Origin: a virus
Virus record (IMG/VR): IMGVR_UViG_3300045988_173726
Coordinates: 96,001 to 160,000 of that record
Direction: 5' to 3' (one strand)
Length of the DNA: 64,000 nucleotides
Each line of letters begins with the position of its first letter. Position 1 is the first letter of the stretch. This document shows, piece by piece, positions 1-64,000 of the stretch. The translations under genes and the position numbers were made by a program. The notes below the pieces were generated by a model. The model was given only the letters and a program-made list of their open reading frames with translations. It was not told the DNA's origin and searched no databases.

Positions 1-2
1 AA

Positions 3-950
3 CAAAGGAATCTAAGGTTAAGGGTAGTTGCGAAGAAGTCAAGGTTAAACAGGCTGAAACAGAAGCTAAAGGCACTAGAGTACCAATTAAAATCTGGAAT
101 GTTAAAGCTTTGTTTCGGTACAAAACGGCTACTTAAACAAGACCATGATAAGTTTGTTGAACAGCGAGACAGCCAAATGACTCTCATAGGAGCTAAAGAG
201 AAACCAGCGTGTAATCCAGTTTTACAGTTGACTTATAATCGAAGGAGTAATCAGTTTTTGATTCGGTTGCGGAAAGATTTCGGAGGGTATAAGTCAGCAA
301 GAGGTGAGGATAGATATGCTTATGGAAAGGTTTATTTCAATCTTCATAAGACACAGCTTGTATCAATTTTGAGGTATAAGACTAGTCCTCTATCTTATAG
401 AATAATCAAGATGAATGGCAGATATTACCTATATTGTATATTTGAGTTTCAAGTAAGTGCTGGCGATATAGTTACTCGTTCTTCTTACGGAACGATAGGG
501 CTGGACTTTAACAAAGGTTTTGTGACCTTATCAGAGACGAATCAATACGGTCATCTAGTAAAAACACAGTTTATGCCATATCGGTTTAAGTCTGGAAACA
601 AGACAAATACAGACCTACAAGCAATAGCAAATCATGTAGCTAAACTAGCATTGGTAACAGGAAAAGATGTTTGTATAGAGAATCTTGATTTTAGAGCAAA
701 GAAAGCTAAGACAGAATCAAAGATAGGAAAGAAATACAACGAGATGCTTCATTCGTTAGCCTATCGGGAGTTTAGTGACGCGATGAAAAGTGTAGCATAT
801 AGAAACAGAGTTAGATTAAATAAAGTAAATCCAGCGTGGACATCATGGTTAGCAGATAGGATTTATTGTAAGTCTATGAAGTTGAATATACATACTGGAG
901 CTTCATATGTAATAGCAAGGCGTGGACAGGGTTATAAAGACGCTGTGTAA
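3..950 (+). CDS. TnpB-like RuvC-fold protein, copy 1 (5' end lies outside the window); no zinc finger, RuvC-III Asp replaced
   Basis: The frame is open from the window edge. It aligns codon-for-codon with about residue 128 onward of the 4401..5732 ORF. Motifs: GLDFNKG (RuvC-I-like), CIENLD (RuvC-II-like), NPAWTSW (PAYTSQ-like), NIHTGASYVIARRG at the C-terminus. Confidence 0.8.
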   Translation, partial: QRNLRLRVVAKKSRLNRLKQKLKALEYQLKSGMLKLCFGTKRLLKQDHDKFVEQRDSQMTLIGAKEKPACNPVLQLTYNRRSNQFLIRLRKDFGGYKSARGEDRYAYGKVYFNLHKTQLVSILRYKTSPLSYRIIKMNGRYYLYCIFEFQVSAGDIVTRSSYGTIGLDFNKGFVTLSETNQYGHLVKTQFMPYRFKSGNKTNTDLQAIANHVAKLALVTGKDVCIENLDFRAKKAKTESKIGKKYNEMLHSLAYREFSDAMKSVAYRNRVRLNKVNPAWTSWLADRIYCKSMKLNIHTGASYVIARRGQGYKDAV

Positions 951-1176
951 GGAGCATCTAACAATCAATCCTATACAGATGTATTCAACGCAAGACAGTT
1001 GAGCATTTCCCTGTAGGATTAAGTTTACTAGAAACTCTGATAACAATTCTCATTGTGTGGCTACGGTCGAAATGGAATGAGTCTGGATGGAATAGGTTAG
1101 CCGTAAGACCTTGGGTTGGAAAACTCTAAAATTGAGCTAGAAATGTGGATTTCTTAGCTATTTTCTAGTTACGGCT
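951..1176 (+). ncRNA. Conserved structured non-coding module 3' of TnpB-like copy 1 (omega-RNA-like scaffold candidate)
   Basis: No ORF. Alignable to 5733..5965. Stems 968-973/1014-1019 (extended by 976-978/1011-1013 across a 2-nt bulge) and 1097-1106/1169-1178 stay paired in the other copy through compensatory substitutions. Homology stops at the 3' arm of the closing stem. Confidence 0.45.
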
Positions 1177-1334
1177 AACGCCTGCGGAGCGAGAAGAGGT
1201 TTTACGGGGCTTAGAAGCATAAAGCCCCGTAGACGCACGAGACGGCGTTTTACGGGCGGTTAGAGGTTTAAGCCTAAGGAATAGCCTAGGGGCAGTTAGG
1301 CGGCTTGGAGAGGCGTGTAGCGCGTCAGAGAGGG

Positions 1335-1649
1335 ATGAGGGACGATATGGGAGAGCAGAATAGAAATCCGCTTGAGGGGTTACTTGAGGTACGGCGTGAG
1401 GTAAGAAAGCTTTGTCCAGAGCTTTTTCCGAAAGAGGAGCGAGTAGCCTACGGGGTAGTAGGCGAGACAGGAGAGCCTTCGGTGGCGCTTCAAAAGTTTA
1501 ATAAGCTATTGGCGGCACAGACGGGCAGTAAGACAGGAAAGAAGCGAAAGACAGCGGTAAAAGTCCCAGCAAAGCAAGGAAAGGTCGGAGACGGCGAATT
1601 TACGGGAACGAGTTTATTTGAGGCGATGAAACGAGGGGGAGTGCTATGA
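1335..1649 (+). CDS. Hypothetical Lys-rich small protein
   Basis: ORF with in-frame ATGs at 1335 and 1347 after GAGAGGGA. The stop overlaps the next start as ATGA at 1646. The track start at 1305 is a TTG inside a hairpin-rich leader, so the start is uncertain. Confidence 0.5.
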   Translation: MRDDMGEQNRNPLEGLLEVRREVRKLCPELFPKEERVAYGVVGETGEPSVALQKFNKLLAAQTGSKTGKKRKTAVKVPAKQGKVGDGEFTGTSLFEAMKRGGVL

Positions 1650-2065
1650 GTAAGCGCGTGTATGCGAAAGCCGAGACGGTACGAGTTCTAGATAGGTGGG
1701 ACGAAGAAGCGGAAGCTTCACTACAACTGCTTGCGTCCCCGAAGGCAATCGTAAGTCGTGTGAGGACAAATCCGAGAGGGTATTTCAAGCGTGTTAAGTA
1801 TGTTGTTCGACACGAAGGGAATGAATTAACTGAGGTTATAGTGAATTGTGAGGATTTTGATGCAGAGTCACCTTTCTTTGTCGGGACAGAGGAGATGATG
1901 TTTGTGTTTTCAACGCGGGGCAGTATACCTTGTACTTCTTTTACCGTCAAAATTAGCTTTGCAACAGGTTCTATCAAGATATTCGGAACTATAGAAGCGA
2001 TAGGATACTTGACAGACTGGCTTCATGTTCCATTTACAGATTTTAAGCTTGTGAGATACAGGTAA
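1646..2065 (+). CDS. Array paralogue A1 (SRVRTNP / DWLHVP small-protein family), function unknown
   Basis: ATG after GAGGGGGA. Shares VYAKA, SRVRTNP.G, YVVR, TGSI.IFG and L.DWLHVP..DFK with neighbouring ORFs. Confidence 0.8.
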   Translation: MSKRVYAKAETVRVLDRWDEEAEASLQLLASPKAIVSRVRTNPRGYFKRVKYVVRHEGNELTEVIVNCEDFDAESPFFVGTEEMMFVFSTRGSIPCTSFTVKISFATGSIKIFGTIEAIGYLTDWLHVPFTDFKLVRYR

Positions 2066-2083
2066 GAGAATGGGGGTTTTGTT

Positions 2084-2494
2084 GTGAAAGTATATGCGAA
2101 AGCAGTGAAATTGAGAGTACCAGACAGGTGTGACGGGGATATACATGTCACGCTTCAAATGGTTAAGCCTCTAAATGCGGTTTTAAGTAGAATAATGACA
2201 ACGCCGAACGGACGGTTAGTTCGTTCAGAGTATGTTGTTCGGAACGAGCAGGGAGTAACAACTCTTAGAGCAAATTTTGGTGAGTTTTGCGCAGAATCAC
2301 CTGTACCTGACGGCACAGAGCGGATAAGGCTTAGATTTTTAGTACGAGGTGGAGCAATACACACCTCAATTCGTGTCAATATCAATCTTTTGACTGGCTC
2401 TATAGATATATTTGGAAAGTATGGGACAGTCGCAGACTTGACTGACTGGCTTCATGTGTCGCCTAGCGATTTTAAGATTGTGAGAGCCAAGTAA
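2084..2494 (+). CDS. Array paralogue A2, function unknown
   Basis: GTG start after GGGGG. Motifs VYAKA, LSRIMTTPNG, YVVRNE, TGSIDIFG, LTDWLHVSPSDFK. Confidence 0.8.
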   Translation: MKVYAKAVKLRVPDRCDGDIHVTLQMVKPLNAVLSRIMTTPNGRLVRSEYVVRNEQGVTTLRANFGEFCAESPVPDGTERIRLRFLVRGGAIHTSIRVNINLLTGSIDIFGKYGTVADLTDWLHVSPSDFKIVRAK

Positions 2495-2516
2495 GAAAAG
2501 TTAGCGGGGGAGGTTT

Positions 2517-2933
2517 ATGAGTGGTCGAGTTTACGCGAGAGCAGGGAAGATGCGGGTCAGTCCGTTTCGAGATAGCGACAATGATACTGTACGGGCTACA
2601 CTTCAACGGGTAATATATCCGAGGTCATTTCTAAGTCGGTTAAGAACAAATCCGAAGGCGGAGTTTGTTAGCGCTGAATGCGTCATTCGTAATAGAGCAG
2701 AGAGTATACCGCTACGGTTTGAGGATTTGGTAGCTTTTCATTTCCCCATAGGAACGGTAGGTGTGACTTTAAGGTTTAAGCCGCGCTATAGTTTCGGAGA
2801 CAGTCTACTCTCTATTAAGACTAACCTTATCACAGACGATATAGAGGATATAGAGATAGTCGGGAAAAGAGAAGCGGTTGTAGACTTGTTAGAGTGGTTA
2901 CATGTGCCGCTGTCAGAGTTTCGATTGAAGTAG
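2517..2933 (+). CDS. Array paralogue A3, function unknown
   Basis: ATG after GGGGGAGG. Motifs VYARA, SRLRTNPKA, FPIGTVGVTLRF, IEIVGKREAVVDLLEWLHVPLSEF. Confidence 0.8.
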   Translation: MSGRVYARAGKMRVSPFRDSDNDTVRATLQRVIYPRSFLSRLRTNPKAEFVSAECVIRNRAESIPLRFEDLVAFHFPIGTVGVTLRFKPRYSFGDSLLSIKTNLITDDIEDIEIVGKREAVVDLLEWLHVPLSEFRLK

Positions 2934-2946
2934 TTTGGGGTGGTCT

Positions 2947-3402
2947 ATGAGTAAGAAGAGTAAGAAACAGTACGCGAGAGCTGAAGTAATAAGTCCATTT
3001 CTGGGGAGCGGTGGCGATGTGATAAAAGCTTGTCTTAGTATAGTTGTTTCTCCTATGGCATTTGTACGTCGGGTAATAGCGAATAAAATTGGTAAGCTAG
3101 CGGGTGTTGAGTACATTGCTTCTCGTGAAGCTGGCTATCTTCCGATACTGGCAGAAGATTTCCTAGCCAATGCGGATTTACCTAGTAACACGAAATGTGT
3201 AAGGCTTAAGTTCATGTTGCATAGTAGTTTATCCAGCAGTCTATCGGGTGGTATATTCTTAGTATTTGTTAGCTTCCGAGTTGGTCGTGTAGAAATACTC
3301 GGAAAGATGAATACAGTAGTAGCCCTAGTCGATTGGCTTAATGTTCCGTTTTCGGAATTTGAATTTATCCTTCCGAGTTCAGATTCATTGTGTTTAGGTT
3401 AG
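2947..3402 (+). CDS. Array paralogue A4, function unknown
   Basis: In-frame ATG at 2947 (the track start at 2935 is TTG). Motifs QYARAEV, VRRVIANK, VEILGKMNTVVALVDWLNVPFSEF. Confidence 0.75.
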   Translation: MSKKSKKQYARAEVISPFLGSGGDVIKACLSIVVSPMAFVRRVIANKIGKLAGVEYIASREAGYLPILAEDFLANADLPSNTKCVRLKFMLHSSLSSSLSGGIFLVFVSFRVGRVEILGKMNTVVALVDWLNVPFSEFEFILPSSDSLCLG

Positions 3403-3415
3403 GGGGTTTGTGGAT

Positions 3416-3838
3416 ATGAGTGGCAGGAAGTATTTGGATGTGGGCCATTTGAAGATAAGTAGTTCTGGTGGTATGCGAGGTCTATTGCATGTAACTTGCA
3501 AGACTAGCGCTTCTCTAAAGGCACTTGCGAGTAGAGTTTGCACGAATCCGCATAGTAGATTAACGGAAGCCTATTATTTAGTGGCGGGAAGTAGTGGGCG
3601 GCTTAATATCGAGGAGCTAAGTGTGTTGGACTTAAAAGCCTTTCGTTTACCCGAGGTGGCTGTTGGGCTTAGACTTGATTTTTCATCAAAAGGTAAGCTA
3701 GAAAGCAGGATAGGCGGCGAGGAGTTTTCAGTTTGGATTAACTCTGTGGAGAGTAAGCTGGAGATAATTGGCAAGAGAAACGCCGTTATAGAGTTGTGCG
3801 CGTGGCTTAATGCGCCGCTTTCAGATTTAATTAAGTAA
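3416..3838 (+). CDS. Array paralogue A5, function unknown
   Basis: ATG at 3416 lies 9 nt after AGGGGG (track start GTG at 3410). Motifs ASRVCTNPHS, LEIIGKRNAVIELCAWLNAPLSD. Confidence 0.75.
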   Translation: MSGRKYLDVGHLKISSSGGMRGLLHVTCKTSASLKALASRVCTNPHSRLTEAYYLVAGSSGRLNIEELSVLDLKAFRLPEVAVGLRLDFSSKGKLESRIGGEEFSVWINSVESKLEIIGKRNAVIELCAWLNAPLSDLIK

Positions 3839-3861
3839 TTCTGTGTTTAGGAGGTGAGATT

Positions 3862-4257
3862 GTGGGCGAGAGACGGTATCTGGACGATAGTTCCGTAAAG
3901 ATAGCGTGGGTTGGAGATAAATTAGACGCAAAGTTTAGAGTTGTCTCGTCATTAAAGGCGGTTGCGAGCCGTGTTAGGACAAACCCAAAAGGTAAGTTAG
4001 TGGAGGCTTCATGCGTAGTAGCTAGTGGCGGCAGTGTAAGATATGTTATGCTAAGGGTAGCGGATTTAGTTGCCTTCCGTTTACCTGTTGGGACTACTAG
4101 CGTTTTGCTTATTTTTGAGTCGAAAGGTAGTAGGCGCGGGGAAACATTTTCCATTATAATTGACTTAGCGGGGAAGTCGTTAGAGATAATTGGTAACAGA
4201 AACGAAGTAGTAGATTTGTGTTCGTGGCTTCATGAGCCGATTTGGGGGAATATATGA
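3862..4257 (+). CDS. Array paralogue A6, function unknown
   Basis: GTG 7 nt after AGGAGG. Motifs ASRVRTNPKG, FRLPVGTTSV, LEIIGNRNEVVDLCSWLHEP. Confidence 0.8.
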   Translation: MGERRYLDDSSVKIAWVGDKLDAKFRVVSSLKAVASRVRTNPKGKLVEASCVVASGGSVRYVMLRVADLVAFRLPVGTTSVLLIFESKGSRRGETFSIIIDLAGKSLEIIGNRNEVVDLCSWLHEPIWGNI

Positions 4258-4310
4258 CAGAACGAAGAAGCAGTGACAAGAGTTCCGTAAAGATAGCGCG
4301 GATAAATTAG
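4254..4310 (+). pseudogene. 18-codon remnant of a further array paralogue (MTERRSSDKSSVKIARIN*)
   Basis: ATGA-coupled to the A6 stop. The N-terminus matches A6 (MGERRYLDDSSVKIAW) and the gene at 6000 (MEKRRSSGKIKVKRD). It is truncated by a TAG just upstream of the TnpB-like copy 2. Confidence 0.45.
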
Positions 4311-4400
4311 CCGTTTCCAACGATGCAGAGAAGCGGGAATTACGTCTCAATTTTCTATGTTTTAGTTAAGGTTTTCATTAGGGGCATAGGGTGAATTGTA

Positions 4401-5732
4401 ATGCAGAAGCTAAAGTTGACTATAGTAACACAGCTACACGAGGGAAGTAACCGAGGTTTAATTGAATATATGGAAGCTTCCCGTAGGGATTATGGGAAAG
4501 CAATGCGAGAGACTTTCTATGCAATTAAGCGTGGTGGTTTTGATAAGTCAAAGTACAACACATGCCTTCAACATAGACATGGAATTGTTAGTCGAACTGC
4601 AAATGCTATCATTTCTGACGCTCAAGGAAGATTTTATGCTCTTAAGGCGCTGAAAGAGTGTGAGAGGAAGCAGTTAGAGCGAAAGATTAAATATCTTGAG
4701 AGTACAGTTATTCCTAAGTTAGTTGAGCAAAGGAATCAGAATTCAACTAAGCTTCAAGACGGAGTATTTGTTTCGTTGATTCAACAAAGGAATCTAAGGT
4801 TAAGGGTAGTTTCAAAGAAGTCTAAACTAAATAGGTTGAAGCAGAAGCTTGAAGTGTTGAAGTATCAACTAGAAATAGGAAAGTTAAAGCTTTGTTTTGG
4901 AACGAAAAGGTTGTTAAAGCAAGACCAAGAGAAGTTTATTGAGCAAAGGGATAGTCAGATGACTTTCATAGGAGCTAAGGGGGAGCTAGCATGTAATCAC
5001 AACTTGCAGTTGCGCTACAATCGAAGAAGTAATCAGTTTTTGGTTCGATTGCGTAAAGATTTCGGAGGGTATAAGTTAGTTAAAGGCGAAGATAGGTATG
5101 TTTACGGCAAAGTTTATTTCAATCATCACAAGGGACAGCTTGTTTCGATTCTGAGGTCTAAAACTAGTCCTTTATCTTATAGGATAGTCAAAAGGAAAGG
5201 TAGGTATTATTTACACTGTATATTTGAGTTTCAAGTAGGGAACAGCGGTATAGTTACTCGTTCTTCTTACGGAACGGTAGGATTAGACTTTAACAAAGGG
5301 TTTGTGACCTTATCAGAGACGAATCAGTACGGACATTTAGTTAAAACAGAGTTTATGCCTTATTGTTTCGAGTCTGGAAGTAAAACAAAAACAGACTTAC
5401 AGGATGTAGCTAATCATGTAGTTAAACTAGCTTTACGAACAGGTAAGGATATTTGTATAGAGAATCTTGATTTTAGAAGAACAAAAGCAAAGACAGAAAC
5501 AAAGATAGGAAAGAAATACAATGCTATGCTTCATTCTTTAGCCTATCGAGAGTTCAGTGACGCGATGGGGAGTGTATGTTATAGGAACAGTGTTGGATTG
5601 CACAAAGTAAATCCAGCGTGGACATCATGGTTTGCAGAGAGGATTTATTGTAAACCTATGAAGTTGAACATACATACTGGGGCTTCGTATGTAATAGCAA
5701 GGCGTGGGCAAGGGTATAAGGATGCTATATAA
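4401..5732 (+). CDS. TnpB-like RuvC-fold protein, copy 2 (full length, 443 aa); no zinc finger, RuvC-III Asp replaced by His
   Basis: GLDFNKG, CIENLDFRR, NPAWTSW. Only about 15 aa, with no CxxC pairs, lie between NPAWTSW and NIHTGASYVIARRG. The genuine TnpB in this window (24489..25676) serves as an internal comparator. Confidence 0.75.
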   Translation: MQKLKLTIVTQLHEGSNRGLIEYMEASRRDYGKAMRETFYAIKRGGFDKSKYNTCLQHRHGIVSRTANAIISDAQGRFYALKALKECERKQLERKIKYLESTVIPKLVEQRNQNSTKLQDGVFVSLIQQRNLRLRVVSKKSKLNRLKQKLEVLKYQLEIGKLKLCFGTKRLLKQDQEKFIEQRDSQMTFIGAKGELACNHNLQLRYNRRSNQFLVRLRKDFGGYKLVKGEDRYVYGKVYFNHHKGQLVSILRSKTSPLSYRIVKRKGRYYLHCIFEFQVGNSGIVTRSSYGTVGLDFNKGFVTLSETNQYGHLVKTEFMPYCFESGSKTKTDLQDVANHVVKLALRTGKDICIENLDFRRTKAKTETKIGKKYNAMLHSLAYREFSDAMGSVCYRNSVGLHKVNPAWTSWFAERIYCKPMKLNIHTGASYVIARRGQGYKDAI

Positions 5733-5965
5733 ATAGCATTTAACAATCAGTCCTACACAGATGTATCAACGCAAGACAGTTGAGCATTTCCCTGTAGGAC
5801 AAAGTTTAATTAGAAGCTCTGGCAATAATTCTCATTGTGTGGCTCTACGGTCGAAATGGGATGAGTTAGGGTGGAATAGGTTAACCGTAAGACCTTGAGT
5901 TGAAAAACTCTAAAATTGAGCTGGGAATATTGATTTATTAAATTTCGTATTTTCTAGTTACGGTT
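5733..5965 (+). ncRNA. Conserved structured non-coding module 3' of TnpB-like copy 2 (omega-RNA-like scaffold candidate)
   Basis: Aligns to 951..1176. Stems 5750-5755/5795-5800 (extended by 5758-5760/5792-5794 across a 2-nt bulge) and 5883-5890/5958-5965. Similarity to copy 1 ends at 5965. Confidence 0.45.
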
Positions 5966-5999
5966 CATGGCTTTATGTGCCGATTTGGAGGAGTGTGTG

Positions 6000-6671
6000 A
6001 TGGAAAAAAGAAGAAGCAGTGGAAAGATTAAAGTTAAAAGGGACGCTAATGGTCGTTTAGTTCAGACTTTTGACGCCCAAGTTAAAGTTAAGAGGGACGC
6101 TAATGGTGATTTAGTGCAGATTGGCGGCGATAAAGAAACCGTGCGGGTTAAGGCATCTAGTAGGCACGGTATAGGCACTAGGAATTTGGCAGGGGCAGGT
6201 TTGGGTGTTCATCATCTTGTTAAGGACGCGAGCGGTCGTTTAATTGTGTGTGATAATATTGGTAGTGTTCTTAGGGGTAATCTTGGGGGTAAAAAGATAC
6301 ATTCTATAGATATAGACGGTCGGGTTCAGTTATGGAGAGGTAACGGAGTTTGTAGTGTATCATTTGGGATACTGATGGAGCCAAGAGAGTTTTTGGAGGG
6401 ATTGGTACAGTATCCGAATTGCACGAGAGCTGAAGTAGCTCTGATGTATCCGAGTTTTAAGTCTACAAAGTTTACTGCTAATTATAGCTTAGATAAGCTG
6501 ATTAGAAATGGGCTTTCAGAGGACACTCGTGGTATGATTCTTTATTTTAGTCGCAATAGGGAAGTAAACTATAACCTTACAGCGATGGTAAGCTTTATGG
6601 ATAGGATACTGACGCTTACAGGGGATAATGATTATGTGGCGGCGTTGGTTCATTGGCTTAGTGCGAGGTGA
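6000..6671 (+). CDS. Array paralogue B1 (longer, 223 aa), function unknown
   Basis: ATG at 6000 lies 6 nt after GGAGGAG (5987-5993); the track start at 5967 falls in the leader. There is an internal 54-nt tandem repeat (KVKRDANG.LVQ twice, 6030-6119). The C-terminus, LTLTGDNDYVAALVHWLSAR, matches the family. Confidence 0.75.
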   Translation: MEKRRSSGKIKVKRDANGRLVQTFDAQVKVKRDANGDLVQIGGDKETVRVKASSRHGIGTRNLAGAGLGVHHLVKDASGRLIVCDNIGSVLRGNLGGKKIHSIDIDGRVQLWRGNGVCSVSFGILMEPREFLEGLVQYPNCTRAEVALMYPSFKSTKFTANYSLDKLIRNGLSEDTRGMILYFSRNREVNYNLTAMVSFMDRILTLTGDNDYVAALVHWLSAR

Positions 6672-7024
6672 CTTGTGTGAATAGACCGATGGTAAAGCTC
6701 TTACATGTCGAGCAGAATCACGGCGGGGTTGATTGGAGTAGGGTGCTTCACTATAAGATTCTGATAAACACATTAACCTTCGCGAAGATTCTTGTAAAGA
6801 AGAATTTAGATGAAATAGAGTTTATACAGTGTGTGGAGTATGTAAAAGACGAGTGTAGCGGAGCTTGGAAGAGTGAGTGGAGTCGTATTAAGCCAGACGA
6901 GTTCTTAAAGCTTAAGTATCGGCGTAAAGAACGCAAGGAGTATATTATCAACTTCACGAGCTGTAATGTGGCGGTAATTCGTTGTTGGCGGCGGGAAGCG
7001 GATATTGTAGAGGTTAGTTTATAG
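6668..7024 (+). CDS. Small protein within the array (B2), weak family resemblance, function unknown
   Basis: The ORF fills the gap between B1 and B3. The GTG at 6668 overlaps the B1 stop, with an alternative ATG at 6689. No clear RBS. Confidence 0.55.
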   Translation: MTCVNRPMVKLLHVEQNHGGVDWSRVLHYKILINTLTFAKILVKKNLDEIEFIQCVEYVKDECSGAWKSEWSRIKPDEFLKLKYRRKERKEYIINFTSCNVAVIRCWRREADIVEVSL

Positions 7025-7042
7025 CGTTTATAGGGGGAGTTT

Positions 7043-7372
7043 ATGCGGAAAGCGCGAATTAAGCAAGTTGAAGTAGGGAAGTGGAAGCTAACGGAGTCGG
7101 TAGAGAGTTTTCTTCGCTTTGCGCTTAGGGAAAGCAACTTTAGTAACGCATTATTCAAGGTTACTGTAGGAGATGGGGAGCAGTGGAAACAGGTTTCGGT
7201 AGTCGAGGCAGTTAGCTTTGCGAAGCAGACGCTACGGTTTATCTGTATTGAGTATGGCGACCCGTCTACGATGCGAAGTTGTAGTATGTGTATAGACGCA
7301 GGGAGCAGGCTTTTAACGCTTTTTGGTGACGAGGAGCTTATCGGATTTGTTCTTTCCGAGTGCGGGGTGTGA
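7043..7372 (+). CDS. Array paralogue B3, function unknown
   Basis: ATG after GGGGGAG. The C-terminus, RLLTLFGDEELIGFVLSECG, resembles the family's terminal motif. Confidence 0.7.
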   Translation: MRKARIKQVEVGKWKLTESVESFLRFALRESNFSNALFKVTVGDGEQWKQVSVVEAVSFAKQTLRFICIEYGDPSTMRSCSMCIDAGSRLLTLFGDEELIGFVLSECGV

Positions 7373-7803
7373 GAGTGGCGAAAAGAAAGCGTCTTGAAGT
7401 TATTAAGCGTTATATTAGTCCAGACCTGTGTTATGCAGAGGTAACTTGTGAGCTAGGCTGTAAGCCTTCTGCAATTTGTAGCTGGGCGCTTAAGACCTCT
7501 GGGGTTGCAGAGTATGTGGAAATAATGGCAGAGCATAAATTAGGCTTGTGGGGGCGAGTAACACAGTCGGTTCTTGAGCGTGATGTTTTAATAGGGGGCA
7601 GAGAGTTCATGTTCTCTTTTGGTACGAGACCTGATGACACTTTTCTTACCCTTTTTCTTGACTGTAGGTATAGGCAAGTGCGTATTTGTGGAATACCGGA
7701 GTTGATTTTCTCGTTTATAAAGGCATTTAATGGCGCGATAGTGATAAAAAGCCTTTTATATGAGTATGCAAAGGCTGTCTTACAGCACGAAGAGGTGGAA
7801 TGA
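7360..7803 (+). CDS. Array paralogue B4, function unknown
   Basis: GTG at 7360 or in-frame GTG at 7375 after GCGGGGTG. Motif VRICGIPELIFSFIKAFNG. Confidence 0.65.
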   Translation: MRGVRVAKRKRLEVIKRYISPDLCYAEVTCELGCKPSAICSWALKTSGVAEYVEIMAEHKLGLWGRVTQSVLERDVLIGGREFMFSFGTRPDDTFLTLFLDCRYRQVRICGIPELIFSFIKAFNGAIVIKSLLYEYAKAVLQHEEVE

Positions 7804-8189
7804 TGAATGGCAGAGTTTTAATTAGCGAAGAGCCGCTAGAGGTGACGCCTATTAGTTGGGATACCCGCGCTATCTTTCGTACTGTGGCTACACCGAGGAA
7901 GATATTAGAGAGGATTCTAAGCATGCCGCAGAGCGATAGTTATAGTGCAAACTTGATTTTGGCAGACGGTTCATTGAATCCGATAAGCGAAGCGGCTCTT
8001 AGGTCTTTGAAGTTTCCGAGAGGCACAGTTGGAGTAGAGTTTTCCCATTCTTATGTGATTAGTGGTGGTTGGGTGACAATTTGGATAGCGATTAAATTTC
8101 GTGAAAAGACGCTTACTTTGCAGGGTGATGCGTGTGGTGTGAGTTCGGCAGTAACTTGGCTTTTAACAACAGAAGAGACGCGGGAGTAG
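7800..8189 (+). CDS. Array paralogue B5, function unknown
   Basis: ATGATG after GAGGTGG. TPRKILERILSMPQS resembles SRVRTNP, FPRGTVGVEF resembles the A3 motif FPIGTVGV, and TLTLQGDACGVSSAVTWLL matches the family C-terminus. Confidence 0.8.
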   Translation: MMNGRVLISEEPLEVTPISWDTRAIFRTVATPRKILERILSMPQSDSYSANLILADGSLNPISEAALRSLKFPRGTVGVEFSHSYVISGGWVTIWIAIKFREKTLTLQGDACGVSSAVTWLLTTEETRE

Positions 8190-8192
8190 CCT

Positions 8193-8627
8193 ATGTATCA
8201 AGTATATACTTACACGTTGAGCGAGCTATACAGTTTGTTTGACAATGGCAGGATTAAGTTGAAAGCGCCTAGTGATAGGACGCTCTCGAATGAGCATGTG
8301 CGGCTCTTGCTTGACGGGATATTTTGCGGTTATCCGATAGCGCCGCTTGTGATAATTAGAGGAGCTACAGAGCTAGGAGAGCCAGTTATTAAGGTTTTGC
8401 ATGGCACGTTTGTTTTGTCTGTTCTGCTCGGATACCGTAAGGGAGCAATACGGAGCAAAGGTTATTTGAGTTTTAAGAGCGTATCTGATAGGTCAAAGCA
8501 CGGAGACAGCGATGATTTTATAAAGCTTATGAACTATGATGTACCTGTTATAGCGCTTAGTGATGCGAAGAGTGGAGAAGCAGAGGCAACGCTACGGTTG
8601 ATTAGAGCAATGGGAAAGCACGAGTGA
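8193..8627 (+). CDS. Mini DUF262/ParB-like N-domain protein C1 (degenerate DGQQR position)
   Basis: LSELYSLFDNGRIKL, LLLDGIFCGYPIAPLVIIRG, VLHGTFVLSVLLGY, DVPVIALSD...LRLIRAMG. The order of motifs matches the DUF262 N-terminal core, but the QR/DGQQR residues are replaced. Confidence 0.5.
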   Translation: MYQVYTYTLSELYSLFDNGRIKLKAPSDRTLSNEHVRLLLDGIFCGYPIAPLVIIRGATELGEPVIKVLHGTFVLSVLLGYRKGAIRSKGYLSFKSVSDRSKHGDSDDFIKLMNYDVPVIALSDAKSGEAEATLRLIRAMGKHE

Positions 8628-8635
8628 GGTAGAAT

Positions 8636-9229
8636 ATGGGAGCGGTCATTAAGAAAGAATTTTGGACGGTAGAGCAGATTTTTCGCTTTGTGGATGAGAG
8701 ATTGGATAAGAACGCCTTTTACACTTTGAGAACAGAGGAAGGTGCAAGTAAGGGCGCAGTGATAGATGATATAACTACGCTAGCGCAGAGTCTTGAGGAG
8801 TTTCCAAACGATGTGTTAAACTGTGTATTTAATAATTATCCACTTCCGAATATCGTACTTTGCCGTGCTAGGTTATTTCCTGACGAGAGATTTAGAGAGG
8901 GTATAGGCGAAGATGTTTGGGCGCTTTGTTCTGGTGAATTAATACTTGGTACACTTTATGCCTACCGTGAAGGTTTAGCTAATTGGCGTGCGGTTGAAGA
9001 GGATGCCGAGATTGATTATGATGACGCCGATGATGCTAATTTTGACTGGTGGAATGGTGAAAGTTATCAGACGCTTGTACAAAAGGCTTCCATGGGGGAT
9101 AGAGAGGCGAAGGAGAGGTTGGAAGCCTTTAATAACTGTGAGATTCCGTTTATTCGTATAATGGAGATTGATGACAAGGAATACATTTGGGAAATTGACG
9201 AAGTGCTTGAGTATTGCTCCGACTACTAA
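8636..9229 (+). CDS. Mini DUF262/ParB-like paralogue C2 (with acidic insert)
   Basis: WTVEQIFRFVDE, NNYPLPNIVLCRA, CSGELILGTLYAY, CEIPFIRIMEID. Confidence 0.5.
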   Translation: MGAVIKKEFWTVEQIFRFVDERLDKNAFYTLRTEEGASKGAVIDDITTLAQSLEEFPNDVLNCVFNNYPLPNIVLCRARLFPDERFREGIGEDVWALCSGELILGTLYAYREGLANWRAVEEDAEIDYDDADDANFDWWNGESYQTLVQKASMGDREAKERLEAFNNCEIPFIRIMEIDDKEYIWEIDEVLEYCSDY

Positions 9230-9239
9230 GAGGCAGTAT

Positions 9240-9635
9240 ATGCAGACAAGCGGGACGGTAACGGTCAAGTGGCTTTACGATAAGTATGACAAACTAGTTA
9301 CGGCGGGAGCATTAAAGCCGTTAAGGTTCGGGGCGATTGTTTACGAGAACGAAGGTCACTATAAAGACATTTTGTCGGCTATCGTGCAGGGCTTGCCTAT
9401 TCCGCAGATAGTGGTAGGGCGAGTGAGAGCGGGGGAGACAGAGCGTTATAGCATAGTTTCTGGCGTGTTTATTCTATGTAGTTTGCTTAATTTTCGTGCC
9501 GAGAGCGGTGGTATGAGCGCAGAGCGAGTATTACAGATTTTAAGCTATTCTGTAAATCTAACGATGCTTGATACGATGACACCCCAGCGTTTAACAGAGG
9601 TAAGTAAGCTTCTAGGCGAGGTTCTGATATGGTAA
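9240..9635 (+). CDS. Mini DUF262/ParB-like paralogue C3
   Basis: In-frame ATG at 9240 lies 6 nt after AAGAGG; the track start at 9168 overlaps C2. Motifs QGLPIPQIVVGRV, VSGVFILCSLLNF. Confidence 0.5.
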   Translation: MQTSGTVTVKWLYDKYDKLVTAGALKPLRFGAIVYENEGHYKDILSAIVQGLPIPQIVVGRVRAGETERYSIVSGVFILCSLLNFRAESGGMSAERVLQILSYSVNLTMLDTMTPQRLTEVSKLLGEVLIW

Positions 9636-9997
9636 ACTACGAAGTAATGGGGATGTCGGTTAGGGACTTGTATCGAAGGTTAAAAAACGGGCAGATTATT
9701 TTAGAGTCAAAATACTTTGTGAAAGCTACGACAAGTAGCGAGGAGTTATTGCTTCGTGGAGTGCTTTCTGGCGTCCCGTTTCCTGCTATCGTGCTAATGC
9801 GAGAGAGCAAGGGCTATAGCGTAATTCTCGGCAGGGAGCTGTTGAGTGTGCTTATATCATTGCTTGATAGTAACGTTTATGAGGAGCTTGACGATATTGA
9901 CAAGTTTATGCTTATGCGTCACTGCTTTTATGTAAATATTGTGGAAGGTCGTGACAGCATAGATATTGTTGTAGAGGTTTTCGAGAGCTTTCGTTAG
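9629..9997 (+). CDS. Mini DUF262/ParB-like paralogue C4
   Basis: VRDLYRRLKNGQIIL, SGVPFPAIVLMRE, ILGRELLSVLISL. Confidence 0.5.
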   Translation: MVNYEVMGMSVRDLYRRLKNGQIILESKYFVKATTSSEELLLRGVLSGVPFPAIVLMRESKGYSVILGRELLSVLISLLDSNVYEELDDIDKFMLMRHCFYVNIVEGRDSIDIVVEVFESFR

Positions 9998-10010
9998 GAG
10001 GACTTGTTGC

Positions 10011-10379
10011 ATGAAGCACTTTAACTGTTACAACATCGACTTAACTATTTTTGATATACATGATAAGTGTTCCAGTGGAGATTTGTTGTACAAGTGTGGC
10101 AGTGATATTAAAGAGAGTGACATTGAGCTGTTAAATACCTGCCTTGAGTCTGGCTATCCGCTTCCAACACTGGTAGTTTACATAGGGAAAGACGCGCCAG
10201 CAAGGGTTCTGGTGGGTAATAGACTTGTTGCAACGATTAGCGCGTTTGTGACTATGGGAAAGTACAAAAGTTCAGTGCGAGAGAGGTTGTTTAAGAGCAT
10301 TCATTGTATCATAATAGATTCAGCTAGTCTCAGTGACGCGAATAACATTCGGCGTTTATTTAAGAGGTTTTCAGCATGA
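10011..10379 (+). CDS. Mini DUF262/ParB-like paralogue C5
   Basis: ATG after AGGAGG. Motifs ESGYPLPTLVVYIG, LVGNRLVATISAF. Confidence 0.5.
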   Translation: MKHFNCYNIDLTIFDIHDKCSSGDLLYKCGSDIKESDIELLNTCLESGYPLPTLVVYIGKDAPARVLVGNRLVATISAFVTMGKYKSSVRERLFKSIHCIIIDSASLSDANNIRRLFKRFSA

Positions 10380-10771
10380 GCAAGAAGTATAGGGAGATTA
10401 AGATTAAACCAGAGGAGTTAGGGCACTTGGCAGATAATTTCAAGTTATCTGTCGTGAATATTGGCAATCGGGTAGCTACTAAGCTAGACATTAGCAGAGT
10501 GAAGTCGCTTGCGGCGCATGGATTTCCGTTTCCTACGCTTGTTTTAGCAGAGTATTTAGTGGACGGGAATAGAAAGTATCGTGTTGTTTATGGCGCTGGG
10601 CTTGTATCGGCTATTTTGTCCTACATAGCTAACGCTTCGGAGAAGGAAAAGGATACGCAAGCGTTTAAGGAGTTTATGCGGTACGAGTTTACGGCTTTTG
10701 TGGTGGGCAGTGATAACAAGGAGAACGATTACTTGTTTGATGCATTTAAGGGAATAAACAGAAAGGGTTAA
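10376..10771 (+). CDS. Mini DUF262/ParB-like paralogue C6
   Basis: ATGA coupling. Motifs AHGFPFPTLVLAEY, VYGAGLVSAILSY. Confidence 0.5.
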   Translation: MSKKYREIKIKPEELGHLADNFKLSVVNIGNRVATKLDISRVKSLAAHGFPFPTLVLAEYLVDGNRKYRVVYGAGLVSAILSYIANASEKEKDTQAFKEFMRYEFTAFVVGSDNKENDYLFDAFKGINRKG

Positions 10772-12361
10772 ATGGAGATAAAAGAGCTACTTAATGGGGT
10801 AATAGACGAGAGAGAGCTTGATTATCGGGTGTTAATCGGGGAAGAGGGGGCTTCAAAGCCCCCGTTAATCCCGTTTTTTAATTTAATGCCTGCATTAAAC
10901 TTAATGCATCGGCATTTGGTTCGTGGCGGGAGTGTGTTAATTCACGCAGATGTTGATATGGACGGGTTAGGCGCAGCGAAAGTTGTAAGAGAGGAGCTTA
11001 ATGCGATTGGGTTTAAGGATATAAAGACCTGTATCAACAGTAAGCGGGAGCATGGGATGAATCCGCAGATAGTGTCTCATGTGAATAGCAAGAAGCCGAG
11101 TTTATTTATAGTCGTAGACAGTAGTAGTAACGACTTAGAGTATATAAAGGCTTTGGAGTGCGATGTAATGGTCTTAGACCATCATATAGTAGAGCATAGC
11201 GAGTATTCTGGAAAGACAGCTGGCGGGGAGTATCTAATCATAAACTGTATGATAGATAACAAGGCAGATGGTTATGAAGCAGACGAGGATATGTCGGGAG
11301 CATTGGTAGCTTACGAGTTTTTCCGTCAGTATGAGGACAGAGTAGACAGGCATTATCTTGAGGGTCTTAAGTTGTATCAGTGGGTCGGGGTAACTTTGAT
11401 TTCCGACATCATACGGACGGGGAATGCAAGGAACCAGTGGTATATCGAAAGGACGATAAATCAGACAGAGCTTAGAGACGAGTTGCGGGTTTTAATGCGG
11501 GTGTTGAATCCGAACGAGAAGAGGCTAACGCGGTCGTTTATCGCCTATAAGCTAGTCCCTGCGGTAAATAAGGCGATACGGGCGGGGGCTACAGCGGTAG
11601 CACTGTATGTAATCATGGCACATCCAGAGGAAGCATATAAGCTAGAGGTTTACGGGAAGTATCAGCCGAAGGTAAACGACATTCCGAAGCGGGTTGTGCG
11701 GATAGAGAACGGAATCGGGATAGTCGATTTAGGTGAGCTTAATTTAGCGGTGAATGTGCTTGGGTTAGCGGTAAACTATACGGGCTTGGTAGCGGCTATG
11801 GTAATGAGAAAGCATAACTGTAGTGCGATAGCATATGTGCGTGATACGGATAGCGAGGGGAACACGATTTTCCGTGGGTCATTTCGCGGGAGAGCGCACG
11901 GATTGCCCTATAAGGAGATAGCCACGAAGTATAGTATTATGGCGCAGGGGCATACGAACGCCTTTGGTATAAGGGTAAAGCCTAGTGAGTTAAGCCGTTT
12001 AACGGGGGCGCTAGGTATTAGTGAGAGTGCCTATCGGTATAAGCCGTATTGCACGATGTATCCGATACGGGATGACTTGCGGGGGCGACATTTTAAGGAT
12101 TTAGGGGAGCTAAGAGAGGGGAAGAAACTTTTGTATCTCGGGATAGCGAATAGTCGGTTGTCGTCCGATGAGCAGATAAATGTGACGATGGAGAGTAAGA
12201 ATCTAGTGCTTACGGAGGAGCATACGAACTACTACAAGTACGAGATAGACGGCTACGAGGTAACAGCCTTTGAGCGCGTGAAAACGGAATTTGTAGACAT
12301 ATATTTTGAGTATGGTGAGTATCTTCGTGGCTATGTGCGAGCTAGACACGACAGCATTTAG
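10772..12361 (+). CDS. RecJ-like DHH-family phosphoesterase / single-strand DNA exonuclease
   Basis: DHH motifs in order: HADVDMDG, VVDSSSND, VLDHH. DHHA1-like AQGHTNAFG near the C-terminal half. Confidence 0.7.
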   Translation: MEIKELLNGVIDERELDYRVLIGEEGASKPPLIPFFNLMPALNLMHRHLVRGGSVLIHADVDMDGLGAAKVVREELNAIGFKDIKTCINSKREHGMNPQIVSHVNSKKPSLFIVVDSSSNDLEYIKALECDVMVLDHHIVEHSEYSGKTAGGEYLIINCMIDNKADGYEADEDMSGALVAYEFFRQYEDRVDRHYLEGLKLYQWVGVTLISDIIRTGNARNQWYIERTINQTELRDELRVLMRVLNPNEKRLTRSFIAYKLVPAVNKAIRAGATAVALYVIMAHPEEAYKLEVYGKYQPKVNDIPKRVVRIENGIGIVDLGELNLAVNVLGLAVNYTGLVAAMVMRKHNCSAIAYVRDTDSEGNTIFRGSFRGRAHGLPYKEIATKYSIMAQGHTNAFGIRVKPSELSRLTGALGISESAYRYKPYCTMYPIRDDLRGRHFKDLGELREGKKLLYLGIANSRLSSDEQINVTMESKNLVLTEEHTNYYKYEIDGYEVTAFERVKTEFVDIYFEYGEYLRGYVRARHDSI

Positions 12362-12370
12362 ACCTCACTT

Positions 12371-12429
12371 AATACCGCCTTTGTATCTTGGGCATAACTT
12401 AAAGTCTCAAGAGAAAGGCGGTATTTTGC
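12371..12429 (+). terminator. Long hairpin after the RecJ-like gene
   Basis: AATACCGCCTTT ... AAAGGCGGTATT with an inner TCTTG/CAAGA stem, followed by TTTTG. Confidence 0.5.
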
Positions 12430-12430
12430 T

Positions 12431-13261
12431 GTGAAGATTGGAAATAAAGTCGTTCACAAGACATCATTGAATGAGGGAAAGAGCCTTGTGCCTGTAATTG
12501 CGGTAGGTGCGGGTATCGTAGGCGCAGTGGTTTATGTGTCGCTTGTCGGTAGGAATGCGAGTAAGAGCGTACAGGTTGCGCAGTTAAAGAGTAGCGTTTA
12601 TAAGAATCAGCCGATTACGCTGGATATGCTACAGCCGTATGATATGTTGCAGGCAGAGTATGACAAGCAGATAATGTCCACGGCGAATAGTGACGGCACG
12701 GTGGAGAAGCGTTTAGTTGCTTGGAAAGATGTGCAGGGCTATTTGTCGCAGGGTGCGTTTGCGGCGTATCAGCTTCCGAAGGAGAGTTTTCTCGATTTAA
12801 GGACGCTTATGACGAGCAGAGTGGACAATAGCGACAGTGTTCTTTACAGTTTCCCGGGAAAAGAGGTTGTACAGCTTGAAGTAAACGGTGCAGACTTAAA
12901 TGCGTTCAAGACTTTCATACAACCTGGAGATAAAGTAAACATTGATGCTATATACTCCGAGGATATGCAGAGTGGTAACGACAGAGTTAAGATATATCGT
13001 TCCGAGCCAGTGTTTACGGGCATTATGATAGCGGATATTATCAACAGTTCGGGTGCTTCGGTATTAGACATGTATGCAGAGTATAACGCAATGTCCGAGG
13101 TAGATAAGGCGGCATTGGATAACGATGCGACATGGCAGGAGCAGACAGAGCCGAGTTCGCTGTTAGTCGCCTTAACGCCAGATGAGAAGGACAGCTATTA
13201 TAAGTTCTTAAATCGCGACAATGTGAAGTTTAAGGTGTCGTTGCCGCAGAGAGCGGACTAA
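12431..13261 (+). CDS. CpaB/RcpC-like pilus assembly protein (N-terminal TM anchor)
   Basis: N-terminal TM segment LVPVIAVGAGIVGAVVYVSLVG, then a SAF-like segment (VQVAQLKSSVYKNQPITLDML). Sits at the head of the Tad-type operon. GTG start with a weak RBS. Confidence 0.5.
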   Translation: MKIGNKVVHKTSLNEGKSLVPVIAVGAGIVGAVVYVSLVGRNASKSVQVAQLKSSVYKNQPITLDMLQPYDMLQAEYDKQIMSTANSDGTVEKRLVAWKDVQGYLSQGAFAAYQLPKESFLDLRTLMTSRVDNSDSVLYSFPGKEVVQLEVNGADLNAFKTFIQPGDKVNIDAIYSEDMQSGNDRVKIYRSEPVFTGIMIADIINSSGASVLDMYAEYNAMSEVDKAALDNDATWQEQTEPSSLLVALTPDEKDSYYKFLNRDNVKFKVSLPQRAD

Positions 13262-13273
13262 GGGGGTAGGTTC

Positions 13274-14197
13274 ATGGCAGATATGCAGGATATACTTAAC
13301 TCTTCGGATATGGCTGACGGAAACGACTTACGGAGTAAGACAGATAAGGCGGTAGGTCGCTTAATCAGTCGTTTTTCTGGGGCAGATGAGAGTAGGAAGA
13401 TAGTAAAGCGGGTGTTAAACAATGTCATCGTGTTTATGGGAGCAAGCGGTGGCGCGGGAGCAAGCACGCTGGTCGCGACAGAAGCGGTTGCGATGAAGGA
13501 GAAGGGTCTTACGGTAGCGGTAGTTGACCTTGGAATCATGTTTCCGAGTCAGCATATCTATTTTGACTTAGACCAGTCTATCGGAAAAGCAGATTTAGTT
13601 TCGTATCTTTCGGGTAATAACGGGTTAAATGTGTCGCTTGAGTATAGCGATGTGCTGTTTAACAACGAGGCTACGGGGGTGGCAACGCTAACTGCTTGTA
13701 ACAGGACGCTTCGGGACTATGTGGTTATTGACAGTTCAAATGACGCGGTGCAAGCTTTAACGGAGGCATTAAACAGGCTTTCGAGTTTATTTGATGTAGT
13801 TCTAATCGACTGTAAGCTTGATTTAAGCTCTATGCTTGTGCAGACGACTCTGTTTAGGGCAGATAACATCTACTTGGTTATGGACGATGGGGTGCAGTCG
13901 CTCATAAATGTCAGTAAGCTCCGCGCAAACCTAGACGATTCGGGTATAAACACGAATAAGGTGCGTTATATCATGAACAAGCGTAAGAGTTTCTATTACG
14001 CAGAAAACAACTTAAAAGCGCTCGGTATAGAGTTAATCGGTATTTTGCCGTTTGAGATGGGTGTAGTCGAGTGCGGTTTAAGGGGACAGCTATTTACGGT
14101 ATCGGGAAAGAATACTAGCAAGACTTCCCCGAAGTATTTAGAGGCGGTAGACAGTCTAACGGCATCAATCCTTGAGATAGGAGGATATACAGAGTGA
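13274..14197 (+). CDS. TadZ/CpaE-like ParA/MinD-fold protein with a P-loop lacking the Lys
   Basis: VIVFMGASGGAGASTLVA...LTVAVVDLG. The later D-rich strand FDVVLIDC fits the MinD/ParA fold. Lies immediately upstream of the TadA-type ATPase. Confidence 0.65.
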   Translation: MADMQDILNSSDMADGNDLRSKTDKAVGRLISRFSGADESRKIVKRVLNNVIVFMGASGGAGASTLVATEAVAMKEKGLTVAVVDLGIMFPSQHIYFDLDQSIGKADLVSYLSGNNGLNVSLEYSDVLFNNEATGVATLTACNRTLRDYVVIDSSNDAVQALTEALNRLSSLFDVVLIDCKLDLSSMLVQTTLFRADNIYLVMDDGVQSLINVSKLRANLDDSGINTNKVRYIMNKRKSFYYAENNLKALGIELIGILPFEMGVVECGLRGQLFTVSGKNTSKTSPKYLEAVDSLTASILEIGGYTE

Positions 14198-15744
14198 ATC
14201 CAGAGCAGTATTTGCATATGCAGTCAAAGCGTGGTGCAAAGCAGACCACGACAGACAAGACAGCGCGTCCGTTTGAGAGTGTATTAACGGAGTGCAGAGG
14301 GTATATCGACAAGAATGCCGATTCGCTGGAGAGTAAGTCGGGTACAGAAAAGACAAAGAAGATAGGCGAGTTGATTTTGTCGTATCTGATGCAGGCGAAG
14401 CCGTTGGTCGAGGGGTTTATAAACGCGGACGGCACTTCCGACACACAGGGGTTAACCCAGCGTTTAACGCAGGAAATCACGGATTACGGTATTTTAACGG
14501 ATGCGTTAGAGAACGATGACATTTTCGAGATACGAGATAACGGTCGAGAGATAAAGGTCGAGATAAAGGGACATGTAGAGGACTATCGCGACCCAAAGAC
14601 AGGTCATATCGTAAGGTTTGACTCGCCAGAACAGCAGAAAACGGTCATTGCGAAGTTGCTCGGCGATGTGAGACTTACGCCAAAGGACGCAGTGGTTAAT
14701 GCGAGAACGGTGCAGGGCTATCGTGTAGCGGCATTGCATAGTTCGGCGCAGTCGAAAGACCCGATAGACCCGTCAAACGACCAGTATGCTTCGTTTGTTC
14801 TCCGTAAGTTTAAGCGGAATCGAATGAATCTTGGCGACATAGTAAAGAGCGGTACGCTAAGTGACAACATGGCGCGTTTACTTGCACTTAGTATGTCGGG
14901 AAGTTTAACTTTCTTCACCGTTGGACCAACATCTTCTGGTAAGACGACAACGAACCAAGCGATTTTGCAGGCAACGCCGCCTAAGCAGAGAGTTGTGTTG
15001 CTACAGAATCCGTCCGAGATAGACCTTCGTATGCGAGATTCAACGGGTCGTATCATAAACGATGTGTTGCACTTAGAGGCAAAGGACGACATACAGAATC
15101 CGCTCCCGACTTCTCCGACTATGGAGAACTTGATGAAGCACATTTTGCGACTTTCTCCGACATTTGTGTGTTTCGGTGAGCTTCGAGATAATGTAGAGTT
15201 TCAGCGTGGCATCAGTATCGGTTTAGCGGGTCATCCGTTTAACTGCACCTATCACGCCGAGGATTCGGCGGGTGCAATCGACCGATTCTTAAAGGCGTAT
15301 ATAGCGGCTTCTGGAGAGGGTATAGACACTTCGATGAGTACACTAACGAGGCTTTTGAATTTGATTATTGTGCAGAAGATACTGCCAGACGGCACGCGAA
15401 AGATTTTACAGATTTCGGAGGTAATCGGCACAGACCCGAACGATTCAAGCAAGCCGATAATCAACGATATTTACAGGTATGTGATTGACGAAGAGCCAGA
15501 CCTTGACGATGAGGGAAATGTTCTTCGGATTAACGGTAAGCATAAGCGGGTCGGTTGTTTATCGGAGAAGATAGTGCATAAGTTAAAAATCGAGGGTGTT
15601 GCGACAACGCGGTTTGATTTTCTGTTAAAGCCGCCGACAGCGGACGAGGTAGAGACTTATGAGGGCAACTACGAGACGATTATCCATTACGGCTTGGATA
15701 AGCTAAGAGAGCAGAAGCGCATGAATGCGTTAAAGAAGGACTAA
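14194..15744 (+). CDS. tadA: TadA/CpaF-type secretion ATPase (VirB11/PilT superfamily)
   Basis: Walker A GPTSSGKTTT, Asp-box-like LLQNPSEID, Walker B-like VCFGELRD, His-box GHPFNCTYHA. GTG start after AGGAGG. Confidence 0.85.
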   Translation: MNPEQYLHMQSKRGAKQTTTDKTARPFESVLTECRGYIDKNADSLESKSGTEKTKKIGELILSYLMQAKPLVEGFINADGTSDTQGLTQRLTQEITDYGILTDALENDDIFEIRDNGREIKVEIKGHVEDYRDPKTGHIVRFDSPEQQKTVIAKLLGDVRLTPKDAVVNARTVQGYRVAALHSSAQSKDPIDPSNDQYASFVLRKFKRNRMNLGDIVKSGTLSDNMARLLALSMSGSLTFFTVGPTSSGKTTTNQAILQATPPKQRVVLLQNPSEIDLRMRDSTGRIINDVLHLEAKDDIQNPLPTSPTMENLMKHILRLSPTFVCFGELRDNVEFQRGISIGLAGHPFNCTYHAEDSAGAIDRFLKAYIAASGEGIDTSMSTLTRLLNLIIVQKILPDGTRKILQISEVIGTDPNDSSKPIINDIYRYVIDEEPDLDDEGNVLRINGKHKRVGCLSEKIVHKLKIEGVATTRFDFLLKPPTADEVETYEGNYETIIHYGLDKLREQKRMNALKKD

Positions 15745-15756
15745 GGGGGTGATGGA

Positions 15757-16749
15757 ATGAAGATAAGCCCGTCACTTTATACGGTAGCGGGGGCTTCAAA
15801 GGTGGCGACACTGGTGATAATCCTCCTAGCGCTGTATGTGTTTATCGTTTGGTTTGGGATACATCCGCTAGATGTATTGCTTATCGGCTTAGACAAGTTC
15901 ACAAGGCTTGTAGGTCGGAGGGTAAATAGGCTTGACGAGCGGTATAAGCGAAATGTCGAGGTAGGTAAGCTTCGTGACGGAAGTAACTCGGTTAGGCTTT
16001 ATAAGTTTATGAACGACTTAACGATAGACTTAGGGTATAAGCGAAAGGGTGTAACGCCATACGAGTTGATGCTGTTTATTCTAGTCATATCGGTAGTGGT
16101 ATCGCTTTTAATCGGGGAGCTGATATTTAGAAGCCTGTTGCTTTCATTTCTAGCGTTTATCCCAGTGCTTTTGTCGGTGTGTTGCATCCTTTATACGAAG
16201 GCAAATATCTCGCATGATAGCCGAATCGAGGCAGTTATTTTAGCGGAGAACATAATCTCTGCAAATATCGACCGAGGCGTGGTCGTTGCGATAAGGACAA
16301 ACATTGAGTCGATGCCGATAAGCATTAAGTCCGAGTTTACGAAGTTTTTAGACAGGGTAGAGACGCAGAACTACTACATCGAGACAGCACTATTAGAGCT
16401 AGGTGCGTCCCTTGGTTCTATATCGGACGATTTTATCAGTAAGTGCATCACTTTCGAGCTTGAGGAAGAGGCTGGTTTAGCTGGTATCTTCAAAGATGTG
16501 GTAGAGGTGAATAACATAAAGACCGAGCTTAGAATCGACATGAAGCACAAGTTTGAGGCAGTGACATTTGACTTCATAATCAGTGCTACGATGGTGTTTG
16601 TGTTTTTAATCGGTGCGATAGCGATATATCCGATTTTGCAGAGATTTTATTTCCGAATGATAGTAGGACAGCTTCTTCTCCTAGTGGATTTCATGCTTGT
16701 GGTGTTTGAGTTTGTCTACATCACTTATCTTAGAGCAAAAGAGGTGTAA
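15757..16749 (+). CDS. TadB-like (T2SSF-type) inner-membrane platform protein
   Basis: N-terminal TM, two central TMs, a cytoplasmic helical segment and C-terminal TMs. Lies directly after the ATPase. Confidence 0.55.
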   Translation: MKISPSLYTVAGASKVATLVIILLALYVFIVWFGIHPLDVLLIGLDKFTRLVGRRVNRLDERYKRNVEVGKLRDGSNSVRLYKFMNDLTIDLGYKRKGVTPYELMLFILVISVVVSLLIGELIFRSLLLSFLAFIPVLLSVCCILYTKANISHDSRIEAVILAENIISANIDRGVVVAIRTNIESMPISIKSEFTKFLDRVETQNYYIETALLELGASLGSISDDFISKCITFELEEEAGLAGIFKDVVEVNNIKTELRIDMKHKFEAVTFDFIISATMVFVFLIGAIAIYPILQRFYFRMIVGQLLLLVDFMLVVFEFVYITYLRAKEV

Positions 16750-16751
16750 GT

Positions 16752-17846
16752 ATGTGGCAGTTTTTAATACCCCTAGCAACAGCCGAGGGATTTGGCGGCA
16801 AGATAGACGGTGGAGAAGTCGGCAGGGCAGTAGAGAAGGTAACGCCAAAGGGCTACAACTACGAGTTCTTTGATACGAGCATAATGCGGCAGTATAGCAC
16901 CTATTTACAGGTGAAGGTCGCACTAATCGTGCTTATCGTATTGCTTGGCTTTGTGATTATCACCCGTTTACTGGGAATCGGAAGTATTTTCGGAAGTGCT
17001 TTTGCGGAGAAGGCGGTAAGAGCAGAGAAGAGTAGCGTAGAGTCGTTGCGGTCGCGAGATGCGTTTGTTTTGCGGGCGAATAAGGCAATGGACGCTATCA
17101 CGCGGGCGGTCTACGGCAGGGGAATACGAGTTTCCAAAGAGAAGCTATCGTATATGCAGTACAACCTAGAGCGAGCAGGGGTTCGGATAGCGGGTGGCTA
17201 CCGATATATGAAGCCAGACGAGTTTAACGCGCTTTGCACGCTCGGTATGGCGATAATGATGTTGGTAGGTGTGCTGATTGCGGCGTTTATCAACATCATC
17301 CTCGGGGGAATGATATTTGCGCTTGCGATAATCGTGTTTAGCGTAGCTCCGATGCTGATTGTGCGTTCGATAGTCGCGGCAAAGGACGAAGTGATAAAGA
17401 ATGAGTTTCCCGACTTGTATCTAATGGTGCATTACGAGTTGATGGCAGACAGTGGAACGCCGCTAGCAAGAACTTTCCAGTCGTATAAGAGAATTGCTCG
17501 GTCGGATGAGATGAAGCAGTTTGTGAGTGAGAGCATAAACTTGATGGACACATACGGCGAGTTTGACGCTACGGAGCATATCGCGTCACGGTATCGAGAG
17601 ATACAGGATGTGACGAGGCTCATGCGCTTAATCAGACAGCAGGGCGAGGGCGGTGACATAAAGCCAGAGCTTATGGGTTTCCGAAAACAGGTCATAGACG
17701 CGAAGCGGTATACGATAGGCAAGCGCGTAGACAGGCTAATCATGATGGCGAGGGGTTCACTGTTTTTGCTGAATATCCCGCTCATGCAGGCAATTTTAAG
17801 CGGTGTGCTTGCGGTCGTAGGCTTTGGTGGAACGAGTCCAATGTAA
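16752..17846 (+). CDS. TadC-like (T2SSF-type) inner-membrane platform protein
   Basis: FPDLYLMVHYELMADSGTPLARTF...SESINLMDTYGEFDAT...LIRQQGEGGDI, followed by a terminal TM. This is the T2SSF-domain pattern. Confidence 0.6.
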   Translation: MWQFLIPLATAEGFGGKIDGGEVGRAVEKVTPKGYNYEFFDTSIMRQYSTYLQVKVALIVLIVLLGFVIITRLLGIGSIFGSAFAEKAVRAEKSSVESLRSRDAFVLRANKAMDAITRAVYGRGIRVSKEKLSYMQYNLERAGVRIAGGYRYMKPDEFNALCTLGMAIMMLVGVLIAAFINIILGGMIFALAIIVFSVAPMLIVRSIVAAKDEVIKNEFPDLYLMVHYELMADSGTPLARTFQSYKRIARSDEMKQFVSESINLMDTYGEFDATEHIASRYREIQDVTRLMRLIRQQGEGGDIKPELMGFRKQVIDAKRYTIGKRVDRLIMMARGSLFLLNIPLMQAILSGVLAVVGFGGTSPM

Positions 17847-17931
17847 GTTTATCTGCGAGAAATTTTAGATACCGAGACCTATACCGAGTATGTTTTCGGT
17901 CGTGAAATTAAAGCGAAAGGAGGAATATCCT

Positions 17932-18222
17932 ATGGGAAAGGGAGCTGTAAAGACGATGACCACGATAGGTGCGGTTGTCGCATGTGTCATGCTTCTTGCT
18001 TTCGGACTGAATGTTATCCTTCCGAATACGGTTGCGGGCGTTATCAATGCGCTTGAGAACGGTCTTAGAAACGCTACGGGTGTTACGATTGACATCAACG
18101 GCGATAACAAGGCTGGTGAGCGCACGAATAAGGCGGTCGTGAACGGTGCGAACGATGCGGCGGCAAAGGGCGCAAAGGTCGGCGGCTTTAGCAAGATGCA
18201 GGAAGAGAACAACGGTAGATAA
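17932..18222 (+). CDS. Small hydrophobic pilin-like protein (Flp-type candidate, atypical)
   Basis: ATG 7 nt after AAGGAGG (track start 17890 lies upstream). Short charged N-terminus, then TIGAVVACVMLLAFGL. A strong terminator follows immediately. No G/xxxxEY motif is visible. Confidence 0.4.
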   Translation: MGKGAVKTMTTIGAVVACVMLLAFGLNVILPNTVAGVINALENGLRNATGVTIDINGDNKAGERTNKAVVNGANDAAAKGAKVGGFSKMQEENNGR

Positions 18223-18242
18223 GGTTTAGCCGTTGTGCTGGG

Positions 18243-18289
18243 GCAGGACGCCTAACACCTACATACGGGCGTTAGGTGTCCTGCTTTTT
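18243..18289 (+). terminator. Rho-independent terminator after the pilin-like gene
   Basis: GCAGGACGCCTAAC ... GTTAGGTGTCCTGC (one mismatch) followed by TTTTT. Confidence 0.75.
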
Positions 18290-18310
18290 GATTAGAGTTA
18301 GGAGACTTGT

Positions 18311-18925
18311 ATGACAGGGACAGTAAAGAGTATCTTCAAGACGCTGGTGAAAGTACCCGTTACCATCATTGTAGCGTATTTCATTATAAATCTCGTATTG
18401 TTTTCTTACTTTTACTTTAGGTTTGCGGGTGTATCGTATGTCATAATGCAGACAGCGATGGAGAATAACTACATTCCCGAGACAGAGGATAAGATAATCA
18501 AGCAGGCTATACGGGACATCGTTTATCACAAGGATGAGAACGGGGTAGAGTATCCGAGTTCGGTGATACGGGCGAGCGGTGTGGATAGTCAAGGCAATGA
18601 CGCTTCTGCGCACATTATCTACAATAACGGCAACAAGCGTATGCAGTATGGTTCAAAGATAACGGTAGGTGTGCATTATACTTATCAGTGGCTATTTCCG
18701 TTAATGCCGTCCGAGTGGGGACAGCGACCGATGCAGTCCGGTACGGAGATAAATGACGCTTCGTTTTATGGTAACAACGGTTCTTCGGATTTGCGGGACG
18801 GTGCGAGTAACATGTCGGACGGTGAGTTAGAGGCGATTCGTAACGATAATAAGCATAAGGTCGCAATTCCAATCGACATAACCTATACAGTTCCCGGGTT
18901 GCAGTATTATTCTGACTTAGAGTAA
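18311..18925 (+). CDS. TadE-like pseudopilin / pilus assembly protein
   Basis: N-terminal hydrophobic segment VPVTIIVAYFIINLVLFSYF. Position is downstream of the pilin-like gene. ATG after AGGAG. Confidence 0.45.
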   Translation: MTGTVKSIFKTLVKVPVTIIVAYFIINLVLFSYFYFRFAGVSYVIMQTAMENNYIPETEDKIIKQAIRDIVYHKDENGVEYPSSVIRASGVDSQGNDASAHIIYNNGNKRMQYGSKITVGVHYTYQWLFPLMPSEWGQRPMQSGTEINDASFYGNNGSSDLRDGASNMSDGELEAIRNDNKHKVAIPIDITYTVPGLQYYSDLE

Positions 18926-18942
18926 GTTACGAGGGGGCTTAA

Positions 18943-20013
18943 ATGGTAAAATCGGTATTCAAGTGGCTTGGTTTATCCATCATTATTCCGATATTTGCTA
19001 TGCTCTTAGTAGAGATGGCAAATATTGCAATGAATGCGCCAAAGTTTAAGGCACTAGCCCAGCTTACGCTACAGCAGTCGTGTCAGTATTTTGCGCAGGA
19101 GACGTATAAGACTGATACAAGCGGGTTTGTAGGGAACGCACATCAGTTAGTGGGAGCGGGTGGACAGCGGGACGGTGCTTTGGACGGAAACTTTTATCAC
19201 GCGACTTCTTCACAGCAGGCATATGATAAGCTGTATCGGAATAGTCCAGAGTTTAGTCGGTTTTATACGGCGGTAGCGCGGAATAAGTGGAAGAGGCTTG
19301 ACTTGTTAGCTTACGAGTTTGGGTTTAGCGGAGCGCCGCAACCCGTTCCCTCGGACGCTTCGATGGCTAAGTATTATTCGGAGGCGATGTTAACGCCGTT
19401 AAATATCGGTGTAGCGTATCTTGACAGGGAGACAGTAAAGGACATCTTTCGTTGGGAGTTTGTAGCGGCGCTAACGAACGACAGGCAAGAGATGATACAG
19501 GTAGTGGGGAATAATTCAGTAGATAACTACGCTTTGTTTAGCGGGATGCGGATTTATTACAATACTATCAAGGTTACAGGAATAGATTACAAGGTTTATG
19601 ACCTTAGAAATCAGTTTGACAAGAAGCGTTTCAAGGAATTAACGAATATGGACGCAGATACGCTAGCGGCTGGCATGTCTGGAAGCGATGAGCGTAATTA
19701 TGTAATCGTAGCTACGCTAAACTACTCAATGCGAGTCGGTTACGAGGGTTTAACGCCGATAAAGCGAATTTTTAAGTGGGCGATGAACGTGTATTACAAC
19801 AACGACCGCTCAGCAGAGGATACTTCGCAGTATGTGAATGTAGGAAGGCGAGGTAGTTCTTGGGATGATAGCTTTGAGGACAGGGATAAAGACACGACTC
19901 TAAGCAAGGCGGGTGCTAGGAACGAGGATGCGTCCGAGAATCGTGGGGACAACTTTAACAACATCGGGGACAAAACATATAGTAGCCAAGTTGTTTATTA
20001 CATCATACGATGA
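18943..20013 (+). CDS. TadE/TadG-like pseudopilin (larger)
   Basis: N-terminus LSIIIPIFAMLLVEMANIAM resembles the TadE N-terminal motif. ATG after GAGGGGG. Confidence 0.45.
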   Translation: MVKSVFKWLGLSIIIPIFAMLLVEMANIAMNAPKFKALAQLTLQQSCQYFAQETYKTDTSGFVGNAHQLVGAGGQRDGALDGNFYHATSSQQAYDKLYRNSPEFSRFYTAVARNKWKRLDLLAYEFGFSGAPQPVPSDASMAKYYSEAMLTPLNIGVAYLDRETVKDIFRWEFVAALTNDRQEMIQVVGNNSVDNYALFSGMRIYYNTIKVTGIDYKVYDLRNQFDKKRFKELTNMDADTLAAGMSGSDERNYVIVATLNYSMRVGYEGLTPIKRIFKWAMNVYYNNDRSAEDTSQYVNVGRRGSSWDDSFEDRDKDTTLSKAGARNEDASENRGDNFNNIGDKTYSSQVVYYIIR

Positions 20014-20025
20014 GAGGGGTTTTAT

Positions 20026-20673
20026 ATGGCGTTATTTGATTTTTTGAAGAGGAAGCCAAAAGAGCCAGAGATACCACCAGAGCCGATTAACTCTAGTTTA
20101 GTTTTGGTATTGCCGTCACACAAGGACGGGTTGATTTCGTATCTTGACGAGCATGGTATTCCGATAGAGATGGCGATATATAGCCTAGAGGATGTGCAGT
20201 ATAGTTTAATGGCACCTTCGGAGTATCACAGGAGAGTCGTGATAGTAGACGATGGGGAGTGGGATTTCAAAGACCAGTTCAATGTCGAGCAGTTAATGGG
20301 AGTTATGGAGCTGGTAAACAACGTGGACGTAGACGCTACAATCTTTTATACAGACAGAACGCTGTCAAAGGCGATAAGTCGGAAGTTAAAGGATATAAAG
20401 AGTAACGGTGGTGCAGATGTTACGGTAGATATGACGCAGTACGAGTCGATGGTAGCGGTGTATCGTCATATAGCGCAGTATAACGAGGTGTATCACGGGG
20501 ACGGAGTAGATGATACGGACACGCATAACAGCCTAGAGTATTGTTTGCCGAGGCGTTTAGAGAAGTTTGACGCAAAGCAGATACGGGATTACAAGGATAA
20601 GGCGGTAATATCCCGTTTATCGGAGGGGGAAGAGGCAGGGGAGAGCCTTCCGAGGTTTGAGGTAAAGGTTTAA
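20026..20673 (+). CDS. Hypothetical protein (possible flavodoxin/receiver-like fold)
   Basis: ATG after GAGAGGGG. Alternating hydrophobic-strand pattern LVLVLPSH...VVIVDDG. No diagnostic motif. Confidence 0.6.
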   Translation: MALFDFLKRKPKEPEIPPEPINSSLVLVLPSHKDGLISYLDEHGIPIEMAIYSLEDVQYSLMAPSEYHRRVVIVDDGEWDFKDQFNVEQLMGVMELVNNVDVDATIFYTDRTLSKAISRKLKDIKSNGGADVTVDMTQYESMVAVYRHIAQYNEVYHGDGVDDTDTHNSLEYCLPRRLEKFDAKQIRDYKDKAVISRLSEGEEAGESLPRFEVKV

Positions 20674-20699
20674 GGGTTTAGGTGGTACAGAAAGTGATA

Positions 20700-20730
20700 G
20701 GGCGAGGGAGAAAATCCCCTCGCCCGTTTT
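20700..20730 (+). terminator. Rho-independent terminator closing the Tad-type operon
   Basis: GGGCGAGGG, 8-nt loop, CCCTCGCCC, then GTTTTG. Confidence 0.75.
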
Positions 20731-20882
20731 GTGGAAGTAGGTACTTAGAGTTTCTAACAGTAGAAATCAAGTTTCCATATACCGTTTCTTAAATAACTCA
20801 ATTTCGTAGCAGTACACAAGGGTATATGACAGTGTAAGTTTTAATGAATTTTTCTGTTTACTTTTGAAAGGAGTAAGAAGGA

Positions 20883-22040
20883 ATGAGCATGAATGTGGTT
20901 TGCTTAGACGAGGGAGCATCGAGTTCGAGATACGCGGTGAACAGCGGGGCGGTAAAGGTCTATCCGAACAACGCGCGTTTAATCGAGGAGGATACGGTGG
21001 TAAGCCTTGTGCCGAATTCGGACGATGTGCTTGATAATCTTGACATCACGATTACGAAAACGAGCGGTGAGAGTCGTTATTTCCCGCAGAGGGTGCTGAT
21101 GGGCAGTTTAGCGGAGCGGTTTAGCCGTTCAAACACACGTCCTTCGATGAACGCAAATAAGTGCCGTCAGAAGCTAACTTATATCACGGTTTTGCTTGGC
21201 ACAGCGCTTGGGTGCTTAGATGCAGGCATCGGCGGTGAGGAAGTGTCAATCATCATGAATCTGCCGCCTGTCGAGATTACGGATGACAACGTGAACTATG
21301 TGAAGAGCGAGCTTCTGGGTGAGTTTAGCGTTAAGTTCCATAAGCTTGAGAAAGAGATTTCGTTTACGGTAACGGATGTGGTCGTTAAGCCAGAGGGCGT
21401 GTCGGCATCGGTAGCGTTCTTTTATAACAAAGACGCATCTCCGAGGGTAACGATGGCAGACTATTCGACTGGCTATGTGCTTGTGGTGGATATTGGCGCA
21501 TCGACTTCCGACTTAGCGCTCTTAAAGGACAAGAAGTTTATCGAGCGCACGGGTCAGACCTATAAGCTGGGTGGAAACACGCTTCGGGATAAGGTTAGGT
21601 CAAAGATTAAAGAGGTTTCGGGACTTGAGGTAACGGACGAGGCGGTAGAGACTTTGCTTTCGGAGGGCAGACTTCCGTATGGCAATAGCTATCGAGACAT
21701 GAGTAAGGAGCTGGTAGCCGCGAAGAGAGAGTTTGCGGACGAGCTGTATGACAGCATTGACAGCTACTTTACGACTGTGGGTGTCGGTATTTCGAGTATC
21801 AAGGCAGTGTTTGTCTGCGGTGGCGGCTCAATGGAGAGTAGCTACTTTGACGAGAAAGAGAATAAAGAGGTCAAGACCTCCGAACCCGTCAGCAAGTATC
21901 TGTTAGAGCGTTTACAGGAGGTTTGTGATAGCGTAGATGTGGTGAGTTATCCAGACGGCAATCCGCGTATGGCAAACATCATCGGCACTATCTTAATCGG
22001 CAACGCATATAGGGCTAAGAAGGCGGCAAAGAAAGCGTAA
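20883..22040 (+). CDS. ParM/Alp-like actin-fold segregation ATPase
   Basis: Phosphate-1 CLDEGASSSRY, phosphate-2 VVDIGASTSDLAL, adenosine motif VFVCGGGS. Preceded by a 150-nt non-coding leader. Confidence 0.75.
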   Translation: MSMNVVCLDEGASSSRYAVNSGAVKVYPNNARLIEEDTVVSLVPNSDDVLDNLDITITKTSGESRYFPQRVLMGSLAERFSRSNTRPSMNANKCRQKLTYITVLLGTALGCLDAGIGGEEVSIIMNLPPVEITDDNVNYVKSELLGEFSVKFHKLEKEISFTVTDVVVKPEGVSASVAFFYNKDASPRVTMADYSTGYVLVVDIGASTSDLALLKDKKFIERTGQTYKLGGNTLRDKVRSKIKEVSGLEVTDEAVETLLSEGRLPYGNSYRDMSKELVAAKREFADELYDSIDSYFTTVGVGISSIKAVFVCGGGSMESSYFDEKENKEVKTSEPVSKYLLERLQEVCDSVDVVSYPDGNPRMANIIGTILIGNAYRAKKAAKKA

Positions 22041-22057
22041 GAGCTAGGGAGGTTGGT

Positions 22058-24259
22058 ATGCTAAAGGCGATAGTAGCCGTAGGTAAGAGTTCTGTGATAC
22101 GGCTTCGTGACGCAGTAGCCTATCGAGCCATAAGTCCAAGCGAGGTAACGCGCTATCTTGAGAGTTTATCGGGGATTGACATCGTAATTTACGAAGAGCC
22201 GAGTCGGGAGACGCTTGAAAGTATCGGGGGAATAGAAGTTCCGATAGCGGTGCTGGATAGCGTAGGTAACTCGAGGGTCGAGGCGCTGTGCGTAGAGCGT
22301 GGATACGCTTATACACACAGCGTAGCCGACTTGCAGGACGCGATAGAAAGTTTAACGGGGAAGAGCGTAGCGACCCATGTTCGGGACGAGAAAGAAATCG
22401 TAGAGGATGATAACTTAGACGATGACATAGCGGGGCTGTTCACAGAGGGTGACGCAGAGGACACAGAGGTCACGGAGAAGCGTCACAGCATGAATGCGGG
22501 CACGATAAGCAGTGTGCTGAATGTGAATCAGTATACGGCGGGGGATACGCAGGACAGCGACCAAGTAGAGGTAGTTATCACTTCCAAGGCAGGGCTTACG
22601 GCTACCACGCGGGACGATGAGAGTTTACTGGATAGTGAATCGGAAGAGGCGCTTGAAGAAGAGGATACAGGTAACGAAGAGCGTGTAGCAGAGCTTTTAA
22701 GTGAGATAGATAGTCTAAAGAGCCAGTTGAGTGCATCCTATGAGACGATAGAGAGTCTAAGTAGTGAGAGGGAGTCGGTCGAGTCCGAGTATCGCGACAT
22801 AAAGGCTCGGGTCGAGAAATTGTTTCTTGACACAAAAGTAACCGAGGTTGTGATAGGCGGGGTTGACATTGAGGACTATGAGCAAAAGATAGCGGATTTA
22901 GAGAGTGAGCTAGATAATCTTAGGTTGCAGGCGGTCGAGGTCGAAGAGTTAAAGCGCGGCTTATCGGAGCTTACGGAGAAGGTAGCGTTAAAGGAGCGGG
23001 AAGAGGTTGCGCTTCGGCAGGAGATAGAGACGCTTCGTGATAACAGCGAGGCAGAGGGGCTTAAGGTAGCGGTAGCCGACAGTTTATCGGATAGAGAAAC
23101 GGTCGCTGGGCTACTTAGGGACGCGGTAGAGGCATTAACGCGGTATGAGAAAGAGGCAGAGAGCCTAAAGAGTAACGCGAGAGAGGCTTCGGAGTATGCA
23201 AAGGAGTTAAAGGGCAGTGCGGACGCATTAAGAACCGAGATAAGCACGCTACGGGGAATCGTATCAGAGAAAGAGCATAGGCTTATAGAGCAGGGAGAAG
23301 ATAGCGAGAGACGGATTTCTGCTTTAACGGCATCGCGGGACAGCCTAAATCGAGAGATAAATCGTCTAAAGGGAGAGCTGTCGGGGAGTAGTAGTTTACG
23401 AGAGCGTCTAGAGGCGACAGAGAGTGCGTTAAAGACACGGGATAGCGAGGTAGCTTCTTTACGGGGTCAGTTGTCGAGCGGAGTCAAAGAGTTAAACATA
23501 AAGTTCCGTTACGGCGGTAGGGCATCGCTTGTACCAGTGTTTGGCGGTAGTAGTTCTGGAATTACGGCTACGGCGGTAACAATAGCAAAGCAGTTAAAGG
23601 GACGGACGCTTTTAATCGACTTAGACATAGTATCTCCGAAGGTAGACAGTTACTTAGGCGTAAATCCGATAAAGAGCGGGTTAGACATTCAGAATCAGCT
23701 ACTTCGGACAGGTCTTGGAAGCTATTTAGAGCGAGGGCTTGATTATTTCATAGTAAATAAGCGAGAGATAATCACGAAAATCACGAAGAGGACGGACGGG
23801 ACAGCGCTGGACTACTTGAGCGGGCTGTATACGAGTGTAAGTGCGGATAAGTTTATCACGAACGACTTAGGTCGGTTACTGGATTATCTAGGCGGGGATT
23901 ACGACTATATAGTTTGTGATTTAGGGAAGATAGCGGGAAACGAAGTGCAGAATCAGATAATCGGGAGTGTATGCGCAGGAAGTGGAATATCGGTATGCGT
24001 ATCTCAAAACGATAAGTCTGACGCGCGGAGTTTAGCGTTACGGATTAGCGGTCTTAGCCTTAAGGGAAAGCTCATGTGGGTATTAAACTTTGCAAGAAGC
24101 CGCGAGATGGACGGAATCACGAGTAAGTGTGTAGGGAAATCGAAGTATGCGTATATGATGTTTGACGCAGAGGGATTTGGAGCGAGGCAGACGCTAGACA
24201 TGTTAAACGGGAATCGCGAAGCGGTAGCGGAGTTAGTGCGTGAGGTATCGCGGGAGTAA
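22058..24259 (+). CDS. Receiver-like N-domain, acidic/coiled-coil linker and ParA/TadZ-like C-domain (P-loop Lys absent)
   Basis: N-terminus AIVAVGKSS...IDIVIYEE. About 280 aa of heptad-like E/L/R/S-rich sequence. C-terminus VPVFGGSSSGITATAVTIAKQLKGRTLLIDLD and YDYIVCDLG. Confidence 0.6.
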   Translation: MLKAIVAVGKSSVIRLRDAVAYRAISPSEVTRYLESLSGIDIVIYEEPSRETLESIGGIEVPIAVLDSVGNSRVEALCVERGYAYTHSVADLQDAIESLTGKSVATHVRDEKEIVEDDNLDDDIAGLFTEGDAEDTEVTEKRHSMNAGTISSVLNVNQYTAGDTQDSDQVEVVITSKAGLTATTRDDESLLDSESEEALEEEDTGNEERVAELLSEIDSLKSQLSASYETIESLSSERESVESEYRDIKARVEKLFLDTKVTEVVIGGVDIEDYEQKIADLESELDNLRLQAVEVEELKRGLSELTEKVALKEREEVALRQEIETLRDNSEAEGLKVAVADSLSDRETVAGLLRDAVEALTRYEKEAESLKSNAREASEYAKELKGSADALRTEISTLRGIVSEKEHRLIEQGEDSERRISALTASRDSLNREINRLKGELSGSSSLRERLEATESALKTRDSEVASLRGQLSSGVKELNIKFRYGGRASLVPVFGGSSSGITATAVTIAKQLKGRTLLIDLDIVSPKVDSYLGVNPIKSGLDIQNQLLRTGLGSYLERGLDYFIVNKREIITKITKRTDGTALDYLSGLYTSVSADKFITNDLGRLLDYLGGDYDYIVCDLGKIAGNEVQNQIIGSVCAGSGISVCVSQNDKSDARSLALRISGLSLKGKLMWVLNFARSREMDGITSKCVGKSKYAYMMFDAEGFGARQTLDMLNGNREAVAELVREVSRE

Positions 24260-24296
24260 TTTTCTGTAAGTAAAATTATTGATAGACCATGTACTC

Positions 24297-24464
24297 ATGA
24301 TTAAATCGAAAGAGATGGTTAACCGTTTAGGTGTTAGTATAAAAACTTTACAACGATGTGACTGAGAAGGTATTTTAGTTGCCAAACGTACCCAATGACC
24401 AATGAATAGAAGGTATTATACAGAGGAGCAATATTTGTCTTCTCGTGTCGAATCTATGGTTTGA
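24297..24464 (+). pseudogene. tnpA: Remnant of IS607-type serine-recombinase tnpA (MerR-like HTH only, two in-frame stops)
   Basis: A single frame reads MIKSKEMVNRLGVSIKTLQRCD*EGILVAKRTQ*PMNRRYYTEEQYL... . This is the LGVS..TL.RWD..G.L...RT..N.R.Y pattern of IS607 TnpA N-termini. The catalytic domain is absent. Confidence 0.6.
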
Positions 24465-24488
24465 TAAAGTATAAGAAAGGGTTAAAGG

Positions 24489-25676
24489 ATGATTAGAGCT
24501 TACAAGACAGAAATCAATCCAACTAAGTCTCAAATTGAGTTAATTCATAAGACGTTTGGGTGTGCCCGCTATATTTACAATCAATATGTGAATGAGAACC
24601 TAGAAAATCTTGCATTAGGGAAAGACTTTGTTTCTGCCTTTAGCTATTCTAAACGAGTGAATAATGACCCTAACACTCCTTATTGGTTGAAAGAAGTTCC
24701 AAGCAAGGCAATCAAGCAAGCTTTGATTTGTGCAGACAGAGCTTTTAAAGATTACTTTTCTAAACGTAGAGGGAAACCTAAGTTTAAAAAGAAATGGAAT
24801 AATGATGAGAGTTTCTATCTCATCGGCACGATTAAAGTGGAACGCCATCGGATATTTGTCCCTAAATTGAAATGGCTTCGCTTGAAGGAATTTGGCTACA
24901 TTCCTAAGAATATCAGCTCTGTAACGATTTCCATGAAGAATGGGCGTTATTACATTTCCTGCTTATGTAAAGAGGAGAAAGACGAGCGGATTCCTTTGTC
25001 TGACTCCGCTATGGGCATTGATTTTGGGTTGAAAGACCAATTTATTACAGGAAATAGGACAATTCCTTCCATCAATCGCTCTTTACGGATTAGGAAATTA
25101 GAGAAATGTTTACGAAGAGAACAGAGGAAGTTGTCTCGCAAAATTGAAGCTAACATGGTTGATAAGGTCTATGTTCAATCAGGCTCTAAGAAGGGGCAAC
25201 TTAAATCATATAAGTGGGTAAAGCATTTATCTGAGTGTAAGAACGTTCAGAAACAGAAGTTAAAAGTGGCACGAATTCATGAGCGCTTAACTCGGATTCG
25301 GACAGATTACAACCGAAAATCTTTATATTCTCTAGTGTTAGAACGAAAACCAAGTTCTATCACCATTGAAGACTTATCAGTTCGCAATCTCATGAAGAAT
25401 CGGCACTTGAGTGTAGCTATCATGAAGGCACAGTGGTATCAATCTCGGCTTTATTTGGAAAATCTCTGTGACAGGTTAGGGATAGAGCTTAGAGTAGCCG
25501 ATAAGTTTTATCCTTCTAGCAAAATCTGTTCAACTTGTGGCTTAAAGTATCAAGACTTGAAGCTAAAGGAACGCTTTTGGACTTGTTCTAATTGTGGCTG
25601 TGAGCATGATAGGGATAGAAATGCGGCTATCAATTTAGAACAATGCAAAAACTATACTGTTTTGACAGCAGTTTAA
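24489..25676 (+). CDS. tnpB: TnpB (IS200/IS605-family RNA-guided nuclease), apparently intact
   Basis: RAYKTEINPT..Q N-terminus, GIDFGLKD, ITIEDLSVRNLMKN, CSTCG...CSNCG zinc finger, HDRDRNAAINL. Confidence 0.9.
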   Translation: MIRAYKTEINPTKSQIELIHKTFGCARYIYNQYVNENLENLALGKDFVSAFSYSKRVNNDPNTPYWLKEVPSKAIKQALICADRAFKDYFSKRRGKPKFKKKWNNDESFYLIGTIKVERHRIFVPKLKWLRLKEFGYIPKNISSVTISMKNGRYYISCLCKEEKDERIPLSDSAMGIDFGLKDQFITGNRTIPSINRSLRIRKLEKCLRREQRKLSRKIEANMVDKVYVQSGSKKGQLKSYKWVKHLSECKNVQKQKLKVARIHERLTRIRTDYNRKSLYSLVLERKPSSITIEDLSVRNLMKNRHLSVAIMKAQWYQSRLYLENLCDRLGIELRVADKFYPSSKICSTCGLKYQDLKLKERFWTCSNCGCEHDRDRNAAINLEQCKNYTVLTAV

Positions 25677-25866
25677 ATACCGTCACTACCGTGGGTTACA
25701 CGGAAAGTTAAGCTTGTGGACTGTTCTATCAAATGGGAGTAGTCTTTATATCTCGATACAAAAAAAACAAAACCAGACAGGATGAAGCAAGAAGAATTTC
25801 TAAAATATTTTATTAGAAAGGTCATGAAATATACGTTTGGGTATATTTTGTGTAACAGGCAGCAAG

Positions 25867-26643
25867 ATGATAACGAAGGTAAAGCTAGGGGCTACGATAG
25901 CGTTTGACTTAGAGCATGAGCGAGACATCGTAGCGTTGCTTGACGATTTACGGCAGAGTCATAAGCTCGGGGAGTATATATCGCATACGATACGGTATGC
26001 GGTAGAGCATCAAGAGGATTTTGAGAAGGAGACAAAGGTTTACGCGCGTCTTGGGGTGTCAAATCGGAGGAAAGAGTTCTTTGACAAGGCAGAGCAGTCG
26101 CTTAGAATCATAGCGGAGCGTGTAAACGAGATATATCGGGTTACGAATAACTTAAAAGCGCTGGCGCAGTTTAACAAGAAGTTAGGGTTAAATGAGCGTG
26201 TAGATTCGGCATATATGGCGCAGTTTGTGGTGCAGAAGCAGATAAACGACCTTTGCAGGATACTGGGAGTCAACAGTTTAGAGAGCAAGTTCGCGTCAAA
26301 CAAGCTTCACGACATAAATAACGACATAGACAGCGTGATTGAGTTTATCATCACCTACTATGACGGGATAGTGAGTGAGATACGGGAGAGTGTCGAGGAA
26401 GCGAAGAGCCGAGAGAGAGTCAGTGCAAGCGATAGCGCGGCAGAGATAGCGGAGTTAAAGGAACAGCTTAAGCGTTTAACGGAGAGTAGCTATCTAAAGG
26501 GCGTAGCGGACGAGGCTACAGAGGCTAAGAGAGAGAAAGCCACAGAAAGCGAGCCAGCCGTGCCGAGCGAGCCGCCCGCAGAGTTTGCGGTAGGTGATAG
26601 CGCCGATTTAGCGGGCATAGCGGATTTGGTCGGAGATATTTAA
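25867..26643 (+). CDS. Ribbon-helix-helix-like N-domain protein with coiled-coil/acidic tail
   Basis: In-frame ATG at 25867 (track start is TTG at 25837). KVKLGATIAFDLEHERDIVALLDDLRQSHKLGEYISHTIRYAV fits a strand-helix-helix layout. Confidence 0.45.
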   Translation: MITKVKLGATIAFDLEHERDIVALLDDLRQSHKLGEYISHTIRYAVEHQEDFEKETKVYARLGVSNRRKEFFDKAEQSLRIIAERVNEIYRVTNNLKALAQFNKKLGLNERVDSAYMAQFVVQKQINDLCRILGVNSLESKFASNKLHDINNDIDSVIEFIITYYDGIVSEIRESVEEAKSRERVSASDSAAEIAELKEQLKRLTESSYLKGVADEATEAKREKATESEPAVPSEPPAEFAVGDSADLAGIADLVGDI

Positions 26644-26711
26644 GGCGAGAGCGGCAGAGGGGTCTTAACGGGGCTTCTCGTAGGCGCGCGAGGCAAGAGA
26701 GGGCGAGGGAC

Positions 26712-28160
26712 ATGGGAGATAGAGTAGCGTTAGCATTCAGCCAAGATGAAGAGGAACTGCTTAACAGGGCTTATAAAGAGACAGGAGTTACAGACAGCGA
26801 ACGGGAAGGCGAGATGCTAGGGCTTTCGGAGGATAGGCTCTCTGGTAAGCTAAGGGAAAAGCTAATCTTAGACCTTACGAGGCTTCGTGGCTACGGGGAG
26901 AGCAGTAGTCTAAAAGAGGACAGCCTTTACAAAGCAGTAACGGGTTTATCGGAGAGGGAGCTTCCAGTCCCAGAGAGTGTATTTAAGGCGCTTGACGAGC
27001 GGGTTAAGGGGTTACGGCAGAAGGTAATCGGGGAGCTTGAAAAGCTCGGGCATTTTTTGCTTGACGATAAGAGCTATTCGCCTGTAATAGACGGTTTTCG
27101 GGACGGGATATATACGGCAGGGCTGGATACGGTAGTCCAGTGGTTTGACATCTACATGGTGAGCGTAGAGGCATTTAATTTCTTAACTTCAAACGGGGCT
27201 GTAAAGGTAACGGATAGAGTCCCGAATATCGCAGAGAGCGTGTTTCGGGAGCGTTTAATCGTGCGGAGAGCAGACGGTACGGTGCGGCTTGCGACAAAAC
27301 AAGAGGTTAAGAAGATGCCAGTCGGGGTCGTAAAAGAGAAGATTCGCCTTTTACCAGAGGAGAAAGAGCGTGGTGTTTTGCTTTCCGCGTGGGTAACTAC
27401 TGGAGACAACAAATATCTAAAGGCGGTGTATCCGAGTATTAAGGTTCGGGGCAAGGGAGTTCCGAATCTTAAAGAGGTTTTAGGAGAGCATTTGCAGGAG
27501 ATACGGAAGGCTCTTCGGTATATCGTAAGCTACGAGTTTTCGCACGAGGACATACGGGTTTTAATCGACACGCCAAAGGAAGTCGTTTATCTTGACAGCG
27601 CAGAGGATGAGCTTCTTGACAACGGGAAGATTATCGAGATGTTAAAGGCGGTAAAGAAGGGTACAGACCCAGACTACGGCACGGAGTACGAGAAGATAGC
27701 GTTTAATATCGCGCGGGACGCTTTGTCAAGGAAGTCGTATTGTTTAACGGAGAAGCAGTCGAAGATAATCGAGAGTGTTTACGAGAAGCTACAGGGAGCG
27801 GGGACAGAGAAGAAGAAAGCGGACAGTGAGCAAGTGGCGAAGGCGAAAGAGGTCTTAGAGGAGCTTGATAAACGGGAGACGCTTTCTGACAAGAAGCCGA
27901 GTAATTATGCGGTAATGGTTAGAGACATTGCGGGGCGCATGGCGAAGGGGTTAAAATGTTCGGAGAAACAGATAGCGGTAGTCGATAAGTTTTACGCGGG
28001 ATTCAAGAAGCGTGAGGACGGAAACGAGGCGGGTTCTCCGAGCAAAGACGGAAGTAAGAAAGTAGATAGCGTTTCCAAGGAGAGCAAAGAGAGTAGTGCA
28101 GGGAATACCGGCTCGGTTTGGGATGTCTATATGAATTTAGACGCGGCATTTGGAGGATAA
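26712..28160 (+). CDS. Hypothetical protein (482 aa)
   Basis: ATG after GAGGGCGAGGGA. Repeated C..EKQ....(V/I)..(V/F)Y motif near the C-terminus (CLTEKQSKIIESVYEKL, CSEKQIAVVDKFYAGF). Confidence 0.75.
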   Translation: MGDRVALAFSQDEEELLNRAYKETGVTDSEREGEMLGLSEDRLSGKLREKLILDLTRLRGYGESSSLKEDSLYKAVTGLSERELPVPESVFKALDERVKGLRQKVIGELEKLGHFLLDDKSYSPVIDGFRDGIYTAGLDTVVQWFDIYMVSVEAFNFLTSNGAVKVTDRVPNIAESVFRERLIVRRADGTVRLATKQEVKKMPVGVVKEKIRLLPEEKERGVLLSAWVTTGDNKYLKAVYPSIKVRGKGVPNLKEVLGEHLQEIRKALRYIVSYEFSHEDIRVLIDTPKEVVYLDSAEDELLDNGKIIEMLKAVKKGTDPDYGTEYEKIAFNIARDALSRKSYCLTEKQSKIIESVYEKLQGAGTEKKKADSEQVAKAKEVLEELDKRETLSDKKPSNYAVMVRDIAGRMAKGLKCSEKQIAVVDKFYAGFKKREDGNEAGSPSKDGSKKVDSVSKESKESSAGNTGSVWDVYMNLDAAFGG

Positions 28161-28168
28161 GAGGAAAG

Positions 28169-28381
28169 ATGGGGCTAGGGATATTGGTCGCGAGGGATGA
28201 CAACGATAGGTGGTCGTTTATCCTAAGCGATAGGCTTGAAACGCTTAACGGCATTTATGAGACGATGCAGGATAAGAGTAAGCGGGTTATGAGGGTCGTG
28301 CCTGTCGGAGATGATGCCGAGTTAGACAGGTTAAGACGGGATAAGGAATATCTAAACGAGTGGCTGAACTACTCAAGATAA
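28169..28381 (+). CDS. Hypothetical small protein
   Basis: ATG at 28169 after GAGGAAAG. The track start at 28118 overlaps the upstream gene. Confidence 0.55.
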   Translation: MGLGILVARDDNDRWSFILSDRLETLNGIYETMQDKSKRVMRVVPVGDDAELDRLRRDKEYLNEWLNYSR

Positions 28382-28965
28382 GGTCTGACTTTACAGACTA
28401 CTATGACGCACCCTGCTCGGCAGAGGGTGGTAAGGGTAGTAAAGCGGTTGTATACGACAGGTATCGTATAAACAGGACACGGATAGCGGATTTGCAGGAG
28501 CTTAGATTTCTTGGAATCAGAACGCTAGAGATAAAGCCAGTTTCAAAGGTACTGCTAAGTCGTGACGACAGGGTTTGCGTTTATACGGACTTAATGTCGC
28601 ACGGTAGAGAGGGAGTAATTAGCGTAACCTACAACGAAGCAGTAGAGATGTATCACAACAGGCTTTGTAGTACGGTAAACTGGCTCGGGTACGGGTATAT
28701 CTACAAGTATATACAGGTAGGCACGCGGAGATTTTGGATAACGACCGACAGAAACGGAAATGTGCTTGGGATGCGGGAGATGGAGTCGGGTTACAGCCTA
28801 ATACAGCTACCGATATACAGCATAGACTACATAAGCGTAGGCGGGGTGCAGACGGCGGTCGATTTTAACACAGTGCAGAGGTTGTCGGACGCGAGGCTAG
28901 AGTTTATATTGCCGTCTGCGGATGTTAGAGCGTTGGTTTACGCTTATTTGACGAGAGGGAAGTAA
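28360..28965 (+). CDS. Hypothetical protein
   Basis: GTG start overlapping the upstream ORF by 22 nt. Long ORF in the co-directional train. Confidence 0.65.
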   Translation: MAELLKIRSDFTDYYDAPCSAEGGKGSKAVVYDRYRINRTRIADLQELRFLGIRTLEIKPVSKVLLSRDDRVCVYTDLMSHGREGVISVTYNEAVEMYHNRLCSTVNWLGYGYIYKYIQVGTRRFWITTDRNGNVLGMREMESGYSLIQLPIYSIDYISVGGVQTAVDFNTVQRLSDARLEFILPSADVRALVYAYLTRGK

Positions 28966-28968
28966 GAT

Positions 28969-29838
28969 ATGGCGAAGTTAGACATAGGGCAGGCGGTTTA
29001 TAAGTTTCTTTCGGACAAGGAGTTCCGTACGATAGAGGTCAATCGGGAAGAAGATACGCGGTTTGGAAAGATATATTCCTGTGGGATACAGGTATATGAG
29101 CATGGGGATTCTTCAGCAATCTTAAAGCGTAACGAGGTATCTGGAGAGATTAGCCACTTTACGGGAGATAAGATAGACTTGCGAGAGGAGTTATCAAAGT
29201 ATGTAAAGCGTGCTAAAGTAGGAAAGGGAGTTTTAGAGGTTTATGACGACTTTTGTGCGTGCAGAAAGGTATTAGTTCCGTTTAAGCCAAGCCTCCCCGT
29301 AGACATAAAGATTTATGTAGAGGAGACTAAAGGAAAAGCCGTTATGCGGAGGGTTCGCGGGAAGATTGCTTCTGTAAAAGCGATGCTTGAGACGGTAGAG
29401 GCAGAGGGTAAGAAGGTTTTAACTTTCAAGGAGACTCTGATTTGTGAGTGCGGGAGCAGTTCTACAAAGAGCGGGACGCTAGCAACAGTAGCGATTTACG
29501 AGTATGGGAAGCGGTATCATATAACGGTCGGTTTAAGCGTGAAGTCACCGAGACTTGGAAAAGGCGAGGCGTTAAGTATGACCGAGTTCGGGTATTTTAG
29601 ACCGATTAAGCTGACGCTCGGGGGTAAAGAGGTCTTAATAGACGGAAACGGGGTATATGATACAGAGTATACGGTTTTAGCCGAGTTTACGCCAAAGGGA
29701 CTGGTAAAGACGAGTGAGCTTATCGGAGAGGACAGGAAGTTTATCGAGGAGCTTGTGAGTTATATTGCGCCGATGCGGAAGTTGATTGCGCCAGCGGGGT
29801 CGGTAGAGCCGTTTAAGGTAACGCTACTGGACAAGTAA
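28969..29838 (+). CDS. Hypothetical protein
   Basis: ATG after GAGGGAAG; 289-aa ORF. Confidence 0.7.
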   Translation: MAKLDIGQAVYKFLSDKEFRTIEVNREEDTRFGKIYSCGIQVYEHGDSSAILKRNEVSGEISHFTGDKIDLREELSKYVKRAKVGKGVLEVYDDFCACRKVLVPFKPSLPVDIKIYVEETKGKAVMRRVRGKIASVKAMLETVEAEGKKVLTFKETLICECGSSSTKSGTLATVAIYEYGKRYHITVGLSVKSPRLGKGEALSMTEFGYFRPIKLTLGGKEVLIDGNGVYDTEYTVLAEFTPKGLVKTSELIGEDRKFIEELVSYIAPMRKLIAPAGSVEPFKVTLLDK

Positions 29839-29848
29839 GGGAGTAAGT

Positions 29849-30886
29849 ATGCAGGATAGGTTAGAGGAAAAGGCGGTAGAGAATCCGTATTACGCAAAGG
29901 ATACGCTTAGACGGATGAACCGCAAGTTAAAAGTCAACTTAATCATAGACTTTGACGGTCTATTGGAATATTTTGACAGGTTACGGCACGGTAGCCTAGA
30001 GAGTAAGATACAGACAGTCGGGAATCGGCACATCAATAACACGCTAAAGTTCTATGTAAGTAAAGAGATAGAGCAGACGATGACACGCATACGGCAGTCG
30101 TGCTGGAAGCGGTTTAAGCGTAAAGTAAACATAACGGTTTCGGTTTGCTTTGATGATAACGATAAGGGTTCGATACTATCAACAAACTTCCGTGAAGTGC
30201 GGAAAGCGCGTATGGATGATAAACTTAGAGAGCGCAGGGAAGAGTTTGTAGAGTATTTTAAGAGCCTAGGCTACGGGGTTTATCAGAAGAGCGGGTATAA
30301 CGCGGACGACTTAATCTATTCGATTGTCAAAGACATGGGGTTAATCTTTGACGAGAGCGTGATTCTTACAGATGACGCGAATCTATGGCGGCTTTGCAGT
30401 CGGAATGTACGGTTCATGTTTCGGTTTCCAGACCTTACGAAGCGAGTATTTGACAATAACCTGTATAGGGCTTGCCTCCGTAGGTATGGCTATCCGATAC
30501 CGTACAACGCTCTAATGCTCTATTTCTGTTTATGCGGTGATAAGGCAAGAAAGCTCACTGGAGCAGGGTTTTCAAACGAAGAGTTCTATGTGTTTTTAGA
30601 GGAAGCGATACGGGACGGAGCTAAAGTCGAGAGTTTAAGCGTGGAGAGTGCGGTTGAAGCGGTGTTACGGGATAAGCTAAGTGGGGAAAAGCTTGAGAGT
30701 GCATTAACGGTGCTAGATTCCGAGCGGTATTTCTACACGAAGCTACAGATTTTCAGAGTAGCCTCGCCTTGGGAGAGGCGCAAGGAAGTTTATCTTGAGC
30801 ATGGGTTTGATGATTGCGCTTGCTTTAGAGACTTGTACGCTACAACGCAGTATCTAAAAAGAAAAGAGGAGGAGACTGGGGGATGA
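29849..30886 (+). CDS. 5'-3' exonuclease / flap endonuclease (PIN-like plus H3TH)
   Basis: LIIDFDGLL, SVCFDDNDKGS, GYNADDLIYSIV (EADD-like), VILTDDANLWRL (DKDL.QL-like), CLCGDKARKLTGAGF (H3TH GD..D..G-like). Confidence 0.7.
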   Translation: MQDRLEEKAVENPYYAKDTLRRMNRKLKVNLIIDFDGLLEYFDRLRHGSLESKIQTVGNRHINNTLKFYVSKEIEQTMTRIRQSCWKRFKRKVNITVSVCFDDNDKGSILSTNFREVRKARMDDKLRERREEFVEYFKSLGYGVYQKSGYNADDLIYSIVKDMGLIFDESVILTDDANLWRLCSRNVRFMFRFPDLTKRVFDNNLYRACLRRYGYPIPYNALMLYFCLCGDKARKLTGAGFSNEEFYVFLEEAIRDGAKVESLSVESAVEAVLRDKLSGEKLESALTVLDSERYFYTKLQIFRVASPWERRKEVYLEHGFDDCACFRDLYATTQYLKRKEEETGG

Positions 30887-31980
30887 TTTCAGTAGATGAC
30901 GCAGGTCTTTCGTATGATGAGTGTCTAGCGCTCGGGTTTCCGAGGGAAGTAGTGAATGGAGCGATATGGACTCTAAATATGGCAATAGGCAAGGGTTTAG
31001 GGGCGCTTACGGTAACGAAGGTAAGTGAGATATTGCTTGAGTCGGGGAATCAGAACGCTACAAACGAGAGGTTTGTGCAGATGGTGAACTATTTAGTTCG
31101 GATTAAGCTGTCTGCGAAGGATATAGAGTTTGCGGATGCGTTTAGGTCGGTATCTGGGAGAAGGAATCAGCTTAGTAGTGGGACAGCGGTTAGGGTATTA
31201 GCGTCCCACTATCGTTATATGTATAAGCATTTCGGTTTGTGCGGGGACAAGGCAGGGGATTTGTCAGAGCGAATATCGAATAGTCAGCTTCCAAAGAGTA
31301 GTGTTACGGTTTTAGCCGTGAAAGCGATAGTAGACAAGATACCCGCAGACTCAAAGTTTTGTATTTACAACTCAAGTCGGTATTTAGGTGCAGAGCGGTA
31401 TTATGATGTGCTTAGAGTCGGTAGAGCGGACAGTGACTTAGCTAGTACAAGGAAGCCCGTCTTAACGAAGGAAGAGGTGCAGGGTAGAGGGAATGTAATC
31501 TACAGTGCAGAGGGTATCGGGAAGTTAATGACTGGGAAGATGACACGGCAGGAGAGTGATGGCACGCTAAGAGACGCGGAGATACAGTTTATCCGAATCG
31601 CTAATAAGTTTGTTAGGCTATTATCTAGGTATGCTATCGTAGCGTCTACGAGAAAGCCTGCGAAGCAGTGTGGCATGAACGCAGTGATGGGAGCTGGAGG
31701 CAGTGTTATTTATGTTTACGCGGTGAGTAAGAACAATTTCGAGAGTAATCGTGTAAATTTGCGTGACGGTTCTCTAAGAGTTTATGCGTATGGGTTTACG
31801 CCGAAGCGGTTAGCGGCAGATTTAGCGAGTGTAACGAACTATATCTATCGGGAGTGCAGTGGTGTGAGGGTGGTTAGCTTCACGCCGGACTATAATTTCA
31901 ATGTAGAGTTTTTACCGGTAATCACGCAAGCGCAGAGTGTAGAGAGCGAGTTGCTGGTGCAATTTGACAGCAAGTATTAA
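30883..31980 (+). CDS. Hypothetical protein
   Basis: ATGA-coupled to the FEN-like gene; 365-aa ORF with no motif recognised. Confidence 0.7.
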   Translation: MISVDDAGLSYDECLALGFPREVVNGAIWTLNMAIGKGLGALTVTKVSEILLESGNQNATNERFVQMVNYLVRIKLSAKDIEFADAFRSVSGRRNQLSSGTAVRVLASHYRYMYKHFGLCGDKAGDLSERISNSQLPKSSVTVLAVKAIVDKIPADSKFCIYNSSRYLGAERYYDVLRVGRADSDLASTRKPVLTKEEVQGRGNVIYSAEGIGKLMTGKMTRQESDGTLRDAEIQFIRIANKFVRLLSRYAIVASTRKPAKQCGMNAVMGAGGSVIYVYAVSKNNFESNRVNLRDGSLRVYAYGFTPKRLAADLASVTNYIYRECSGVRVVSFTPDYNFNVEFLPVITQAQSVESELLVQFDSKY

Positions 31981-32370
31981 CATAAATCTTTAGCAGAACC
32001 ATTCATAAAAATAGCGCATACTTACCAAAATTTCAGTAGTTATATAGAGCTAGACCAGCATAGAAAATTTGCAATACTTAAGCAGTTTTTCAAACTTCAA
32101 CTAAAATAATTTCCTTTGAGGACACGACTAGACGAGTGCTTAGGATTTTAATAACTCTCTAAAATAGAGGCAAGACCTATATGAAAAATTGGGCAAGACT
32201 TAGGGCAAAAACGCCTATACCATCCGCTCAAAAAATTCGCCTCTAAAAGAGGGGGTTTCGGAGTAGGGCAAAGTGGGAGCGGTCTAGGGCGGGAGCTTGA
32301 GACAGCTCCTTTATCGAATATGTGTTCGAGCAAGCAGAGGTTTATGTGGCGATAGAAAATCGCGAGAGGG

Positions 32371-33552
32371 ATGGAAATGTATCGAATCGACAGTAAGAGA
32401 GATAAGCCAGACATCGGGTATTTGAGAGACGCGGTAGAGCGAGCGGTTGTAAAGCGGGGAGTTCGGCTTGACGGGAAAGTGTTTGAGCTTCGGAAGTCGC
32501 TTAATTTCGATGTAAACGATAAGCTTCGTATCTTTCGGGGTGAGTATAAGCTAGAGAATCCAAATAGCCAGAGACAGCTTGAGAGCTGTTTAACGCGAGT
32601 TTTGAGTAGTGAAGAGCTTTCGGTTTTGCGGGATAGGGATGGGAAGCTAACGACAAAGAAGGAGTGTTTGGAGCGTTTAGCGGATGAGGGGAATCGGCTT
32701 GCCTTAGATTTAATAGAGTATCGGTATGTGAAGAAGCGGGTGGAGACGATAGACAGCTTACTGTTACAGTGTGATAAATACGGTTTATTGCACCCTAACA
32801 TAACTTTAGGCGACACAAATCGTCTAAACTATGAGAAGCCTGCGCTTATGAACATCCAGAAAGACATTTTATGGGACATCATACGCCCGTATAAGGACGG
32901 GGCGAGTTTAATCAGCATAGACATTAAGAATCAAGAGCCTATGATACTGATAAACTGGCTTGGGATAGAGTCGTTAAAGGAAGCCTATCGGAAGTATAAC
33001 TGTGACCTTTATAGTGGGATTTTCGATTTGGTTTACAGGAGAATGCCAAGTGAGGAAGAGAGAGCAGAGTGTAAGGTAGCTTGGAACGCTCTGACTTACG
33101 GGACTTCTAAGCGGGCGCTTAAGGAGATGTGCTGTTTAATAGATGCAGACGAGATATATTCGTATTTCAACAAGATACCTGAGCTTAAGTCATATAGGAG
33201 TAAGTGCTACGCTTACGCAAACAACAAGATTCGTGCGTGCAGGACATATTTCGGAACTCCACTTCGTGCGACAGCGAGACAGGTCGGGCAGTTAAGCAGA
33301 CAGCTAATGGATTATCCTGTGCAGGGTACGGGTTCTGACATATTAAGTTTATTGGTAAAGCATTTTGAGACAGAGGGTATAGCGGATGGGCTTAGTTTAT
33401 ATTATACTAGGCACGATGAGCTGATTTTAGAGGCAAGTAAAGAGTATATGTCCGGCTTAAGTTTAGCAGAGCTTGAGGGACGGATGCGGGAAATCTTTCA
33501 GCATCAAGTAGACGACTGGGAACCCTTCCAGATAGAGGTGAGTGTTTTATGA
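32371..33552 (+). CDS. Family-A DNA polymerase, polymerase domain only
   Basis: LGDTNRLNYEKPALMNIQK (TGRLS..PNLQNIP-like), motif A SIDIKNQEPMIL, motif B RAECKVAWNALTYGTS, motif C TRHDELILEA. ATG at 32377 is an alternative start. Confidence 0.8.
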   Translation: MEMYRIDSKRDKPDIGYLRDAVERAVVKRGVRLDGKVFELRKSLNFDVNDKLRIFRGEYKLENPNSQRQLESCLTRVLSSEELSVLRDRDGKLTTKKECLERLADEGNRLALDLIEYRYVKKRVETIDSLLLQCDKYGLLHPNITLGDTNRLNYEKPALMNIQKDILWDIIRPYKDGASLISIDIKNQEPMILINWLGIESLKEAYRKYNCDLYSGIFDLVYRRMPSEEERAECKVAWNALTYGTSKRALKEMCCLIDADEIYSYFNKIPELKSYRSKCYAYANNKIRACRTYFGTPLRATARQVGQLSRQLMDYPVQGTGSDILSLLVKHFETEGIADGLSLYYTRHDELILEASKEYMSGLSLAELEGRMREIFQHQVDDWEPFQIEVSVL

Positions 33553-33629
33553 GTTACTATACCAAGCCTTGTACACGGGTAAGTTTTTCGCGCATATAAA
33601 AAGAATCTGCAAATTAGGAGGAAACAGAC

Positions 33630-34394
33630 ATGAAGAATAAGCAGGACACCATCCGTATTTCGGCGCTGTCACTGATGCTAACGCTTGCGGCGGCGGGCGC
33701 GACATTTACGATGGGAGAGTTTGACGCATATGCGTCCACGGTAATCAAGATGAACAGGTCGTCTTTAGCGGCGGCGCAGACTCCTGCGGTGGCACAGCCG
33801 TCCAGTAACGCGCATTGGGAGAGCGCGGACGGATACAACTGGAAGTATCGGAGAGCAGATGGTAGCTATGCTACAGGTTGGGTTAGGGACGAGGCAACGA
33901 ACGACTGGTATTATATGGACGCGCAGGGAAACATGAAAACGGGTCTGATAAGTGACGGAGGTTATAGCTATCTCCTGTCGAATCAGCACGACGGTCGTTA
34001 CGGTCACATGATTAGAAACGGTGAGTCGTTTAACGGTCACACGATTAAGGCGTGGACGGCGGGTTCTGGAAATCCCGAGGGCGCTTTAATGGGAGACGCA
34101 GAGAACGACAGGGCAATAAGGGACAGCGGTAACTATTATGTGTATAACACGGCATCGGGTACTTTGACTTATGTAGACAGCCTCGGAGGTAGCACTTCGT
34201 ATAACACAGGAGCGCAGGATACCCCGAAGCGGATTGAGGACATACCGCCCGCAGACGTTGACCCCGCGCAGGACGGGCAGTACACATTGAATCCCAACGT
34301 GGCTAGTAACAGTGAGTTTAACTGGGATACTGTAGATAGGTCGCATCCAACGATAGGTGGCAACCCATTAAATGTAAAAAGTGGCATACATTAA
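33630..34394 (+). CDS. Secreted protein with cell-wall-binding (choline-binding-type) repeats
   Basis: ATG after AGGAGGAAA. Signal peptide ...AAGATFT. Repeats NWKYRRADGSYATGWV / DWYYMDAQGNMKTGLI. Confidence 0.7.
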   Translation: MKNKQDTIRISALSLMLTLAAAGATFTMGEFDAYASTVIKMNRSSLAAAQTPAVAQPSSNAHWESADGYNWKYRRADGSYATGWVRDEATNDWYYMDAQGNMKTGLISDGGYSYLLSNQHDGRYGHMIRNGESFNGHTIKAWTAGSGNPEGALMGDAENDRAIRDSGNYYVYNTASGTLTYVDSLGGSTSYNTGAQDTPKRIEDIPPADVDPAQDGQYTLNPNVASNSEFNWDTVDRSHPTIGGNPLNVKSGIH

Positions 34395-34412
34395 ATAAAT
34401 CGGGGCGGTTTT

Positions 34413-34985
34413 ATGAGTAAGAGAAAAATCATAATTACAGTAAGTATAGCTGTTGTGGTTGTTGCGGCAGTAATTCTAGCTATGTCATTAAGAAAACATA
34501 GTAAGAATGAAGCAGATACAGAATCAACATCTGTTAGCACGAGTTCAGCCGCTAGCTCTGCTTTGAGTGAGGAGGAGTCTGGTGACAGCTTTAATACAGA
34601 CGACTTAGATACAGGGATTGCAAAAGAAGGTAGGTCAACTGGTGGTCTTGCACACGGCGTTGACGAGACAGAAGCAAGCACAGAAGCTTCCGAGCCAGAG
34701 ACTTATGCAGAGACAGATGCAGAAGGTAAGAATCTGACAGAGCCAGCACAGACTATTCCAACAGTCGAGCGGGGTTTATCCGCAAGTGAGTACGGTCAGA
34801 TAGCAGAGAGCGTACAACAGCAGAATAACGAGGCGATAACGGATACAAGTTCAGACGGTTCGGTAGGCAAGGATGTAAATGACGCTATCAGCGCGATACA
34901 GGATGCAGAGCTTGAGGCGGCGAAGCGTGCGGTTGCTTCTCCCGAGTTTCAAGCCTACTTTGAATCAGTCCACGCAAATGATTGA
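34413..34985 (+). CDS. N-terminally anchored acidic low-complexity protein
   Basis: TM segment IIITVSIAVVVVAAVILAM, then a S/E/T/D-rich region. Confidence 0.65.
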   Translation: MSKRKIIITVSIAVVVVAAVILAMSLRKHSKNEADTESTSVSTSSAASSALSEEESGDSFNTDDLDTGIAKEGRSTGGLAHGVDETEASTEASEPETYAETDAEGKNLTEPAQTIPTVERGLSASEYGQIAESVQQQNNEAITDTSSDGSVGKDVNDAISAIQDAELEAAKRAVASPEFQAYFESVHAND

Positions 34986-34993
34986 GGTGACTA

Positions 34994-37900
34994 ATGTTTA
35001 ATAGGGTGAGGACAGCATTAAGACAGGGTTTATCCTTAGCCTTAGCCGTTGCGGTGACTGTAGCAGTTCCAGTCACCGCGTTTGCGGCAGGGGGTTTAGG
35101 AGTAAACGCTGGTTCGGAGGGTGGAGTTGCTTCTGGTAATGACCCAAACTACGCGGCAAAGTTCCATGCCTATCCGCAAAACCAAGGCATTCGTTTATCT
35201 ATCGTTGATAAAGACGGTGATAGGATTGCAAACTCCGTTGACATTGTAAACTACGCGCCAAAGAGTTTAATCACTGGTTTAAGTTTCGGAGACTCCGAGG
35301 TAAGGTCAAATCAGTTTTCTGGTAGCGAGGCAGAGATTGGAAAGTATACCGCTCGGTTCATGAACTGGATAGGTTGGAAGAAGCAAGGCAACAAGAGAGA
35401 TGACTTTGAGTATTCAAACGGTATTAAGACAGAGAAGTACACTGGTATTTCGTGGTCGCAGGGTGTAAACACGGGTGTCCCTCCACATCAAGGTAAGCAC
35501 GGTAAGATTAACACTATAATGGTTCCAAGGTCATCCTTTAACTATCTTCTTTGGTATAGCATAGACTATTATGCTCGTGAGAATGGTAAGGAGGTAGAGC
35601 AGTCCGTTCTGAACAACTTAACCAGAAGAATGACACTGCCATCTTATCTTGACGACTCGGGTCAGTTCTTAGCTGGTGGTGTGAATTTGAAGAACGCTTT
35701 TGCCACAATGGTTAAGTATACGGATGGGTCGGAGAGCGACACAAATATTGCGACTTATATAGTTAATATGAGTATACCGTTGTACGATAACAAAGGTGAC
35801 ATGGCAATGGGTGGTCGTGGTTTATTTGAGTTTCTTCCAAATGTAGCAGGAAGAGAGAAACTCGGAACTACAAAGCCAGACGGCTCTAAATACACTATAT
35901 CGGACGCTATGGTAGAGTACAAGTACAGCTTAATCGCCGAGCCTCTATACTGGTACGTTCCAGAGGTCATTACTACAAACGCAGAGCGTATAGCGAGGAC
36001 AGGTACTGTCCACGAGAACTATCTTAGGTCGGTTAGATACGGAACTGCTTCGTATATTGCTAAAGAAACCTATGAGCAATTAAAGGCTGTAGGTTACAGT
36101 GACAATCTAATCCACGATTGCTCCGTTGGACCGGACTGGGGAACGGGTTCACTTGGCATCACGACCATGATGGTCGATAAGGACGATACGGATTTAGGAG
36201 TTTACCTGTGTCAAGGAGCGCATACGATAGACTATACGCCGAATTCAAACCTGTGGAGCTTGTATTCGCTCGGTGCGAACAACAACGCGAAGGAGAACGG
36301 CTATTCGGTGTTTATTTTTAAGGGCGAGTTCTTTAAGCCGAAAACTCCCGCAACGCACACGTTTGATAGCCATAATTACGGAAGTAGCGGAACGTATAGG
36401 AGAGCGCCAGCGCCAGACCCGAACAGTGACCCATTAAGCGACCCGAGTCAAGACCCGAATCCGAATAAGAAGATAGTAAAGATATACGCTCGGAAAGCAG
36501 GTGCGAACTCGTTTATTTACGAGGATACGCAGATACGAGTAAATACGGTGTCCCCGATTAAGATAGAGGACGAGGGCGAGTATACGGTCGATAACTGGTT
36601 CACATCGAATGTGGATAAGTTCCCGTCAAACGGAAACGGTTCAGCGGGAGTAAACGATTACGGTGCGATAAAGGGTTCGATTCCGAATAAGCAGACTGGC
36701 ACGGGTACTACAACAACGAGCCTAGAAGATAACGATGTGCTGTATGTTCGCTTAGTGTATGACCCTGTGTGGGTAGTCAAAGTTTACGAGGACGCAGACG
36801 GTAATCAGTTAAAGCCGACAACGATAGAGAAGATAAAGAGAGTGCCGAACTATAACGGTGGTGAGGGTGGTTACATCATTGACAAGACCCGCACGACCGA
36901 GGGCGAGCCGTTTAACGGTTTGGATGGTGGAACGCCTTGGAGTAGTGTCGTAACGAATACGAGCGGAAATGACGGAAACAGCGAGGTAATTCCAGTACCC
37001 GAGAGTCATCACACGATTTATATTCACTATACGGTGAGTAAGGTCGAGGAGACAGCGCCGTTAAAGCTCATGCAGAGTGAGATAGCGCATACGTTTAAGC
37101 TGTCAGACCTTGCGGTAGCTAGAGAGATTAAGCACACTTGGAATATCCCAGACGAGCATGGAATGATGCCAGAGCGGTCGCATTACGATGATGACGGTGA
37201 CGAGCATATAGACCACTACGAGTGCCACTGGTATAGCACGATAGTAGACGCGGATTGGGCGTTTAATATCCGAAATAACTTCAACTACGGTGCAACTTCG
37301 TTTGTCGGAACGGACGGCGAGTTTAAGACGATAGAGACAGGACGGGTATCAGACGAGGGAAGTTCGAGAGCGCTTGGATTTGTAGCGAGTAACGGATTAG
37401 CACCGAATATGCAGTTTACGGTGTATCGAGATAAGGCGAAGGACAGGCTTACGGCGTATCCGAACGGTTTAATCAGCGGTTCTTCCAATCATCAGAATAA
37501 CGAGGGTCTAATCAGTAAGATAGGTGTAGACAATGTGAACGCAGTTTATGGCGGCGGCAGATTAATACCCGAGAGTTCCGCGCAGTATGCGTTTAATGAC
37601 TCGTTTAAGACGCTGTATCAGTATGCAGGAAAGCTAGACCCGATAAGAAAGCGAAGGGTGCAGAACGATAGAGGACACTACCACGGACCAATAGGTTTAA
37701 CTAGCTATACGGCATCGGAAGTTCCGAATCTCGCATATCTAAACGCGCTGTATAGTAGGGATAACAATGTAATCGCGTATGGATTTGTCGGAAACGCGGG
37801 TAAGGGTGCGGAGAAGTCAAGTGCTAACGCGGGGGCGTTTGGGATTTTCGGACAGAACTACAACTTGCACAACAGCTACGCGGCAGACGGCAAGCAGTTT

Positions 37901-39178
37901 ATCGAGTTTTTCCCGTATCACAAGATGTATTTCCAGAAGTCGGACACATACGACCATAGTAGCGCAGGAAACGAGAGTGCGTTTATCACATCGAGTAACA
38001 CGAGTTCGGTGCTGGATAACTTCTCTGTAGAGACAGGCGTTTATAACTCAAAGGGAAGCGATAACGCATATGGAATCAGCCTAGCTTCGGAGCAGTGGAG
38101 TATACACGAGCGTGCGAAGAAGGTGTTAGAGGCGAACGGAATTAGACCCGCGACCGAAAACTTGTTACCGGGCGGTGCTACGATAGAGTTACGGTCTAAC
38201 TCAACAGATAAGGCAAACACGCCAGAGGTTTGGGTAGGCTTTAGGACGCTTCAAGTGAGTATACCTGACGAGTTAAAGGGAACTCTAGTCGGAACGGACA
38301 AAGATAGCGTAAAGACGACCTCGATAGCTAAGGCAGACGGTGCGAAGTTCTATAACGACATGGTAGCGACTTTAGAGAAGTATCAAGTCGAGAAGTGGGT
38401 AGACGATGGAATCCGCACAGCAGAGCCAGAGACAAAGGTATCGGGTATCAATCCCGTGCAGTCGTTTGGCGGTAACAACTTGCAGAACGGAGCGGACAGT
38501 AAGTATTACTTAAAGGTCGGCAAGACGGACGGTAACGGAGCGCAGATGTCGGTTGTAGATAAGCAGGCGGCGACAGCGGGAACGAATACGGGAGTCTTTG
38601 AACAGCATGTTTATCGGGTTTATGGCGATTTAACGGGCGATGTGTTGCATAATGGCTTAAGAGTTGTCGTAACGAAGGATGGGCAGGAGATAGCGAGTAC
38701 GAATATCACGAGCAGTGCAGACACAGGAGATGGTTTGCTCGGAAACAGTGAGGTTCGTAATGTAAACGAGCGGACAAAGTTTGTCACGAACTTTGTGAAG
38801 TCTTTGGATAAGGCAAGGGGCAGTGATAGAAACGGAGTTCGTTGGTATTACGAGGCGCAGGACGGAATCGAGGTTGTGGAGACACTAGGCAGGGCGCAAC
38901 TTGGATTTACGGACGGAAACGGTAAGCCGAATAACCGTTCAGAGGTAGCGGATACGAAGTTGTCTGGAAAGCTTGAGAGCCACGGAGACATAATATCTGG
39001 TGACAAGGATAAGACAAGGACAGTGCAGTATCGTATGAGTGCCGCGCCGATGGGAAGTGACAAAGCGTATTATATCGGCTCGTTTAACGGTATAGACATA
39101 ACGGTGAGCGGGTTGAACGAAGCGTTTAAGAGTCGGCTTTACTACATGAGTAACAATACGGTCATGGATTTGAACTAA
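34994..39178 (+). CDS. Large secreted protein (1394 aa), function unknown
   Basis: Signal peptide LSLALAVAVTVAVPVTAFAAGG. Uninterrupted 4.2-kb ORF. No LPxTG and no catalytic motif recognised. Confidence 0.8.
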   Translation: MFNRVRTALRQGLSLALAVAVTVAVPVTAFAAGGLGVNAGSEGGVASGNDPNYAAKFHAYPQNQGIRLSIVDKDGDRIANSVDIVNYAPKSLITGLSFGDSEVRSNQFSGSEAEIGKYTARFMNWIGWKKQGNKRDDFEYSNGIKTEKYTGISWSQGVNTGVPPHQGKHGKINTIMVPRSSFNYLLWYSIDYYARENGKEVEQSVLNNLTRRMTLPSYLDDSGQFLAGGVNLKNAFATMVKYTDGSESDTNIATYIVNMSIPLYDNKGDMAMGGRGLFEFLPNVAGREKLGTTKPDGSKYTISDAMVEYKYSLIAEPLYWYVPEVITTNAERIARTGTVHENYLRSVRYGTASYIAKETYEQLKAVGYSDNLIHDCSVGPDWGTGSLGITTMMVDKDDTDLGVYLCQGAHTIDYTPNSNLWSLYSLGANNNAKENGYSVFIFKGEFFKPKTPATHTFDSHNYGSSGTYRRAPAPDPNSDPLSDPSQDPNPNKKIVKIYARKAGANSFIYEDTQIRVNTVSPIKIEDEGEYTVDNWFTSNVDKFPSNGNGSAGVNDYGAIKGSIPNKQTGTGTTTTSLEDNDVLYVRLVYDPVWVVKVYEDADGNQLKPTTIEKIKRVPNYNGGEGGYIIDKTRTTEGEPFNGLDGGTPWSSVVTNTSGNDGNSEVIPVPESHHTIYIHYTVSKVEETAPLKLMQSEIAHTFKLSDLAVAREIKHTWNIPDEHGMMPERSHYDDDGDEHIDHYECHWYSTIVDADWAFNIRNNFNYGATSFVGTDGEFKTIETGRVSDEGSSRALGFVASNGLAPNMQFTVYRDKAKDRLTAYPNGLISGSSNHQNNEGLISKIGVDNVNAVYGGGRLIPESSAQYAFNDSFKTLYQYAGKLDPIRKRRVQNDRGHYHGPIGLTSYTASEVPNLAYLNALYSRDNNVIAYGFVGNAGKGAEKSSANAGAFGIFGQNYNLHNSYAADGKQFIEFFPYHKMYFQKSDTYDHSSAGNESAFITSSNTSSVLDNFSVETGVYNSKGSDNAYGISLASEQWSIHERAKKVLEANGIRPATENLLPGGATIELRSNSTDKANTPEVWVGFRTLQVSIPDELKGTLVGTDKDSVKTTSIAKADGAKFYNDMVATLEKYQVEKWVDDGIRTAEPETKVSGINPVQSFGGNNLQNGADSKYYLKVGKTDGNGAQMSVVDKQAATAGTNTGVFEQHVYRVYGDLTGDVLHNGLRVVVTKDGQEIASTNITSSADTGDGLLGNSEVRNVNERTKFVTNFVKSLDKARGSDRNGVRWYYEAQDGIEVVETLGRAQLGFTDGNGKPNNRSEVADTKLSGKLESHGDIISGDKDKTRTVQYRMSAAPMGSDKAYYIGSFNGIDITVSGLNEAFKSRLYYMSNNTVMDLN

Positions 39179-39253
39179 GGTGTATCTGGAGGGGGTGAGG
39201 TTAAAAGGCTTCGCCCCTTTCGTTTTAGGAGATTTAAGAGAAGAGGAGTAGAA

Positions 39254-40339
39254 ATGGGAAATAGAGCAATACGAGTTGTACTTGCCTCTGTACTTATGGC
39301 AGTATCGTGCAGTATGTTAGCATATGCAGAGCCGGTTAGTGAGGAGTATGATATAACAGCGGCGAGTCCGATAGAGGTAATCGTTATGTCGGACGATGCG
39401 GGAGCAGGGTTTAAGCTGACTGCACCGAGCGGCGCGGTGTATGACGGAAGCAACCTAGTAGGTCTTGACTTAAAGAGTAATACGGCGTTAGCGCGGAAGT
39501 ATACGCTAGACGGCAAGGAAGTGGGGACATGGAAGTTAGAGTTTGACAACGCGAATAACACGAACGTAGCGTTTATCGCGTCCTCGGATATTAAGGAGTA
39601 TAATATCGCTAAAGACGCGGCGGTATCGGACGATGAGGGGTCAAACTATCTGTATGCAGACATTTATGCGTCACAGGACGGGGATTTAATCATAAATGCG
39701 CACAGGTTAAGAAAGGGAATCGAGGATACGGGCGAGTTTCCGTATCAGTATAGTGTCGTAAGTAATGGGAAAGAGTTAAAGAGCGGCAGGGGCAAAGGAA
39801 ATTCGGATATAACGGTCGGAATGCGTGACTTAGAGGGTGTAGGCACGGGCGACTTAACAATCACGGTCAAGATACTGGATGACAGCGGAGAGGTTTATAC
39901 GCAGGAATCGTCTTATTATTATGTAGCGAAGGCAGATGCATCGACAGCGGCGTATAAGGAAGTGTCGTTACAGGGGGATACCGCAGGGAGCGGTGAGAGT
40001 AGAGTCACAGAGGGCAGCATGAGTGACGATGGCAATACGATAACGGCTACGGATGCGGATGGAAATGTAATCGAGTATAAGAAGCTTGACGGCAAGATGA
40101 CAGGTAACGGCTCGGATAAGGAAGCGCAGTATAGCGAGCGTAACAGCGAGAAAGAGGCAAAGAGAGCAAAGACGATGCGAGTGGTAAAGGTAGTATCGGC
40201 GGTAGTGCTTTTGATTTGTCTTGTAATCGTTCTCGGGACATACAGAGCGCATTTAATGACAGAGAAAGAGAGAATGCGCGAGATGCTAGAGAGGGAGAAA
40301 GCAAGTAAGTATAGCGATAAGGGCAAAGACGGAAAGTAA
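39254..40339 (+). CDS. Surface protein with signal peptide and C-terminal TM anchor
   Basis: N-terminus VVLASVLMAVSCSMLAYA. C-terminal VVKVVSAVVLLICLVIVLGTY followed by a charged tail. Confidence 0.75.
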   Translation: MGNRAIRVVLASVLMAVSCSMLAYAEPVSEEYDITAASPIEVIVMSDDAGAGFKLTAPSGAVYDGSNLVGLDLKSNTALARKYTLDGKEVGTWKLEFDNANNTNVAFIASSDIKEYNIAKDAAVSDDEGSNYLYADIYASQDGDLIINAHRLRKGIEDTGEFPYQYSVVSNGKELKSGRGKGNSDITVGMRDLEGVGTGDLTITVKILDDSGEVYTQESSYYYVAKADASTAAYKEVSLQGDTAGSGESRVTEGSMSDDGNTITATDADGNVIEYKKLDGKMTGNGSDKEAQYSERNSEKEAKRAKTMRVVKVVSAVVLLICLVIVLGTYRAHLMTEKERMREMLEREKASKYSDKGKDGK

Positions 40340-40387
40340 TGAGCAGATAGCTAGGGGAGTCTGCTCGGAGTAAGCAGGAGGTTTCAA

Positions 40388-40816
40388 ATGAACCTAGAGG
40401 ATAGAGCCTATAGTTTACTTGACGGAATCGAGAGTAAGCTAACGGAAGAGGTTTACGGATATTATTGCGATAAGGTAGAGGAATGTGACGGAGATAGTGA
40501 GAGTTTAACGGCAGTCATAGAAGAGTTAAAGGGAGTGTGCGCTAAGGCGCATAGCACAAGTAAGAAGCTTTCGATGAGTGACCTAGAGGGGGCAGAGGTG
40601 GAAGACGACTTAAGCCTAGACTTTGGGGACAGCGAAGAGAGTGCAGATGAAGAGAGCATAATTCCAGAGCCACCGAAGAGAGAGGAGAGTGTTGCGACTA
40701 CGGGAAAGCGTCTCTTTAAGAGTGACCCTGTAGACAGTGTTTATGCGATGCTGGACGGCTGGATAAGCAGGCTTATGGAGAGTAAGAACACGGGAGCTGA
40801 CAAAACGCATGGATAA
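40388..40816 (+). CDS. Acidic hypothetical protein
   Basis: ATG after AGGAGG. Confidence 0.7.
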   Translation: MNLEDRAYSLLDGIESKLTEEVYGYYCDKVEECDGDSESLTAVIEELKGVCAKAHSTSKKLSMSDLEGAEVEDDLSLDFGDSEESADEESIIPEPPKREESVATTGKRLFKSDPVDSVYAMLDGWISRLMESKNTGADKTHG

Positions 40817-41327
40817 AGCTCTATATAGCGATTTGGTAACGCCGAGGCTCATATTAAGGCGGTATCGAAGCGACTATGCTCGTTATGTAGAAGAGTTTAT
40901 GCGATATGGCGATGACTTGCGCAATATGGGCGGTGGAAGTGTTAAGGGGAGTGAAATCGAGTCTGTAGCGCGTGCATATGTCAGAGATAATCAAGAGACT
41001 TTTGATAAGCGGAGTAAGGATGGAGTTAGGCTTGCAATCGTGTGTGCGGTAACGTGGGAGTTTGTAGGGAATGTATCGGTGTATCGGAGAGGTGAGTATT
41101 TAGAGCTTGGTTTCTGGGTAATGCCGTCCTATAGGCGGCGGCATTACGGGGAAGAGGTGATAAAGTTTCTCTCCGATATGCTCATCGAGAGAGGGTATCG
41201 CCTAGAGATACGGGCTTCTGGTTTATCGGTAGCATCGGGTCGTATCGCAGAGAGTGCAGGGTATCAGCGTGTAGGCGTTGGGCATGAGAGAGATTTAAGT
41301 TTTGTCTTGTACAGGAGGGACGCATGA
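40809..41327 (+). CDS. GNAT-family N-acetyltransferase (RimJ/RimL-like)
   Basis: RLILRRYR..D, LELGFWVMPSYRRRHYGEEVIKFL (Q/R-x-x-G-x-G/A-like region), AESAGYQRVG. Confidence 0.75.
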   Translation: MDKALYSDLVTPRLILRRYRSDYARYVEEFMRYGDDLRNMGGGSVKGSEIESVARAYVRDNQETFDKRSKDGVRLAIVCAVTWEFVGNVSVYRRGEYLELGFWVMPSYRRRHYGEEVIKFLSDMLIERGYRLEIRASGLSVASGRIAESAGYQRVGVGHERDLSFVLYRRDA

Positions 41328-42517
41328 AGAAGGTTATAAACGGGAAAGAGGTATCGGTCGATGTTGAACTCTTTGAGCTTGCAGAGGCTGGAAAGTTAAG
41401 GCGTGACCTCGGTGAGAACAGTATAAACGGAGAGGTTTATTCTGGGATTGAGGGCTTGGAGTCAGCGGTGAGTGGTTATAGAGATATATACTACTCGTTT
41501 CCTTATCCGCTCTATGCGATTGAAGAGCCGATTAAGTATGTAGCGATTTCGGAGTGCCTTGTCGGGGTAAACGAAGAGTATTCTGGAAAGATTGCGCTAA
41601 AGGGTAATAGCCTAGTCATTAAGCTTTCGGACGACTGCGGGGTTAAGTTTATCGGAAGCACTTATGACATTGTGCGTGACTTGTCTGGATTTGAGTTTGT
41701 TGACGAGTATCTGGACGATTACTCCGAGGATTCGGGATACGAAGAATTTCTGTGGTGTGTTAACGCGATATTAGAGGACGGCGACACGACAGATTTTTAC
41801 GAGATTTTTTATCCCGAGTTTTATGACACTTGCGGCGACATAGAGACGCTTCTTCGCGAGTTAAAGACGATGCTGAACTTCCATAAAGTCGGAGCGACTA
41901 TCTCAATCGAGAAGGGGACGCTTGTGGATGTCGGAACAGACGACATTTATCGCCTAGAGGCGTATGTGAAGGGCATTGAGGAGAGTGGTCTTGTCGAGAC
42001 TAAGGATTTGGACGGAGAAGTTTATCAGATGAGTGGGGATTTGCCGCTATACTGGGTAAACTTCTACAAGAAGAGTCCGTATCTTGACAGTTTAGGGGAT
42101 GCTCTACTGGATGACAGTGAAAATGTGCTTTACGGGGAAGAGGAGAAGCTTTCCAAAGAGGAGTATGCAGGGCTTGGAAGCGTCTTTAAGCAGATGATAA
42201 AGGCAGGAACATACGACAGGTCAGTGACGAATGTGCAGGCGCGAGGAATCGTTAGGGGCGATTTAGTTTATTATGTGCTTTCTGGTCGGCTTTATCAGTG
42301 CAAATTACGGGAGTTTATGGACAGCAAAGAGATAGTGCTTATGGATACAGAGGGATTTGAGTATTTCTCCGACTATCTAAGCATTTACTCTTCGGACAGT
42401 GAGTATTTGTATTTACTGATAGAGGGAGAGAACCGTCACGACATTGTGCGGCTTTCCTACGAGACGGGTGAGATAGAGCGTTGCAGGACATGGTTTACGG
42501 CAGAGGATTTCGAGTAA
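41324..42517 (+). CDS. Hypothetical protein
   Basis: ATGA-coupled; 397-aa ORF. Confidence 0.7.
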   Translation: MKKVINGKEVSVDVELFELAEAGKLRRDLGENSINGEVYSGIEGLESAVSGYRDIYYSFPYPLYAIEEPIKYVAISECLVGVNEEYSGKIALKGNSLVIKLSDDCGVKFIGSTYDIVRDLSGFEFVDEYLDDYSEDSGYEEFLWCVNAILEDGDTTDFYEIFYPEFYDTCGDIETLLRELKTMLNFHKVGATISIEKGTLVDVGTDDIYRLEAYVKGIEESGLVETKDLDGEVYQMSGDLPLYWVNFYKKSPYLDSLGDALLDDSENVLYGEEEKLSKEEYAGLGSVFKQMIKAGTYDRSVTNVQARGIVRGDLVYYVLSGRLYQCKLREFMDSKEIVLMDTEGFEYFSDYLSIYSSDSEYLYLLIEGENRHDIVRLSYETGEIERCRTWFTAEDFE

Positions 42518-42526
42518 GGGGACAAG

Positions 42527-43330
42527 ATGAGCGAGGGGGAGTTAAAGCAGTATATAGAGAAGTTAAACGGCAGTGAGGGTGTGTGTAGGATAAGCTGTAT
42601 TAACGCGGCAGATGTAAGGCTAGTTCTTAGGCGCGGGAAGTGTGCGGTGATAATTGAGTTTATTCACAACAAGAATCACGAGAGGCTAGTGATACGGGGA
42701 GATTTAGAGACTATCACGCAAGAGGAGATAGATAAGCGCATTGCAGAGCTTGAGGAAGAGCTGACGGCATTACAGAGCATAAACGCGGTAATAAGTAAGC
42801 CAAGCGGGAAAGCGATACGGGTCATGCTACGGTGGTCTGACGGGGAAGTGTGTGATGTGTCGGACTGGGATTATGAGGGTGTCGAGATACGGCTAAGTAG
42901 AGAGTGCTGTGCGAAAGTTCCCGTTTACTATAAGCACGCAGAGTTTATTCGAGACGAGAGCCTAGTTAGGTTACTGAAAGACTTTGACAGCTACAACTTT
43001 TGCCGTAAGATAGGGGCGAGGCTAACTGGTAGAGACATTTACACAGAGCTATCGCAGAATATGCTAACGGTTTCCGACATAGAGGAGTTAGTGGTTAAGG
43101 ATAAAGTCGGGAAGAAGTATCTAAAGAGTGTAGTATCTTTAAGAGACCTCGGGTATATCGGGATATTTAACTGGGTTATCGACTATGGGAAGCGAGAGGT
43201 CGAGGTAACGGTAAAAGGGGATAAGCTTTTGTCGGTAGCGGACGGGACGCTTTACAGCGACAGTGCGCTTTGTAAGAGCCTTTGCAAGACGATGCAGGGT
43301 AGGGTTAAAGAACGGCTACTCTGGGTTTAA
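42527..43330 (+). CDS. Hypothetical protein
   Basis: 267-aa ORF in the train. Confidence 0.7.
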   Translation: MSEGELKQYIEKLNGSEGVCRISCINAADVRLVLRRGKCAVIIEFIHNKNHERLVIRGDLETITQEEIDKRIAELEEELTALQSINAVISKPSGKAIRVMLRWSDGEVCDVSDWDYEGVEIRLSRECCAKVPVYYKHAEFIRDESLVRLLKDFDSYNFCRKIGARLTGRDIYTELSQNMLTVSDIEELVVKDKVGKKYLKSVVSLRDLGYIGIFNWVIDYGKREVEVTVKGDKLLSVADGTLYSDSALCKSLCKTMQGRVKERLLWV

Positions 43331-43391
43331 GAGGGCGGCTTAAAGGCGTTTACAGGGCTAGCGAAGCTAGGTGGCTTGAGAGGGACATGGA

Positions 43392-44141
43392 ATGGCGAAA
43401 TTTGATGACGACTTAGGGCTTGATGACTTTGGTTTTGGGACAGAGGACAGCCCCGAGGCAGATGATGACATGTTTTCGTTTGGGGGAGATAGTAGCTCCG
43501 ATGGCGACAGTGGGTTTTCACTTGGGGGAGATGATAGCGCTCCGCTAACGATAAACCCCGATAGTCTAAGGAGTTCTGGGGGCGATAATGACTTTGACGA
43601 GGACGGCAAGAAGAAGCGCGCGTTTATCCTAGGGGTTGTAGGAGTTATCATTATCCTAGGTGGGTTAATGATAGCGGGAGTGATTACGCGAATCAGTAAG
43701 GGTAGCGGAAAGCGGGAGACAGCAAGCGTAAAGACGGCGGTCGAGACAGAGGAGAGTACGCGGGGTGAAAAGGAGAGCCGTAGGGAGGAAGAGGCGAAGC
43801 GTGAGACCAAGGCAGAATCTTCTACGGAAGCCCCTGTAAGGAGAGTGTCGCTAACGGATGGCGGTTGGGATGAGATAGAGTTAAGTGAGTTAGCGTTTAG
43901 CAATGTAATAAACGGAGATTTCACGGTAACTTCGATTAAAGCCTATGTGAAGGACAGCAAGACAGGGGAGAAAACGGTGAAAGCGGTAGTGACAGGTGGC
44001 ATCAGCGGTTTATCTGGGACATACGAGCTTGAGATACCGTATAGCAAGGCAGAGAAGTTAGCGGTCGGGGATAGTTTTTCGGTCAAGTATAGGATTGCGA
44101 AGCTAAACGACTATACGATAGTGGGAGATATAAGTTATTAA
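43392..44141 (+). CDS. Single-pass membrane protein with an acidic FG-rich N-terminal tail
   Basis: ATG 6 nt after GAGAGGGA. N-terminus DDDLGLDDFGFG / DDDMFSFGG. TM segment FILGVVGVIIILGGLMIAGVI. Confidence 0.7.
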   Translation: MAKFDDDLGLDDFGFGTEDSPEADDDMFSFGGDSSSDGDSGFSLGGDDSAPLTINPDSLRSSGGDNDFDEDGKKKRAFILGVVGVIIILGGLMIAGVITRISKGSGKRETASVKTAVETEESTRGEKESRREEEAKRETKAESSTEAPVRRVSLTDGGWDEIELSELAFSNVINGDFTVTSIKAYVKDSKTGEKTVKAVVTGGISGLSGTYELEIPYSKAEKLAVGDSFSVKYRIAKLNDYTIVGDISY

Positions 44142-44147
44142 GCGCTA

Positions 44148-44184
44148 GAGAGGGGGACAGGAATGGGGTCGCCCTCTTTTAATT
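44148..44184 (+). terminator. Probable terminator
   Basis: GAGGGGGAC ... GTCGCCCTC (one mismatch) followed by TTTTAATTT. Confidence 0.55.
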
Positions 44185-44350
44185 TGGTTTTGGCTAGGGC
44201 GTAGCGGGGAAGATTTGGTTTTAGGGAATCTGGATGGGGTCATTCGGGGAAATTTTAAGGCGAAAGTTTAACAGTCGTTCAGTAAGTCGAGGTTATCTTG
44301 GTTTGTCAGAGAAAATTTCTGGGTTTTGCAAAGTTTTCGTTGGTATTTGC

Positions 44351-44379
44351 TTGACTTATGCAGGCTTATAGCCTATAAT
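44351..44379 (+). promoter_or_regulatory. Consensus sigma-A/sigma-70 promoter
   Basis: TTGACT (44351-44356), exactly 17 nt of spacer, TATAAT (44374-44379). RBS GAGAGGAG at 44431-44438 and ATG at 44447 lie downstream. Confidence 0.7.
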
Positions 44380-44446
44380 TGTCGTATAAGCGGTGAGCAG
44401 AGGACTGTTCATCAATCACATTTCACTCTTGAGAGGAGATACAACT

Positions 44447-45349
44447 ATGGACGCAATCAACAAGTTACAGGCAACCGGTGATAACAGTGCACTTAGCGCA
44501 TTCGACCCGATTACGGAGGAGACTTCCGAGGCTGTGGAAGCAACGGAAGAGCTTGAGGAGACTCCTACCACTTCAAAGAGTGCTGATAAGGCGGCTTATG
44601 CGGTTCTTAAGGCACAGTTTACGAAGCAGTATACGACCGATGAGGCATTCCGTGATGCGATTGACAATCCGCGCAGTGACGACATCGAGTGCGTTGGCGT
44701 TATCGCCTATGGTGATAAGGGCGGTATGCAGAACAAGGACAAGGTGAAGAAGGACGCAAACGGCAAGCATGGCGTGTCCAACACTTCCGATATTGTCGGT
44801 TATGTGTTCAAGAATGTCGGCAAGTCTCCGATTACTTACAGAACTTTCAAGAGTACCAAGAACGAGGACGGCTCTTGGAACAGAGACATTGTGAGTATGG
44901 TGGCACAGCCGGGTCAGGAGATGATTCTGCCGAAGTGGGCGGCTACGGAGCTTATGGCTCGTATCGAGTATAGCTTCCGTGGTAAGAACTTCATGATGTC
45001 CGCGAAGAACCTTAGCAAGCTCATTGCGGAAAGCACGCCTGTCGGTGACGAGGCGCTGATTACGAGACTTTCCAAGTGGTTTGTCCGTATGAAGAAGGGC
45101 ACTTTCAGTGTGCAGGATGACAACTACAAGAAGAACATCTCCGTACCGGAAAAGGACGAGGAGACTGGCAAGACTAAGTGGGTTGTTGTCGAGCATGTTG
45201 ACGTTTTCGGCTATCTGAACGATTCTTCTTACAACAAGAAGAGCGGTAGCAGAAAGCGTAACAGCCAGAGACAGAAGGTTTCTAACGAGAGCGCGGCGGC
45301 GAACTATCTCCGTGAGCTGATTGCGAAGAGCGCGAGCATCGAGGCTTGA
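44447..45349 (+). CDS. Abundantly expressed-looking protein of unknown function (300 aa)
   Basis: The start is reassigned to ATG at 44447 (RBS 8 nt upstream); the track start at 44393 would lie within about 10 nt of the predicted TSS. Codon choice is visibly shifted to C/G-ending codons (AAG, GGC, TTC, AAC, GAC) compared with neighbours. Bracketed by a strong promoter and a strong terminator. Confidence 0.8.
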   Translation: MDAINKLQATGDNSALSAFDPITEETSEAVEATEELEETPTTSKSADKAAYAVLKAQFTKQYTTDEAFRDAIDNPRSDDIECVGVIAYGDKGGMQNKDKVKKDANGKHGVSNTSDIVGYVFKNVGKSPITYRTFKSTKNEDGSWNRDIVSMVAQPGQEMILPKWAATELMARIEYSFRGKNFMMSAKNLSKLIAESTPVGDEALITRLSKWFVRMKKGTFSVQDDNYKKNISVPEKDEETGKTKWVVVEHVDVFGYLNDSSYNKKSGSRKRNSQRQKVSNESAAANYLRELIAKSASIEA

Positions 45350-45369
45350 CCTTAGAGGCTAACGAGTAA

Positions 45370-45408
45370 GGGAAATACCTAGTCCAAGTGGCTAGGTATT
45401 TCCCGTTT
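45370..45408 (+). terminator. Rho-independent terminator
   Basis: GGGAAATACCTAG / CTAGGTATTTCCC, a perfect 13-bp stem, then GTTTAT. Confidence 0.75.
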
Positions 45409-45437
45409 ATAGGGAAATCACCGAGAGGGGATAGAGA

Positions 45438-45860
45438 ATGGAGTTTTTGCTTTCGATTGACAGAAAAGTGTGGATTGCGGCGATTGTGATTGTGGTAGCG
45501 CTCGGAGTGCTTGGGTTTGTCATTAAGCTTGTAAAGATGGCTGCCCTTTGCGCGGTGGTAGCGGTGATATTGACGCTTGGAAGCACAACGATAGCTAATG
45601 TGAAGAGGGATATAGGCTTCGACTACAAGGACGGCAAGTTTACTTTGCAGAACGAAGAGTTTAATATAGCGGACATCAAGAAAGCGGAGTTTACGAAGCC
45701 CGAGGGCGGAGTAGGAGTAATCTTTACAATGCAGGACGGGACATATCGAAGCGTTACGCTCCCGAAGAAGTACGGTTTAGCGGTGCAGGGCGTGGTAAGT
45801 ACGATTGAGAGTAAGATTAAAGAAGGTGCGGTTAAAGAGCTAAGTAAAACAGGAAAGTAA
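45438..45860 (+). CDS. Small membrane protein (two N-terminal TMs)
   Basis: ATG after GAGAGGGGA. TM segments VWIAAIVIVVALGVLGFVI and AALCAVVAVILTLG. Confidence 0.7.
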   Translation: MEFLLSIDRKVWIAAIVIVVALGVLGFVIKLVKMAALCAVVAVILTLGSTTIANVKRDIGFDYKDGKFTLQNEEFNIADIKKAEFTKPEGGVGVIFTMQDGTYRSVTLPKKYGLAVQGVVSTIESKIKEGAVKELSKTGK

Positions 45861-45881
45861 CGATTAAAGAAAGGTCGTATA

Positions 45882-45917
45882 AAGTCGTTGGGTCTACTGG
45901 AAAGCCCAGCGACTTTT
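45882..45917 (+). terminator. Probable terminator
   Basis: AAGTCGTTGGG / CCCAGCGACTT (one G-T pair) running into TTTT. Confidence 0.6.
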
Positions 45918-46000
45918 CTCTGTAAAGAAGTAGAGGAATACTTTGTATATCTTTCAGTACCCTGTGACTATATAGAGAAAGATTCTATTTAAGGAGGGCA

Positions 46001-47437
46001 ATGGTTTTGGGCGAGCAAAGTTTATCTTGGGACAGAAAATATCGTCCTGCGACATTAGATGACTATATGGGGGAAGCGATTAAGAAGCAGATAATGCCGA
46101 GGCTATCAGACCCGTCAAAGTATGCGCAGACATATCTATTAGAGGGAACGAGGGGTTCTGGAAAGACAACGCTTGCGCGTTTAATCGCAAAGGAGATGCT
46201 TTGTGAGCATAAGGTAGACGGTCACGCTTGTAATAAGTGCGGGTCGTGCATGGATTTGAACGAGAATCTGCTTTATGGAGACGGGTCTGTTAGGTTAGAC
46301 TCTGTGATTGAGATAGACGCAGGCGTAAATACAGGTAAAGAGGATGTAGCGAATCTGATGGACGAGATGGGGAATGAGCCTATCGGGTCGAAGTATAAGA
46401 TTTGCATCATAGACGAGTGCCATAAGTTGTCGCAGAGTGCGCAGTCAGCTTTGTTAAAGCGCTTAGAAGAGCCTAGAAGTTACGAGGTTTATATCCTTTG
46501 CACGACAAACAAAGAGAAGATGTTAGAGACTATCTTAGGTCGTTTAAGCGTAAAGGTTCATGTAACGAACGCGAATTTAGACGACTTAGTGCATAGGCTC
46601 TTGCATATCTGTAAAGCAGAGGGCGTAAGTATCGGCACAGAAGCGGTAAAGCGGATAGCAACGGTAAATGACTGTAATCCGAGAGAGAGTATCAAGATGC
46701 TAGAGGACTTGGTAAAGTCTGTAGGGCATGAGATACGGATTTCGGATGTGCTTGAGCGGTCGGGGTCGGTAAATACAGATTTGTATTTCGAGTATTTCAC
46801 TGCGGCGAACAAGAGCCAAGAGGCGTTGCTTGCGTTTATTGACAAGGTAAAGAGCGAGCATGTAGAGATAGGAGCGTTCTTTAGCGGTCTGGTGCGGTTT
46901 GTTTTAGACTGTATACGGCTAAGTTACGGAGTAGGGCTAGATAACTACACTTCAAAGTTTGTTTCTAAGGCAGTATCATTCTTTAAGCAGTACAATGTAG
47001 ATGAGATAGATACGCTTTGTCAGATAATGGAGTATACGCTTCGGACTTATACGGCAGATACGGATAAATCCGTATTAGGGGAGCTACTGATTTTAACGAC
47101 AGGCATGAGAATCGGGAAGATAAAGTTACTAACGGCGCACGAGGCGGCGAAGGTATCAAAGGCTACGAAAGAGAATGACGATGGGTTAAAGAAGTTTGCG
47201 GAGGGGATAGCAAAGAAGCGTGACGAGTCGCTTGACACGATACGGGAGACAGAGCTAAACAGCGGGGTATTAGCCTCGGTATTTGGTAGAGAGCTGGTAA
47301 AAGTGAGTAATGTAAGTTCAGCGAGTTTGTTCGGGGATGAGGATGACGAAGAGGAAGAGATAAGTGAGAGCGAGCATGACAGAAAGCTAACGGACGAAGA
47401 GTTTATCGGGGATTTCATGTCGAAGATTGGTAAGTGA
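46001..47437 (+). CDS. dnaX: DNA polymerase III gamma/tau (clamp-loader) subunit
   Basis: WDRKYRP, Walker A GTRGSGKTTLAR, zinc module CNKCGSC, Walker B/DExx IIDECHKLS, sensor LKRLEEP. ATG after AAGGAGG. Confidence 0.85.
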   Translation: MVLGEQSLSWDRKYRPATLDDYMGEAIKKQIMPRLSDPSKYAQTYLLEGTRGSGKTTLARLIAKEMLCEHKVDGHACNKCGSCMDLNENLLYGDGSVRLDSVIEIDAGVNTGKEDVANLMDEMGNEPIGSKYKICIIDECHKLSQSAQSALLKRLEEPRSYEVYILCTTNKEKMLETILGRLSVKVHVTNANLDDLVHRLLHICKAEGVSIGTEAVKRIATVNDCNPRESIKMLEDLVKSVGHEIRISDVLERSGSVNTDLYFEYFTAANKSQEALLAFIDKVKSEHVEIGAFFSGLVRFVLDCIRLSYGVGLDNYTSKFVSKAVSFFKQYNVDEIDTLCQIMEYTLRTYTADTDKSVLGELLILTTGMRIGKIKLLTAHEAAKVSKATKENDDGLKKFAEGIAKKRDESLDTIRETELNSGVLASVFGRELVKVSNVSSASLFGDEDDEEEEISESEHDRKLTDEEFIGDFMSKIGK

Positions 47438-47457
47438 AAAGGGGATAGATACGAGTT

Positions 47458-47486
47458 AAGGACGGGTTAGAAGCCCGTCCTTTTTG
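47458..47486 (+). terminator. Rho-independent terminator after dnaX
   Basis: AAGGACGGG / CCCGTCCTT followed by TTTTTG. Confidence 0.8.
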
Positions 47487-47573
47487 TATTTAGGGATTAT
47501 TTGTTTCCCTGCCAATGAACCACAGTCTGTTTCGCACGCGAAAAATAATTTAAGGGAAAGAGAGGTATTTTCC

Positions 47574-48332
47574 GTGAAAAGAGGCAGATTTGTGGCGATA
47601 CTTGCTTTAAGCCTAGCGCTATTTACGGCTATTCCAAGCTACGCGGCTAAGTCACTCGATGAAATCACGAGTAATACGAGCGCGGTAACGGAAACGGTAG
47701 CGGGCGGGCAGAGTAAGCAGGGAAGTTTGCCAGAGTTTACGCCAGACGCGAAGGGAAGCGATGTAACGAGACAGTTAGGGGATTCTATTAACCTAACAGC
47801 GGATACGGGTGCGATTTCCTACGCAAACAGGACGCTCGGCGGGGTTATCGGGAAGCTAGTACAGTTAATAAGCTTTGTCATCATCTTTTTGATTCCAGTT
47901 ATGACTGTGCTTGATTTACTGTATTTGGTTTCGCCAGAGCGTCTTGGTAGCATTCTGTCTGGCGGCAAGACAGCCTCCGCGCAGGGTAATAGCGGCGGTA
48001 TGGGCGGCTTTGGCGGTAACAGTTCGTTTGGTGGCATGGGCGGTTTTGGTGGCAACGGTGGCTTTGGTGGTAATAGCGGCATGGGCGGCTCTTCTATGGG
48101 TAACGGACAGCAGGGCGGTCACTGCTGGGTATCGAATGACGCTTTAGAGGCGCTAAGTGTCGGCAAGGGTAAGTATGGCTATTATTTTAAGGCAAAGGTA
48201 AAGGAGCTACTTATAGTTCCGATACTGATAACCCTTAATCTAACTGGTATCATGCCAAAGATAGGCTTTGCGCTTGGCAGTATACTGGTTAGCGCAGGCG
48301 AGTGGCTGTTAAAGGCTATCGGCGCAGTGTAA
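47574..48332 (+). CDS. Secreted/membrane protein with a Gly-rich (GGFGGN) segment; envelope paralogue 1
   Basis: The start is reassigned to an in-frame GTG at 47574 after GAGAGG; the track start lies inside the terminator. Signal peptide ILALSLALFTAIPSYA. Motifs VLDLLYLVSP and WVSNDALEAL are shared with 49761 and 50654. Confidence 0.7.
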   Translation: MKRGRFVAILALSLALFTAIPSYAAKSLDEITSNTSAVTETVAGGQSKQGSLPEFTPDAKGSDVTRQLGDSINLTADTGAISYANRTLGGVIGKLVQLISFVIIFLIPVMTVLDLLYLVSPERLGSILSGGKTASAQGNSGGMGGFGGNSSFGGMGGFGGNGGFGGNSGMGGSSMGNGQQGGHCWVSNDALEALSVGKGKYGYYFKAKVKELLIVPILITLNLTGIMPKIGFALGSILVSAGEWLLKAIGAV

Positions 48333-48342
48333 GGAGTAGTGT

Positions 48343-48648
48343 ATGTTTGAGCGACTACAGTCCGTCATGCGGAATAAGGACAGGGTAGAGCGTGAACGGA
48401 AGAAGCGGCGCAGAGCAGAAGTACAGGAGATGCAGTCGGACAGTTTGTTTCGGGCGCGTTTAACGGCAGACTTAAAGACGGTTAGCCTTTTGCTGATGGA
48501 TAAAGACATAGCGAGTGTGGTAGTGACAGCGGAGGATGCCAGCTTAGATAGGCTTGACGCGGCGATGTATGACTCCGAGATGGCAGAGTATGAAGTGGCT
48601 AAGAACGGTCGTGACTACGAGATACGGAATAAGACAGTAGATTTTTAA
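48343..48648 (+). CDS. Hypothetical small protein
   Basis: ATG after AAGGAG. Confidence 0.65.
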   Translation: MFERLQSVMRNKDRVERERKKRRRAEVQEMQSDSLFRARLTADLKTVSLLLMDKDIASVVVTAEDASLDRLDAAMYDSEMAEYEVAKNGRDYEIRNKTVDF

Positions 48649-48662
48649 GGGGGGGTGGTAGA

Positions 48663-49010
48663 ATGACAGTAGAAGAGCGTTTAACGGACATACAGCGTAG
48701 GACAGGCATATCGGAGGATATTATACGGTGTGTGTTAAAGGGCGAGACAGATTCGATTGTGGATTCTCTAAAGCGGGGCGAGAAAGCGACTTTAATCGGT
48801 CGGTGTTCGTTTGAGCCGAGGATAGCGAGATGCACGAGGGAGGACGGAACAGAGGGAACTTGCGCGAGGGTTAGTGTAACGGCATCGTCAAGGGTCACGA
48901 CCCCGCTTTATGAATTAAGCGACTTCCTTCCGAGTGAGCCTTCTCCGCAGGAGAAACTAATCGCGTCATCGGAGAATGTGCTGATAAAGCAGATAAAGGA
49001 GCTTGTTTAA
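48663..49010 (+). CDS. HU/IHF-like DNA-binding protein (divergent)
   Basis: Helical N-terminus, then GEKATLIGRCSFEPRI (compare G..V.L.GFG.F.V) followed by an arm-like segment. Confidence 0.5.
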   Translation: MTVEERLTDIQRRTGISEDIIRCVLKGETDSIVDSLKRGEKATLIGRCSFEPRIARCTREDGTEGTCARVSVTASSRVTTPLYELSDFLPSEPSPQEKLIASSENVLIKQIKELV

Positions 49011-49024
49011 CGGGGTGATAGAGA

Positions 49025-49759
49025 ATGACCTACAGGACGCACAGGGAGTTTGCGGTATGCTTTGTTATACTAGCAAACTTTCTGGTGTATAAGTTACATC
49101 TTAGTCAGACAGGCTATTATGTGAACTTAATAGTAATGCTTGTATGTGGAAAGCAGGGGGCGTTGTTTCCAGATGTAGACCACATATGGCAGAATGTGAA
49201 AGAAAAGACAACAATAAACTTTGTAATCAACAAGATAATTCACTTAACGGGCGGTAGGCATAGGAGTTGGCAGACGCATAGCTGGGATATATGGCTAATT
49301 AGTTTAATCGTGGCGTTACAGTTAAATGCTAGGCTAGACGAGTCAAACAGGACAGTGTTTATCTTGATAGTACTTGGTTTCTGGTCTGGGTGGTTTAGTC
49401 ACTTGTTTGCAGATATGTTGACGCTAGACGGGGTAAGGCTATTTGCCTTTACGAAGAAGAGCAAGGTAGCGTTTGTTCCGAAGAGAGCAAATATGCTAAA
49501 GAATCTTTTGATTTCTGTTACGCTAATCTTGCTTAGTGGGTCGGCATATATGCTACCTATACCAGAGTCAAAGACGGTAGCAACTATATTGTTGGTTGCG
49601 GGTTTAACAGTTCTGGGTGTTGCTCTTAAGATTAAGAACATGAAGTTCAATACGGGCGGCATCTGGGAGGAAACAGTTTACAGGGTAACGATAGTGTTCA
49701 ACGCAGTGTTTATGGTACTTGCGTTAGCCTATCCGCTATTAGAGAAAGTGGGGATATGA
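49025..49759 (+). CDS. YdjM/DUF457-like membrane-bound metal-dependent hydrolase
   Basis: GALFPDVDH, GGRHRSWQTHSW, FSHLFADMLTLDGVRLF; multiple TMs. Confidence 0.7.
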   Translation: MTYRTHREFAVCFVILANFLVYKLHLSQTGYYVNLIVMLVCGKQGALFPDVDHIWQNVKEKTTINFVINKIIHLTGGRHRSWQTHSWDIWLISLIVALQLNARLDESNRTVFILIVLGFWSGWFSHLFADMLTLDGVRLFAFTKKSKVAFVPKRANMLKNLLISVTLILLSGSAYMLPIPESKTVATILLVAGLTVLGVALKIKNMKFNTGGIWEETVYRVTIVFNAVFMVLALAYPLLEKVGI

Positions 49760-49760
49760 T

Positions 49761-50642
49761 ATGGGCATAAAGAGGTTTGCCGTGGCACTCATGGCATCGG
49801 TTTTCCTCGCATCCTCGGTCGCGCCAGTGACAGCGTTGGCGTATAGCAAGAGTGATGTCGAGGCAATTTACAACAAGTCGGGAGACAAGGGTTCGTATAG
49901 TGACGGCGCGTATACGGTAAACGGTAAGACGATAAGCGGCGTTTACTCGTCTGACGCAGAGGCACAGGCGGCGGGCTTAAGTAGCACGGTTCATGTGACG
50001 CTTGGCGGTCACACTTACAGTGTCTCGCAGGGTTCGCTTGATAGCCTTTACTCGGCGTTTTCGAGTCAGGTAGCATCAGAGAGCGCGGCGGCTTCGGATA
50101 AGTCGGCAAAGGGCGTAGAGGATAAGATAAATGCGTTAAGCAATAATCTAAATCTACAGGCAGATACGGATAGTGCTACAGTGGCGCTTGGCGGTTTCAA
50201 GCCGCTCGTGCAGACGATTGTTGGTATCATTGTTGTGGTAGTAATGCTTTGTACCACGGTGATTACGGGTGCAGATATACTGTATGTTACGATTCCGTTT
50301 GCAAGGTCGTTTATGGATAGTCACTTTGAAGGCGGCGGTGGGCTGTCGAGAAGCACAGAGGGCGGTGGAAACACTTTCAGATTCATCAGCGATGAGGCGC
50401 TTGCGGCGGTTAAGGCACAGGATACAGGTGAGGCAAAGGGCAGTGCTATTGGAAAGTATACGACAAGGCGTATACCAGCATTAATTATGCTCGGTATTTG
50501 TCTGTATATCTTCATGTCTGGACGAGTTGGACTGCTTATTGCTATCGGTGTACGGCTTGTAAGTGGCTTCATTGACCTAGTAGGTGGTGCATTTGGAGGT
50601 GGTTCTGCGGCAAGTGGAGCAATCATGTTCCTTGGTCTGTGA
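49761..50642 (+). CDS. Secreted/membrane protein; envelope paralogue 2
   Basis: Signal peptide ALMASVFLASSVAPVTALA. GADILYVTIPF, GGGLSRSTEGGGNTFRFISDEALAAV. C-terminal TMs. Confidence 0.75.
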   Translation: MGIKRFAVALMASVFLASSVAPVTALAYSKSDVEAIYNKSGDKGSYSDGAYTVNGKTISGVYSSDAEAQAAGLSSTVHVTLGGHTYSVSQGSLDSLYSAFSSQVASESAAASDKSAKGVEDKINALSNNLNLQADTDSATVALGGFKPLVQTIVGIIVVVVMLCTTVITGADILYVTIPFARSFMDSHFEGGGGLSRSTEGGGNTFRFISDEALAAVKAQDTGEAKGSAIGKYTTRRIPALIMLGICLYIFMSGRVGLLIAIGVRLVSGFIDLVGGAFGGGSAASGAIMFLGL

Positions 50643-50653
50643 GGTGACAGCTT

Positions 50654-51115
50654 GTGCAGTTTGAGATAGACAACTACGGGGATGTAGCGAACAGCTTTAA
50701 CTACGAGTCGGTTTATTCAGCAGAGCTAATGGTACAGCGATTTTTCGGCTTTGTGTTTGGAGTCATGCTAGTGCTTGTAGTCTTTCTAAGCTTCCTAGTG
50801 ACAGTGATAGATGTTGTTTATATCACATCCCCTATATTTCGGGAGAGTAAGTTTGCTAGGAAGTGGTCTGGCGAGCGAGATACGAGTCGATTTAAGTTTC
50901 GGTTTATCTCGTTTGACGCAGTGTCAGCGGTTGAGGAATCGGCGGTAGACTCTGCGGCTAGGTCAGCGCTTAGTCTGTACATGAAGAAGCGAGCGGCTAC
51001 AATAATAAAGCTAGGGGTTATCGTTGGACTGCTCACACTGGGTTCTGGGAAGATAGTAGCGATTGTAGCGAAGTTTGTTATACCGCTACTGCAAGGCTTC
51101 AAGATTTTGAATTAA
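50654..51115 (+). CDS. Membrane protein; envelope paralogue 3 (short)
   Basis: GTG after GAGGTGA. VIDVVYITSPIF, FKFRFISFDAVSAV. C-terminal TMs. Confidence 0.7.
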   Translation: MQFEIDNYGDVANSFNYESVYSAELMVQRFFGFVFGVMLVLVVFLSFLVTVIDVVYITSPIFRESKFARKWSGERDTSRFKFRFISFDAVSAVEESAVDSAARSALSLYMKKRAATIIKLGVIVGLLTLGSGKIVAIVAKFVIPLLQGFKILN

Positions 51116-51139
51116 GGGGATAAAAGGTTAAGTCTAGGG

Positions 51140-51184
51140 TAGACGGCGGGCATGATAAGGTGTCTGCCGTCTATCTTTGTTTAA
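51140..51184 (+). terminator. Probable terminator
   Basis: TAGACGGC ... GCCGTCTA followed by TCTTTGTTT. Confidence 0.6.
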
Positions 51185-51281
51185 TAGCGGTAAAGATATT
51201 AGAATGCAAGCAGTACCCATTAGTTTATTCTGGGAATGAGTTTAAGGCAAAGTTTGGTCTTTTTAAGCGGGAGGGCTTTCA

Positions 51282-54239
51282 GTGAGTAAGAGGAAGAGTA
51301 AGAGGGCAGGAAGCCCTTTTCGGCGGGTGTTTATGAGCCTAGGAGTTATGTTAGGCTCTGTTATGCTAACTTCGTGTTCGGGTTCTATCGGAGATGTGCT
51401 TGACTCATATAGTACAACGATTCAGTCTAGGGTAGACTGGAATAAAGAGCAGTTAAACACGCTTGCGGGCGCGGGATTGGTTTCTGCGCAGATGAAGGAG
51501 AATATCTTTAACGAGATAGATAGCAATGTAGGAAAGATAGCGAAGCTTGACGGTAGTGGAGATGAACAGCTAACGCAGGATAAGATAAATCTAATCAAGA
51601 ACTTCATTGTACATTCGACAGCGAACGGGGATTGGGCTGAAAAAGACGAGTCTGGAAAGTATGAGATGTGGAAGTCTCACGGTCACGGAGTAGTACCAGA
51701 GAAGCTAGGGGCAGATGACACATCAAAGGGATTTGAGATATTTGCAAATAAGGACGCATCAAGCACTTCTGCGGGGGATAAGCTAGACACGATATTGACT
51801 TCTGCAAAAGTTTATGTGTTAAACACTTCTGCGTTGTCTGGAAAGGATTTAGCAGAGGTATCAAATGCTTGTAAGTCGATAAAGGATTTAAGAGATAAGT
51901 GTAAGGGGGATGAGTCCTCTTTATCTGACGAGGATAAGGCGACTTTAACAGCGGCGCGTGCAGTCGTAAATGCAAGTTTCGTTAGGACGGATATAACAAT
52001 ACTAAAAGACCAGTCGTTAATGACGAATACGCTTGATAACGACAATGTGCAGTGGTCTGGGGATGCGGATGATGCAAAGACTACGGAGGCAGACGCAAAC
52101 AAGACAGGAAACGAGGGAGCAAACAAGGACTTGGTATTCCTGTCGGGCGGGTATCCTGCATTTTCTATGCGACTTCACGAGTTAAATGGAAAGACGGTGC
52201 AGGATTTATTAAAGCTTGTTAAGAACTCAAACGATGCGTTCCTAATAGATGACGCGAGTAATGGCGGTAATAAGGTGTATAGCATGGTTTATCCGTTAAG
52301 CTATGTAGATAGTTTAGAGTGGGACGGAACGAACGCAAAGACGCATATATCGCAGTCGAATCTTGTGAGTGTAAACATCATGACAGGTAGTGTCGTGAAT
52401 ACGACACCGACAGACCTTCTAAATCAAGACGAGAGGAAGGCGCTTGAGAAGATATTTCGTGCAGTGAACAAGAATAATGAGGGCGGTTCTTCGTTTATCG
52501 TGGGCGAGCCGATAGATTACACTTGGAAGTATCAGAATAGCTCCGATACGGTAAGTTATCGTTGTAACTCAATCGTGCTTAGAGATTATCTTGAGTATAC
52601 TTATCTTCCAGACTTTATGAGTGGTGGAGAGCAGTTTGTATCACTCGGACGGCGTGTTAGGTTAAACGAGTTTAATACGGATGGCACGGTAAAGGATATA
52701 AATAACTTTGGATGGTTTATTGACCGAGAGGGAAAGCGAGTCGAGGGTGCGAAAGCGGTTTCGATAAACGACTTGGTAGATTTTCGTTCCGGTAATACAG
52801 ATAATAAGGGGACAGCAATACGGCTAAATAACACGATGTCGGACGGGGGGACGGTAAAGAGTGATTTAACAGAACCCAGTTGGCTTACAAGTACGGGAGC
52901 TACGCAAGGCATCAATATAGGCGGTGGCGATAGTGGAAGTAGTAGTGGCGGAACAGGTGACGGAGCTTGGCAACAGGGAGAGGACGGAAGATGGTGGTAC
53001 AAGTACAATAACGGCACATATCCAAAAGATAGGGTAGTCACTATCGGTGGCAAGAAGTACGGCTTTGATAGTGAGGGATGGATGCTTAGTGACACGACTA
53101 AGACATTTGGCGGTACGACATATAGCTTTGCGGCAGACGGTGTAGCGACAGCGCAGACGAGTAGCAGTGGGTCTAACAGCAGTAGTAGCAGTAACGGAGA
53201 GTGGCAACAGAGTTCTGACGGGAGATGGTGGTATAAGTTTAGTGACGGCACATATCCGAAGAACAAGGTTGAGACGATAGGCGGTAAGAAGTACGGCTTC
53301 GATAGCGAAGGTTGGATGCTTAGTAATACGACTAAAGAGTTTAGCGGAACGACTTATAGCTTCGGGGCAGACGGCGTAGCGACTTCTTCTGGAGCTAGTG
53401 GGGACGGAACGAACGGAGCAAACGGGACAAGCGGGGATAATACGCAGGAAGCACAGTCACAGGTAAAGACTTTTACAAAGAGTGAGTATGCTACAAAGAT
53501 ATGGATGACGACCTATTTTCCGATAAAGGATGACGACAATAAGTTCAGTTTAGCGGCGAAGGATGCGGGTGCTATCGGTACAGACAAGTCGGTAGATATT
53601 TTGTACGGCATGTGCATCAATGTATCGGTGTTTGACAGTCAGTTGTATAGCAGTTGGATTTCAATAAGTGACGAGGCTTCGACTTCTGGCGGTATTGCGT
53701 GGTGGAATCAGTGGCTTGGGTCAGCGCATTATAGCTATCATATCGACACAGACAGGCTAAAAGAGTATCTGGATATGAACTTCACAGCGGATGTGCTTAG
53801 TAAAGACACGAATCGTATCATATTAAATCCAACTACAATAGCGAAGATACAGACGGACTTTAATACCGACAAAAGAAAGTCAAGCTACGGGAGTATGCAG
53901 GCGGCGTTTAAGATAGTAGGTATATTTATGATAGCCTATGCGATTCTGTTGCCTTTGGCTTGGGCGTTTGACACACAGACGGTAGCGGATTTCAAGATTG
54001 TAAATCTAATCACCTTCGGTAAGCGCGAGGCGATAGTTAGTAAAGAGGATATTCCAGACTATAACGAGAATAAGAAGCAGTATTTAACCTTTAGCGGAGC
54101 AATATTCTCTATGATAGCGATAATAGGTTTATCGGTGCTTCTTTTAACGGTAAACTTCATGGCTGTAGTAGCTGGGATTGTGAATGTGCTGATAACGCTT
54201 GTAGAAGGTTTGCAGAATGCTTTCTTTAACTTGAGATAA
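51282..54239 (+). CDS. Large lipoprotein with cell-wall-binding repeats and C-terminal TM segments (985 aa)
   Basis: GTG after GGGAGGG. Lipobox VMLTSC. Two WQQ..DGRWWYK...GKKYGFDSEGWML modules. C-terminal hydrophobic helices. Confidence 0.8.
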   Translation: MSKRKSKRAGSPFRRVFMSLGVMLGSVMLTSCSGSIGDVLDSYSTTIQSRVDWNKEQLNTLAGAGLVSAQMKENIFNEIDSNVGKIAKLDGSGDEQLTQDKINLIKNFIVHSTANGDWAEKDESGKYEMWKSHGHGVVPEKLGADDTSKGFEIFANKDASSTSAGDKLDTILTSAKVYVLNTSALSGKDLAEVSNACKSIKDLRDKCKGDESSLSDEDKATLTAARAVVNASFVRTDITILKDQSLMTNTLDNDNVQWSGDADDAKTTEADANKTGNEGANKDLVFLSGGYPAFSMRLHELNGKTVQDLLKLVKNSNDAFLIDDASNGGNKVYSMVYPLSYVDSLEWDGTNAKTHISQSNLVSVNIMTGSVVNTTPTDLLNQDERKALEKIFRAVNKNNEGGSSFIVGEPIDYTWKYQNSSDTVSYRCNSIVLRDYLEYTYLPDFMSGGEQFVSLGRRVRLNEFNTDGTVKDINNFGWFIDREGKRVEGAKAVSINDLVDFRSGNTDNKGTAIRLNNTMSDGGTVKSDLTEPSWLTSTGATQGINIGGGDSGSSSGGTGDGAWQQGEDGRWWYKYNNGTYPKDRVVTIGGKKYGFDSEGWMLSDTTKTFGGTTYSFAADGVATAQTSSSGSNSSSSSNGEWQQSSDGRWWYKFSDGTYPKNKVETIGGKKYGFDSEGWMLSNTTKEFSGTTYSFGADGVATSSGASGDGTNGANGTSGDNTQEAQSQVKTFTKSEYATKIWMTTYFPIKDDDNKFSLAAKDAGAIGTDKSVDILYGMCINVSVFDSQLYSSWISISDEASTSGGIAWWNQWLGSAHYSYHIDTDRLKEYLDMNFTADVLSKDTNRIILNPTTIAKIQTDFNTDKRKSSYGSMQAAFKIVGIFMIAYAILLPLAWAFDTQTVADFKIVNLITFGKREAIVSKEDIPDYNENKKQYLTFSGAIFSMIAIIGLSVLLLTVNFMAVVAGIVNVLITLVEGLQNAFFNLR
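52968..53384 (+). repeat. Tandem 234-nt duplication (two 183-nt units, 52968-53150 and 53202-53384) encoding the cell-wall-binding module
   Basis: The units align nearly base-for-base and are separated by a Ser-rich linker. Confidence 0.85.
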
Positions 54240-54252
54240 GAGAGGTAACAGA

Positions 54253-57200
54253 ATGAATAGTCTACTGTATAGACTAAAGCTAAAGATATACAGCAAGGTC
54301 AGAAAGTATAGGAGCAAGGTGCTTGCGGGTTTTTTAATCTTTGCTTCTGTATCGAACCTGTGTGTTCCGTTAGCGGCGCAGGGGTTAGAGCTGTCGGGTT
54401 CGATAGGTACGAATGCGGCGCTCGGCTCGCCGTTGTTAAACGATGCGAGTTGGGGTTCAGAGGACTGGAACCCATATGAACTAGTGACTTTCGGAGTTTT
54501 CCTAAGTAACTTCACAGTCCCGATGGTAGATGACTATAAGTCAGCATTTCAGAAGGGATTTGGCGGTTCTGGTGGCAAGGGACAGGAGGCTCTACAGTTT
54601 AGTGTAGAGTCAGATAGCCAAGCAACGGAGATATTAAATCCGATGCTGTCTTACTCTATCAAGATGCAGACGAAATCCTTAAAGGAGATAAAGGTCATTT
54701 ATCATGACTTAAAGCTTGCGGATAAACTTGAGGATAATGTCGGTGGTTTAACGGCAGAGAACACGAAGGATGCAAAGCCCGCAGTTTTAAGCGACCTGTT
54801 TCCAGAGGTCAAGTGGAAGCTTGACGACATATCGAATAAAGAGAAAGGGTATGTAACGGGGGTTGCAGACTATAAGGCGGCAAGCGGGGACGGGACTAAC
54901 ATAACGGTGCAGTATGCGACAGAGTTCCGTTTGCCAGAGTTCTTTATAAGCGCGGCGAACTCAAAGCCAGTAACGGTGCTTAACTACACGGACGGTTACG
55001 ACCCGATGGCGGTTGAAGCGGCGATACTCGGAGCAGAGAGGAAGTCGGAGTATGGAAAGACGGTAGACGCGAACTTAAATAAGGCAAAGGATTCGCCAAT
55101 CTACTTAGATTCATTCGGAAATATCGTTACGAATCTGGATGGTAAGACGGTAGTGGTGTTACCGGCATCTGCGAATCAGCATTTGACAAAGGAGAAGAAG
55201 ATAAATCTTCTAACGAATGTGTTTATGCAGAATAGCTATTTGCAGGCGAGTGACGCTTCGTTAATCGAGGGAGCATATAGCGGTATCAGTCACGGAATCG
55301 GAAGCACGACAAAGTATTATATGGGAACAAACCCGCTTGTCGGGTATAACATGGACGATAGCCGTAATTACTCTACGATTCTCTACACCGACACACAGCA
55401 GTTTATCTTTGACAGTGCATTAAGCAAGATAAAAGAGGGAACAGGAGTCGAGGATGCTCTGTCACAGGCGGTAAACGAGGACGCGGGTAAGAATTTAATT
55501 ACGCTTGCGACAAAGAAACTAACGAAGGAGAACATAAACCTTCCGTTTAGAGTCGGAGTTATAGGCGGTGACGGTGTTTTAGGGTCAGATAACAAGATAA
55601 CGAACGCTAGGCAGTCGTCTGGAGAGGGTATCGGTGCATCGTTTGCGGCTTTGGTCGGAGCGAACAGTAGTAGTGCAGACGACCATGTAATGCTTGGAAA
55701 CTTGGCACTTGCAAACAATCTAATCAACAACTGGTTTCCTGTGAACACGAATACGAAGGTCGCGAACGCGATGATAACGCTTGACGATAAGAAGCAGTTA
55801 ATCTCCGACCAGACTTATTTCGCACAGGCGGGAACAGCGGTTTTGCAGAACTATGTAAACTTTGCAACGGGGTATTTGAACGCAAGTAGCGAGTATAAGA
55901 TAGCGGACAGCAATGTTCCAGACCAGAGCAAGTTTAAGGACAGCATTAACACAGCAGTAAAGCCAGAGGAGCTTTCGGCGGCGCTTTTAACGGACAATGC
56001 GACAAGTTTAGACGCAAATAACCAAGCGAACGGGCTTTATAAGTATTGGGCGGTAAATGAGGGAAAGTCGCGGTTTAGCGATAGGATTAACATAAACGCG
56101 GTGGGCAGTAATGTTTCGCTTCACAGCATAGAGCCTACGATTACGAATCCCGTTTATAAGCTCTTGGGTTACAGAGTTTCTGGAATTTACAACAGCAACT
56201 CGGCTATGAAAACTGCGGCTGGTGTGCTGAATATCAACGAGGGTATGCAGTTTGCGGCATATACGCCATACATATATCTCACATACTTAGATTTTTACGG
56301 AATCATAAACGGCAAAAACAACTTTGATACAGACCTGTTCGGGACGGGAGATGTGATTTCGGTAAAGTCCGAGGATTTGTTTGAGGGGACTATTCTTTCG
56401 GAAGAGGATAAGAAGAAGCAGATAACGAATTACACATACAAGTTCCTAGATATTAAGGGAGGAGCATCATATAGAAAGCAACTAGCAAATAACTTTATAA
56501 CAGAATTGCTCTACGACAACTACAAGAAGATAGTATTTGGCACAGATAGCAGTACGATAAGCAGTTCGATAGCTACCAACAACTCGGAAGGCTTTTTAAG
56601 TGTCAACAGCCTTTCGGATAACATGTTTATAGGCAAGCTGTTTAGCTGGTATCTTAGAAATATCGTAATATTAGCGGGAGTTTTGCTAATTATCTCGTTT
56701 ATAAGCGGGGTAGTGCAGGGTTCTGGAATCGTAGGAATCTTTACATCAGTGGTATCAACACTAGCAATGCTATTGCTAATCCCGACTCTGATAGATGTAG
56801 TCCCGTATATCTGTAATAACACGGTGCAGGGGATGTTTGCTAGGAGCATGAAGTACTGGGCGATTTCAGAGAGTATAGACAATCAGAGTATCGCACAGGA
56901 GTTTAACGGGTCGAAGGCAGGGGATGCGGATGTAAACACATATATTCGAATGCTAAACATAACGCAACTTAACAAGACGATAATGATAAAGAACGACATA
57001 TCAAAGAAGATAGTGCCGAGTACGAAAGACATCGACTACAATAAGTTGCAGAAGTTAAAGACGACACGGTGGCTACTGCCCGCAGTGATGAGACAGCTAA
57101 CGGCAGATGATAAGTCAGCGAACTATGTTTATACGACTCTAAGTGACTTGTATCAGAATTTCAGTAATATGTATTGGTATTACAGGACAAGTTCCGAGGG

Positions 57201-59361
57201 TGGGGATAAGCCGTCTTTGGACATGCAGGCGGTCGGAGACTATAACGCAAAGGTAGCGGCAGATGTAGGAGTCGGAAAGGCGGCGGGAGCGAATGAAGAG
57301 AATGTAATGAGTGAGTCGAAGAAGCAGACGGTATTTGTCGGCTATCGTCCCACTCGTCCTACTGGGGATAAGGAGAAGGAGTTTGATTATCACAGTCTAA
57401 GCAGGGATAGCGCAGAGAGTGAGGACTTGAAGGCGCTTCACACTTCGTTTTATATCATGAACTTCGGGTCAGCGTTTACGGTAGAGAACCCGTTACGACA
57501 TACAGAGAGCGGTGAGCTTGACACAGGGGCTTGGAACGATTACGCGGCGTATATAAAGGGGGAGGCTTCGTCAAACGGTAACACAGGGTTTGCGGATACG
57601 GTAAACAACAAGATATTGCCGATGGTAAGTCAGTATTCTCCGATTAGTACGCCAGTACAGCAGTGTTTCGGGTATTTCTGGATGACAGAGAGTCCCGCGC
57701 ATTACTTCTATGAGGTAACGAAAGACACTTTTGAGAACGGAATGACGGTTGGAGGTCTGATATATCAGCTACAAGGCACATATGCTCCGATAACAGACAA
57801 GTATGATTTAGACAAAGACGGAGATACGAGCGAAGTTTATACGGATATGTCGGGGAAGGAGCAGGGAGACGCGCATCACACATTTATGCGAGACTCTGCA
57901 ACAGGTAAGATAAGAGATTTCCTCGACATGGAGGAGTTGTTCACGAATGTAATCCCGTATATGTATAATGTACAGGTGATGGCAAGCGGGAATGACGATG
58001 GGACAGGCTTTTTAGGGGACGCAGTGCTAGGTTCTGACTACAGTGTTTATGAGAAGAACAAGAAGTATTGGTTGTTCCGTAGTAACTGGGTAAATAAGAT
58101 AGTAGAGGACAGGTCGTATCGGGCGAAGGCGACTATAGGGTATTATGACGAGTCTGGAAACAAGGCTTCTGCGGTAATAAATTCGTCATTAGACCCGTCA
58201 AGTTACGCGAAGTATCGAAAGATGGTATTTAGTGAAGCGCAGATGGAGCAGATGCGTTTAACGGAGCAGGATTTGTCGATAGTCGAGCTTAGAATCCTAG
58301 AGGTAAACAGGAGAGTAGAGAAGGAGTGGACGAGTTTAATCAACTACTCAAGTACTGACAAGTTAAGCGCCGAGGTTTTGTACAGACAAATGGCGATAGA
58401 CGCGCTATTAACCTTTGACAAGGTATTTTCGTCTGGAAACAAGCTAAGTGCGGCGTATCAGCTTTATCCGACAACGCTTGATTTGCGAAATGTATCGTTT
58501 GACAGTGTGTTTAAGCTTCTGGTCATGAGTGCAACGAATGCGCCGCAGACGCTAAACAAAGACACGATGAAGGTCGTGATTGAGAACGGCGATATGTTGT
58601 CAACGATATTGCTTCTGCTGGATGCAGTGCTTGGAGTGGCGCTTGCGCCGATGCTAAGAGACTTAGGAATAGCGGTAGTGACATTATTGTTTATCTACGA
58701 GCTAATAACGGGCTTTATCTTTAAGCGAGGCAACAAGAATCAGTTAATGGCGGGTGCGGCATTCCTGTTTGTGAAGGTAGCGGCTTTGACGGTGGCGTAT
58801 TACGAGGTGTTCAACCTTATGATAACGGTCACTTCGCCAAATCAAGTGTTAAGGCTTGATAGTAACATGGGATGGAGCGGACACGGCACTTGGTTTATTT
58901 TCCTCATGATTTTCCTTGCGTCAGCGGGGTATGTATACGCGCTTGTGAAGTTTATTATTATCTTTGCGGTAACACATCGGTATGACATGGGCTTTGAGGC
59001 AACTATGTTTACGCTTAACTCGATAGCGGGTAAGACGAGAGGGATTCTAAGCAAGGTAACAGGAATTGACCTCGGTGGAAACGCGGCGAGTTCGAGTTCG
59101 ACAGAGAGCGGAAGCGGCACAGATAGTCCTATCAGAGTCGAGGGCGGTGCAAGCGCGGGTAGTAGTGAGCCTACGGTAGTTACGGCAGACGATGACGAGA
59201 GCGATAACAGTAGCGCAGTGGATGACGATAGAGAGCAGAGCGGATATAGTTATTACGAAAACGAGGGTTCTTCGGGGTCGTCCAGTGCGTCCGAGATAGA
59301 CGACATGATAGAGGACGGAGAGGACAAGCAGAAAGAGGACAAAGAGAAAGAGGACGAGTGA
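54253..59361 (+). CDS. Giant polytopic membrane protein (1702 aa) with an acidic C-terminal tail
   Basis: ATG after GAGAGGT. N-terminal signal/TM, a cluster of TMs mid-protein (IVILAGVLLIISFISG..., IFTSVVSTLAMLLLIPTLI) and another near the C-terminus. The tail is E/D/S-rich. Confidence 0.8.
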   Translation: MNSLLYRLKLKIYSKVRKYRSKVLAGFLIFASVSNLCVPLAAQGLELSGSIGTNAALGSPLLNDASWGSEDWNPYELVTFGVFLSNFTVPMVDDYKSAFQKGFGGSGGKGQEALQFSVESDSQATEILNPMLSYSIKMQTKSLKEIKVIYHDLKLADKLEDNVGGLTAENTKDAKPAVLSDLFPEVKWKLDDISNKEKGYVTGVADYKAASGDGTNITVQYATEFRLPEFFISAANSKPVTVLNYTDGYDPMAVEAAILGAERKSEYGKTVDANLNKAKDSPIYLDSFGNIVTNLDGKTVVVLPASANQHLTKEKKINLLTNVFMQNSYLQASDASLIEGAYSGISHGIGSTTKYYMGTNPLVGYNMDDSRNYSTILYTDTQQFIFDSALSKIKEGTGVEDALSQAVNEDAGKNLITLATKKLTKENINLPFRVGVIGGDGVLGSDNKITNARQSSGEGIGASFAALVGANSSSADDHVMLGNLALANNLINNWFPVNTNTKVANAMITLDDKKQLISDQTYFAQAGTAVLQNYVNFATGYLNASSEYKIADSNVPDQSKFKDSINTAVKPEELSAALLTDNATSLDANNQANGLYKYWAVNEGKSRFSDRININAVGSNVSLHSIEPTITNPVYKLLGYRVSGIYNSNSAMKTAAGVLNINEGMQFAAYTPYIYLTYLDFYGIINGKNNFDTDLFGTGDVISVKSEDLFEGTILSEEDKKKQITNYTYKFLDIKGGASYRKQLANNFITELLYDNYKKIVFGTDSSTISSSIATNNSEGFLSVNSLSDNMFIGKLFSWYLRNIVILAGVLLIISFISGVVQGSGIVGIFTSVVSTLAMLLLIPTLIDVVPYICNNTVQGMFARSMKYWAISESIDNQSIAQEFNGSKAGDADVNTYIRMLNITQLNKTIMIKNDISKKIVPSTKDIDYNKLQKLKTTRWLLPAVMRQLTADDKSANYVYTTLSDLYQNFSNMYWYYRTSSEGGDKPSLDMQAVGDYNAKVAADVGVGKAAGANEENVMSESKKQTVFVGYRPTRPTGDKEKEFDYHSLSRDSAESEDLKALHTSFYIMNFGSAFTVENPLRHTESGELDTGAWNDYAAYIKGEASSNGNTGFADTVNNKILPMVSQYSPISTPVQQCFGYFWMTESPAHYFYEVTKDTFENGMTVGGLIYQLQGTYAPITDKYDLDKDGDTSEVYTDMSGKEQGDAHHTFMRDSATGKIRDFLDMEELFTNVIPYMYNVQVMASGNDDGTGFLGDAVLGSDYSVYEKNKKYWLFRSNWVNKIVEDRSYRAKATIGYYDESGNKASAVINSSLDPSSYAKYRKMVFSEAQMEQMRLTEQDLSIVELRILEVNRRVEKEWTSLINYSSTDKLSAEVLYRQMAIDALLTFDKVFSSGNKLSAAYQLYPTTLDLRNVSFDSVFKLLVMSATNAPQTLNKDTMKVVIENGDMLSTILLLLDAVLGVALAPMLRDLGIAVVTLLFIYELITGFIFKRGNKNQLMAGAAFLFVKVAALTVAYYEVFNLMITVTSPNQVLRLDSNMGWSGHGTWFIFLMIFLASAGYVYALVKFIIIFAVTHRYDMGFEATMFTLNSIAGKTRGILSKVTGIDLGGNAASSSSTESGSGTDSPIRVEGGASAGSSEPTVVTADDDESDNSSAVDDDREQSGYSYYENEGSSGSSSASEIDDMIEDGEDKQKEDKEKEDE

Positions 59362-59373
59362 GGGGAGTAGGGA

Positions 59374-59397
59374 ATACGGGAAGGAAGCTTCCCGTAT
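59374..59397 (+). terminator. Stable hairpin after the 1702-aa gene
   Basis: ATACGGGAAG gaag CTTCCCGTAT (10 bp, tetraloop). The T-tract is not immediately adjacent. Confidence 0.45.
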
Positions 59398-59526
59398 ATA
59401 CCTACGATAAAATTTTTGTATTTTGCGCGTCACCAGTTAGATTTTAGCTAAATAGTAACAAGCCTAGCCAAGCGAGTTGCTTGGCTATTGGCTTAAGTAG
59501 GTGTATATGAGTAGGGGAGGGTGCTT

Positions 59527-61050
59527 ATGAACAGCAAGCGACTTAGGATGAACGAGCAGGGGCGCATGTTTATCCCGATGAATGTCGAGGGCGGGGGATA
59601 TGACGAGAATTTCTTTAGCACGCCGAAGTTAATCACAGCGGGATTGCTTGTATTAGTGCTTGTGATATTGATTGCGACACTAGTGAGTCCAGATAACAGA
59701 CTTAGCGTGCTGGGTAAGGTGCTAACGGTATTGCTTTATCTGTTTATCGCATCATTCGTGGTTAGGTATGTGATATTCGAGGAGCGCTACTATTTCAAGA
59801 TGTATAAGAAGATGTTAGCGAATCAGAATCCGACTACTGCGGTGTTTTGGCGTATAGCGGCGATAAGAGATACGGTTAGAGGCGGTATTCTTCGGTATTC
59901 TGACGGAAAGTACGGTGCTATCTTAAAACTTGAGAGAGATTCGATAATCGGAAAGAACTCGGAGTTTAGGGAGAGTCATTTTGACGCATTATCTGATTTC
60001 TATAAAGAGTTAGCATTAAGGAAGCTAGCATTCGTGCAGTTAAACATGATGGAACGGGCTGACAACGATTCACGAATACCCGCGTTAGACACGCTGATAT
60101 TAAACGAGCCGAACGCGAATCTAAAGAAGGTCTTGCAGTTAGAGTTAGGCTACATCAAGAACAGGTCACGGGAGACTTTGTATGAGACAGACTATATCCT
60201 AGTTTATACGACAAAGCTTGAGCGGGTGGACAATTTAATCAGTGACATACAGGCTTGTGCTTCGATTTTACTGGACGGAGCGTATAGCGGGTTCGAGATA
60301 TTAGGTCAGCGAGAGATAATCGACCTTCACAAAGAGATATTCGGAATCGGCTACTTTAACCTAAGCGAAGCGTCTATAAATACCTTTAACGAGGTAGGTG
60401 CTAAGAAGAAAGCGATAACGCTAAAGGCGTTAAAGCTAACGAATGGCAGGACGGTAGAGCTTACGAAGCGGGATACAGACATTATCAACCGTTTATTAAA
60501 GCGGGTAGAGGACGGAGAGGTAGATATATCGGATATATCGGTCTTAAAGGCTCTGGGAGACAACAGGTTTGTATCAACGACAGCGGAGCGCGGAAGTTGG
60601 GGCTTGCACGGTCTTGATATAGACTTAGGAGAAGAGGAAGAGGAGCAAGAGAGCGGTACAGGCGAGGAAGAGCGCGAGGTTTTAGAAAAGCCAGCAGAGA
60701 GTGAGGAAAAAGTGCGAGAAGAAAAGGAGAGGAAGGTAAGTATTGATGAAGAGGTAAAGATAGCGGTCGCGGAGAAGATTCGAGCGAACGCGGCATGGAC
60801 TATGGACAGTGGGAAGAGAGAGGACAGGAGTTTATCAGAGAGGGCGAAAGCGGACAAAGAAACTGGTAAGCCAGTATCCAAGGATAAGCCAGAGGTTAAA
60901 GACACGACTAAGCCTGTGTCTAACGAAAAGGGAGAGGTAAGAGACTCTGGAAAGCCAGTACAGAGCGATAAAACAGAGGAAAATAAGGAGTATGTCGCGA
61001 GTCCCGTATTTAACGAGGATGTAGACTGGGACAAGGAGATAGATTTCTAA
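59527..61050 (+). CDS. Membrane protein (two N-terminal TMs) with a Lys/Glu-rich repeat tail
   Basis: ATG 6 nt after GGGGAGGG (track start is GTG at 59521). C-terminal KPVSKDKPEVKD / KPVSNEKGEVRD / KPVQSDK repeats. Confidence 0.75.
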   Translation: MNSKRLRMNEQGRMFIPMNVEGGGYDENFFSTPKLITAGLLVLVLVILIATLVSPDNRLSVLGKVLTVLLYLFIASFVVRYVIFEERYYFKMYKKMLANQNPTTAVFWRIAAIRDTVRGGILRYSDGKYGAILKLERDSIIGKNSEFRESHFDALSDFYKELALRKLAFVQLNMMERADNDSRIPALDTLILNEPNANLKKVLQLELGYIKNRSRETLYETDYILVYTTKLERVDNLISDIQACASILLDGAYSGFEILGQREIIDLHKEIFGIGYFNLSEASINTFNEVGAKKKAITLKALKLTNGRTVELTKRDTDIINRLLKRVEDGEVDISDISVLKALGDNRFVSTTAERGSWGLHGLDIDLGEEEEEQESGTGEEEREVLEKPAESEEKVREEKERKVSIDEEVKIAVAEKIRANAAWTMDSGKREDRSLSERAKADKETGKPVSKDKPEVKDTTKPVSNEKGEVRDSGKPVQSDKTEENKEYVASPVFNEDVDWDKEIDF

Positions 61051-61060
61051 GGAGGAAAGC

Positions 61061-63085
61061 ATGAATATTTTAATTTGCGCGGGGTATAAGTACGAGAGTT
61101 TAACAAGCTCTCTTACGGCGATGTTTCGTGATGGTTCGGTAAAGGTAAGCGGAGTTCCGCTGTTGTCTGATGTGGACGAGTATATTGCGAGGGGAAGCAC
61201 TTTTGATAGAGCGATTATCACAGAGGAAGCCATCACAGAGGACGGGAACCTTACAGAAATTGACGATATGCTTGTGGTAGTCGAGAAGTTTGCGGAGGAG
61301 ATGTCGGGGATATTTGACGACAAAGAGGCAGTATTTATCCTAAACAGCGAAGAGTTAGCGGATGCAGTGCTTACGCAGTTGTTTATGAGTTCGGAGCGCG
61401 TGCGGGTGGTGCTTAGAAGTCGGATAGACAGTCTAAATATGTCGTATCTTAGGGACTTAACTCTGGTTCGGCTACAGGACTTCAAGACGAATCAGAATCT
61501 AAAGAAGTCTGTCTTTACGCAGGGGGCGGTAAGCAGTAAGGTAGACGAGGATTTAGAGGGAGATAACGAAGAGGAGCTTTCGTTTGAGGATGAAGAGAAG
61601 GGTAATGAAGAGAGCAAGGCAGATTTCAGCGATTTAGATGGTCTGTTTGGGGAAGATGCAGACGATATATCGTTTGATGACGATGAGAAGTTCGACTTTG
61701 GCATTGGTACGGACGAGCCAGAGGAGAAAGAGGGGGAAGTTCCAAGTTTATCGGAAGATGACGAGAAGTCCGAGGAAAATGGAGAGAGTATCGAGGAAAA
61801 GGACGCTCCGAACCCGCTCGGAAACGCGGACGGAATTCAAGATTTTTCGGGTTTGTTTGACACTGATACCGCCTCGGAATTTGACGCGGAAAGTAGCCAA
61901 AATGAGCCGAACCAAGACGAGTTATATACTTCAGAGAAAAATGAAAATTCGGACGGTCAGTTTAGCGCGGGCGCAGAATTATTTGATACTTCGGAAAATT
62001 TTGGTATAGACCAGACACCAAAAACGGCTATACCAGACCCTCAAAATTCGGGGCTTTCCCCGACCCCCCATTCGGGAGAAGTCAGTGTAAACTCTTCGGT
62101 TACAGCTTCTCAAAAGAAGGGTCTTTTGGGAGGGATTTTCGGTGGTAAGGGGAAGGGGTCGGTAGCCGCTCCGAAGGTCGATAAGCCTCGTCCGACTCCG
62201 AAGCCAAAGAGGGGAGAGAGGAACAGTGCGGCGACTATAGAGGAGCTAAAGCGTTTAATCGAGTCGTATAAGTATCGCGGTAAGGTTGTGCTGTTTACGG
62301 GGACAAAGGATAGCGGCACATCAACACTTGTCGCGAATATGGCGAATATCGTGAGTAAGCTCGGCGGGACAGCGCTGGTGGTGGATTTAGCGTATAACGG
62401 ACGGACGCAGGCGTATATGACTGGGGAGGCGTATCGGAATCTGCACAGTGCGGGCGCGGATACGAATGACTTAAGGCTCTGCTTAAATAATAAAAAGGCA
62501 GACATCTTAAACTACGCGGCTACGGTAAGGCAGGGATATAACTTGCTCGGCACGGGTTTAGGTGTAGATTTCGAGAAGCCAAAAGACATCGTTCGGAATA
62601 TCGACAATGTAAAGAGTTTTCTGTATTCTGCGAAAAGCACATACAATCTGGTCTTTATAGACGCACAGTTTAGCGACATTGTAGGCGAGTTTAAGGAGTT
62701 TGAGGACGGGTCGGATATAATTGTCCTAAATACCACTTCTACGACAAAGGCGATGCTAGAGTTTATGCTTTTGATGTGCAACATCGAGGACAGTCAGTTA
62801 AGAGAGAACTTCTTTAGCAACTCAAAGCTCGTGTTTAACAAGGCGACCGACAACAGGTTTTTACTCGGACGGCAGTTTAAGAGCTACTACGAGATATTGA
62901 CAGAGCTTGACGGAATTGTGCAGAATCTAACGACCTATACGGCAGGGTTTAGCGAGATGAATATAGTCGGAGCGATTCCGTATGACGCAAGTAACGACAA
63001 GATGATGTTTACGGACAGGTTAATCTCTGACGGTAAAGAGTACACAGGTCTTTTTGCAGAGATATTATTAAAAATATTAAAGTGA
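61061..63085 (+). CDS. Receiver-like N-domain, long acidic disordered linker and ParA/TadZ-like C-domain (P-loop Lys absent)
   Basis: ATG after AAGGAGGAAA. C-domain VVLFTGTKDSGTSTLVANMANIVSKLGGTALVVDLA, YNLVFIDAQ. Confidence 0.65.
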   Translation: MNILICAGYKYESLTSSLTAMFRDGSVKVSGVPLLSDVDEYIARGSTFDRAIITEEAITEDGNLTEIDDMLVVVEKFAEEMSGIFDDKEAVFILNSEELADAVLTQLFMSSERVRVVLRSRIDSLNMSYLRDLTLVRLQDFKTNQNLKKSVFTQGAVSSKVDEDLEGDNEEELSFEDEEKGNEESKADFSDLDGLFGEDADDISFDDDEKFDFGIGTDEPEEKEGEVPSLSEDDEKSEENGESIEEKDAPNPLGNADGIQDFSGLFDTDTASEFDAESSQNEPNQDELYTSEKNENSDGQFSAGAELFDTSENFGIDQTPKTAIPDPQNSGLSPTPHSGEVSVNSSVTASQKKGLLGGIFGGKGKGSVAAPKVDKPRPTPKPKRGERNSAATIEELKRLIESYKYRGKVVLFTGTKDSGTSTLVANMANIVSKLGGTALVVDLAYNGRTQAYMTGEAYRNLHSAGADTNDLRLCLNNKKADILNYAATVRQGYNLLGTGLGVDFEKPKDIVRNIDNVKSFLYSAKSTYNLVFIDAQFSDIVGEFKEFEDGSDIIVLNTTSTTKAMLEFMLLMCNIEDSQLRENFFSNSKLVFNKATDNRFLLGRQFKSYYEILTELDGIVQNLTTYTAGFSEMNIVGAIPYDASNDKMMFTDRLISDGKEYTGLFAEILLKILK

Positions 63086-63093
63086 GGTTTGCG

Positions 63094-64000
63094 ATGGCGG
63101 CGCAGTATACGGTAAATTTCAGTGTAGAGGGTGCAGACGAGCTGGATATAGCTTCGGAGCGTCTTACAGGGGAGACAGGAAGCACGGTTTATGTGCTTCT
63201 AAACGAGGAGTCGAATAATAGGCTCTATGACTACTATGCGTCCGTAAAGACGCTAATCCTAAAGGGGAACAGGGTAATCCTGTTCCTTTCGGAGGATAGG
63301 AGTAAGATAGGGACGCAGATAGCGATGCTACTGGTGTCGTATCGGCAGTACGACATTTACAGAATCGAGAAGGAGAGTTTATTAACCTCGGAATATCTTC
63401 GGGAGGTATCGGAGAGATGCCCGACATACGAAGAGGTAGAGACATTTATCAGCAGTGATATAGCGACATATGACAAGCTAAACGAGGTGTTATCAAAGCT
63501 ATCGGATTTAGCACAGGGTAATAAGCTTGAGGAACTAACAAGTGAGATAATGAGCAACATAACGGTGCTTGAGAGTACGATAAATGTTGTAGATTATCTA
63601 AAGAACCTCGCAGATTCTTCGACTATTGGCTTCAAGGAGACGGTAGAGAGGCTTGGAGCGGAGTTAAAGGACAGGGAGAGAGAGCTTGAGAGCGCGAAGC
63701 AGGAGAGGGACGCGAAGGAGTTTAGCTTAAGTCGTTTGCAGACTAAGGTAGCGGAGCAGGAAGATGAGATAGCGAAGTATAAAGAGAACTTCGAGAAGGC
63801 GTATACGAGCGAGGGTAGCGGAGTTCTAAAGTATAGCACGCTAAGTATGCGAGATATACAGACGACTACGAACGCTGTGCTGTATTTCAAGGAGATAGGG
63901 AAGCTTAGATATATCAATTCCTTTGTAATTGCGCTGATGAGCGTGTTGCAGAAGATACATAAGCTTTCTGTGAAGCTGTTAATCTATGACGACAACGCGA
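63094..64000 (+). CDS. Receiver-like N-domain plus coiled-coil protein; the ParA-like region begins at the window edge (3' partial)
   Basis: ATG at 63094 lies 8 nt after the preceding stop. The frame is open to the window end (not in the ORF track because no stop is reached). Coiled-coil ERELESAKQERDAKE...; the end reads AVLYFKEIGKLRYINSFVIALM...LLIYDD. Confidence 0.7.
   Translation, partial: MAAQYTVNFSVEGADELDIASERLTGETGSTVYVLLNEESNNRLYDYYASVKTLILKGNRVILFLSEDRSKIGTQIAMLLVSYRQYDIYRIEKESLLTSEYLREVSERCPTYEEVETFISSDIATYDKLNEVLSKLSDLAQGNKLEELTSEIMSNITVLESTINVVDYLKNLADSSTIGFKETVERLGAELKDRERELESAKQERDAKEFSLSRLQTKVAEQEDEIAKYKENFEKAYTSEGSGVLKYSTLSMRDIQTTTNAVLYFKEIGKLRYINSFVIALMSVLQKIHKLSVKLLIYDDNA

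Follow-up and report, generated by a model that had tools for sequence, protein, structure and literature searches.

The window analysed here, a 64,000-nt stretch of viral DNA, carries two related TnpB-like genes, each followed by a similar module. Does this module encode a guide RNA for the TnpB-like protein, or does it serve as a DNA end or as an untranslated region? The gene of copy 1 is represented by its 3' part (315 codons; 3..950, + strand), its start being lost at the window edge. The gene of copy 2 is complete and encodes 443 aa (4401..5732, +). The copy 1 protein shares 81.6% aa identity with residues 129-443 of copy 2 (tblastn). From the stop codon to the end of the module, the two copies (225 and 232 nt) are 84.9% identical (197 matches), and no ORF of at least 50 aa is present in either post-stop stretch. 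The original prediction had described both stretches as alignable and free of ORFs, and this is borne out. The downstream DNA of the two copies aligns as far as ...AGTTACGG and is unrelated after this point. Identity over the next 60-200 nt is 52-55%, i.e., background. Differences between the ORFs fall mainly on the third codon position (100/316, vs 46 and 28 at the other two). The module is hence not a by-product of recent duplication, given its identity of 84.9% vs 81.6% for the ORF, the third-position bias and the background identity of the flanks. Judged by these comparisons, the non-coding module is constrained at least as much as the protein.

The module belongs to a known RNA family. 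A cmscan search of the whole window against Rfam 15 returned RF03065 (IS605-orfB-I) at 968..1178 (179.1 bits, E 4e-42) and at 5750..5967 (202.8 bits, E 2e-48). The gathering score of this family is 94.2 bits, and both matches are full-length (model positions 1-214). With the end set from 30 copies (see below), the omega-RNA-like scaffolds occupy 968..1174 (+) and 5750..5963 (+). A search by protein similarity led to 11 IMG/VR loci (54-83% identity); in all of them RF03065 lies directly 3' of the stop codon, scoring 180-192 bits. An Enterococcus genome gave a match of 120 bits. A DNA pattern derived from the scaffold led to 30 further viral stretches and to Enterococcus genomes. Every fetched protein relative with scanned or available downstream DNA has the same RNA just past its stop codon, and the gap between stop codon and scaffold is 12-58 nt in all protein-bearing loci. 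Matches in Streptococcus oralis and in a Desulfobulbus MAG were obtained with the pattern only; they scored below the Rfam threshold and were rejected.

The downstream module is a structured RNA of the curated family RF03065. The window copies match the full model, form the same helices and lie 3' of an 'orfB' gene, with no structural difference from the family. The 'IS605' in the family name is historical. The Rfam 15 articles use RF03065 to illustrate how R-scape improved a structure, in this case by 14 additional covarying pairs. The literature searched states neither a function nor a protein clade for it and lists it solely as an sRNA motif, and its name is absent from the Weinberg 2017 main text.

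The covariation seen in the two copies holds in the wider family. An alignment of 30 distinct scaffolds gave an RNAalifold consensus of 42 pairs in seven helices, and 26 of the 42 pairs are changed on both sides. Paired cells amount to 97.1% in this alignment vs 83.5% in shuffles, and none of the 500 shuffles reaches the observed value. When the partners are slid by 1-3 columns, pairing falls to 35-50%. The alignment contains 152 G:U cells, and pairing is 97% on the sense strand vs 86% when the structure is read on the antisense one. Since the G:U pairs fit only the sense strand, it is the sense transcript that folds. Single-sequence folding energies are modestly better than those of shuffles (z -1.4 and -2.6); it is covariation and the covariance model, rather than folding energy, that support the structure.

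Two stems had been singled out from the two copies. Stem 1 is real (ATCCTA 968-973/TAGGAT 1014-1019; GTCCTA 5750-5755/TAGGAC 5795-5800), and its first pair covaries family-wide (GC 12, AU 10, GU 4 in 30 copies). As for stem 2, the closing stem, the helix itself stands: its core CCGUA/UACGG is invariant in 30/30 copies. The proposed change of its outermost pair from G:C to A:U is not supported family-wide, this pair being AU in 18 copies, GU in 5, GC in 2 and unpaired in 5. The last base of the outermost pair is probably flank rather than scaffold. In copy 1, an extra TTA/TAA pairing draws on tail bases and is not conserved.

The 3' end of the scaffold is fixed. It reads TTACGG plus one pyrimidine or G in 30/30 copies, whereas the following 30-45 nt are unrelated among all 30. 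This family-wide boundary lies at 1169-1174 in copy 1 and at 5958-5963 in copy 2, both on the + strand. Similarity had been predicted to stop exactly at the 3' arm of the closing stem; the arm is correct, and the exact point lies 1-2 nt earlier, at 1174 and 5963. The flanking DNA that follows is the putative guide. In copy 1 it would span about 1175..1195 (+), and it is unlike every other tail. In copy 2 it spans 5964..5985 (+) and coincides with the final ~12 codons of a small, paralogous phage gene.

The tails do occur beyond their own flank, at unoccupied homologous sites in related phages. Filled and empty sites were paired by cross-comparison of the fetched loci, and the right junction equals the scaffold end in every pair. 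The copy 1 element is absent from L012, L007 and L044, of which the last two overlap and represent one contig. The empty sites read AAAGGCTT|TAACGCCTGCGGAGCG..., and L044 and L007 agree with copy 1 at 16/16 tail bases. Exact copies of TAACGCCTGCGGAGCG start at L044 4330 and at L007 1148, whereas the one at L012 1403 has 2 mismatches; AAAGGCTT precedes all three. The copy 2 site is empty in L012 (3999-4019) and in the metagenome contig L052, where the neighbouring genes are adjacent. The empty junction reads TTTGTGT|TCGTGGCTTTATGTGCCGATT, with 1 mismatch, and has GTG rather than GG before the target in both L012 and L052. L052, the one further empty genome from a metagenome scan, is equivalent to L012.

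The window itself is the empty allele for another element. The guide of the L018 element is identical over its first 26 nt to 46013..46038; TTTTGGGC precedes this match, which lies where ORF 46001..47437 (DNA_pol3_delta2/AAA, clamp-loader-like) begins. In L018, the first four codons of the clamp-loader-like gene are replaced, and the last hairpin of the scaffold supplies an in-frame ATG (MDLLNFAFSGYG|EQSLSW...). A sibling element lies within a tRNA-Tyr gene (L031 filled vs L020 2112..2194 empty). It replaces the 5' two-thirds of the gene, and the remainder (T-arm and acceptor 3' half) is its guide. Phages of the L031/L020 kind carry arrays of 9-15 tRNA genes.

Scaffolds are also found on their own. 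A scaffold-only copy lies directly 3' of a tRNA-Leu(tag) gene (L027 11984..12201, - strand, vs L023 5598..5669). It has 212 nt, no protein gene, no left end, GGC on both sides and exact junctions, and may represent either a mobile unit made of scaffold alone or an orphan gene for a guide RNA. L020 and Enterococcus cecorum DSM 20682 (L014) likewise hold solo copies without an upstream gene. The E. cecorum copy (RF03065, 104 bits, 608..839, - strand) has a divergent 5' part and adjoins thrS, with no TnpB-like ORF upstream.

Present in some phages and absent at the identical positions in their relatives, these elements behave, by this comparison, as mobile DNA. That a tail equals an empty site follows from synteny alone, so it demonstrates mobility and the boundary, not guide function. 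No exact match of either window guide was found in IMG/VR, and the 64-kb window holds no second RGG-flanked target for the guides. Three sibling guides were searched as well; two matched only their own site, and the third gave two additional matches of 18-19 nt, which we estimate to lie within chance expectation for a collection of that size.

A short motif recurs next to the targets. At 6/6 clean empty sites, a purine-GG lies 1-3 nt upstream of the target, with the spacing shifted by 2 nt in three of them. The sequences before the six targets are TTAAGG, AGAGGG, TTTGGG, TGTGGG, TAGAGG and TAAAGG. In three of the six clean pairs, the empty site is 2 nt longer at the junction (TT, TT, CA), namely window 1175 vs L012 1403, L004 4556 vs L042 4213, and L005 4557 vs L027 8201; the other three are exact. 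The 2 extra nt would result in a bulge in the guide seed. An RGG-type motif next to the target is a candidate TAM. The scaffold itself always ends in C-GG and left ends start with GG(G); the purine/C difference at -3 would let a complex spare its own donor site. The characterised IS607 TnpBs recognise G-rich TAMs, AGGAG or GAGGG (PMC11061315).

Relatives point to the family of the transposon. ORFs with MerR-HTH and Resolvase domains, which are the two halves of IS607 TnpA, lie directly upstream of the tnpB-like gene in L048, in L017 (Candidatus Enterococcus stercoripullorum) and in the viral contig L019. The L048 protein is 35% identical to the window protein. No Y1 (IS200/IS605) transposase gene was present in the neighbourhoods inspected; the link to Y1 TnpA typical of IS200/IS605 is hence lacking here, and the linked transposases are of the resolvase type. 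IS605-type single-stranded DNA hairpin ends were set aside, as the linked transposases are serine recombinases. No resolvase-like sequence was found beside window copies 1 and 2 either, and the ~100 nt between left end and ATG leave no room for a transposase gene. With no tnpA within or nearby, the window copies are non-autonomous.

The ends of the elements agree with this assignment. IS607 elements have GG termini and insert at (G)GG without target duplication (PMC6188088). The window elements share these features and likewise have no inverted repeats: the right end reads ...TTACGG, the left end starts with GG, and (G)GG is found at empty sites. Among the 12 elements compared, conservation starts ~100 nt upstream of the ATG with GG..TCAGCA GTTTCYAAC... 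In copy 2, the left end and 5' leader span 4300..4400 (+), with GG at 4300-4301 and an approximate boundary. The left end showed no sigma-70-like promoter. The window copies differ from typical IS607 in being without tnpA and in their left junctions, which are replacements or repeats rather than clean insertions. Two replacements comprise 134 nt and 45 nt. At copy 2, a diverged direct repeat of the right flank, with the remnant ORF MTERRSSDKSSVKIARIN*, was identified by comparison with L012 (4217..4290, +); the repeat pair, 4217-4290 vs 5963-6040, encloses the stub of a paralogous gene. Guide 2 matches within this repeat, at 4223..4242, with 3 mismatches. Taken together, the sequences suggest that each copy is quite likely a non-autonomous IS607-family element, composed of a short left end, a tnpB-like gene and the ~212-nt scaffold as right end.

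The surroundings of copy 2 are repetitive. The MTERRSSDKSSVKIARIN* paralogue stub (about 4254..4310) adjoins copy 2 at its left end, and small paralogous ORFs (~115-155 aa) form a tandem array at 1305..4310 and 5964..6671. Several of these paralogues have a common C-terminal coding motif, of the type seen at 4217..4257, and guide 2 matches this motif.

The layout resembles that of known TnpB systems. As in the omega-RNAs or reRNAs of ISDra2 and of the IS607 element ISFba1, the scaffold lies at the right end, in tnpB orientation, with a putative guide made by the flank. The window scaffold differs in that it begins past the stop codon rather than overlapping the ORF. In sequence, the ~212-nt scaffold is unrelated to the RAGATH-18-derived RNA of ISFba1.

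The protein is an unusual member of its superfamily. No Pfam match was obtained for the window protein, including none to TNB. The NCBIfam model guided_TnpB gave weak scores of 34-38 bits (37.8 for copy 1) vs a cut-off of 100, limited to the RuvC-II region. Searches of PDB sequences with the single protein returned weak or sub-threshold TnpB signals, and among PDB entries the family profile matched a Cas12m best at the sequence level (23vu, E 1e-3). An AlphaFold model built from an alignment of 48 diverse relatives reached a pLDDT of 93 (single-sequence AF2 model: 36). Its best Foldseek matches were Cas12f, Cas12m, Cas12e, dCas12f, Fanzor2 and viral 'transposases'. The modelled protein has a Cas12f/TnpB fold.

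In its motifs, the protein departs from canonical TnpB. An hhalign comparison with a canonical TnpB encoded elsewhere in the window was limited to the WED/RuvC-I part. Motif comparison with the same protein identified GxDFN as RuvC-I (D296) and IExLDF as RuvC-II (E354). KLNxHxAAxYVIARRG occupies the place of DRDxNAAxN, a His thereby replacing the third catalytic Asp; H425 aligns with a D of DRDRNAAINL in the canonical protein. About 4,500 close relatives were found in 90% clusters, mostly on contigs of 240-275 kb, some of them labelled Caudoviricetes, and relatives at the 50% level form 1,431 clusters. Of 106 full-length cluster representatives, 105 retain D296, all 106 retain E354 and 105 retain H425. 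The CxxC...CxxC zinc finger is replaced by a linker of 16-18 aa in 106/106, and none has two CxxC. The gene had been called TnpB-like, which holds for the fold; as a D-E-H protein with no zinc finger, it is not a typical TnpB.

These traits recall a described group. RIIIr-4, one of five major TnpB clades, has a RuvC-III Asp to His change and no C4 zinc finger, and is over-represented in viruses (Altae-Tran et al. 2023; PMC10691335). The window protein likewise has the Asp to His change, lacks the C4 zinc finger and is viral; it fits the description of clade RIIIr-4, an atypical TnpB, by these traits. Part of the clade is associated with RHH/MazE-like antitoxins (PMC10691335), and none was seen here. 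The authors took the conserved rearrangement to imply that RIIIr-4 is active (PMC10691335). The RIIIr-4 clade was included in a screen of 59 orthologues, and the main text names only an RII-r5 member as confirmation that dsDNA can be cut by a rearranged site (Nety et al. 2023; PMC10278001). The literature searched contained neither later papers on the RIIIr-4 clade nor a demonstration of its RNA-guided activity.

In view of this evidence, the module is probably the omega-RNA guide scaffold of an IS607-type element. The original prediction of an omega-RNA-like module is strengthened by sense-strand covariation, a gene of the Cas12f/TnpB fold, a fixed 3' end and tails that recur at empty sites. 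Transcription would run from the tnpB-like gene through the scaffold into the flanking DNA. The transcript would be trimmed to the scaffold plus about 16-20 nt of flank, which would act as guide, and the TnpB-like protein would bind this scaffold-guide RNA. The RNP may then recognise the guide sequence beside an RGG-type motif, i.e., the empty allele in a sister or co-infecting phage, and recognition could promote retention or copying of the element at that allele (homing). Transcription, processing, RNP formation, guide length, TAM and the outcome, be it cleavage or binding, are all inferred here.

Would the protein cut its target? To our knowledge, a zinc-finger/TNB domain is present in all characterised TnpB and Cas12 nucleases; double-strand cleavage is thus uncertain for a protein that has none. 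The near-invariant D-E-H site argues for catalysis, while the missing TNB/zinc finger and the similarity to Cas12m would also allow for mere binding. The same guide scaffold could serve a protein that merely binds the target, as TldR or Cas12m do. Such a binder might block or repress transcription or replication at a matching site, e.g., in competing phages, and the D-E-H site might serve RNA processing only. In favour of binding, the RuvC-III Asp is replaced, Cas12m is the best PDB profile match, and both Cas12m and dCas12f are among the fold matches. Moreover, copies in the same genome are only ~80-85% identical and have the look of old copies, not of recent transpositions. The defining traits of TldRs are RuvC changes plus a lost C-terminal ZnF, and the window protein shares with them the lost C-terminal zinc finger, one non-acidic RuvC residue and a phage-borne gene. 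However, the catalytic positions are strictly conserved in the 106 representatives, unlike the decaying sites of TldRs, and a nuclease-dead TldR was set aside for this reason. The elements are also polymorphic insertions with IS607-like ends, present or absent at identical positions as expected of mobile DNA. Their guides match their own empty site and not a distant promoter, the window offers no second RGG-flanked target, and RIIIr-4 was predicted to be active by the authors of the clade. Binding without cleavage is therefore considered unlikely.

The other explanations dispense with a guide altogether. The conserved module might act at the DNA level only, as a transposon end with IS605-type hairpins or IS607 subterminal sites. 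A DNA role in addition is certain, since TTACGG coincides with the IS607-type GG terminus, and the 212-nt scaffold-only copy with exact junctions in L027 is in line with it. A purely DNA-level role is nonetheless very improbable: seven helices over ~212 nt are kept by compensatory changes, the 152 G:U cells work on the sense strand only, and conserved unpaired stretches and the fit to a curated covariance model point to a folded RNA. IS607 serine recombinases act on double-stranded DNA, so the caveat attached to the original prediction, that IS605-type hairpins might explain the conservation, is disfavoured by the serine recombinases linked to relatives, by the strand-specific G:U cells and by the lack of a Y1 transposase in the neighbourhoods inspected. 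The module could also be a cis-acting element in the 3' UTR of the tnpB-like mRNA, controlling its stability, termination or translation. In protein-bearing loci, the scaffold indeed always lies within the 3' UTR, shortly past the stop codon. This explanation is the most remote of those weighed here, as it is contradicted by the solo copies in L027, L020 and E. cecorum L014 and by a boundary that equals the insertion junction exactly; moreover, no terminator-like site or T-run is present between stop codon and scaffold end.

The omega-RNA reading of the module has several consequences. RF03065 and RIIIr-4 have both been described before, separately; here, they are linked explicitly, and the element is identified as IS607-type rather than IS605-type. 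The locus set delimits the scaffold exactly and provides natural guide/target pairs, a candidate RGG motif and three residues to mutate. It also raises the mechanistic question of whether Cas12-type DNA cutting is possible with a His in the active site and without zinc-finger/TNB, an issue also relevant to compact genome editors. For a D-E-H site without a TNB domain, no report of guided DNA cutting was found. The multi-copy, polymorphic distribution in huge phages makes these elements a system for studying homing between viruses.

A more speculative and rather doubtful idea is that RIIIr-4 TnpB and RF03065 RNAs form a phage-against-phage system, in which solo scaffolds supply extra guides in trans. 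If so, the several copies in a ~260-kb genome would each direct a guide at the empty allele of a sister phage, with targets including tRNA genes and the start of the clamp-loader-like gene. On co-infection, the rival genome would then be converted or crippled. Such an arrangement would lead naturally from elements with one gene and one guide towards a multi-guide system.

The window contains a further, canonical TnpB gene at 24489..25676, with Pfam matches to HTH_OrfB_IS605, OrfB_IS605 and a Cas12f1-like TNB. This third protein has the DRDRNAAINL motif and an intact CxxC zinc finger. A RAGATH-18 RNA (RF03064, 69 bits) lies 3' of the gene, at 25713..25793, and together they form the TnpB/reRNA pair known for IS607 from Ren et al. 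2024. Just upstream, tblastn (E 0.02) points to a weak MerR-HTH-like remnant at 24297..24428.

As for the window as a whole (1..64000), blastn against GenBank phages gave no match, and its relatives are IMG/VR contigs of 240-270 kb. Nearly all long ORFs are on the + strand, as is every ORF assigned to a family. Few of the large proteins tested match Pfam or PHROG; those that are recognisable include a DHH protein, a T2SSE ATPase, a partition protein and an endolysin-like repeat protein.

Follow-up and report, generated by a model that had tools for sequence, protein, structure and literature searches.

What are the small, tightly packed open reading frames that lie among the TnpB-like repeats of this phage genome, and what might they do? 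The window, the whole stretch of 64,000 nucleotides that was analysed, comes from a human oral contig of Caudoviricetes type, ~265 kb long, a jumbo phage. Jumbo phages of the mouth are frequent on the tongue and, to our knowledge, their characterisation is almost entirely lacking. The island containing the array is flanked on one side by a UvrD helicase gene and on the other by DHH/RecJ-like, ParA-like, actin-like, exonuclease and polymerase genes. An endolysin-like protein of the phage contains choline-binding repeats; a Gram-positive host is our guess from these repeats alone.

Membership and layout of the array

The features of the island are as follows.

1..950, + strand: 3' part of a tnpB-like gene (copy 1), truncated by the window start; 82% identical to 4783-5732 in DNA and protein
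968..1178, + strand: IS605-orfB-I RNA (predicted TnpB omega-RNA scaffold), copy 1; RF03065, 179 bits, E 8e-43
1179..1346, + strand: non-coding leader in front of the array; nucleotide conservation in 13 related genomes
1347..1649, + strand: X100, basic 100-aa ORF heading the array; every relative, 82-98% identity
1646..2065, + strand: A1, family member, 139 aa; BLASTP, HMM
2084..2494, + strand: A2, family member, 136 aa, GTG start; BLASTP, HMM
2517..2933, + strand: A3, family member, 138 aa; BLASTP, HMM
2947..3402, + strand: A4, family member, 151 aa from the ATG at 2947; BLASTP, HMM
3416..3838, + strand: A5, family member, 140 aa; BLASTP, HMM
3862..4257, + strand: A6, family member, 131 aa, GTG start; BLASTP, HMM
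4254..4310, + strand: 5' remnant of a B1-like gene (MTERRSSDKSSVKIARIN*), severed by the TnpB element; direct repeats D8 and D9, and sequence reading
4311..5967, + strand: TnpB-like element, copy 2, left end at ~4311 by alignment; RF03065, 203 bits
4401-5732, + strand: tnpB-like ORF of copy 2, 443 aa; PHROG transposase E 7e-6, guided_TnpB E 1.6e-8
5750-5967, + strand: predicted omega-RNA of copy 2; Rfam RF03065, 203 bits
5968..6000, + strand: 3' remnant of an A6-like gene (WLYVPIWRSV*); homologous to 4226-4257
6000..6671, + strand: B1, repeat-containing N-terminal part and C-terminal family domain (~6288-6668); hhalign, HMM
6668..7024, + strand: B2, small island ORF, not a demonstrable member; no similarity to the family, 71-86% identity in relatives
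7043..7372, + strand: B3, small ORF, perhaps a highly diverged member; collinear hhalign, E 0.05
7360..7803, + strand: B4, small ORF, perhaps a highly diverged member; hhalign over 110-122 columns, E 0.06-0.13
7800..8189, + strand: B5, family member, 129 aa; BLASTP to A3 E 6e-8, hhalign 97%, HMM
8193..10771, + strand: C1-C6, second tandem array of six small paralogues; alignment, motif GYPFPxIVL...YRVxxGxxLL

The first-pass annotation had proposed about 11 diverged paralogues, with at least four of the five ORFs in 6000..8189 (B1-B5) sharing the layout of A1-A6. Eight paralogues can be demonstrated: A1-A6, B5 and the C-terminal domain of B1. A1-A6 match one another by BLASTP (E 1e-6 to 1e-34, identity 25-45%) and, despite this low identity, bear out the motifs and motif order first described, with an N-terminal xYA(K/R)A followed by SR(V/L)RTNPxG, (F/L)PxGTxxV and xIxIxG-helix-WLxVPxS(D/E)F. 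A profile built from the A members only matched B5 (E 1.6e-10, hhalign 97%) and, over its last ~130 residues, B1 (E 3e-6, hhalign 88%), and when the family HMM was run over the 606 six-frame ORFs of the window exactly these eight scored (E 1e-38 to 1e-49), the best ORF outside them reaching E 2.1. B2 showed no similarity to the family by BLASTP, HMM or hhalign. B3 and B4 gave full-length, collinear hhalign alignments that are insignificant (E 0.05-0.13, probability ~1%); B3 carries a C-terminal xLxLxG-helix element as in the family, and a low-confidence AF2 model of B4 (pLDDT 58) reproduces only the N-terminal and C-terminal beta-beta-alpha units. Since B2 has no detectable similarity and the B3 and B4 alignments are insignificant, the supported count is eight, possibly ten, and not 11; within 6000..8189 the shared layout holds for B5 and the B1 C-terminus, is not seen in B2 and lacks statistical support for B3 and B4.

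The tight coupling of the genes was confirmed, with measured spacings of -13 to +23 nt. A Shine-Dalgarno-like motif (GGGGG/GGAGG) lies upstream of most array genes, and the reading frames of all eight members are intact. The start of B1 is most likely at 6000 (SD GGAGGAG) rather than at 5967; 5968-6000 is the leftover A6-like 3' end. B1 also contains a 54-nt tandem repeat at 6028-6120, and the real start of B4 is probably the GTG at 7375. X100, whose stop overlaps the A1 start, heads the array in every relative and has no match to any family. Upstream of it, the conserved segment 1179..1346 contains hairpins such as ACGGGGCTT...AAGCCCCGT, and we infer that it is the promoter or leader of the array; a scan for sigma-70-like promoters gave no more than chance. 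The C1-C6 genes are unrelated to the A/B family and occupy the same hypervariable island. This second array has 5-8 copies in relatives (identities 26-96%), is clade-restricted and has no Pfam match.

Predicted fold and protein properties

The AF2 model of A1 is an alpha/beta structure (pLDDT 88.9, pTM 0.83) with the element order b-b-a-b-b-a-b-b-b-a-b. TBP itself has a beta-alpha-beta4-alpha topology as an internal duplication, and the element order in the model is compatible with b-a-b4-a carrying insertions. No Foldseek neighbour of the A1 model was found at E <1e-3 in either library. The highest-probability matches in both were the N-terminal domains of RnlA/LsoA, which we take to be TBP-like, and neither is significant (PDB 6y2p: probability 0.97, E 0.083, TMq 0.42; BFVD A0A8S5RRJ1: probability 0.95, E 0.082, TMq 0.39). 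These domains resemble the model in their curved antiparallel sheet packed by helices (102-112 aligned columns, rmsd 4-5 Å), but the TM-scores are 0.39-0.43 at 6-12% identity, and the family has neither a HEPN/RNase part nor a sequence relationship to them. Of the TBP-like half-domain suggested at first, what stands is thus a weak, non-significant structural resemblance (E ~0.08, TM ~0.4); no internal duplication was detectable in an hhalign comparison of the two halves.

CYTH enzymes form a closed tunnel of eight strands, carry ExExK at the N-terminus and line the tunnel with conserved Arg, Lys and Glu. An assignment to these triphosphate tunnel metalloenzymes was rejected: the Foldseek matches are low-ranked (rmsd ~10 Å, TM <=0.38), and the ExExK motif and conserved acidic residues are absent. 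Across 99 members, conservation reaches 70% or more at R4, R38, P43, P78, T81, L86, F88, G114, V119, L122, W125 and L126, and no conserved set of Asp, Glu, His, Cys, Ser or Lys was found. Most members are basic (median pI 9.0); known anti-defence proteins are often acidic.

A TBP-like fold often serves nucleic-acid binding. Members might accordingly serve the phage itself in handling its DNA or RNA, for instance by organising nucleoid or genome or by modulating transcription, and would then bind nucleic acid through a TBP-like curved beta-sheet and not be conflict effectors. Consistent with this, most members have a pI of 9-10, Arg38 on helix 1 is conserved, the top-probability Foldseek matches are the RnlA/LsoA domains (0.95-0.97) and the island sits between the UvrD helicase gene and the replication-type genes listed above. 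However, those matches are non-significant, the internal repeat is not detectable, and the 3-10 copies, block deletions and roughly tenfold rate relative to neighbouring replication genes described below are unexpected for a housekeeping factor, and we regard such a role as doubtful. The basic character of the proteins would also suit packaging in the capsid and co-injection with the DNA, as for T4-type internal proteins, with the N-terminal MSxRxYAxA directing packaging or processing; hypervariability of the locus in a large phage and retention of this motif across otherwise diverged paralogues would fit such a role. In the model, however, the motif (residues 7-14, pLDDT ~80) forms the first strand of the folded domain and not a detachable peptide, and the neighbours are replication and segregation genes, not head genes, so that packaging is very improbable.

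Distribution, rate of evolution and the TnpB elements

A profile search of 1.84 billion representatives returned 31 clusters only, each sharing 40% identity or more with window members. The database matches listed (at least 120) all share 68-100% identity with members in the window, on contigs no longer than 275 kb. No member was found in 185,579 species genomes or in phage and plasmid collections, no relative in Pfam, PHROG, NCBIfam, PADLOC or PDB, and no match to known defence or counter-defence family profiles (PADLOC, PHROGs, Pfam, NCBIfam). This is a previously undescribed protein family, and the homology searches place it in one mobile genetic element lineage, a point that the first-pass annotation had put up for checking. 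One homologue, P0065, is named DUF938 in NR; none of the 11 ORFs has a Pfam DUF938 match at E up to 1, and the label appears to be a spurious automated annotation.

The ~15 related genomes contain 3-10 copies each, which fall into ~15 orthogroups with conserved order and cassette-like presence or absence. Whole gene blocks are absent from some relatives, and the anchor members A2, A3, A6 and B5 are kept in nearly all genomes. Protein identity to relatives is 26-99% for the family as against 95-100% for core neighbours (DHH, ParA-like, T2SSE ATPase, actin-like), and pairwise dN/dS between orthologues is 0.17-0.49 as against 0.01-0.08 for flanking core genes at similar dS, dN in the island being ~10x that of the core. 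The rapid diversification anticipated by the first-pass annotation is thereby borne out. Pooled pN/pS is 0.28-0.51, and dN/dS is below 1 gene-wide, with a raw ratio of at least 1 in a few 15-codon windows of A2 and A3 only.

Individual genes differ in their history. A6 belongs to the most widespread orthogroup (dN/dS 0.17-0.24), its type accounting for 97 of the 120 database matches listed at 68-93% identity. A2 orthologues are 71-99% identical (dN/dS 0.28-0.37), and the ratio is 0.39-0.49 for A3, 0.26-0.33 for B2 and 0.19-0.45 for X100. Among the relatives examined, an A1 orthologue occurs in L015 only; A5 is present in some relatives only, A4 is a variable cassette whose position differs in some of them, and B4 exists as three allelic types that differ from one another by 42-52%.

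From the variation in copy number and a dN/dS that is below 1 and above that of the core, it appears that the array genes are translated, that each is dispensable and that they evolve fast. The fast evolution could be explained by relaxed constraint alone. Taken further, the array might be evolutionary debris, old duplicates drifting with no present function, and the elevated dN/dS, the dispensability of single members, their interruption or deletion by insertion elements and the two gene remnants (4254-4310 and 5968-6000) all point that way. Debris is hardly credible, however, given eight intact frames with ribosome-binding-site-like motifs, dN/dS and pN/pS values clearly below the neutral value of 1, anchors retained nearly everywhere and fold-defining residues conserved in 99 sequences.

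The insertion elements are themselves part of the array's layout. As first recognised, two TnpB-like repeats bracket the A half: the copies at 1-1178 and 4783-5967 are 82% identical and enclose the ORF 1347-1649 and A1-A6. Both RNA matches (179 and 203 bits) can be set against an Rfam gathering score of 94 for RF03065. The TnpB-like protein matches NCBIfam guided_TnpB (E 1.6e-8, 34 bits against a curated cut-off of 100), TIGR01766 (E 2e-4) and a PHROG transposase (E 7e-6), and has no Pfam OrfB_IS605, zinc-ribbon or PDB sequence match. Judged from these similarities, the repeats are divergent TnpB elements with a predicted omega-RNA 3' of each. They resemble IS200/IS605-type TnpB elements in the succession of TnpB-like ORF and IS605-orfB-I RNA and in having copies at differing sites in relatives, but the protein is divergent and below the NCBIfam cut-off, and TnpA is absent. 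Copy 1 ends in ...TAGTTACGG (1174), the repeat end having been set by alignment, and its full-length 443-aa protein is found in L001 of the same genome. A canonical TnpB is encoded elsewhere in the window, at 24489-25676.

TnpB insertions occupy at least five different island positions in relatives, one with a deletion. In relatives without the insertion, B1 lies directly 3' of A6. In the window the remnant 5968-6000 directly abuts the right end of copy 2 and corresponds by position to the omega-RNA guide region; the guide-side flank of this element is itself a family-gene fragment. In L010 and L023 the genes separating an A3-type member from the second array have given way to a TnpB element; deletions associated with TnpB therefore do happen. 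Recombination between the repeats is plausible; the copies share only 82% identity.

A proposed role and its relation to known systems

We propose, with a probability of about 0.45, that this is a variable, dispensable island of lineage-specific small binding proteins for conflict with the host or with competitors. In changing quickly in number and sequence between near-identical viruses, the genes behave like those engaged in a virus-host arms race. Because the genes lie back to back behind the conserved leader and X100, they are probably made from one transcript. Sharing a scaffold without conserved catalytic residues, the proteins would act as non-enzymatic binders, each paralogue perhaps being specific for its own variant of a molecule from the host or a competitor, be it part of a defence system, a toxin or a nucleic acid, and such binders could serve as host take-over or counter-defence factors. 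Whole cassettes are gained and lost between the anchors, and rearrangements around the TnpB/omega-RNA elements that repeatedly land in the island alter the repertoire further. Against the conflict reading stand the gene-wide dN/dS below 1, with relaxed constraint as a sufficient explanation of the fast evolution, the basic character of the members, their lack of likeness to known defence or anti-defence proteins and a sigma-70-like signal no higher than chance.

A more specific form of this proposal, in which the proteins are a structurally new class of oral-jumbo-phage conflict effectors (counter-defence or toxin-neutralising) whose cassettes are actively reshuffled by RNA-guided TnpB/omega-RNA elements, is decidedly unlikely; if true, an RNA-guided nuclease element would be what drives an arms-race locus of a phage to diversify. 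Paralogues that are small, diverged and non-enzymatic and that come and go as cassettes would also be expected of an immunity-like or exclusion set, each member neutralising a different toxin of the oral community (polymorphic, bacteriocin-type or toxin-antitoxin effector) or blocking superinfecting relatives. Bacterial poly-immunity loci of polymorphic toxin systems are arrays of small diverged paralogues, and the layout here is similar. No toxin gene adjoining the array is recognisable, however, there is no likeness to Pfam or NCBIfam immunity families, and the mechanism, binding and neutralising, overlaps with that of the island of conflict binders; we judge an immunity or exclusion set unlikely.

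The island is where otherwise near-identical genomes differ most, and it is therefore an obvious place to search for determinants of host range, counter-defence and competition. A family without known relatives and with a confident predicted fold offers a defined set of ~15 orthogroups for testing, and the repeated landings of TnpB/omega-RNA elements make the island a natural system for studying how such elements reshape phage accessory regions.

Several known systems are comparable. T4-type hyperplastic regions and the internal-protein (IP) locus contain small, fast-evolving, dispensable genes thought to act in host range or counter-defence, and like the island they are clusters that vary between otherwise very similar large phage genomes; there is no kinship in sequence or structure, and the island consists of collinear paralogues of one family. 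Phage anti-defence islands (anti-CRISPR, anti-restriction) share the small orphan proteins, tightly packed operons, lineage restriction and variable content, but usually mix unrelated families, often with an HTH regulator, whereas the oral-phage island is a single family, expanded 3-10 fold and basic, not acidic. The multigene families of large DNA viruses and the poly-immunity arrays belong to other hosts, have other folds and no homology to the oral-phage array, which has no adjacent toxin; what they have in common with it is that diverged tandem paralogues expand and contract in conflict-linked variable regions.

Membership and predicted fold of the small-protein family

The island analysed here comprises X100, the small ORFs A1–A6 and B1–B5, and the adjoining C array, with two TnpB-like elements among them:

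1–1178 (+), TnpB-like element, copy 1
1179–1346, non-coding leader
1347–1649 (+), X100, a conserved 100-aa ORF heading the array
1646–4257 (+), A1–A6
4311–5967 (+), TnpB-like element, copy 2
6000–8189 (+), B1–B5
8193–10771 (+), C1–C6, a second tandem array directly behind B5

On sequence grounds A1–A6 are unambiguously paralogues, with mutual BLASTP E-values of 1e-6 to 1e-34 at 25–45% identity, and their alignment contains the motifs listed by the first-pass annotation. That annotation had counted about 11 paralogues, of which eight stand. A profile built from A-type sequences only matches B5 (97% probability, E 1.6e-10) and the C-terminal ~130 residues of B1 (88%, E 3e-6), and a family HMM run against every six-frame ORF in the window (606 in all) picks exactly these eight members (A1–A6, B5 and the C-terminal part of B1), the next ORF having an E-value of 2.1. 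B2 has no similarity to the family, also with richer profiles of 14–15 orthologues. B3 and B4, represented by profiles of 14–15 orthologues each (three B4 allelic types included), align collinearly with the family over their full length at E-values that are not significant (0.05–0.13). For B4, AlphaFold2 run on three sequences yields a model of low confidence (pLDDT 58); its confident parts, a beta-beta-alpha unit at either terminus, fit the family layout and its middle differs. Because B2 shows no similarity and the links of B3 and B4 are insignificant, a count of eight members in the window, perhaps ten, is supported rather than eleven. The three allelic types of B4 (7360–7803) are 42–52% identical to one another and 92–99% identical within type. 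The N-terminal part of B1 contains a 54-nt tandem duplication (6028–6120) encoding KVKRDANG(R/D)LVQ, which together with KDASGRLIV and DIDGRVQL faintly recalls YD/RHS-type repeats; Pfam gives no match.

The fold of A1 is confidently predicted by AlphaFold2 from an 18-sequence alignment (pLDDT 88.9, pTM 0.83; 87 to 89 over five models), with the element order b-b-a-b-b-a-b-b-b-a-b. Foldseek searches of this model against the PDB and BFVD returned no match with E < 1e-3. In both libraries the matches of highest probability are to the N-terminal domains of RnlA/LsoA (probability 0.95–0.97), which weakly echo the TBP-like half-domain raised in the first-pass annotation at values that are not significant (TM 0.39–0.43, E ~0.08). 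Matches to CYTH, LolA, PhdC and immunoglobulin structures were rejected (rmsd > 10 Å or TM < 0.3), and a test for internal duplication within the family was negative. The weak TBP-like resemblance, together with the positive charge of the members (family median pI 9.0), would suit a role in nucleic-acid binding, which we consider possible, if unlikely. Conservation over 99 family sequences falls on R38, P43, P78, T81, F88, G114, V119, L122, W125 and L126. With R38 set aside, the conserved residues are mostly prolines, one glycine and hydrophobics, with no catalytic-looking set, and they are likely to be structural.

The family is new and without recognisable relatives. Pfam, PHROGs, PADLOC and NCBIfam contain no match to the family or other island ORFs, a sequence-profile search of the PDB found no relative of the family, and literature searches turned up surveys of oral jumbo phages and no work on the family. 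A word-indexed search of 5.8 billion proteins gave 177 matches; all of the 120 listed are 68–100% identical to A1, A2, A4, A5 or A6. When 1.84 billion 50%-cluster representatives were searched exhaustively with an HMM, only 31 clusters emerged, about half of them fragments and all at least 40% identical to members in the window. It follows that the family does not extend beyond this phage lineage; whether it is restricted to related elements was a question the first-pass annotation had proposed to check by HMM search.

Gene layout and phage setting

Every sizeable ORF across the 64 kb window is encoded on the + strand, with a strong, uniform GC skew (+0.17 to +0.38). Long antisense ORFs occur within the array, for example at 1600–1977 (-) and 6751–7158 (-), and are most likely by-products of this GC-skewed, one-strand composition. 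Array genes are spaced by -13 to +23 nt, in keeping with the tight coupling noted at first pass, and GGGGG/GGAGG precedes most start codons; B1 probably starts at 6000. Judging only from this packing, the array may be co-transcribed from the leader. A scan for sigma-70 promoters and terminators recovered no more of either than shuffled sequence did. The leader itself, ~170 nt of conserved non-coding sequence, contains hairpins such as ACGGGGCTT...AAGCCCCGT, in which some base changes preserve pairing. TnpB copy 1 meets the leader with its right end at TAACGCCTGCGGAGCG, which is conserved in genomes without the insertion.

The six small paralogues of the C array share the motif GYPFPxIVL...YRVxxGxxLL and are unrelated to the family but equally variable: relatives have 5–8 copies at identities of 26–96%, and the array is clade-restricted. 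A Pfam scan of 26 members gave no match. A resemblance to ParB/DUF262-like N-terminal domains, which we had presumed at first, is supported neither by that scan nor by the annotations of 113 homologues.

The exact A1 protein occurs on a 264.6 kb human-metagenome scaffold (ENA ERZ28665461), whose end falls within the second TnpB-like copy. Close relatives are contigs of 214–272 kb from IMG/VR and from ENA, JGI and Logan assemblies, Human Microbiome Project samples included, and one homologue carries the label 'MAG TPA ... Caudoviricetes sp.'. The window encodes a DHH/RecJ-like protein, a ParA/MinD-like ATPase, a T2SSE-type ATPase, an actin-like protein, a 5'-3' exonuclease, a family-A polymerase fragment, a clamp-loader subunit and an endolysin-like protein with choline-binding repeats. 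On the strength of these relatives and this gene set the window is taken to belong to an uncultivated oral jumbo phage, whose host is probably Gram-positive. A survey preprint describes many circular jumbo phages from the same Chinese and US oral data sets. Contig scans of 185,579 species genomes with A6 and with the T2SSE ATPase found no relative, and neither the GenBank phage nor the PLSDB plasmid collection gave a match by megablast or tblastn.

At 13274–17846 the ParA/MinD-like ATPase, the T2SSE (PilB/VirB11/TadA-type) ATPase and two unannotated proteins of ~330–364 aa lie side by side, with the actin-like (ALP/ParM-type) protein further along (20883–22040). All are 98–100% identical between genomes and make up a segregation- or secretion-like module, unusual in a phage.

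TnpB-like elements within the island

The repeats interleaved with the array had been called TnpB-like, and database searches bear this out. Positions 1–1178 and 4783–5967 are 82% identical, and behind each TnpB-like ORF lies a match to Rfam RF03065 (IS605-orfB-I RNA; 968–1178, 179 bits; 5750–5967, 203 bits; gathering score 94), which we take to be the scaffold of the TnpB guide (omega) RNA. The protein is divergent: it matches NCBIfam guided_TnpB at E 1.6e-8, under the curated cut-off, and a PHROG transposase family at E 7e-6, with no match in Pfam or among PDB sequences. A second, canonical TnpB (24489–25676; Pfam HTH_OrfB_IS605, OrfB_IS605 and Cas12f1-like TNB) sits elsewhere in the window in a low-GC patch (0.39 versus ~0.47). 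Just upstream of the window, at ~7540–7850 of the same genome's locus (L001), a left-end plus omega-RNA unit without tnpB lies ahead of copy 1.

The elements terminate at ...TAGTTACGG, beyond which the flanking sequences diverge. Immediately behind A6, positions 4254–4310 hold the initial 18 codons of a B1-like gene, and the 33 nt ahead of B1 (5968–6000) code for the end of an A6-like gene (WLYVPIWRSV*); in relatives without the insertion, B1 follows A6 directly. The A6/B1 junction is thus present in two diverged copies (4226–4310 and 5968–6027, ~79%) on either side of copy 2, whose guide-side flank is therefore a family-gene fragment. Unequal recombination, or homing that carried flanks along, may have produced this arrangement.

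Relatives carry this element at five or more island sites, among them behind the A2-type gene in L024, behind the A3-type gene in L016, L021 and L010, and between C1 and C2 in L014. In L010 and L023 it stands in place of everything from behind the A3-type gene to the C2-type gene, and TnpB-associated rearrangement of the island is thus observed in these relatives. Recombination between the window's own two copies, by which the first-pass annotation thought the A half could be deleted or amplified, is plausible. It is distinctly improbable, in our estimate, that the family forms a structurally new class of conflict effectors, with a repertoire that would be reshuffled by RNA-guided TnpB elements homing into the island.

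Divergence across related islands and its interpretation

Around 15 related islands were gathered with the conserved downstream DHH gene as anchor, some of the loci possibly being the same genome from two collections. Between X100 and DHH these carry 3, 4, 5, 6, 6, 6, 7, 7, 7, 8, 8, 9, 9, 10 and 10 family members, which cluster at 60% identity into 15 orthogroups of conserved order. A2, A3, A6 and B5 are present in nearly all islands; A1, A4, A5, B1 and seven more types show cassette-like presence and absence, a pattern suggesting that family genes are individually dispensable.

Compared with their best counterparts, island proteins of the window are 26–99% identical, whereas downstream genes are 95–100% identical. 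The dS values are similar, at ~0.2–0.6 for most island genes (B4 lower) versus 0.2–0.47 outside the island. Pairwise dN/dS, calculated with our own Nei-Gojobori script, is 0.17–0.49 for the family and 0.08–0.58 for all island genes, against 0.01–0.08 for core genes, and island proteins change about ten times as fast as those encoded next to the island. Together with the variation from 3 to 10 members per island, these ratios agree with the rapid diversification suggested by the first-pass annotation. Pooled pN/pS per orthogroup is 0.28–0.51; sliding analysis finds isolated raw 15-codon windows at or above 1 in A2 and A3, with no consistent pattern across orthogroups. From these dN/dS and pN/pS values the family genes are under purifying selection, which is indirect evidence that they are translated. 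That the array is debris without function is the least probable reading.

With a probability of roughly 45%, we favour a phage accessory ('hyperplastic') island whose products would bind variable partners in conflict with the host or with competitors. This reading draws on the expansion of a family specific to one lineage, a conserved scaffold that lacks catalytic residues, the turnover of cassettes, raised dN/dS, tolerated insertion elements and the adjoining, unrelated and equally variable C array. Immunity-like or exclusion functions are less likely than either this or nucleic-acid binding, and a role as injected internal proteins is very improbable. For experiments the family offers a good, well-delimited target among human-associated phages of which little is known. 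Nothing in the island is mechanistically surprising so far, and variable tandem multigene families in large viruses, like accessory and anti-defence islands in phages, are a well known phenomenon.

Follow-up and report, generated by a model that had tools for sequence, protein, structure and literature searches.

Six tightly packed, co-directional genes at positions 8193-10771 (+ strand) of the analysed stretch of 64,000 nucleotides (hereafter the window) belong to a clade-restricted family, whose products are stand-alone ParB-DUF262 (GmrSD_N-like) domains, and the array that they form is a hypervariable island, a new finding of this study, with allele shuffling and copy-number change between related genomes. 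Judging from their motifs, the six proteins (m1 to m6) are probably inactive, stripped-down copies of the DUF262 domain, and we tentatively consider it quite possible that they are anti-defence, non-catalytic mimics of host DUF262 sensors. The array sits in a variable accessory island of a gut element of ~240-270 kb that is classed as a virus; this label rests on IMG/VR identifiers and one NCBI name, and within the window neither a capsid nor a terminase gene was found. A host search with the TnpB and T2SSE ATPase proteins of the element against 185,579 species genomes gave no match.

The six genes and their paralogy

All six ORFs, five of 122-144 aa and one of 197 aa as originally described, were found at their positions by the ORF check. 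The first gene, m1 (8193-8627, +), encodes a stand-alone domain of 144 aa, and m2 (8636-9229, +; 197 aa) has two insertions, an N-terminal one and a long acidic one; the m2 protein has a pI of 4.2 and a net charge of -25. For m3 (9240-9635, +), the mechanical ORF from TTG 9168 has 155 aa and would overlap m2; the start at ATG 9240, which gives 131 aa, is backed by orthologs of 131 aa, one of which (P0199) is 100% identical. The minimal member m4 (9629-9997, +; 122 aa) is followed by m5 (10011-10379, +; 122 aa), the most divergent member between genomes, and by m6 (10376-10771, +; 131 aa). Shine-Dalgarno-like sites of the GAGG/GGAG/AGGAGG type are located 6-12 nt 5' of each ATG, and the intergenic spacing ranges from an overlap of 7 nt to a gap of 13 nt (-7 to +13 nt). 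These six are real genes. A scan for promoters and terminators showed no enrichment over shuffled sequence, and no tRNAs were found.

Sequence comparison places the paralogy of m1 to m6 beyond chance. Pairwise BLAST in a database of the 63 ORFs of the window linked the members at E-values down to 1e-4 to 1e-5, and the ortholog profile of any single member ranked its five siblings within the top seven to nine matches, almost always ahead of unrelated ORFs, with the best links at E = 1e-8. No further members were found elsewhere in the 64 kb by a six-frame scan. Since there are no DNA-level repeats within 8193-10771, the duplications in the array are old. In the alignment of 36 family sequences, a P, a V and a G are invariant, and the kept fold core consists of a G-[YFLV]-P-x-P-x-[IL]-V strand-loop, a motif II helix starting with glycine, and then a hydrophobic strand and helix. 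No shared N-terminal leader is visible among the six in the alignment. In m6, the first 40 residues are highly variable and the block YRVVYGAGLVSAILS is invariant.

Placement in DUF262 and state of the nucleotide-pocket motifs

The resemblance to the N-terminal domain of DUF262 proteins, proposed from the sequence, is supported by profile, reverse-profile, hhalign and structure matches, while a direct Pfam search of m1 to m6 gave no PF03235 match even at E <= 10. Precomputed Pfam annotation is empty for all listed clade homologs, the PHROGs scan of the six gave nothing significant, the PADLOC scan gave nothing significant beyond a weak NsnA match for m4 (E = 0.0044), m2 has a sub-threshold HTH_16 match, and the family profile found only a chance match among PDB sequences (E = 0.67). 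Likewise, blastn of positions 8000-13000 against phage and plasmid collections and tblastn of m1 against cultured phages gave no match. The family profile searched against 1.84 billion proteins gave 390 matches at E <= 1e-3 and reached PF03235 proteins at E = 1e-9 to 1e-5. Beyond close relatives, the DGxQR columns contain G and R in 122 of 138 match stretches, in nearly every case as D-G-x-Q-R; with a stricter D/E-G-x-x-R filter, 121 proteins were kept for Pfam and PADLOC typing, and every one of these distant relatives is PF03235 by Pfam scan. In the reverse direction, a profile built from these canonical DUF262 proteins retrieved exactly m1 to m6 among the 63 ORFs of the window, at E = 1.8e-12 (m1, the best in the window), 6.7e-6 (m2), 1.3e-8 (m3), 1.4e-10 (m4), 1.3e-3 (m5) and 5.5e-10 (m6), with the next ORF at 0.49. 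Alignment of the family with canonical DUF262 by hhalign scored 99.3%, a figure that is not independent, since its targets were drawn from the family profile's own matches.

Structure was predicted by AlphaFold (AF2) for m4 only, and the model has a pLDDT of 89.7. Foldseek against PDB gave 27 top matches that are all ParB, Noc, Srx, PadC, BrxU (7p9k) or KorB, and against BFVD the top matches are viral GmrSD_N proteins (E = 6e-8 to 1e-5, TM 0.65-0.83); the ParB/Srx-like fold that had been predicted is thus found in the model. This fold is common to the array, to the CTPase N-domains of ParB, Noc and KorB, and to sulfiredoxin, while the array has neither a GERRxRA-type arginine patch, a GGCHR-type cysteine motif nor an HTH domain. 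A sulfiredoxin identity was rejected because the catalytic Cys motif is missing. That the array encodes ParB-type partition or CTP-switch proteins could be suggested by the ParB, Noc and KorB matches, together with a ParA/MinD-like gene (13274) and an actin-like, ParM-like partition gene (20883) located 2.5 and 10 kb downstream. We disfavour this reading and regard it as extremely improbable, since the proteins have no HTH or other DNA-binding domain and no arginine patch, the TM of the m4 model to ParB structures (about 0.42-0.5) is below that to GmrSD_N proteins, and hypervariability is not expected of partition proteins whose ParA partner is 99-100% identical among relatives. A ParB partition identity was therefore rejected.

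The state of the nucleotide-pocket motifs separates the array from active DUF262 proteins. Motif I (QRxxxW), whose Q, R and W are at least 90% conserved among the 121 active relatives in a MAFFT alignment and whose Q-R is present at the aligned columns in 65 of the 122 stretches having an intact motif II, is absent in m1 to m6, with m1 alone keeping its R (S-D-R-T-L). At motif II (DGxQR), G alone is kept, the six members reading H-G-T-F-V (m1), S-G-E-L-I (m2), S-G-V-F-I (m3), L-G-R-E-L (m4), V-G-N-R-L (m5) and Y-G-A-G-L (m6), and orthologs of m4 and m5 do not conserve the R that lies next to this G. Motif III (FxxxN) is absent in m1 to m5 and kept in m6 as F-K-G-I-N, most m6 orthologs having F-K-G-x-N. 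The segments singled out by the original prediction (HGTFVLS, SGELILG, SGVFILC, LGRELLS, VGNRLVA and YGAGLVS) all fall in one aligned column block, and its picture of a degenerate DGQQR with the upstream QR missing holds overall, with the correction that m6 keeps motif III and m1 keeps the motif I arginine. In BrxU, residues Q101/R102 of DGQQR are required, as is a dimer-monomer cycle (PMC8565348). Given their motif states and the Q101A/R102A data for BrxU (PMC8565348), m1 to m6 are predicted to have lost NTP binding and hydrolysis.

The proposed kinship to GmrSD, BrxU, SspE and DndB proteins had to be replaced. The nearest active relatives, 121 in all, score without exception as NsnA (Menshen) and PD-T4-2_A type, and none has a DUF1524 domain, so that they are not GmrSD/BrxU/SspE/DndB proteins. 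With NsnA/PD-T4-2_A proteins the array shares the fold and profile-level homology over the whole domain of ~125 aa, including the blocks L-I-D-S-I-l-x-G-Y-P-x-P-x-I-x-L and F-x-x-Y-x-i-p-v and the motif II glycine. It differs from them in the absence of motifs I and II, in having motif III in m6 alone, in lying below the Pfam threshold, and in being a mobile-element tandem of 5-8 copies or fragments. In Menshen, NsnA has a helical DNA-binding domain (ParBDB) after ParB-DUF262, and genes for the ABC-ATPase NsnB and the effector NsnC lie downstream (PMC12065111), whereas the array lacks ParBDB and has paralogs and a RecJ-like gene as neighbours in place of NsnB/NsnC-like genes. Nothing follows the DUF262 core in the array proteins (122-144 aa), which have no C-terminal ParBDB or nuclease domain; since the core takes up the whole 122 aa of m4, there is no room for either, and no nuclease Pfam match was found in m1 to m6. 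The N-terminal domain of GmrSD, BrxU and SspE belongs to the same superfamily, but the array lacks their DUF1524 HNH domain and NTPase motifs. Other stand-alone, motif-degenerate DUF262-like proteins are known from metagenomes (P0261, P0273, P0275, P0286 and others; 107-188 aa, without DGxQR) on mobile-element-like or short contigs; unlike the array, these are single copies without a tandem and are not closely related to m1 to m6. One apparent two-domain fusion (P0376) was set aside, because the NCBI assembly gene call is longer than its product of 332 aa, consistent with introns.

A hypervariable island beside a conserved RecJ-like gene

Each of nine related genomes of ~240-270 kb carries the array, as 5-8 copies or fragments, and some of these genomes lack individual members or have them in truncated or split form. 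Amino acid identity is 30-92% for the six array genes versus 95-100% for the RecJ-like gene and six downstream genes, omega is 0.08-0.62 versus 0.00-0.08, and dN of the array genes is roughly 2-600 times that of the RecJ-like and downstream genes. Each array gene has 3-7 allele classes, against one for the RecJ-like and downstream genes, and the allele combinations are non-congruent between genomes. Orthologs of m1 are 77-89% identical (omega 0.16-0.35) and those of m2 54-67% identical, two m2-like genes being present in most relatives; m3 is represented in one genome (L001) solely by an N-terminally truncated ORF of 87 aa. The variability of m4 is concentrated at residues 28-39, 58-62, 69-75 and 107-116, which, mapped to secondary structure, fall where the nucleotide pocket would be. 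For m5, identity between genomes is 30-45% (dN 0.45-0.62, omega 0.37-0.62), with five allele classes in the eight of nine genomes having a full-length copy, and m6 orthologs are 48-68% identical with seven allele classes in eight genomes.

Across dS values of 0.3-1.4, no pairwise comparison of array genes reaches an omega of 1, showing that they are under net purifying selection, and a pseudogene identity was rejected on this basis. The lost catalytic motifs, the truncated or split copies in some relatives and an omega raised relative to neighbour genes might instead be taken as signs that the array consists of copies of a formerly active DUF262 gene that have no function and are decaying. We consider this very unlikely, since besides the selection the reading frames are uninterrupted and have SD-like sites, the AF2 model has high confidence, public metagenomes contain hundreds of intact full-length variants of the family, and each of the six paralogs is kept as a recognisable ortholog group.

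The RecJ-like DHH exonuclease gene (10772-12361, +; phrog_2484 4e-43, Pfam DHH PF01368 3e-10) begins directly after the stop codon of m6 and is the conserved gene that bounds the variable island on the right; the arrangement of stand-alone tandem copies adjoining such a gene had been foreseen correctly. Because the array abuts this gene, immediately upstream, in all relatives, its products could serve the element's DNA metabolism as non-catalytic accessory factors that bind DNA or nucleotides, such as RecJ adaptors, specificity subunits or DNA-coating proteins, in keeping with the handling of DNA and nucleotides by the ParB/Srx fold, the mildly basic character of m1, m5 and m6, and the invariant motif II helix and motif III of m6. 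We judge this unlikely. The RecJ-like gene is 95-97% identical in relatives (omega 0.05-0.08) and, with its one allele class, does not co-vary with the array; it is intact in genomes where array members are lost or truncated, and ParBDB, the DNA binder of SspE/NsnA-type proteins (PMC12065111), is absent from the array. Since all genes of the element are on one strand, the adjacency is by itself weak evidence.

The left part of the same accessory island is occupied by a second tandem family (1646-8189, +), which is unrelated to the array. This family, which we call family U, has 10 copies at 1646-4257 and 5967-8189 and 3-12 copies in relatives, and its AF2 model (pLDDT 86.7) gave no match in a fold search against PDB. 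With island genes such as these, the array might form sensor or specificity modules of the element's own exclusion or defence against competing phages or plasmids. DUF262 is a defence-associated sensor whose active relatives here all score NsnA/PD-T4-2_A, canonical DUF262 genes borne on prophages exist (L014/L015), defence genes are also found in variable islands of mobile elements, and the adjoining family U is variable too. We rate such a role of its own in defence as rather improbable, since the NTPase motifs that BrxU needs for defence (PMC8565348) are missing, no nuclease, ATPase or other effector is found in or beside the array, and PADLOC matched no system apart from the weak NsnA match.

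Possible role as sensor mimics

DUF262 is found also in Dazbog and PD-T4-2, and its signalling mechanism is only partly understood. GmrSD and SspE use it as their sensor, and it is predicted to play the same part in Menshen (PMC12065111, PMC10952713); BrxU likewise has it as its sensor. If the array proteins are anti-defence mimics of such sensors, candidate targets would lie in the nearest active branch, Menshen NsnA/PD-T4-2_A, and possibly also among Dazbog and GmrSD/BrxU/SspE-type enzymes. By pairing with the host sensor, a catalytically dead copy could stall the dimer-monomer cycle that nucleotides drive in it; alternatively, such a copy could engage the partner ATPase or effector in place of the sensor, on which this partner normally docks, or could mask the DNA feature read by the sensor. 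It is mostly the linkers and C-terminal parts that keep the BrxU dimer together (PMC8565348), and an isolated N-domain may be unable to dock.

Functionally, the nearest parallel to the suggested role is offered by the small phage proteins Ip1, Ip2 and Ip3 of T4 and TifA of an enterococcal phage. In T4, several variant-specific GmrSD inhibitors (Ip1-3), which have no mutual homology beyond a packaging leader, are encoded together in one variable hotspot (PMC12373910), and TifA binds and inhibits GmrSD-type enzymes (PMC11322646); the GmrS1/GmrSD2 pair must act together (PMC12373910). By analogy with Ip1-3 and the GmrSD variants that they inhibit, the divergent paralogs of the array might be matched to different host variants, one paralog to each. 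Neither Ip1-3 nor TifA is described as DUF262-like, and it is by these descriptions (PMC12373910, PMC11322646), not by sequences, that they are set apart from the array, whose members are paralogs of the defence domain itself. A literature search found no DUF262-fold inhibitor and no inhibitors of Menshen, Dazbog or PD-T4-2, the protein inhibitors described being of GmrSD-type systems only (Ip1-3, TifA).

We infer an arms-race signature from the rapid divergence, allele reshuffling, copy change and pocket-region variability in m4. This hypervariability is consistent with a decoy or inhibitor role and is no proof of it; fast evolution and allele shuffling fit any gene in host interaction or inter-phage conflict, not anti-defence alone. 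No DNA-modification genes, which would make the element a target of type IV systems, were found in the window, and a type IV threat to the element is accordingly not established. A more specific version, which we consider doubtful, is that the array is the first case of sensor-domain mimicry against DUF262 immunity, in which dead copies would each poison one Menshen/PD-T4-2/Dazbog/GmrSD-type variant through dead hetero-complexes, and alleles exchanged between phage genomes would track the host repertoire.

Whatever its function, a sizeable clade-specific family that is invisible to Pfam and PHROGs has now been placed in DUF262, and its array is one of the fastest-changing loci of a widespread gut element of ~260 kb. 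If the proteins are dead sensor mimics, they would be ready-made probes for the protein contacts of the DUF262 sensor and would represent a new anti-defence principle, the redeployment of a defence domain against defence itself, and further such genes could be sought by their sequence and structure signature, a DUF262 core that stands alone, lacks the motifs and lies in a variable island.

Tandem genes of the ParB-DUF262 homology group

All six ORFs originally predicted (m1 to m6) were found on the + strand at 8193-8627, 8636-9229, 9240-9635, 9629-9997, 10011-10379 and 10376-10771, and they encode proteins of 144, 197, 131, 122, 122 and 131 aa, respectively. The length of m3 is counted from its ATG; a mechanical ORF starting at TTG 9168 overlaps m2, and the m3 orthologs relied on have 131 aa in public gene calls, a longer start being chosen on contig L002. 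The genes are arranged in tandem with spacing from -7 nt (overlap) to +13 nt (gap), and a GAGG/GGAG/AGGAGG-type site is located 6-12 nt 5' of every ATG. The six proteins are very divergent (mutual identity 17-28%), and pairwise BLAST in the 63-ORF window proteome links them only at E = 1e-4 to 1e-5. Their paralogy is nevertheless considered real, because a profile made from the orthologs of a single member places the other five within its best seven to nine matches, almost always above unrelated ORFs, and a six-frame scan of the 64 kb with the family profile recovers exactly m1-m6. Since no DNA-level repeats were found within 8193-10771, the duplications must be old.

Direct scans of m1-m6 gave no Pfam, PHROGs or PDB sequence match, and the single PADLOC match was weak, linking m4 to NsnA, the predicted sensor protein of Menshen (E = 0.0044). 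A profile from a family alignment of 36 sequences (m1-m6 and non-redundant orthologs) was searched against 1.84 billion representative proteins, and 390 matches were obtained at E <= 1e-3. Those outside the clade (E = 1e-9 to 1e-5) align along the full length of the profile; the matching region is usually N-terminal, and the proteins mostly have 200-640 aa (median 355). Nine of nine long matches tested were PF03235 (GmrSD_N). G and R occupy the DGxQR columns in 122 of the 138 aligned distant stretches, nearly all reading D-G-x-Q-R, and these are the columns where the phage family retains G alone; the strings quoted in the original prediction for this position were all found and form one aligned block. 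An upstream Q-R is also present in most of the 122 stretches. The 121 proteins that passed a stricter D/E-G-x-x-R filter are all members of PF03235, with Q, R and W at least 90% conserved in their alignment. When a reverse profile built from the DUF262 domains of these 121 proteins was run on the 63 window ORFs, m1-m6 were the top six (E = 1.8e-12, 1.4e-10, 5.5e-10, 1.3e-8, 6.7e-6 and 1.3e-3), the next ORF having E = 0.49. Comparison of the family with DUF262 by hhalign gave 99.3% probability, which is supportive and not independent because the target set was drawn from the profile's own matches. The predicted DUF262-like homology therefore holds in profile searches in both directions, but not in the direct Pfam scan, and m1-m6 belong to the ParB-DUF262 homology group.

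The AlphaFold2 model of m4, the sole member modelled, is confident, with pLDDT 89.7 and pTM 0.81. Its top 27 matches in PDB are all of the ParB/Srx fold (Noc, ParB, sulfiredoxin, PadC, BrxU and KorB), with E ~1e-2 and TM 0.35-0.48 for the top matches. Among predicted viral structures, m4 matches GmrSD_N/DUF262-annotated proteins best (E = 6e-8 to 1e-5, TM 0.65-0.83), and ParB-type proteins rank below them (TM ~0.45-0.5). Both the ParB/Srx-like fold, as had been predicted, and a specific affinity to DUF262 are thus supported by the model.

Lost motifs and nearest active relatives

The DUF262 domain is defined by the clustered motifs QRxxxW (I), DGxQR (II, nucleotide-binding centre) and FxxxN (III) (PMC12065111). 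In the DGQQR of BrxU, Q101A and R102A abolish hydrolysis and defence, and the dimer-monomer switch is controlled by S42 of RLFDS (PMC8565348). The motifs of the nucleotide pocket are lost in m1-m6: none has motif I, only the glycine of motif II is left, and motif III is present only in m6, as F-K-G-I-N. The arginines that m4 and m5 have beside the motif II glycine vary among their orthologs, and the L-I-D-S helix has lost its D-S. The claim that DGQQR and the upstream QR are missing was correct for all six, except that the motif I arginine is left in m1. The accessory domains are lost as well; since the domain core of m4 takes up its entire length, there is no ParBDB or nuclease domain in it. 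The ParBDB DNA-binding domain is present in NsnA, GmrSD, SspE and DndB (PMC12065111). That m1-m6 are sensor modules in an exclusion system encoded by the element itself is improbable, because the NTPase motifs are missing and no effector is present.

By PADLOC, all 121 nearest active relatives score as NsnA (best 3e-88) and as PD-T4-2_A, another DUF262-type defence protein (best 2.4e-62). DUF1524 was found in 0 of the 121, Schlafen/AlbA_2 in 14 and HNH in about 14, so the nearest active relatives are not of the GmrSD/BrxU type originally named. While the scaffold is common to m1-m6 and the DUF262 group, m1-m6 do not pass the motif tests, score below the threshold set by Pfam and lack the defining domains of NsnA, GmrSD/BrxU/SspE and ParB. 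For these reasons the family is classed as an offshoot of the ParB-DUF262 group that has diverged and lost the motifs, outside those families. In the literature searched, whose coverage is incomplete, neither phage-encoded arrays of inactive DUF262 domains nor inhibitors with a DUF262 fold were found.

Motif-degenerate stand-alone DUF262-like proteins were also observed elsewhere in metagenomes, as single copies. Those lacking DGxQR have 137-188 aa and are located on unrelated contigs (L011:6001-6489, L012:244-810, L013:1620-2033 and L004:904-1377), one such contig being 84 kb long and carrying integrases; DUF262 cores devoid of the motifs may thus form a broader class that lacks annotation. 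Among active DUF262 relatives the best score belongs to P0247 (L014:6001-6552, L015:4849-5400), which has an intact DGRQR and is cut by the contig end. It is surrounded by a temperate-phage-like immunity region with HTH, M78 peptidase and RecT/YqaJ, which fits a prophage-borne defence gene.

A hypervariable island beside conserved genes

Eight loci from related genomes (L001, L002 and L005-L010) were compared with the window; L002 is essentially identical to it, and the following ranges of amino acid identity to the window and of omega (NG86) are therefore from the other seven. Identity is 97-100% for the six genes downstream of the RecJ-like gene (omega 0.00-0.03) and 95-97% for the RecJ-like gene itself (10772-12361; omega 0.05-0.08). 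The values are 77-89% for m1 (0.16-0.35), 86-91% for m3 (0.08-0.14) and 71-92% for m4 (0.13-0.35), and 54-67% for m2 (0.19-0.36), 30-45% for m5 (0.37-0.62) and 48-68% for m6 (0.22-0.42), the omega values of the latter three being rough because dS is near saturation. RecJ and the downstream genes have dS of 0.2-0.47 and dN of at most 0.027; dN of m1-m6 is 0.04-0.62. The array thus changes far faster than its neighbour genes and is a hypervariable island, which is a new finding. Since omega is below 1, m1-m6 are real, constrained proteins under purifying yet fast evolution; this and the hundreds of intact variants contradict a reading as decaying duplicates, which is very unlikely. Public data contain dozens to ~100 sequence clusters for each paralog. 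It is also rather unlikely that they are accessory factors for the element's own DNA metabolism, possibly acting with RecJ, because they show no co-variation with this almost invariant gene.

In nine genomes (the window, L001, L005-L010 and L016), allele classes at 90% identity number 3-7 per m gene, versus a single class for RecJ and likewise for the gene that follows it. Alleles are shuffled among genomes, and their non-congruent combinations indicate recombination inside the array. Copy number also changes, with 5-8 array copies or fragments per genome, some truncated or split, and two m2-like genes in most relatives versus one in the window. Variable positions of m4 cluster at residues 28-39 (the expected place of motif I), 58-62, 69-75 (where the motif II helix starts) and 107-116. 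The first 40 residues of m6 are variable, while its motif II helix, YRVVYGAGLVSAILS, does not vary. An acidic insertion that includes EEDAEIDYDDADDANFDWWNGE makes m2 strongly acidic (pI 4.2, net charge -25; orthologs -10 to -30), a charge resembling that of DNA-mimic anti-restriction proteins, and m1 and m3-m6 are near-neutral or mildly basic.

Between relatives, the module at 12431-17846 has 98-100% amino acid identity and omega ~0.01. Its genes encode a protein of 276 aa with a hydrophobic segment at the N-terminus, a ParA/MinD-like ATPase (13274-14197) and, adjoining this, a T2SSE-type secretion ATPase (14194-15744); two further ORFs gave no match. The module recalls a Tad/type IV-filament assembly core. 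A role of m1-m6 as ParB-type partition proteins is extremely improbable, because they have neither HTH nor arginine patch and are hypervariable although the ParA-like gene beside them is 99-100% identical.

The element, its host and a proposed role

To the left of m1, an unrelated tandem family (1646-4257 and 5967-8189) comprises 10 copies (~110-155 aa) and a member of 234 aa, and numbers 3-12 copies in relatives. Its confident, beta-rich AF2 model (pLDDT 86.7) matched no fold in PDB, and Pfam and PHROGs gave nothing; some members are 69-86% identical between relatives, and the member at 7360-7803 is conserved (92-99%). A segmental duplication (1-1183 versus 4783-5972; period ~4.78 kb, 78-95% nucleotide identity) is also present. 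The ORFs at 99-950 and 4401-5732 have 82% protein identity, the longer with a weak transposase-PHROG match, and an intergenic 43-nt stretch (985-1027 and 5766-5808), which may be regulatory, is 95% identical, above the coding parts. An actin-like ParM/ALP partition protein (phrog_691, 7e-34) and, after it, an ORF of 733 aa whose Pfam/PHROG matches are all below threshold and of coiled-coil type (20883-24259) suggest plasmid-like maintenance or intracellular DNA positioning. TnpB (IS605 OrfB/Cas12f-like TNB domain; 24489-25676) lies in a local GC dip (0.39 vs ~0.47), and no close relatives were found among 185,579 species genomes.

Every long ORF of the window is on the + strand, and GC skew is +0.17 to +0.38 throughout. 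The window encodes DNA polymerase A, a clamp-loader-like ATPase and a 5'-3' exonuclease; no tRNA genes were found in the 64 kb. Neither capsid nor terminase genes were found inside the window, so the label "phage" rests on the source databases. Homologs of m1-m6 are confined to metagenomic contigs of ~240-272 kb, mostly human-gut assemblies, of which several are IMG/VR viral, and one of the proteins carries the name "MAG TPA: hypothetical protein [Caudoviricetes sp.]". The host was not found in two scans over the 185,579 species genomes; RecJ-like homologs among cultured phages, all from Firmicutes phages, and choline-binding/cell-wall-binding repeats with an endolysin-like segment (33630-34394 and 51282-54239) point to a Gram-positive one.

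Several defence systems use DUF262 proteins as sensors (PMC10952713, PMC12065111), nucleotides control a dimer-monomer cycle of BrxU (PMC8565348), and GmrS1 and GmrSD2 are required to act jointly as a pair (PMC12373910). T4 houses several GmrSD inhibitors, each variant-specific, in one hotspot (PMC12373910). Because of these precedents, we tentatively propose that m1-m6 are anti-defence factors mimicking a host DUF262 sensor. A dead sensor copy could trap the host sensor, or its partner ATPase or effector, or could mask the DNA feature being read.
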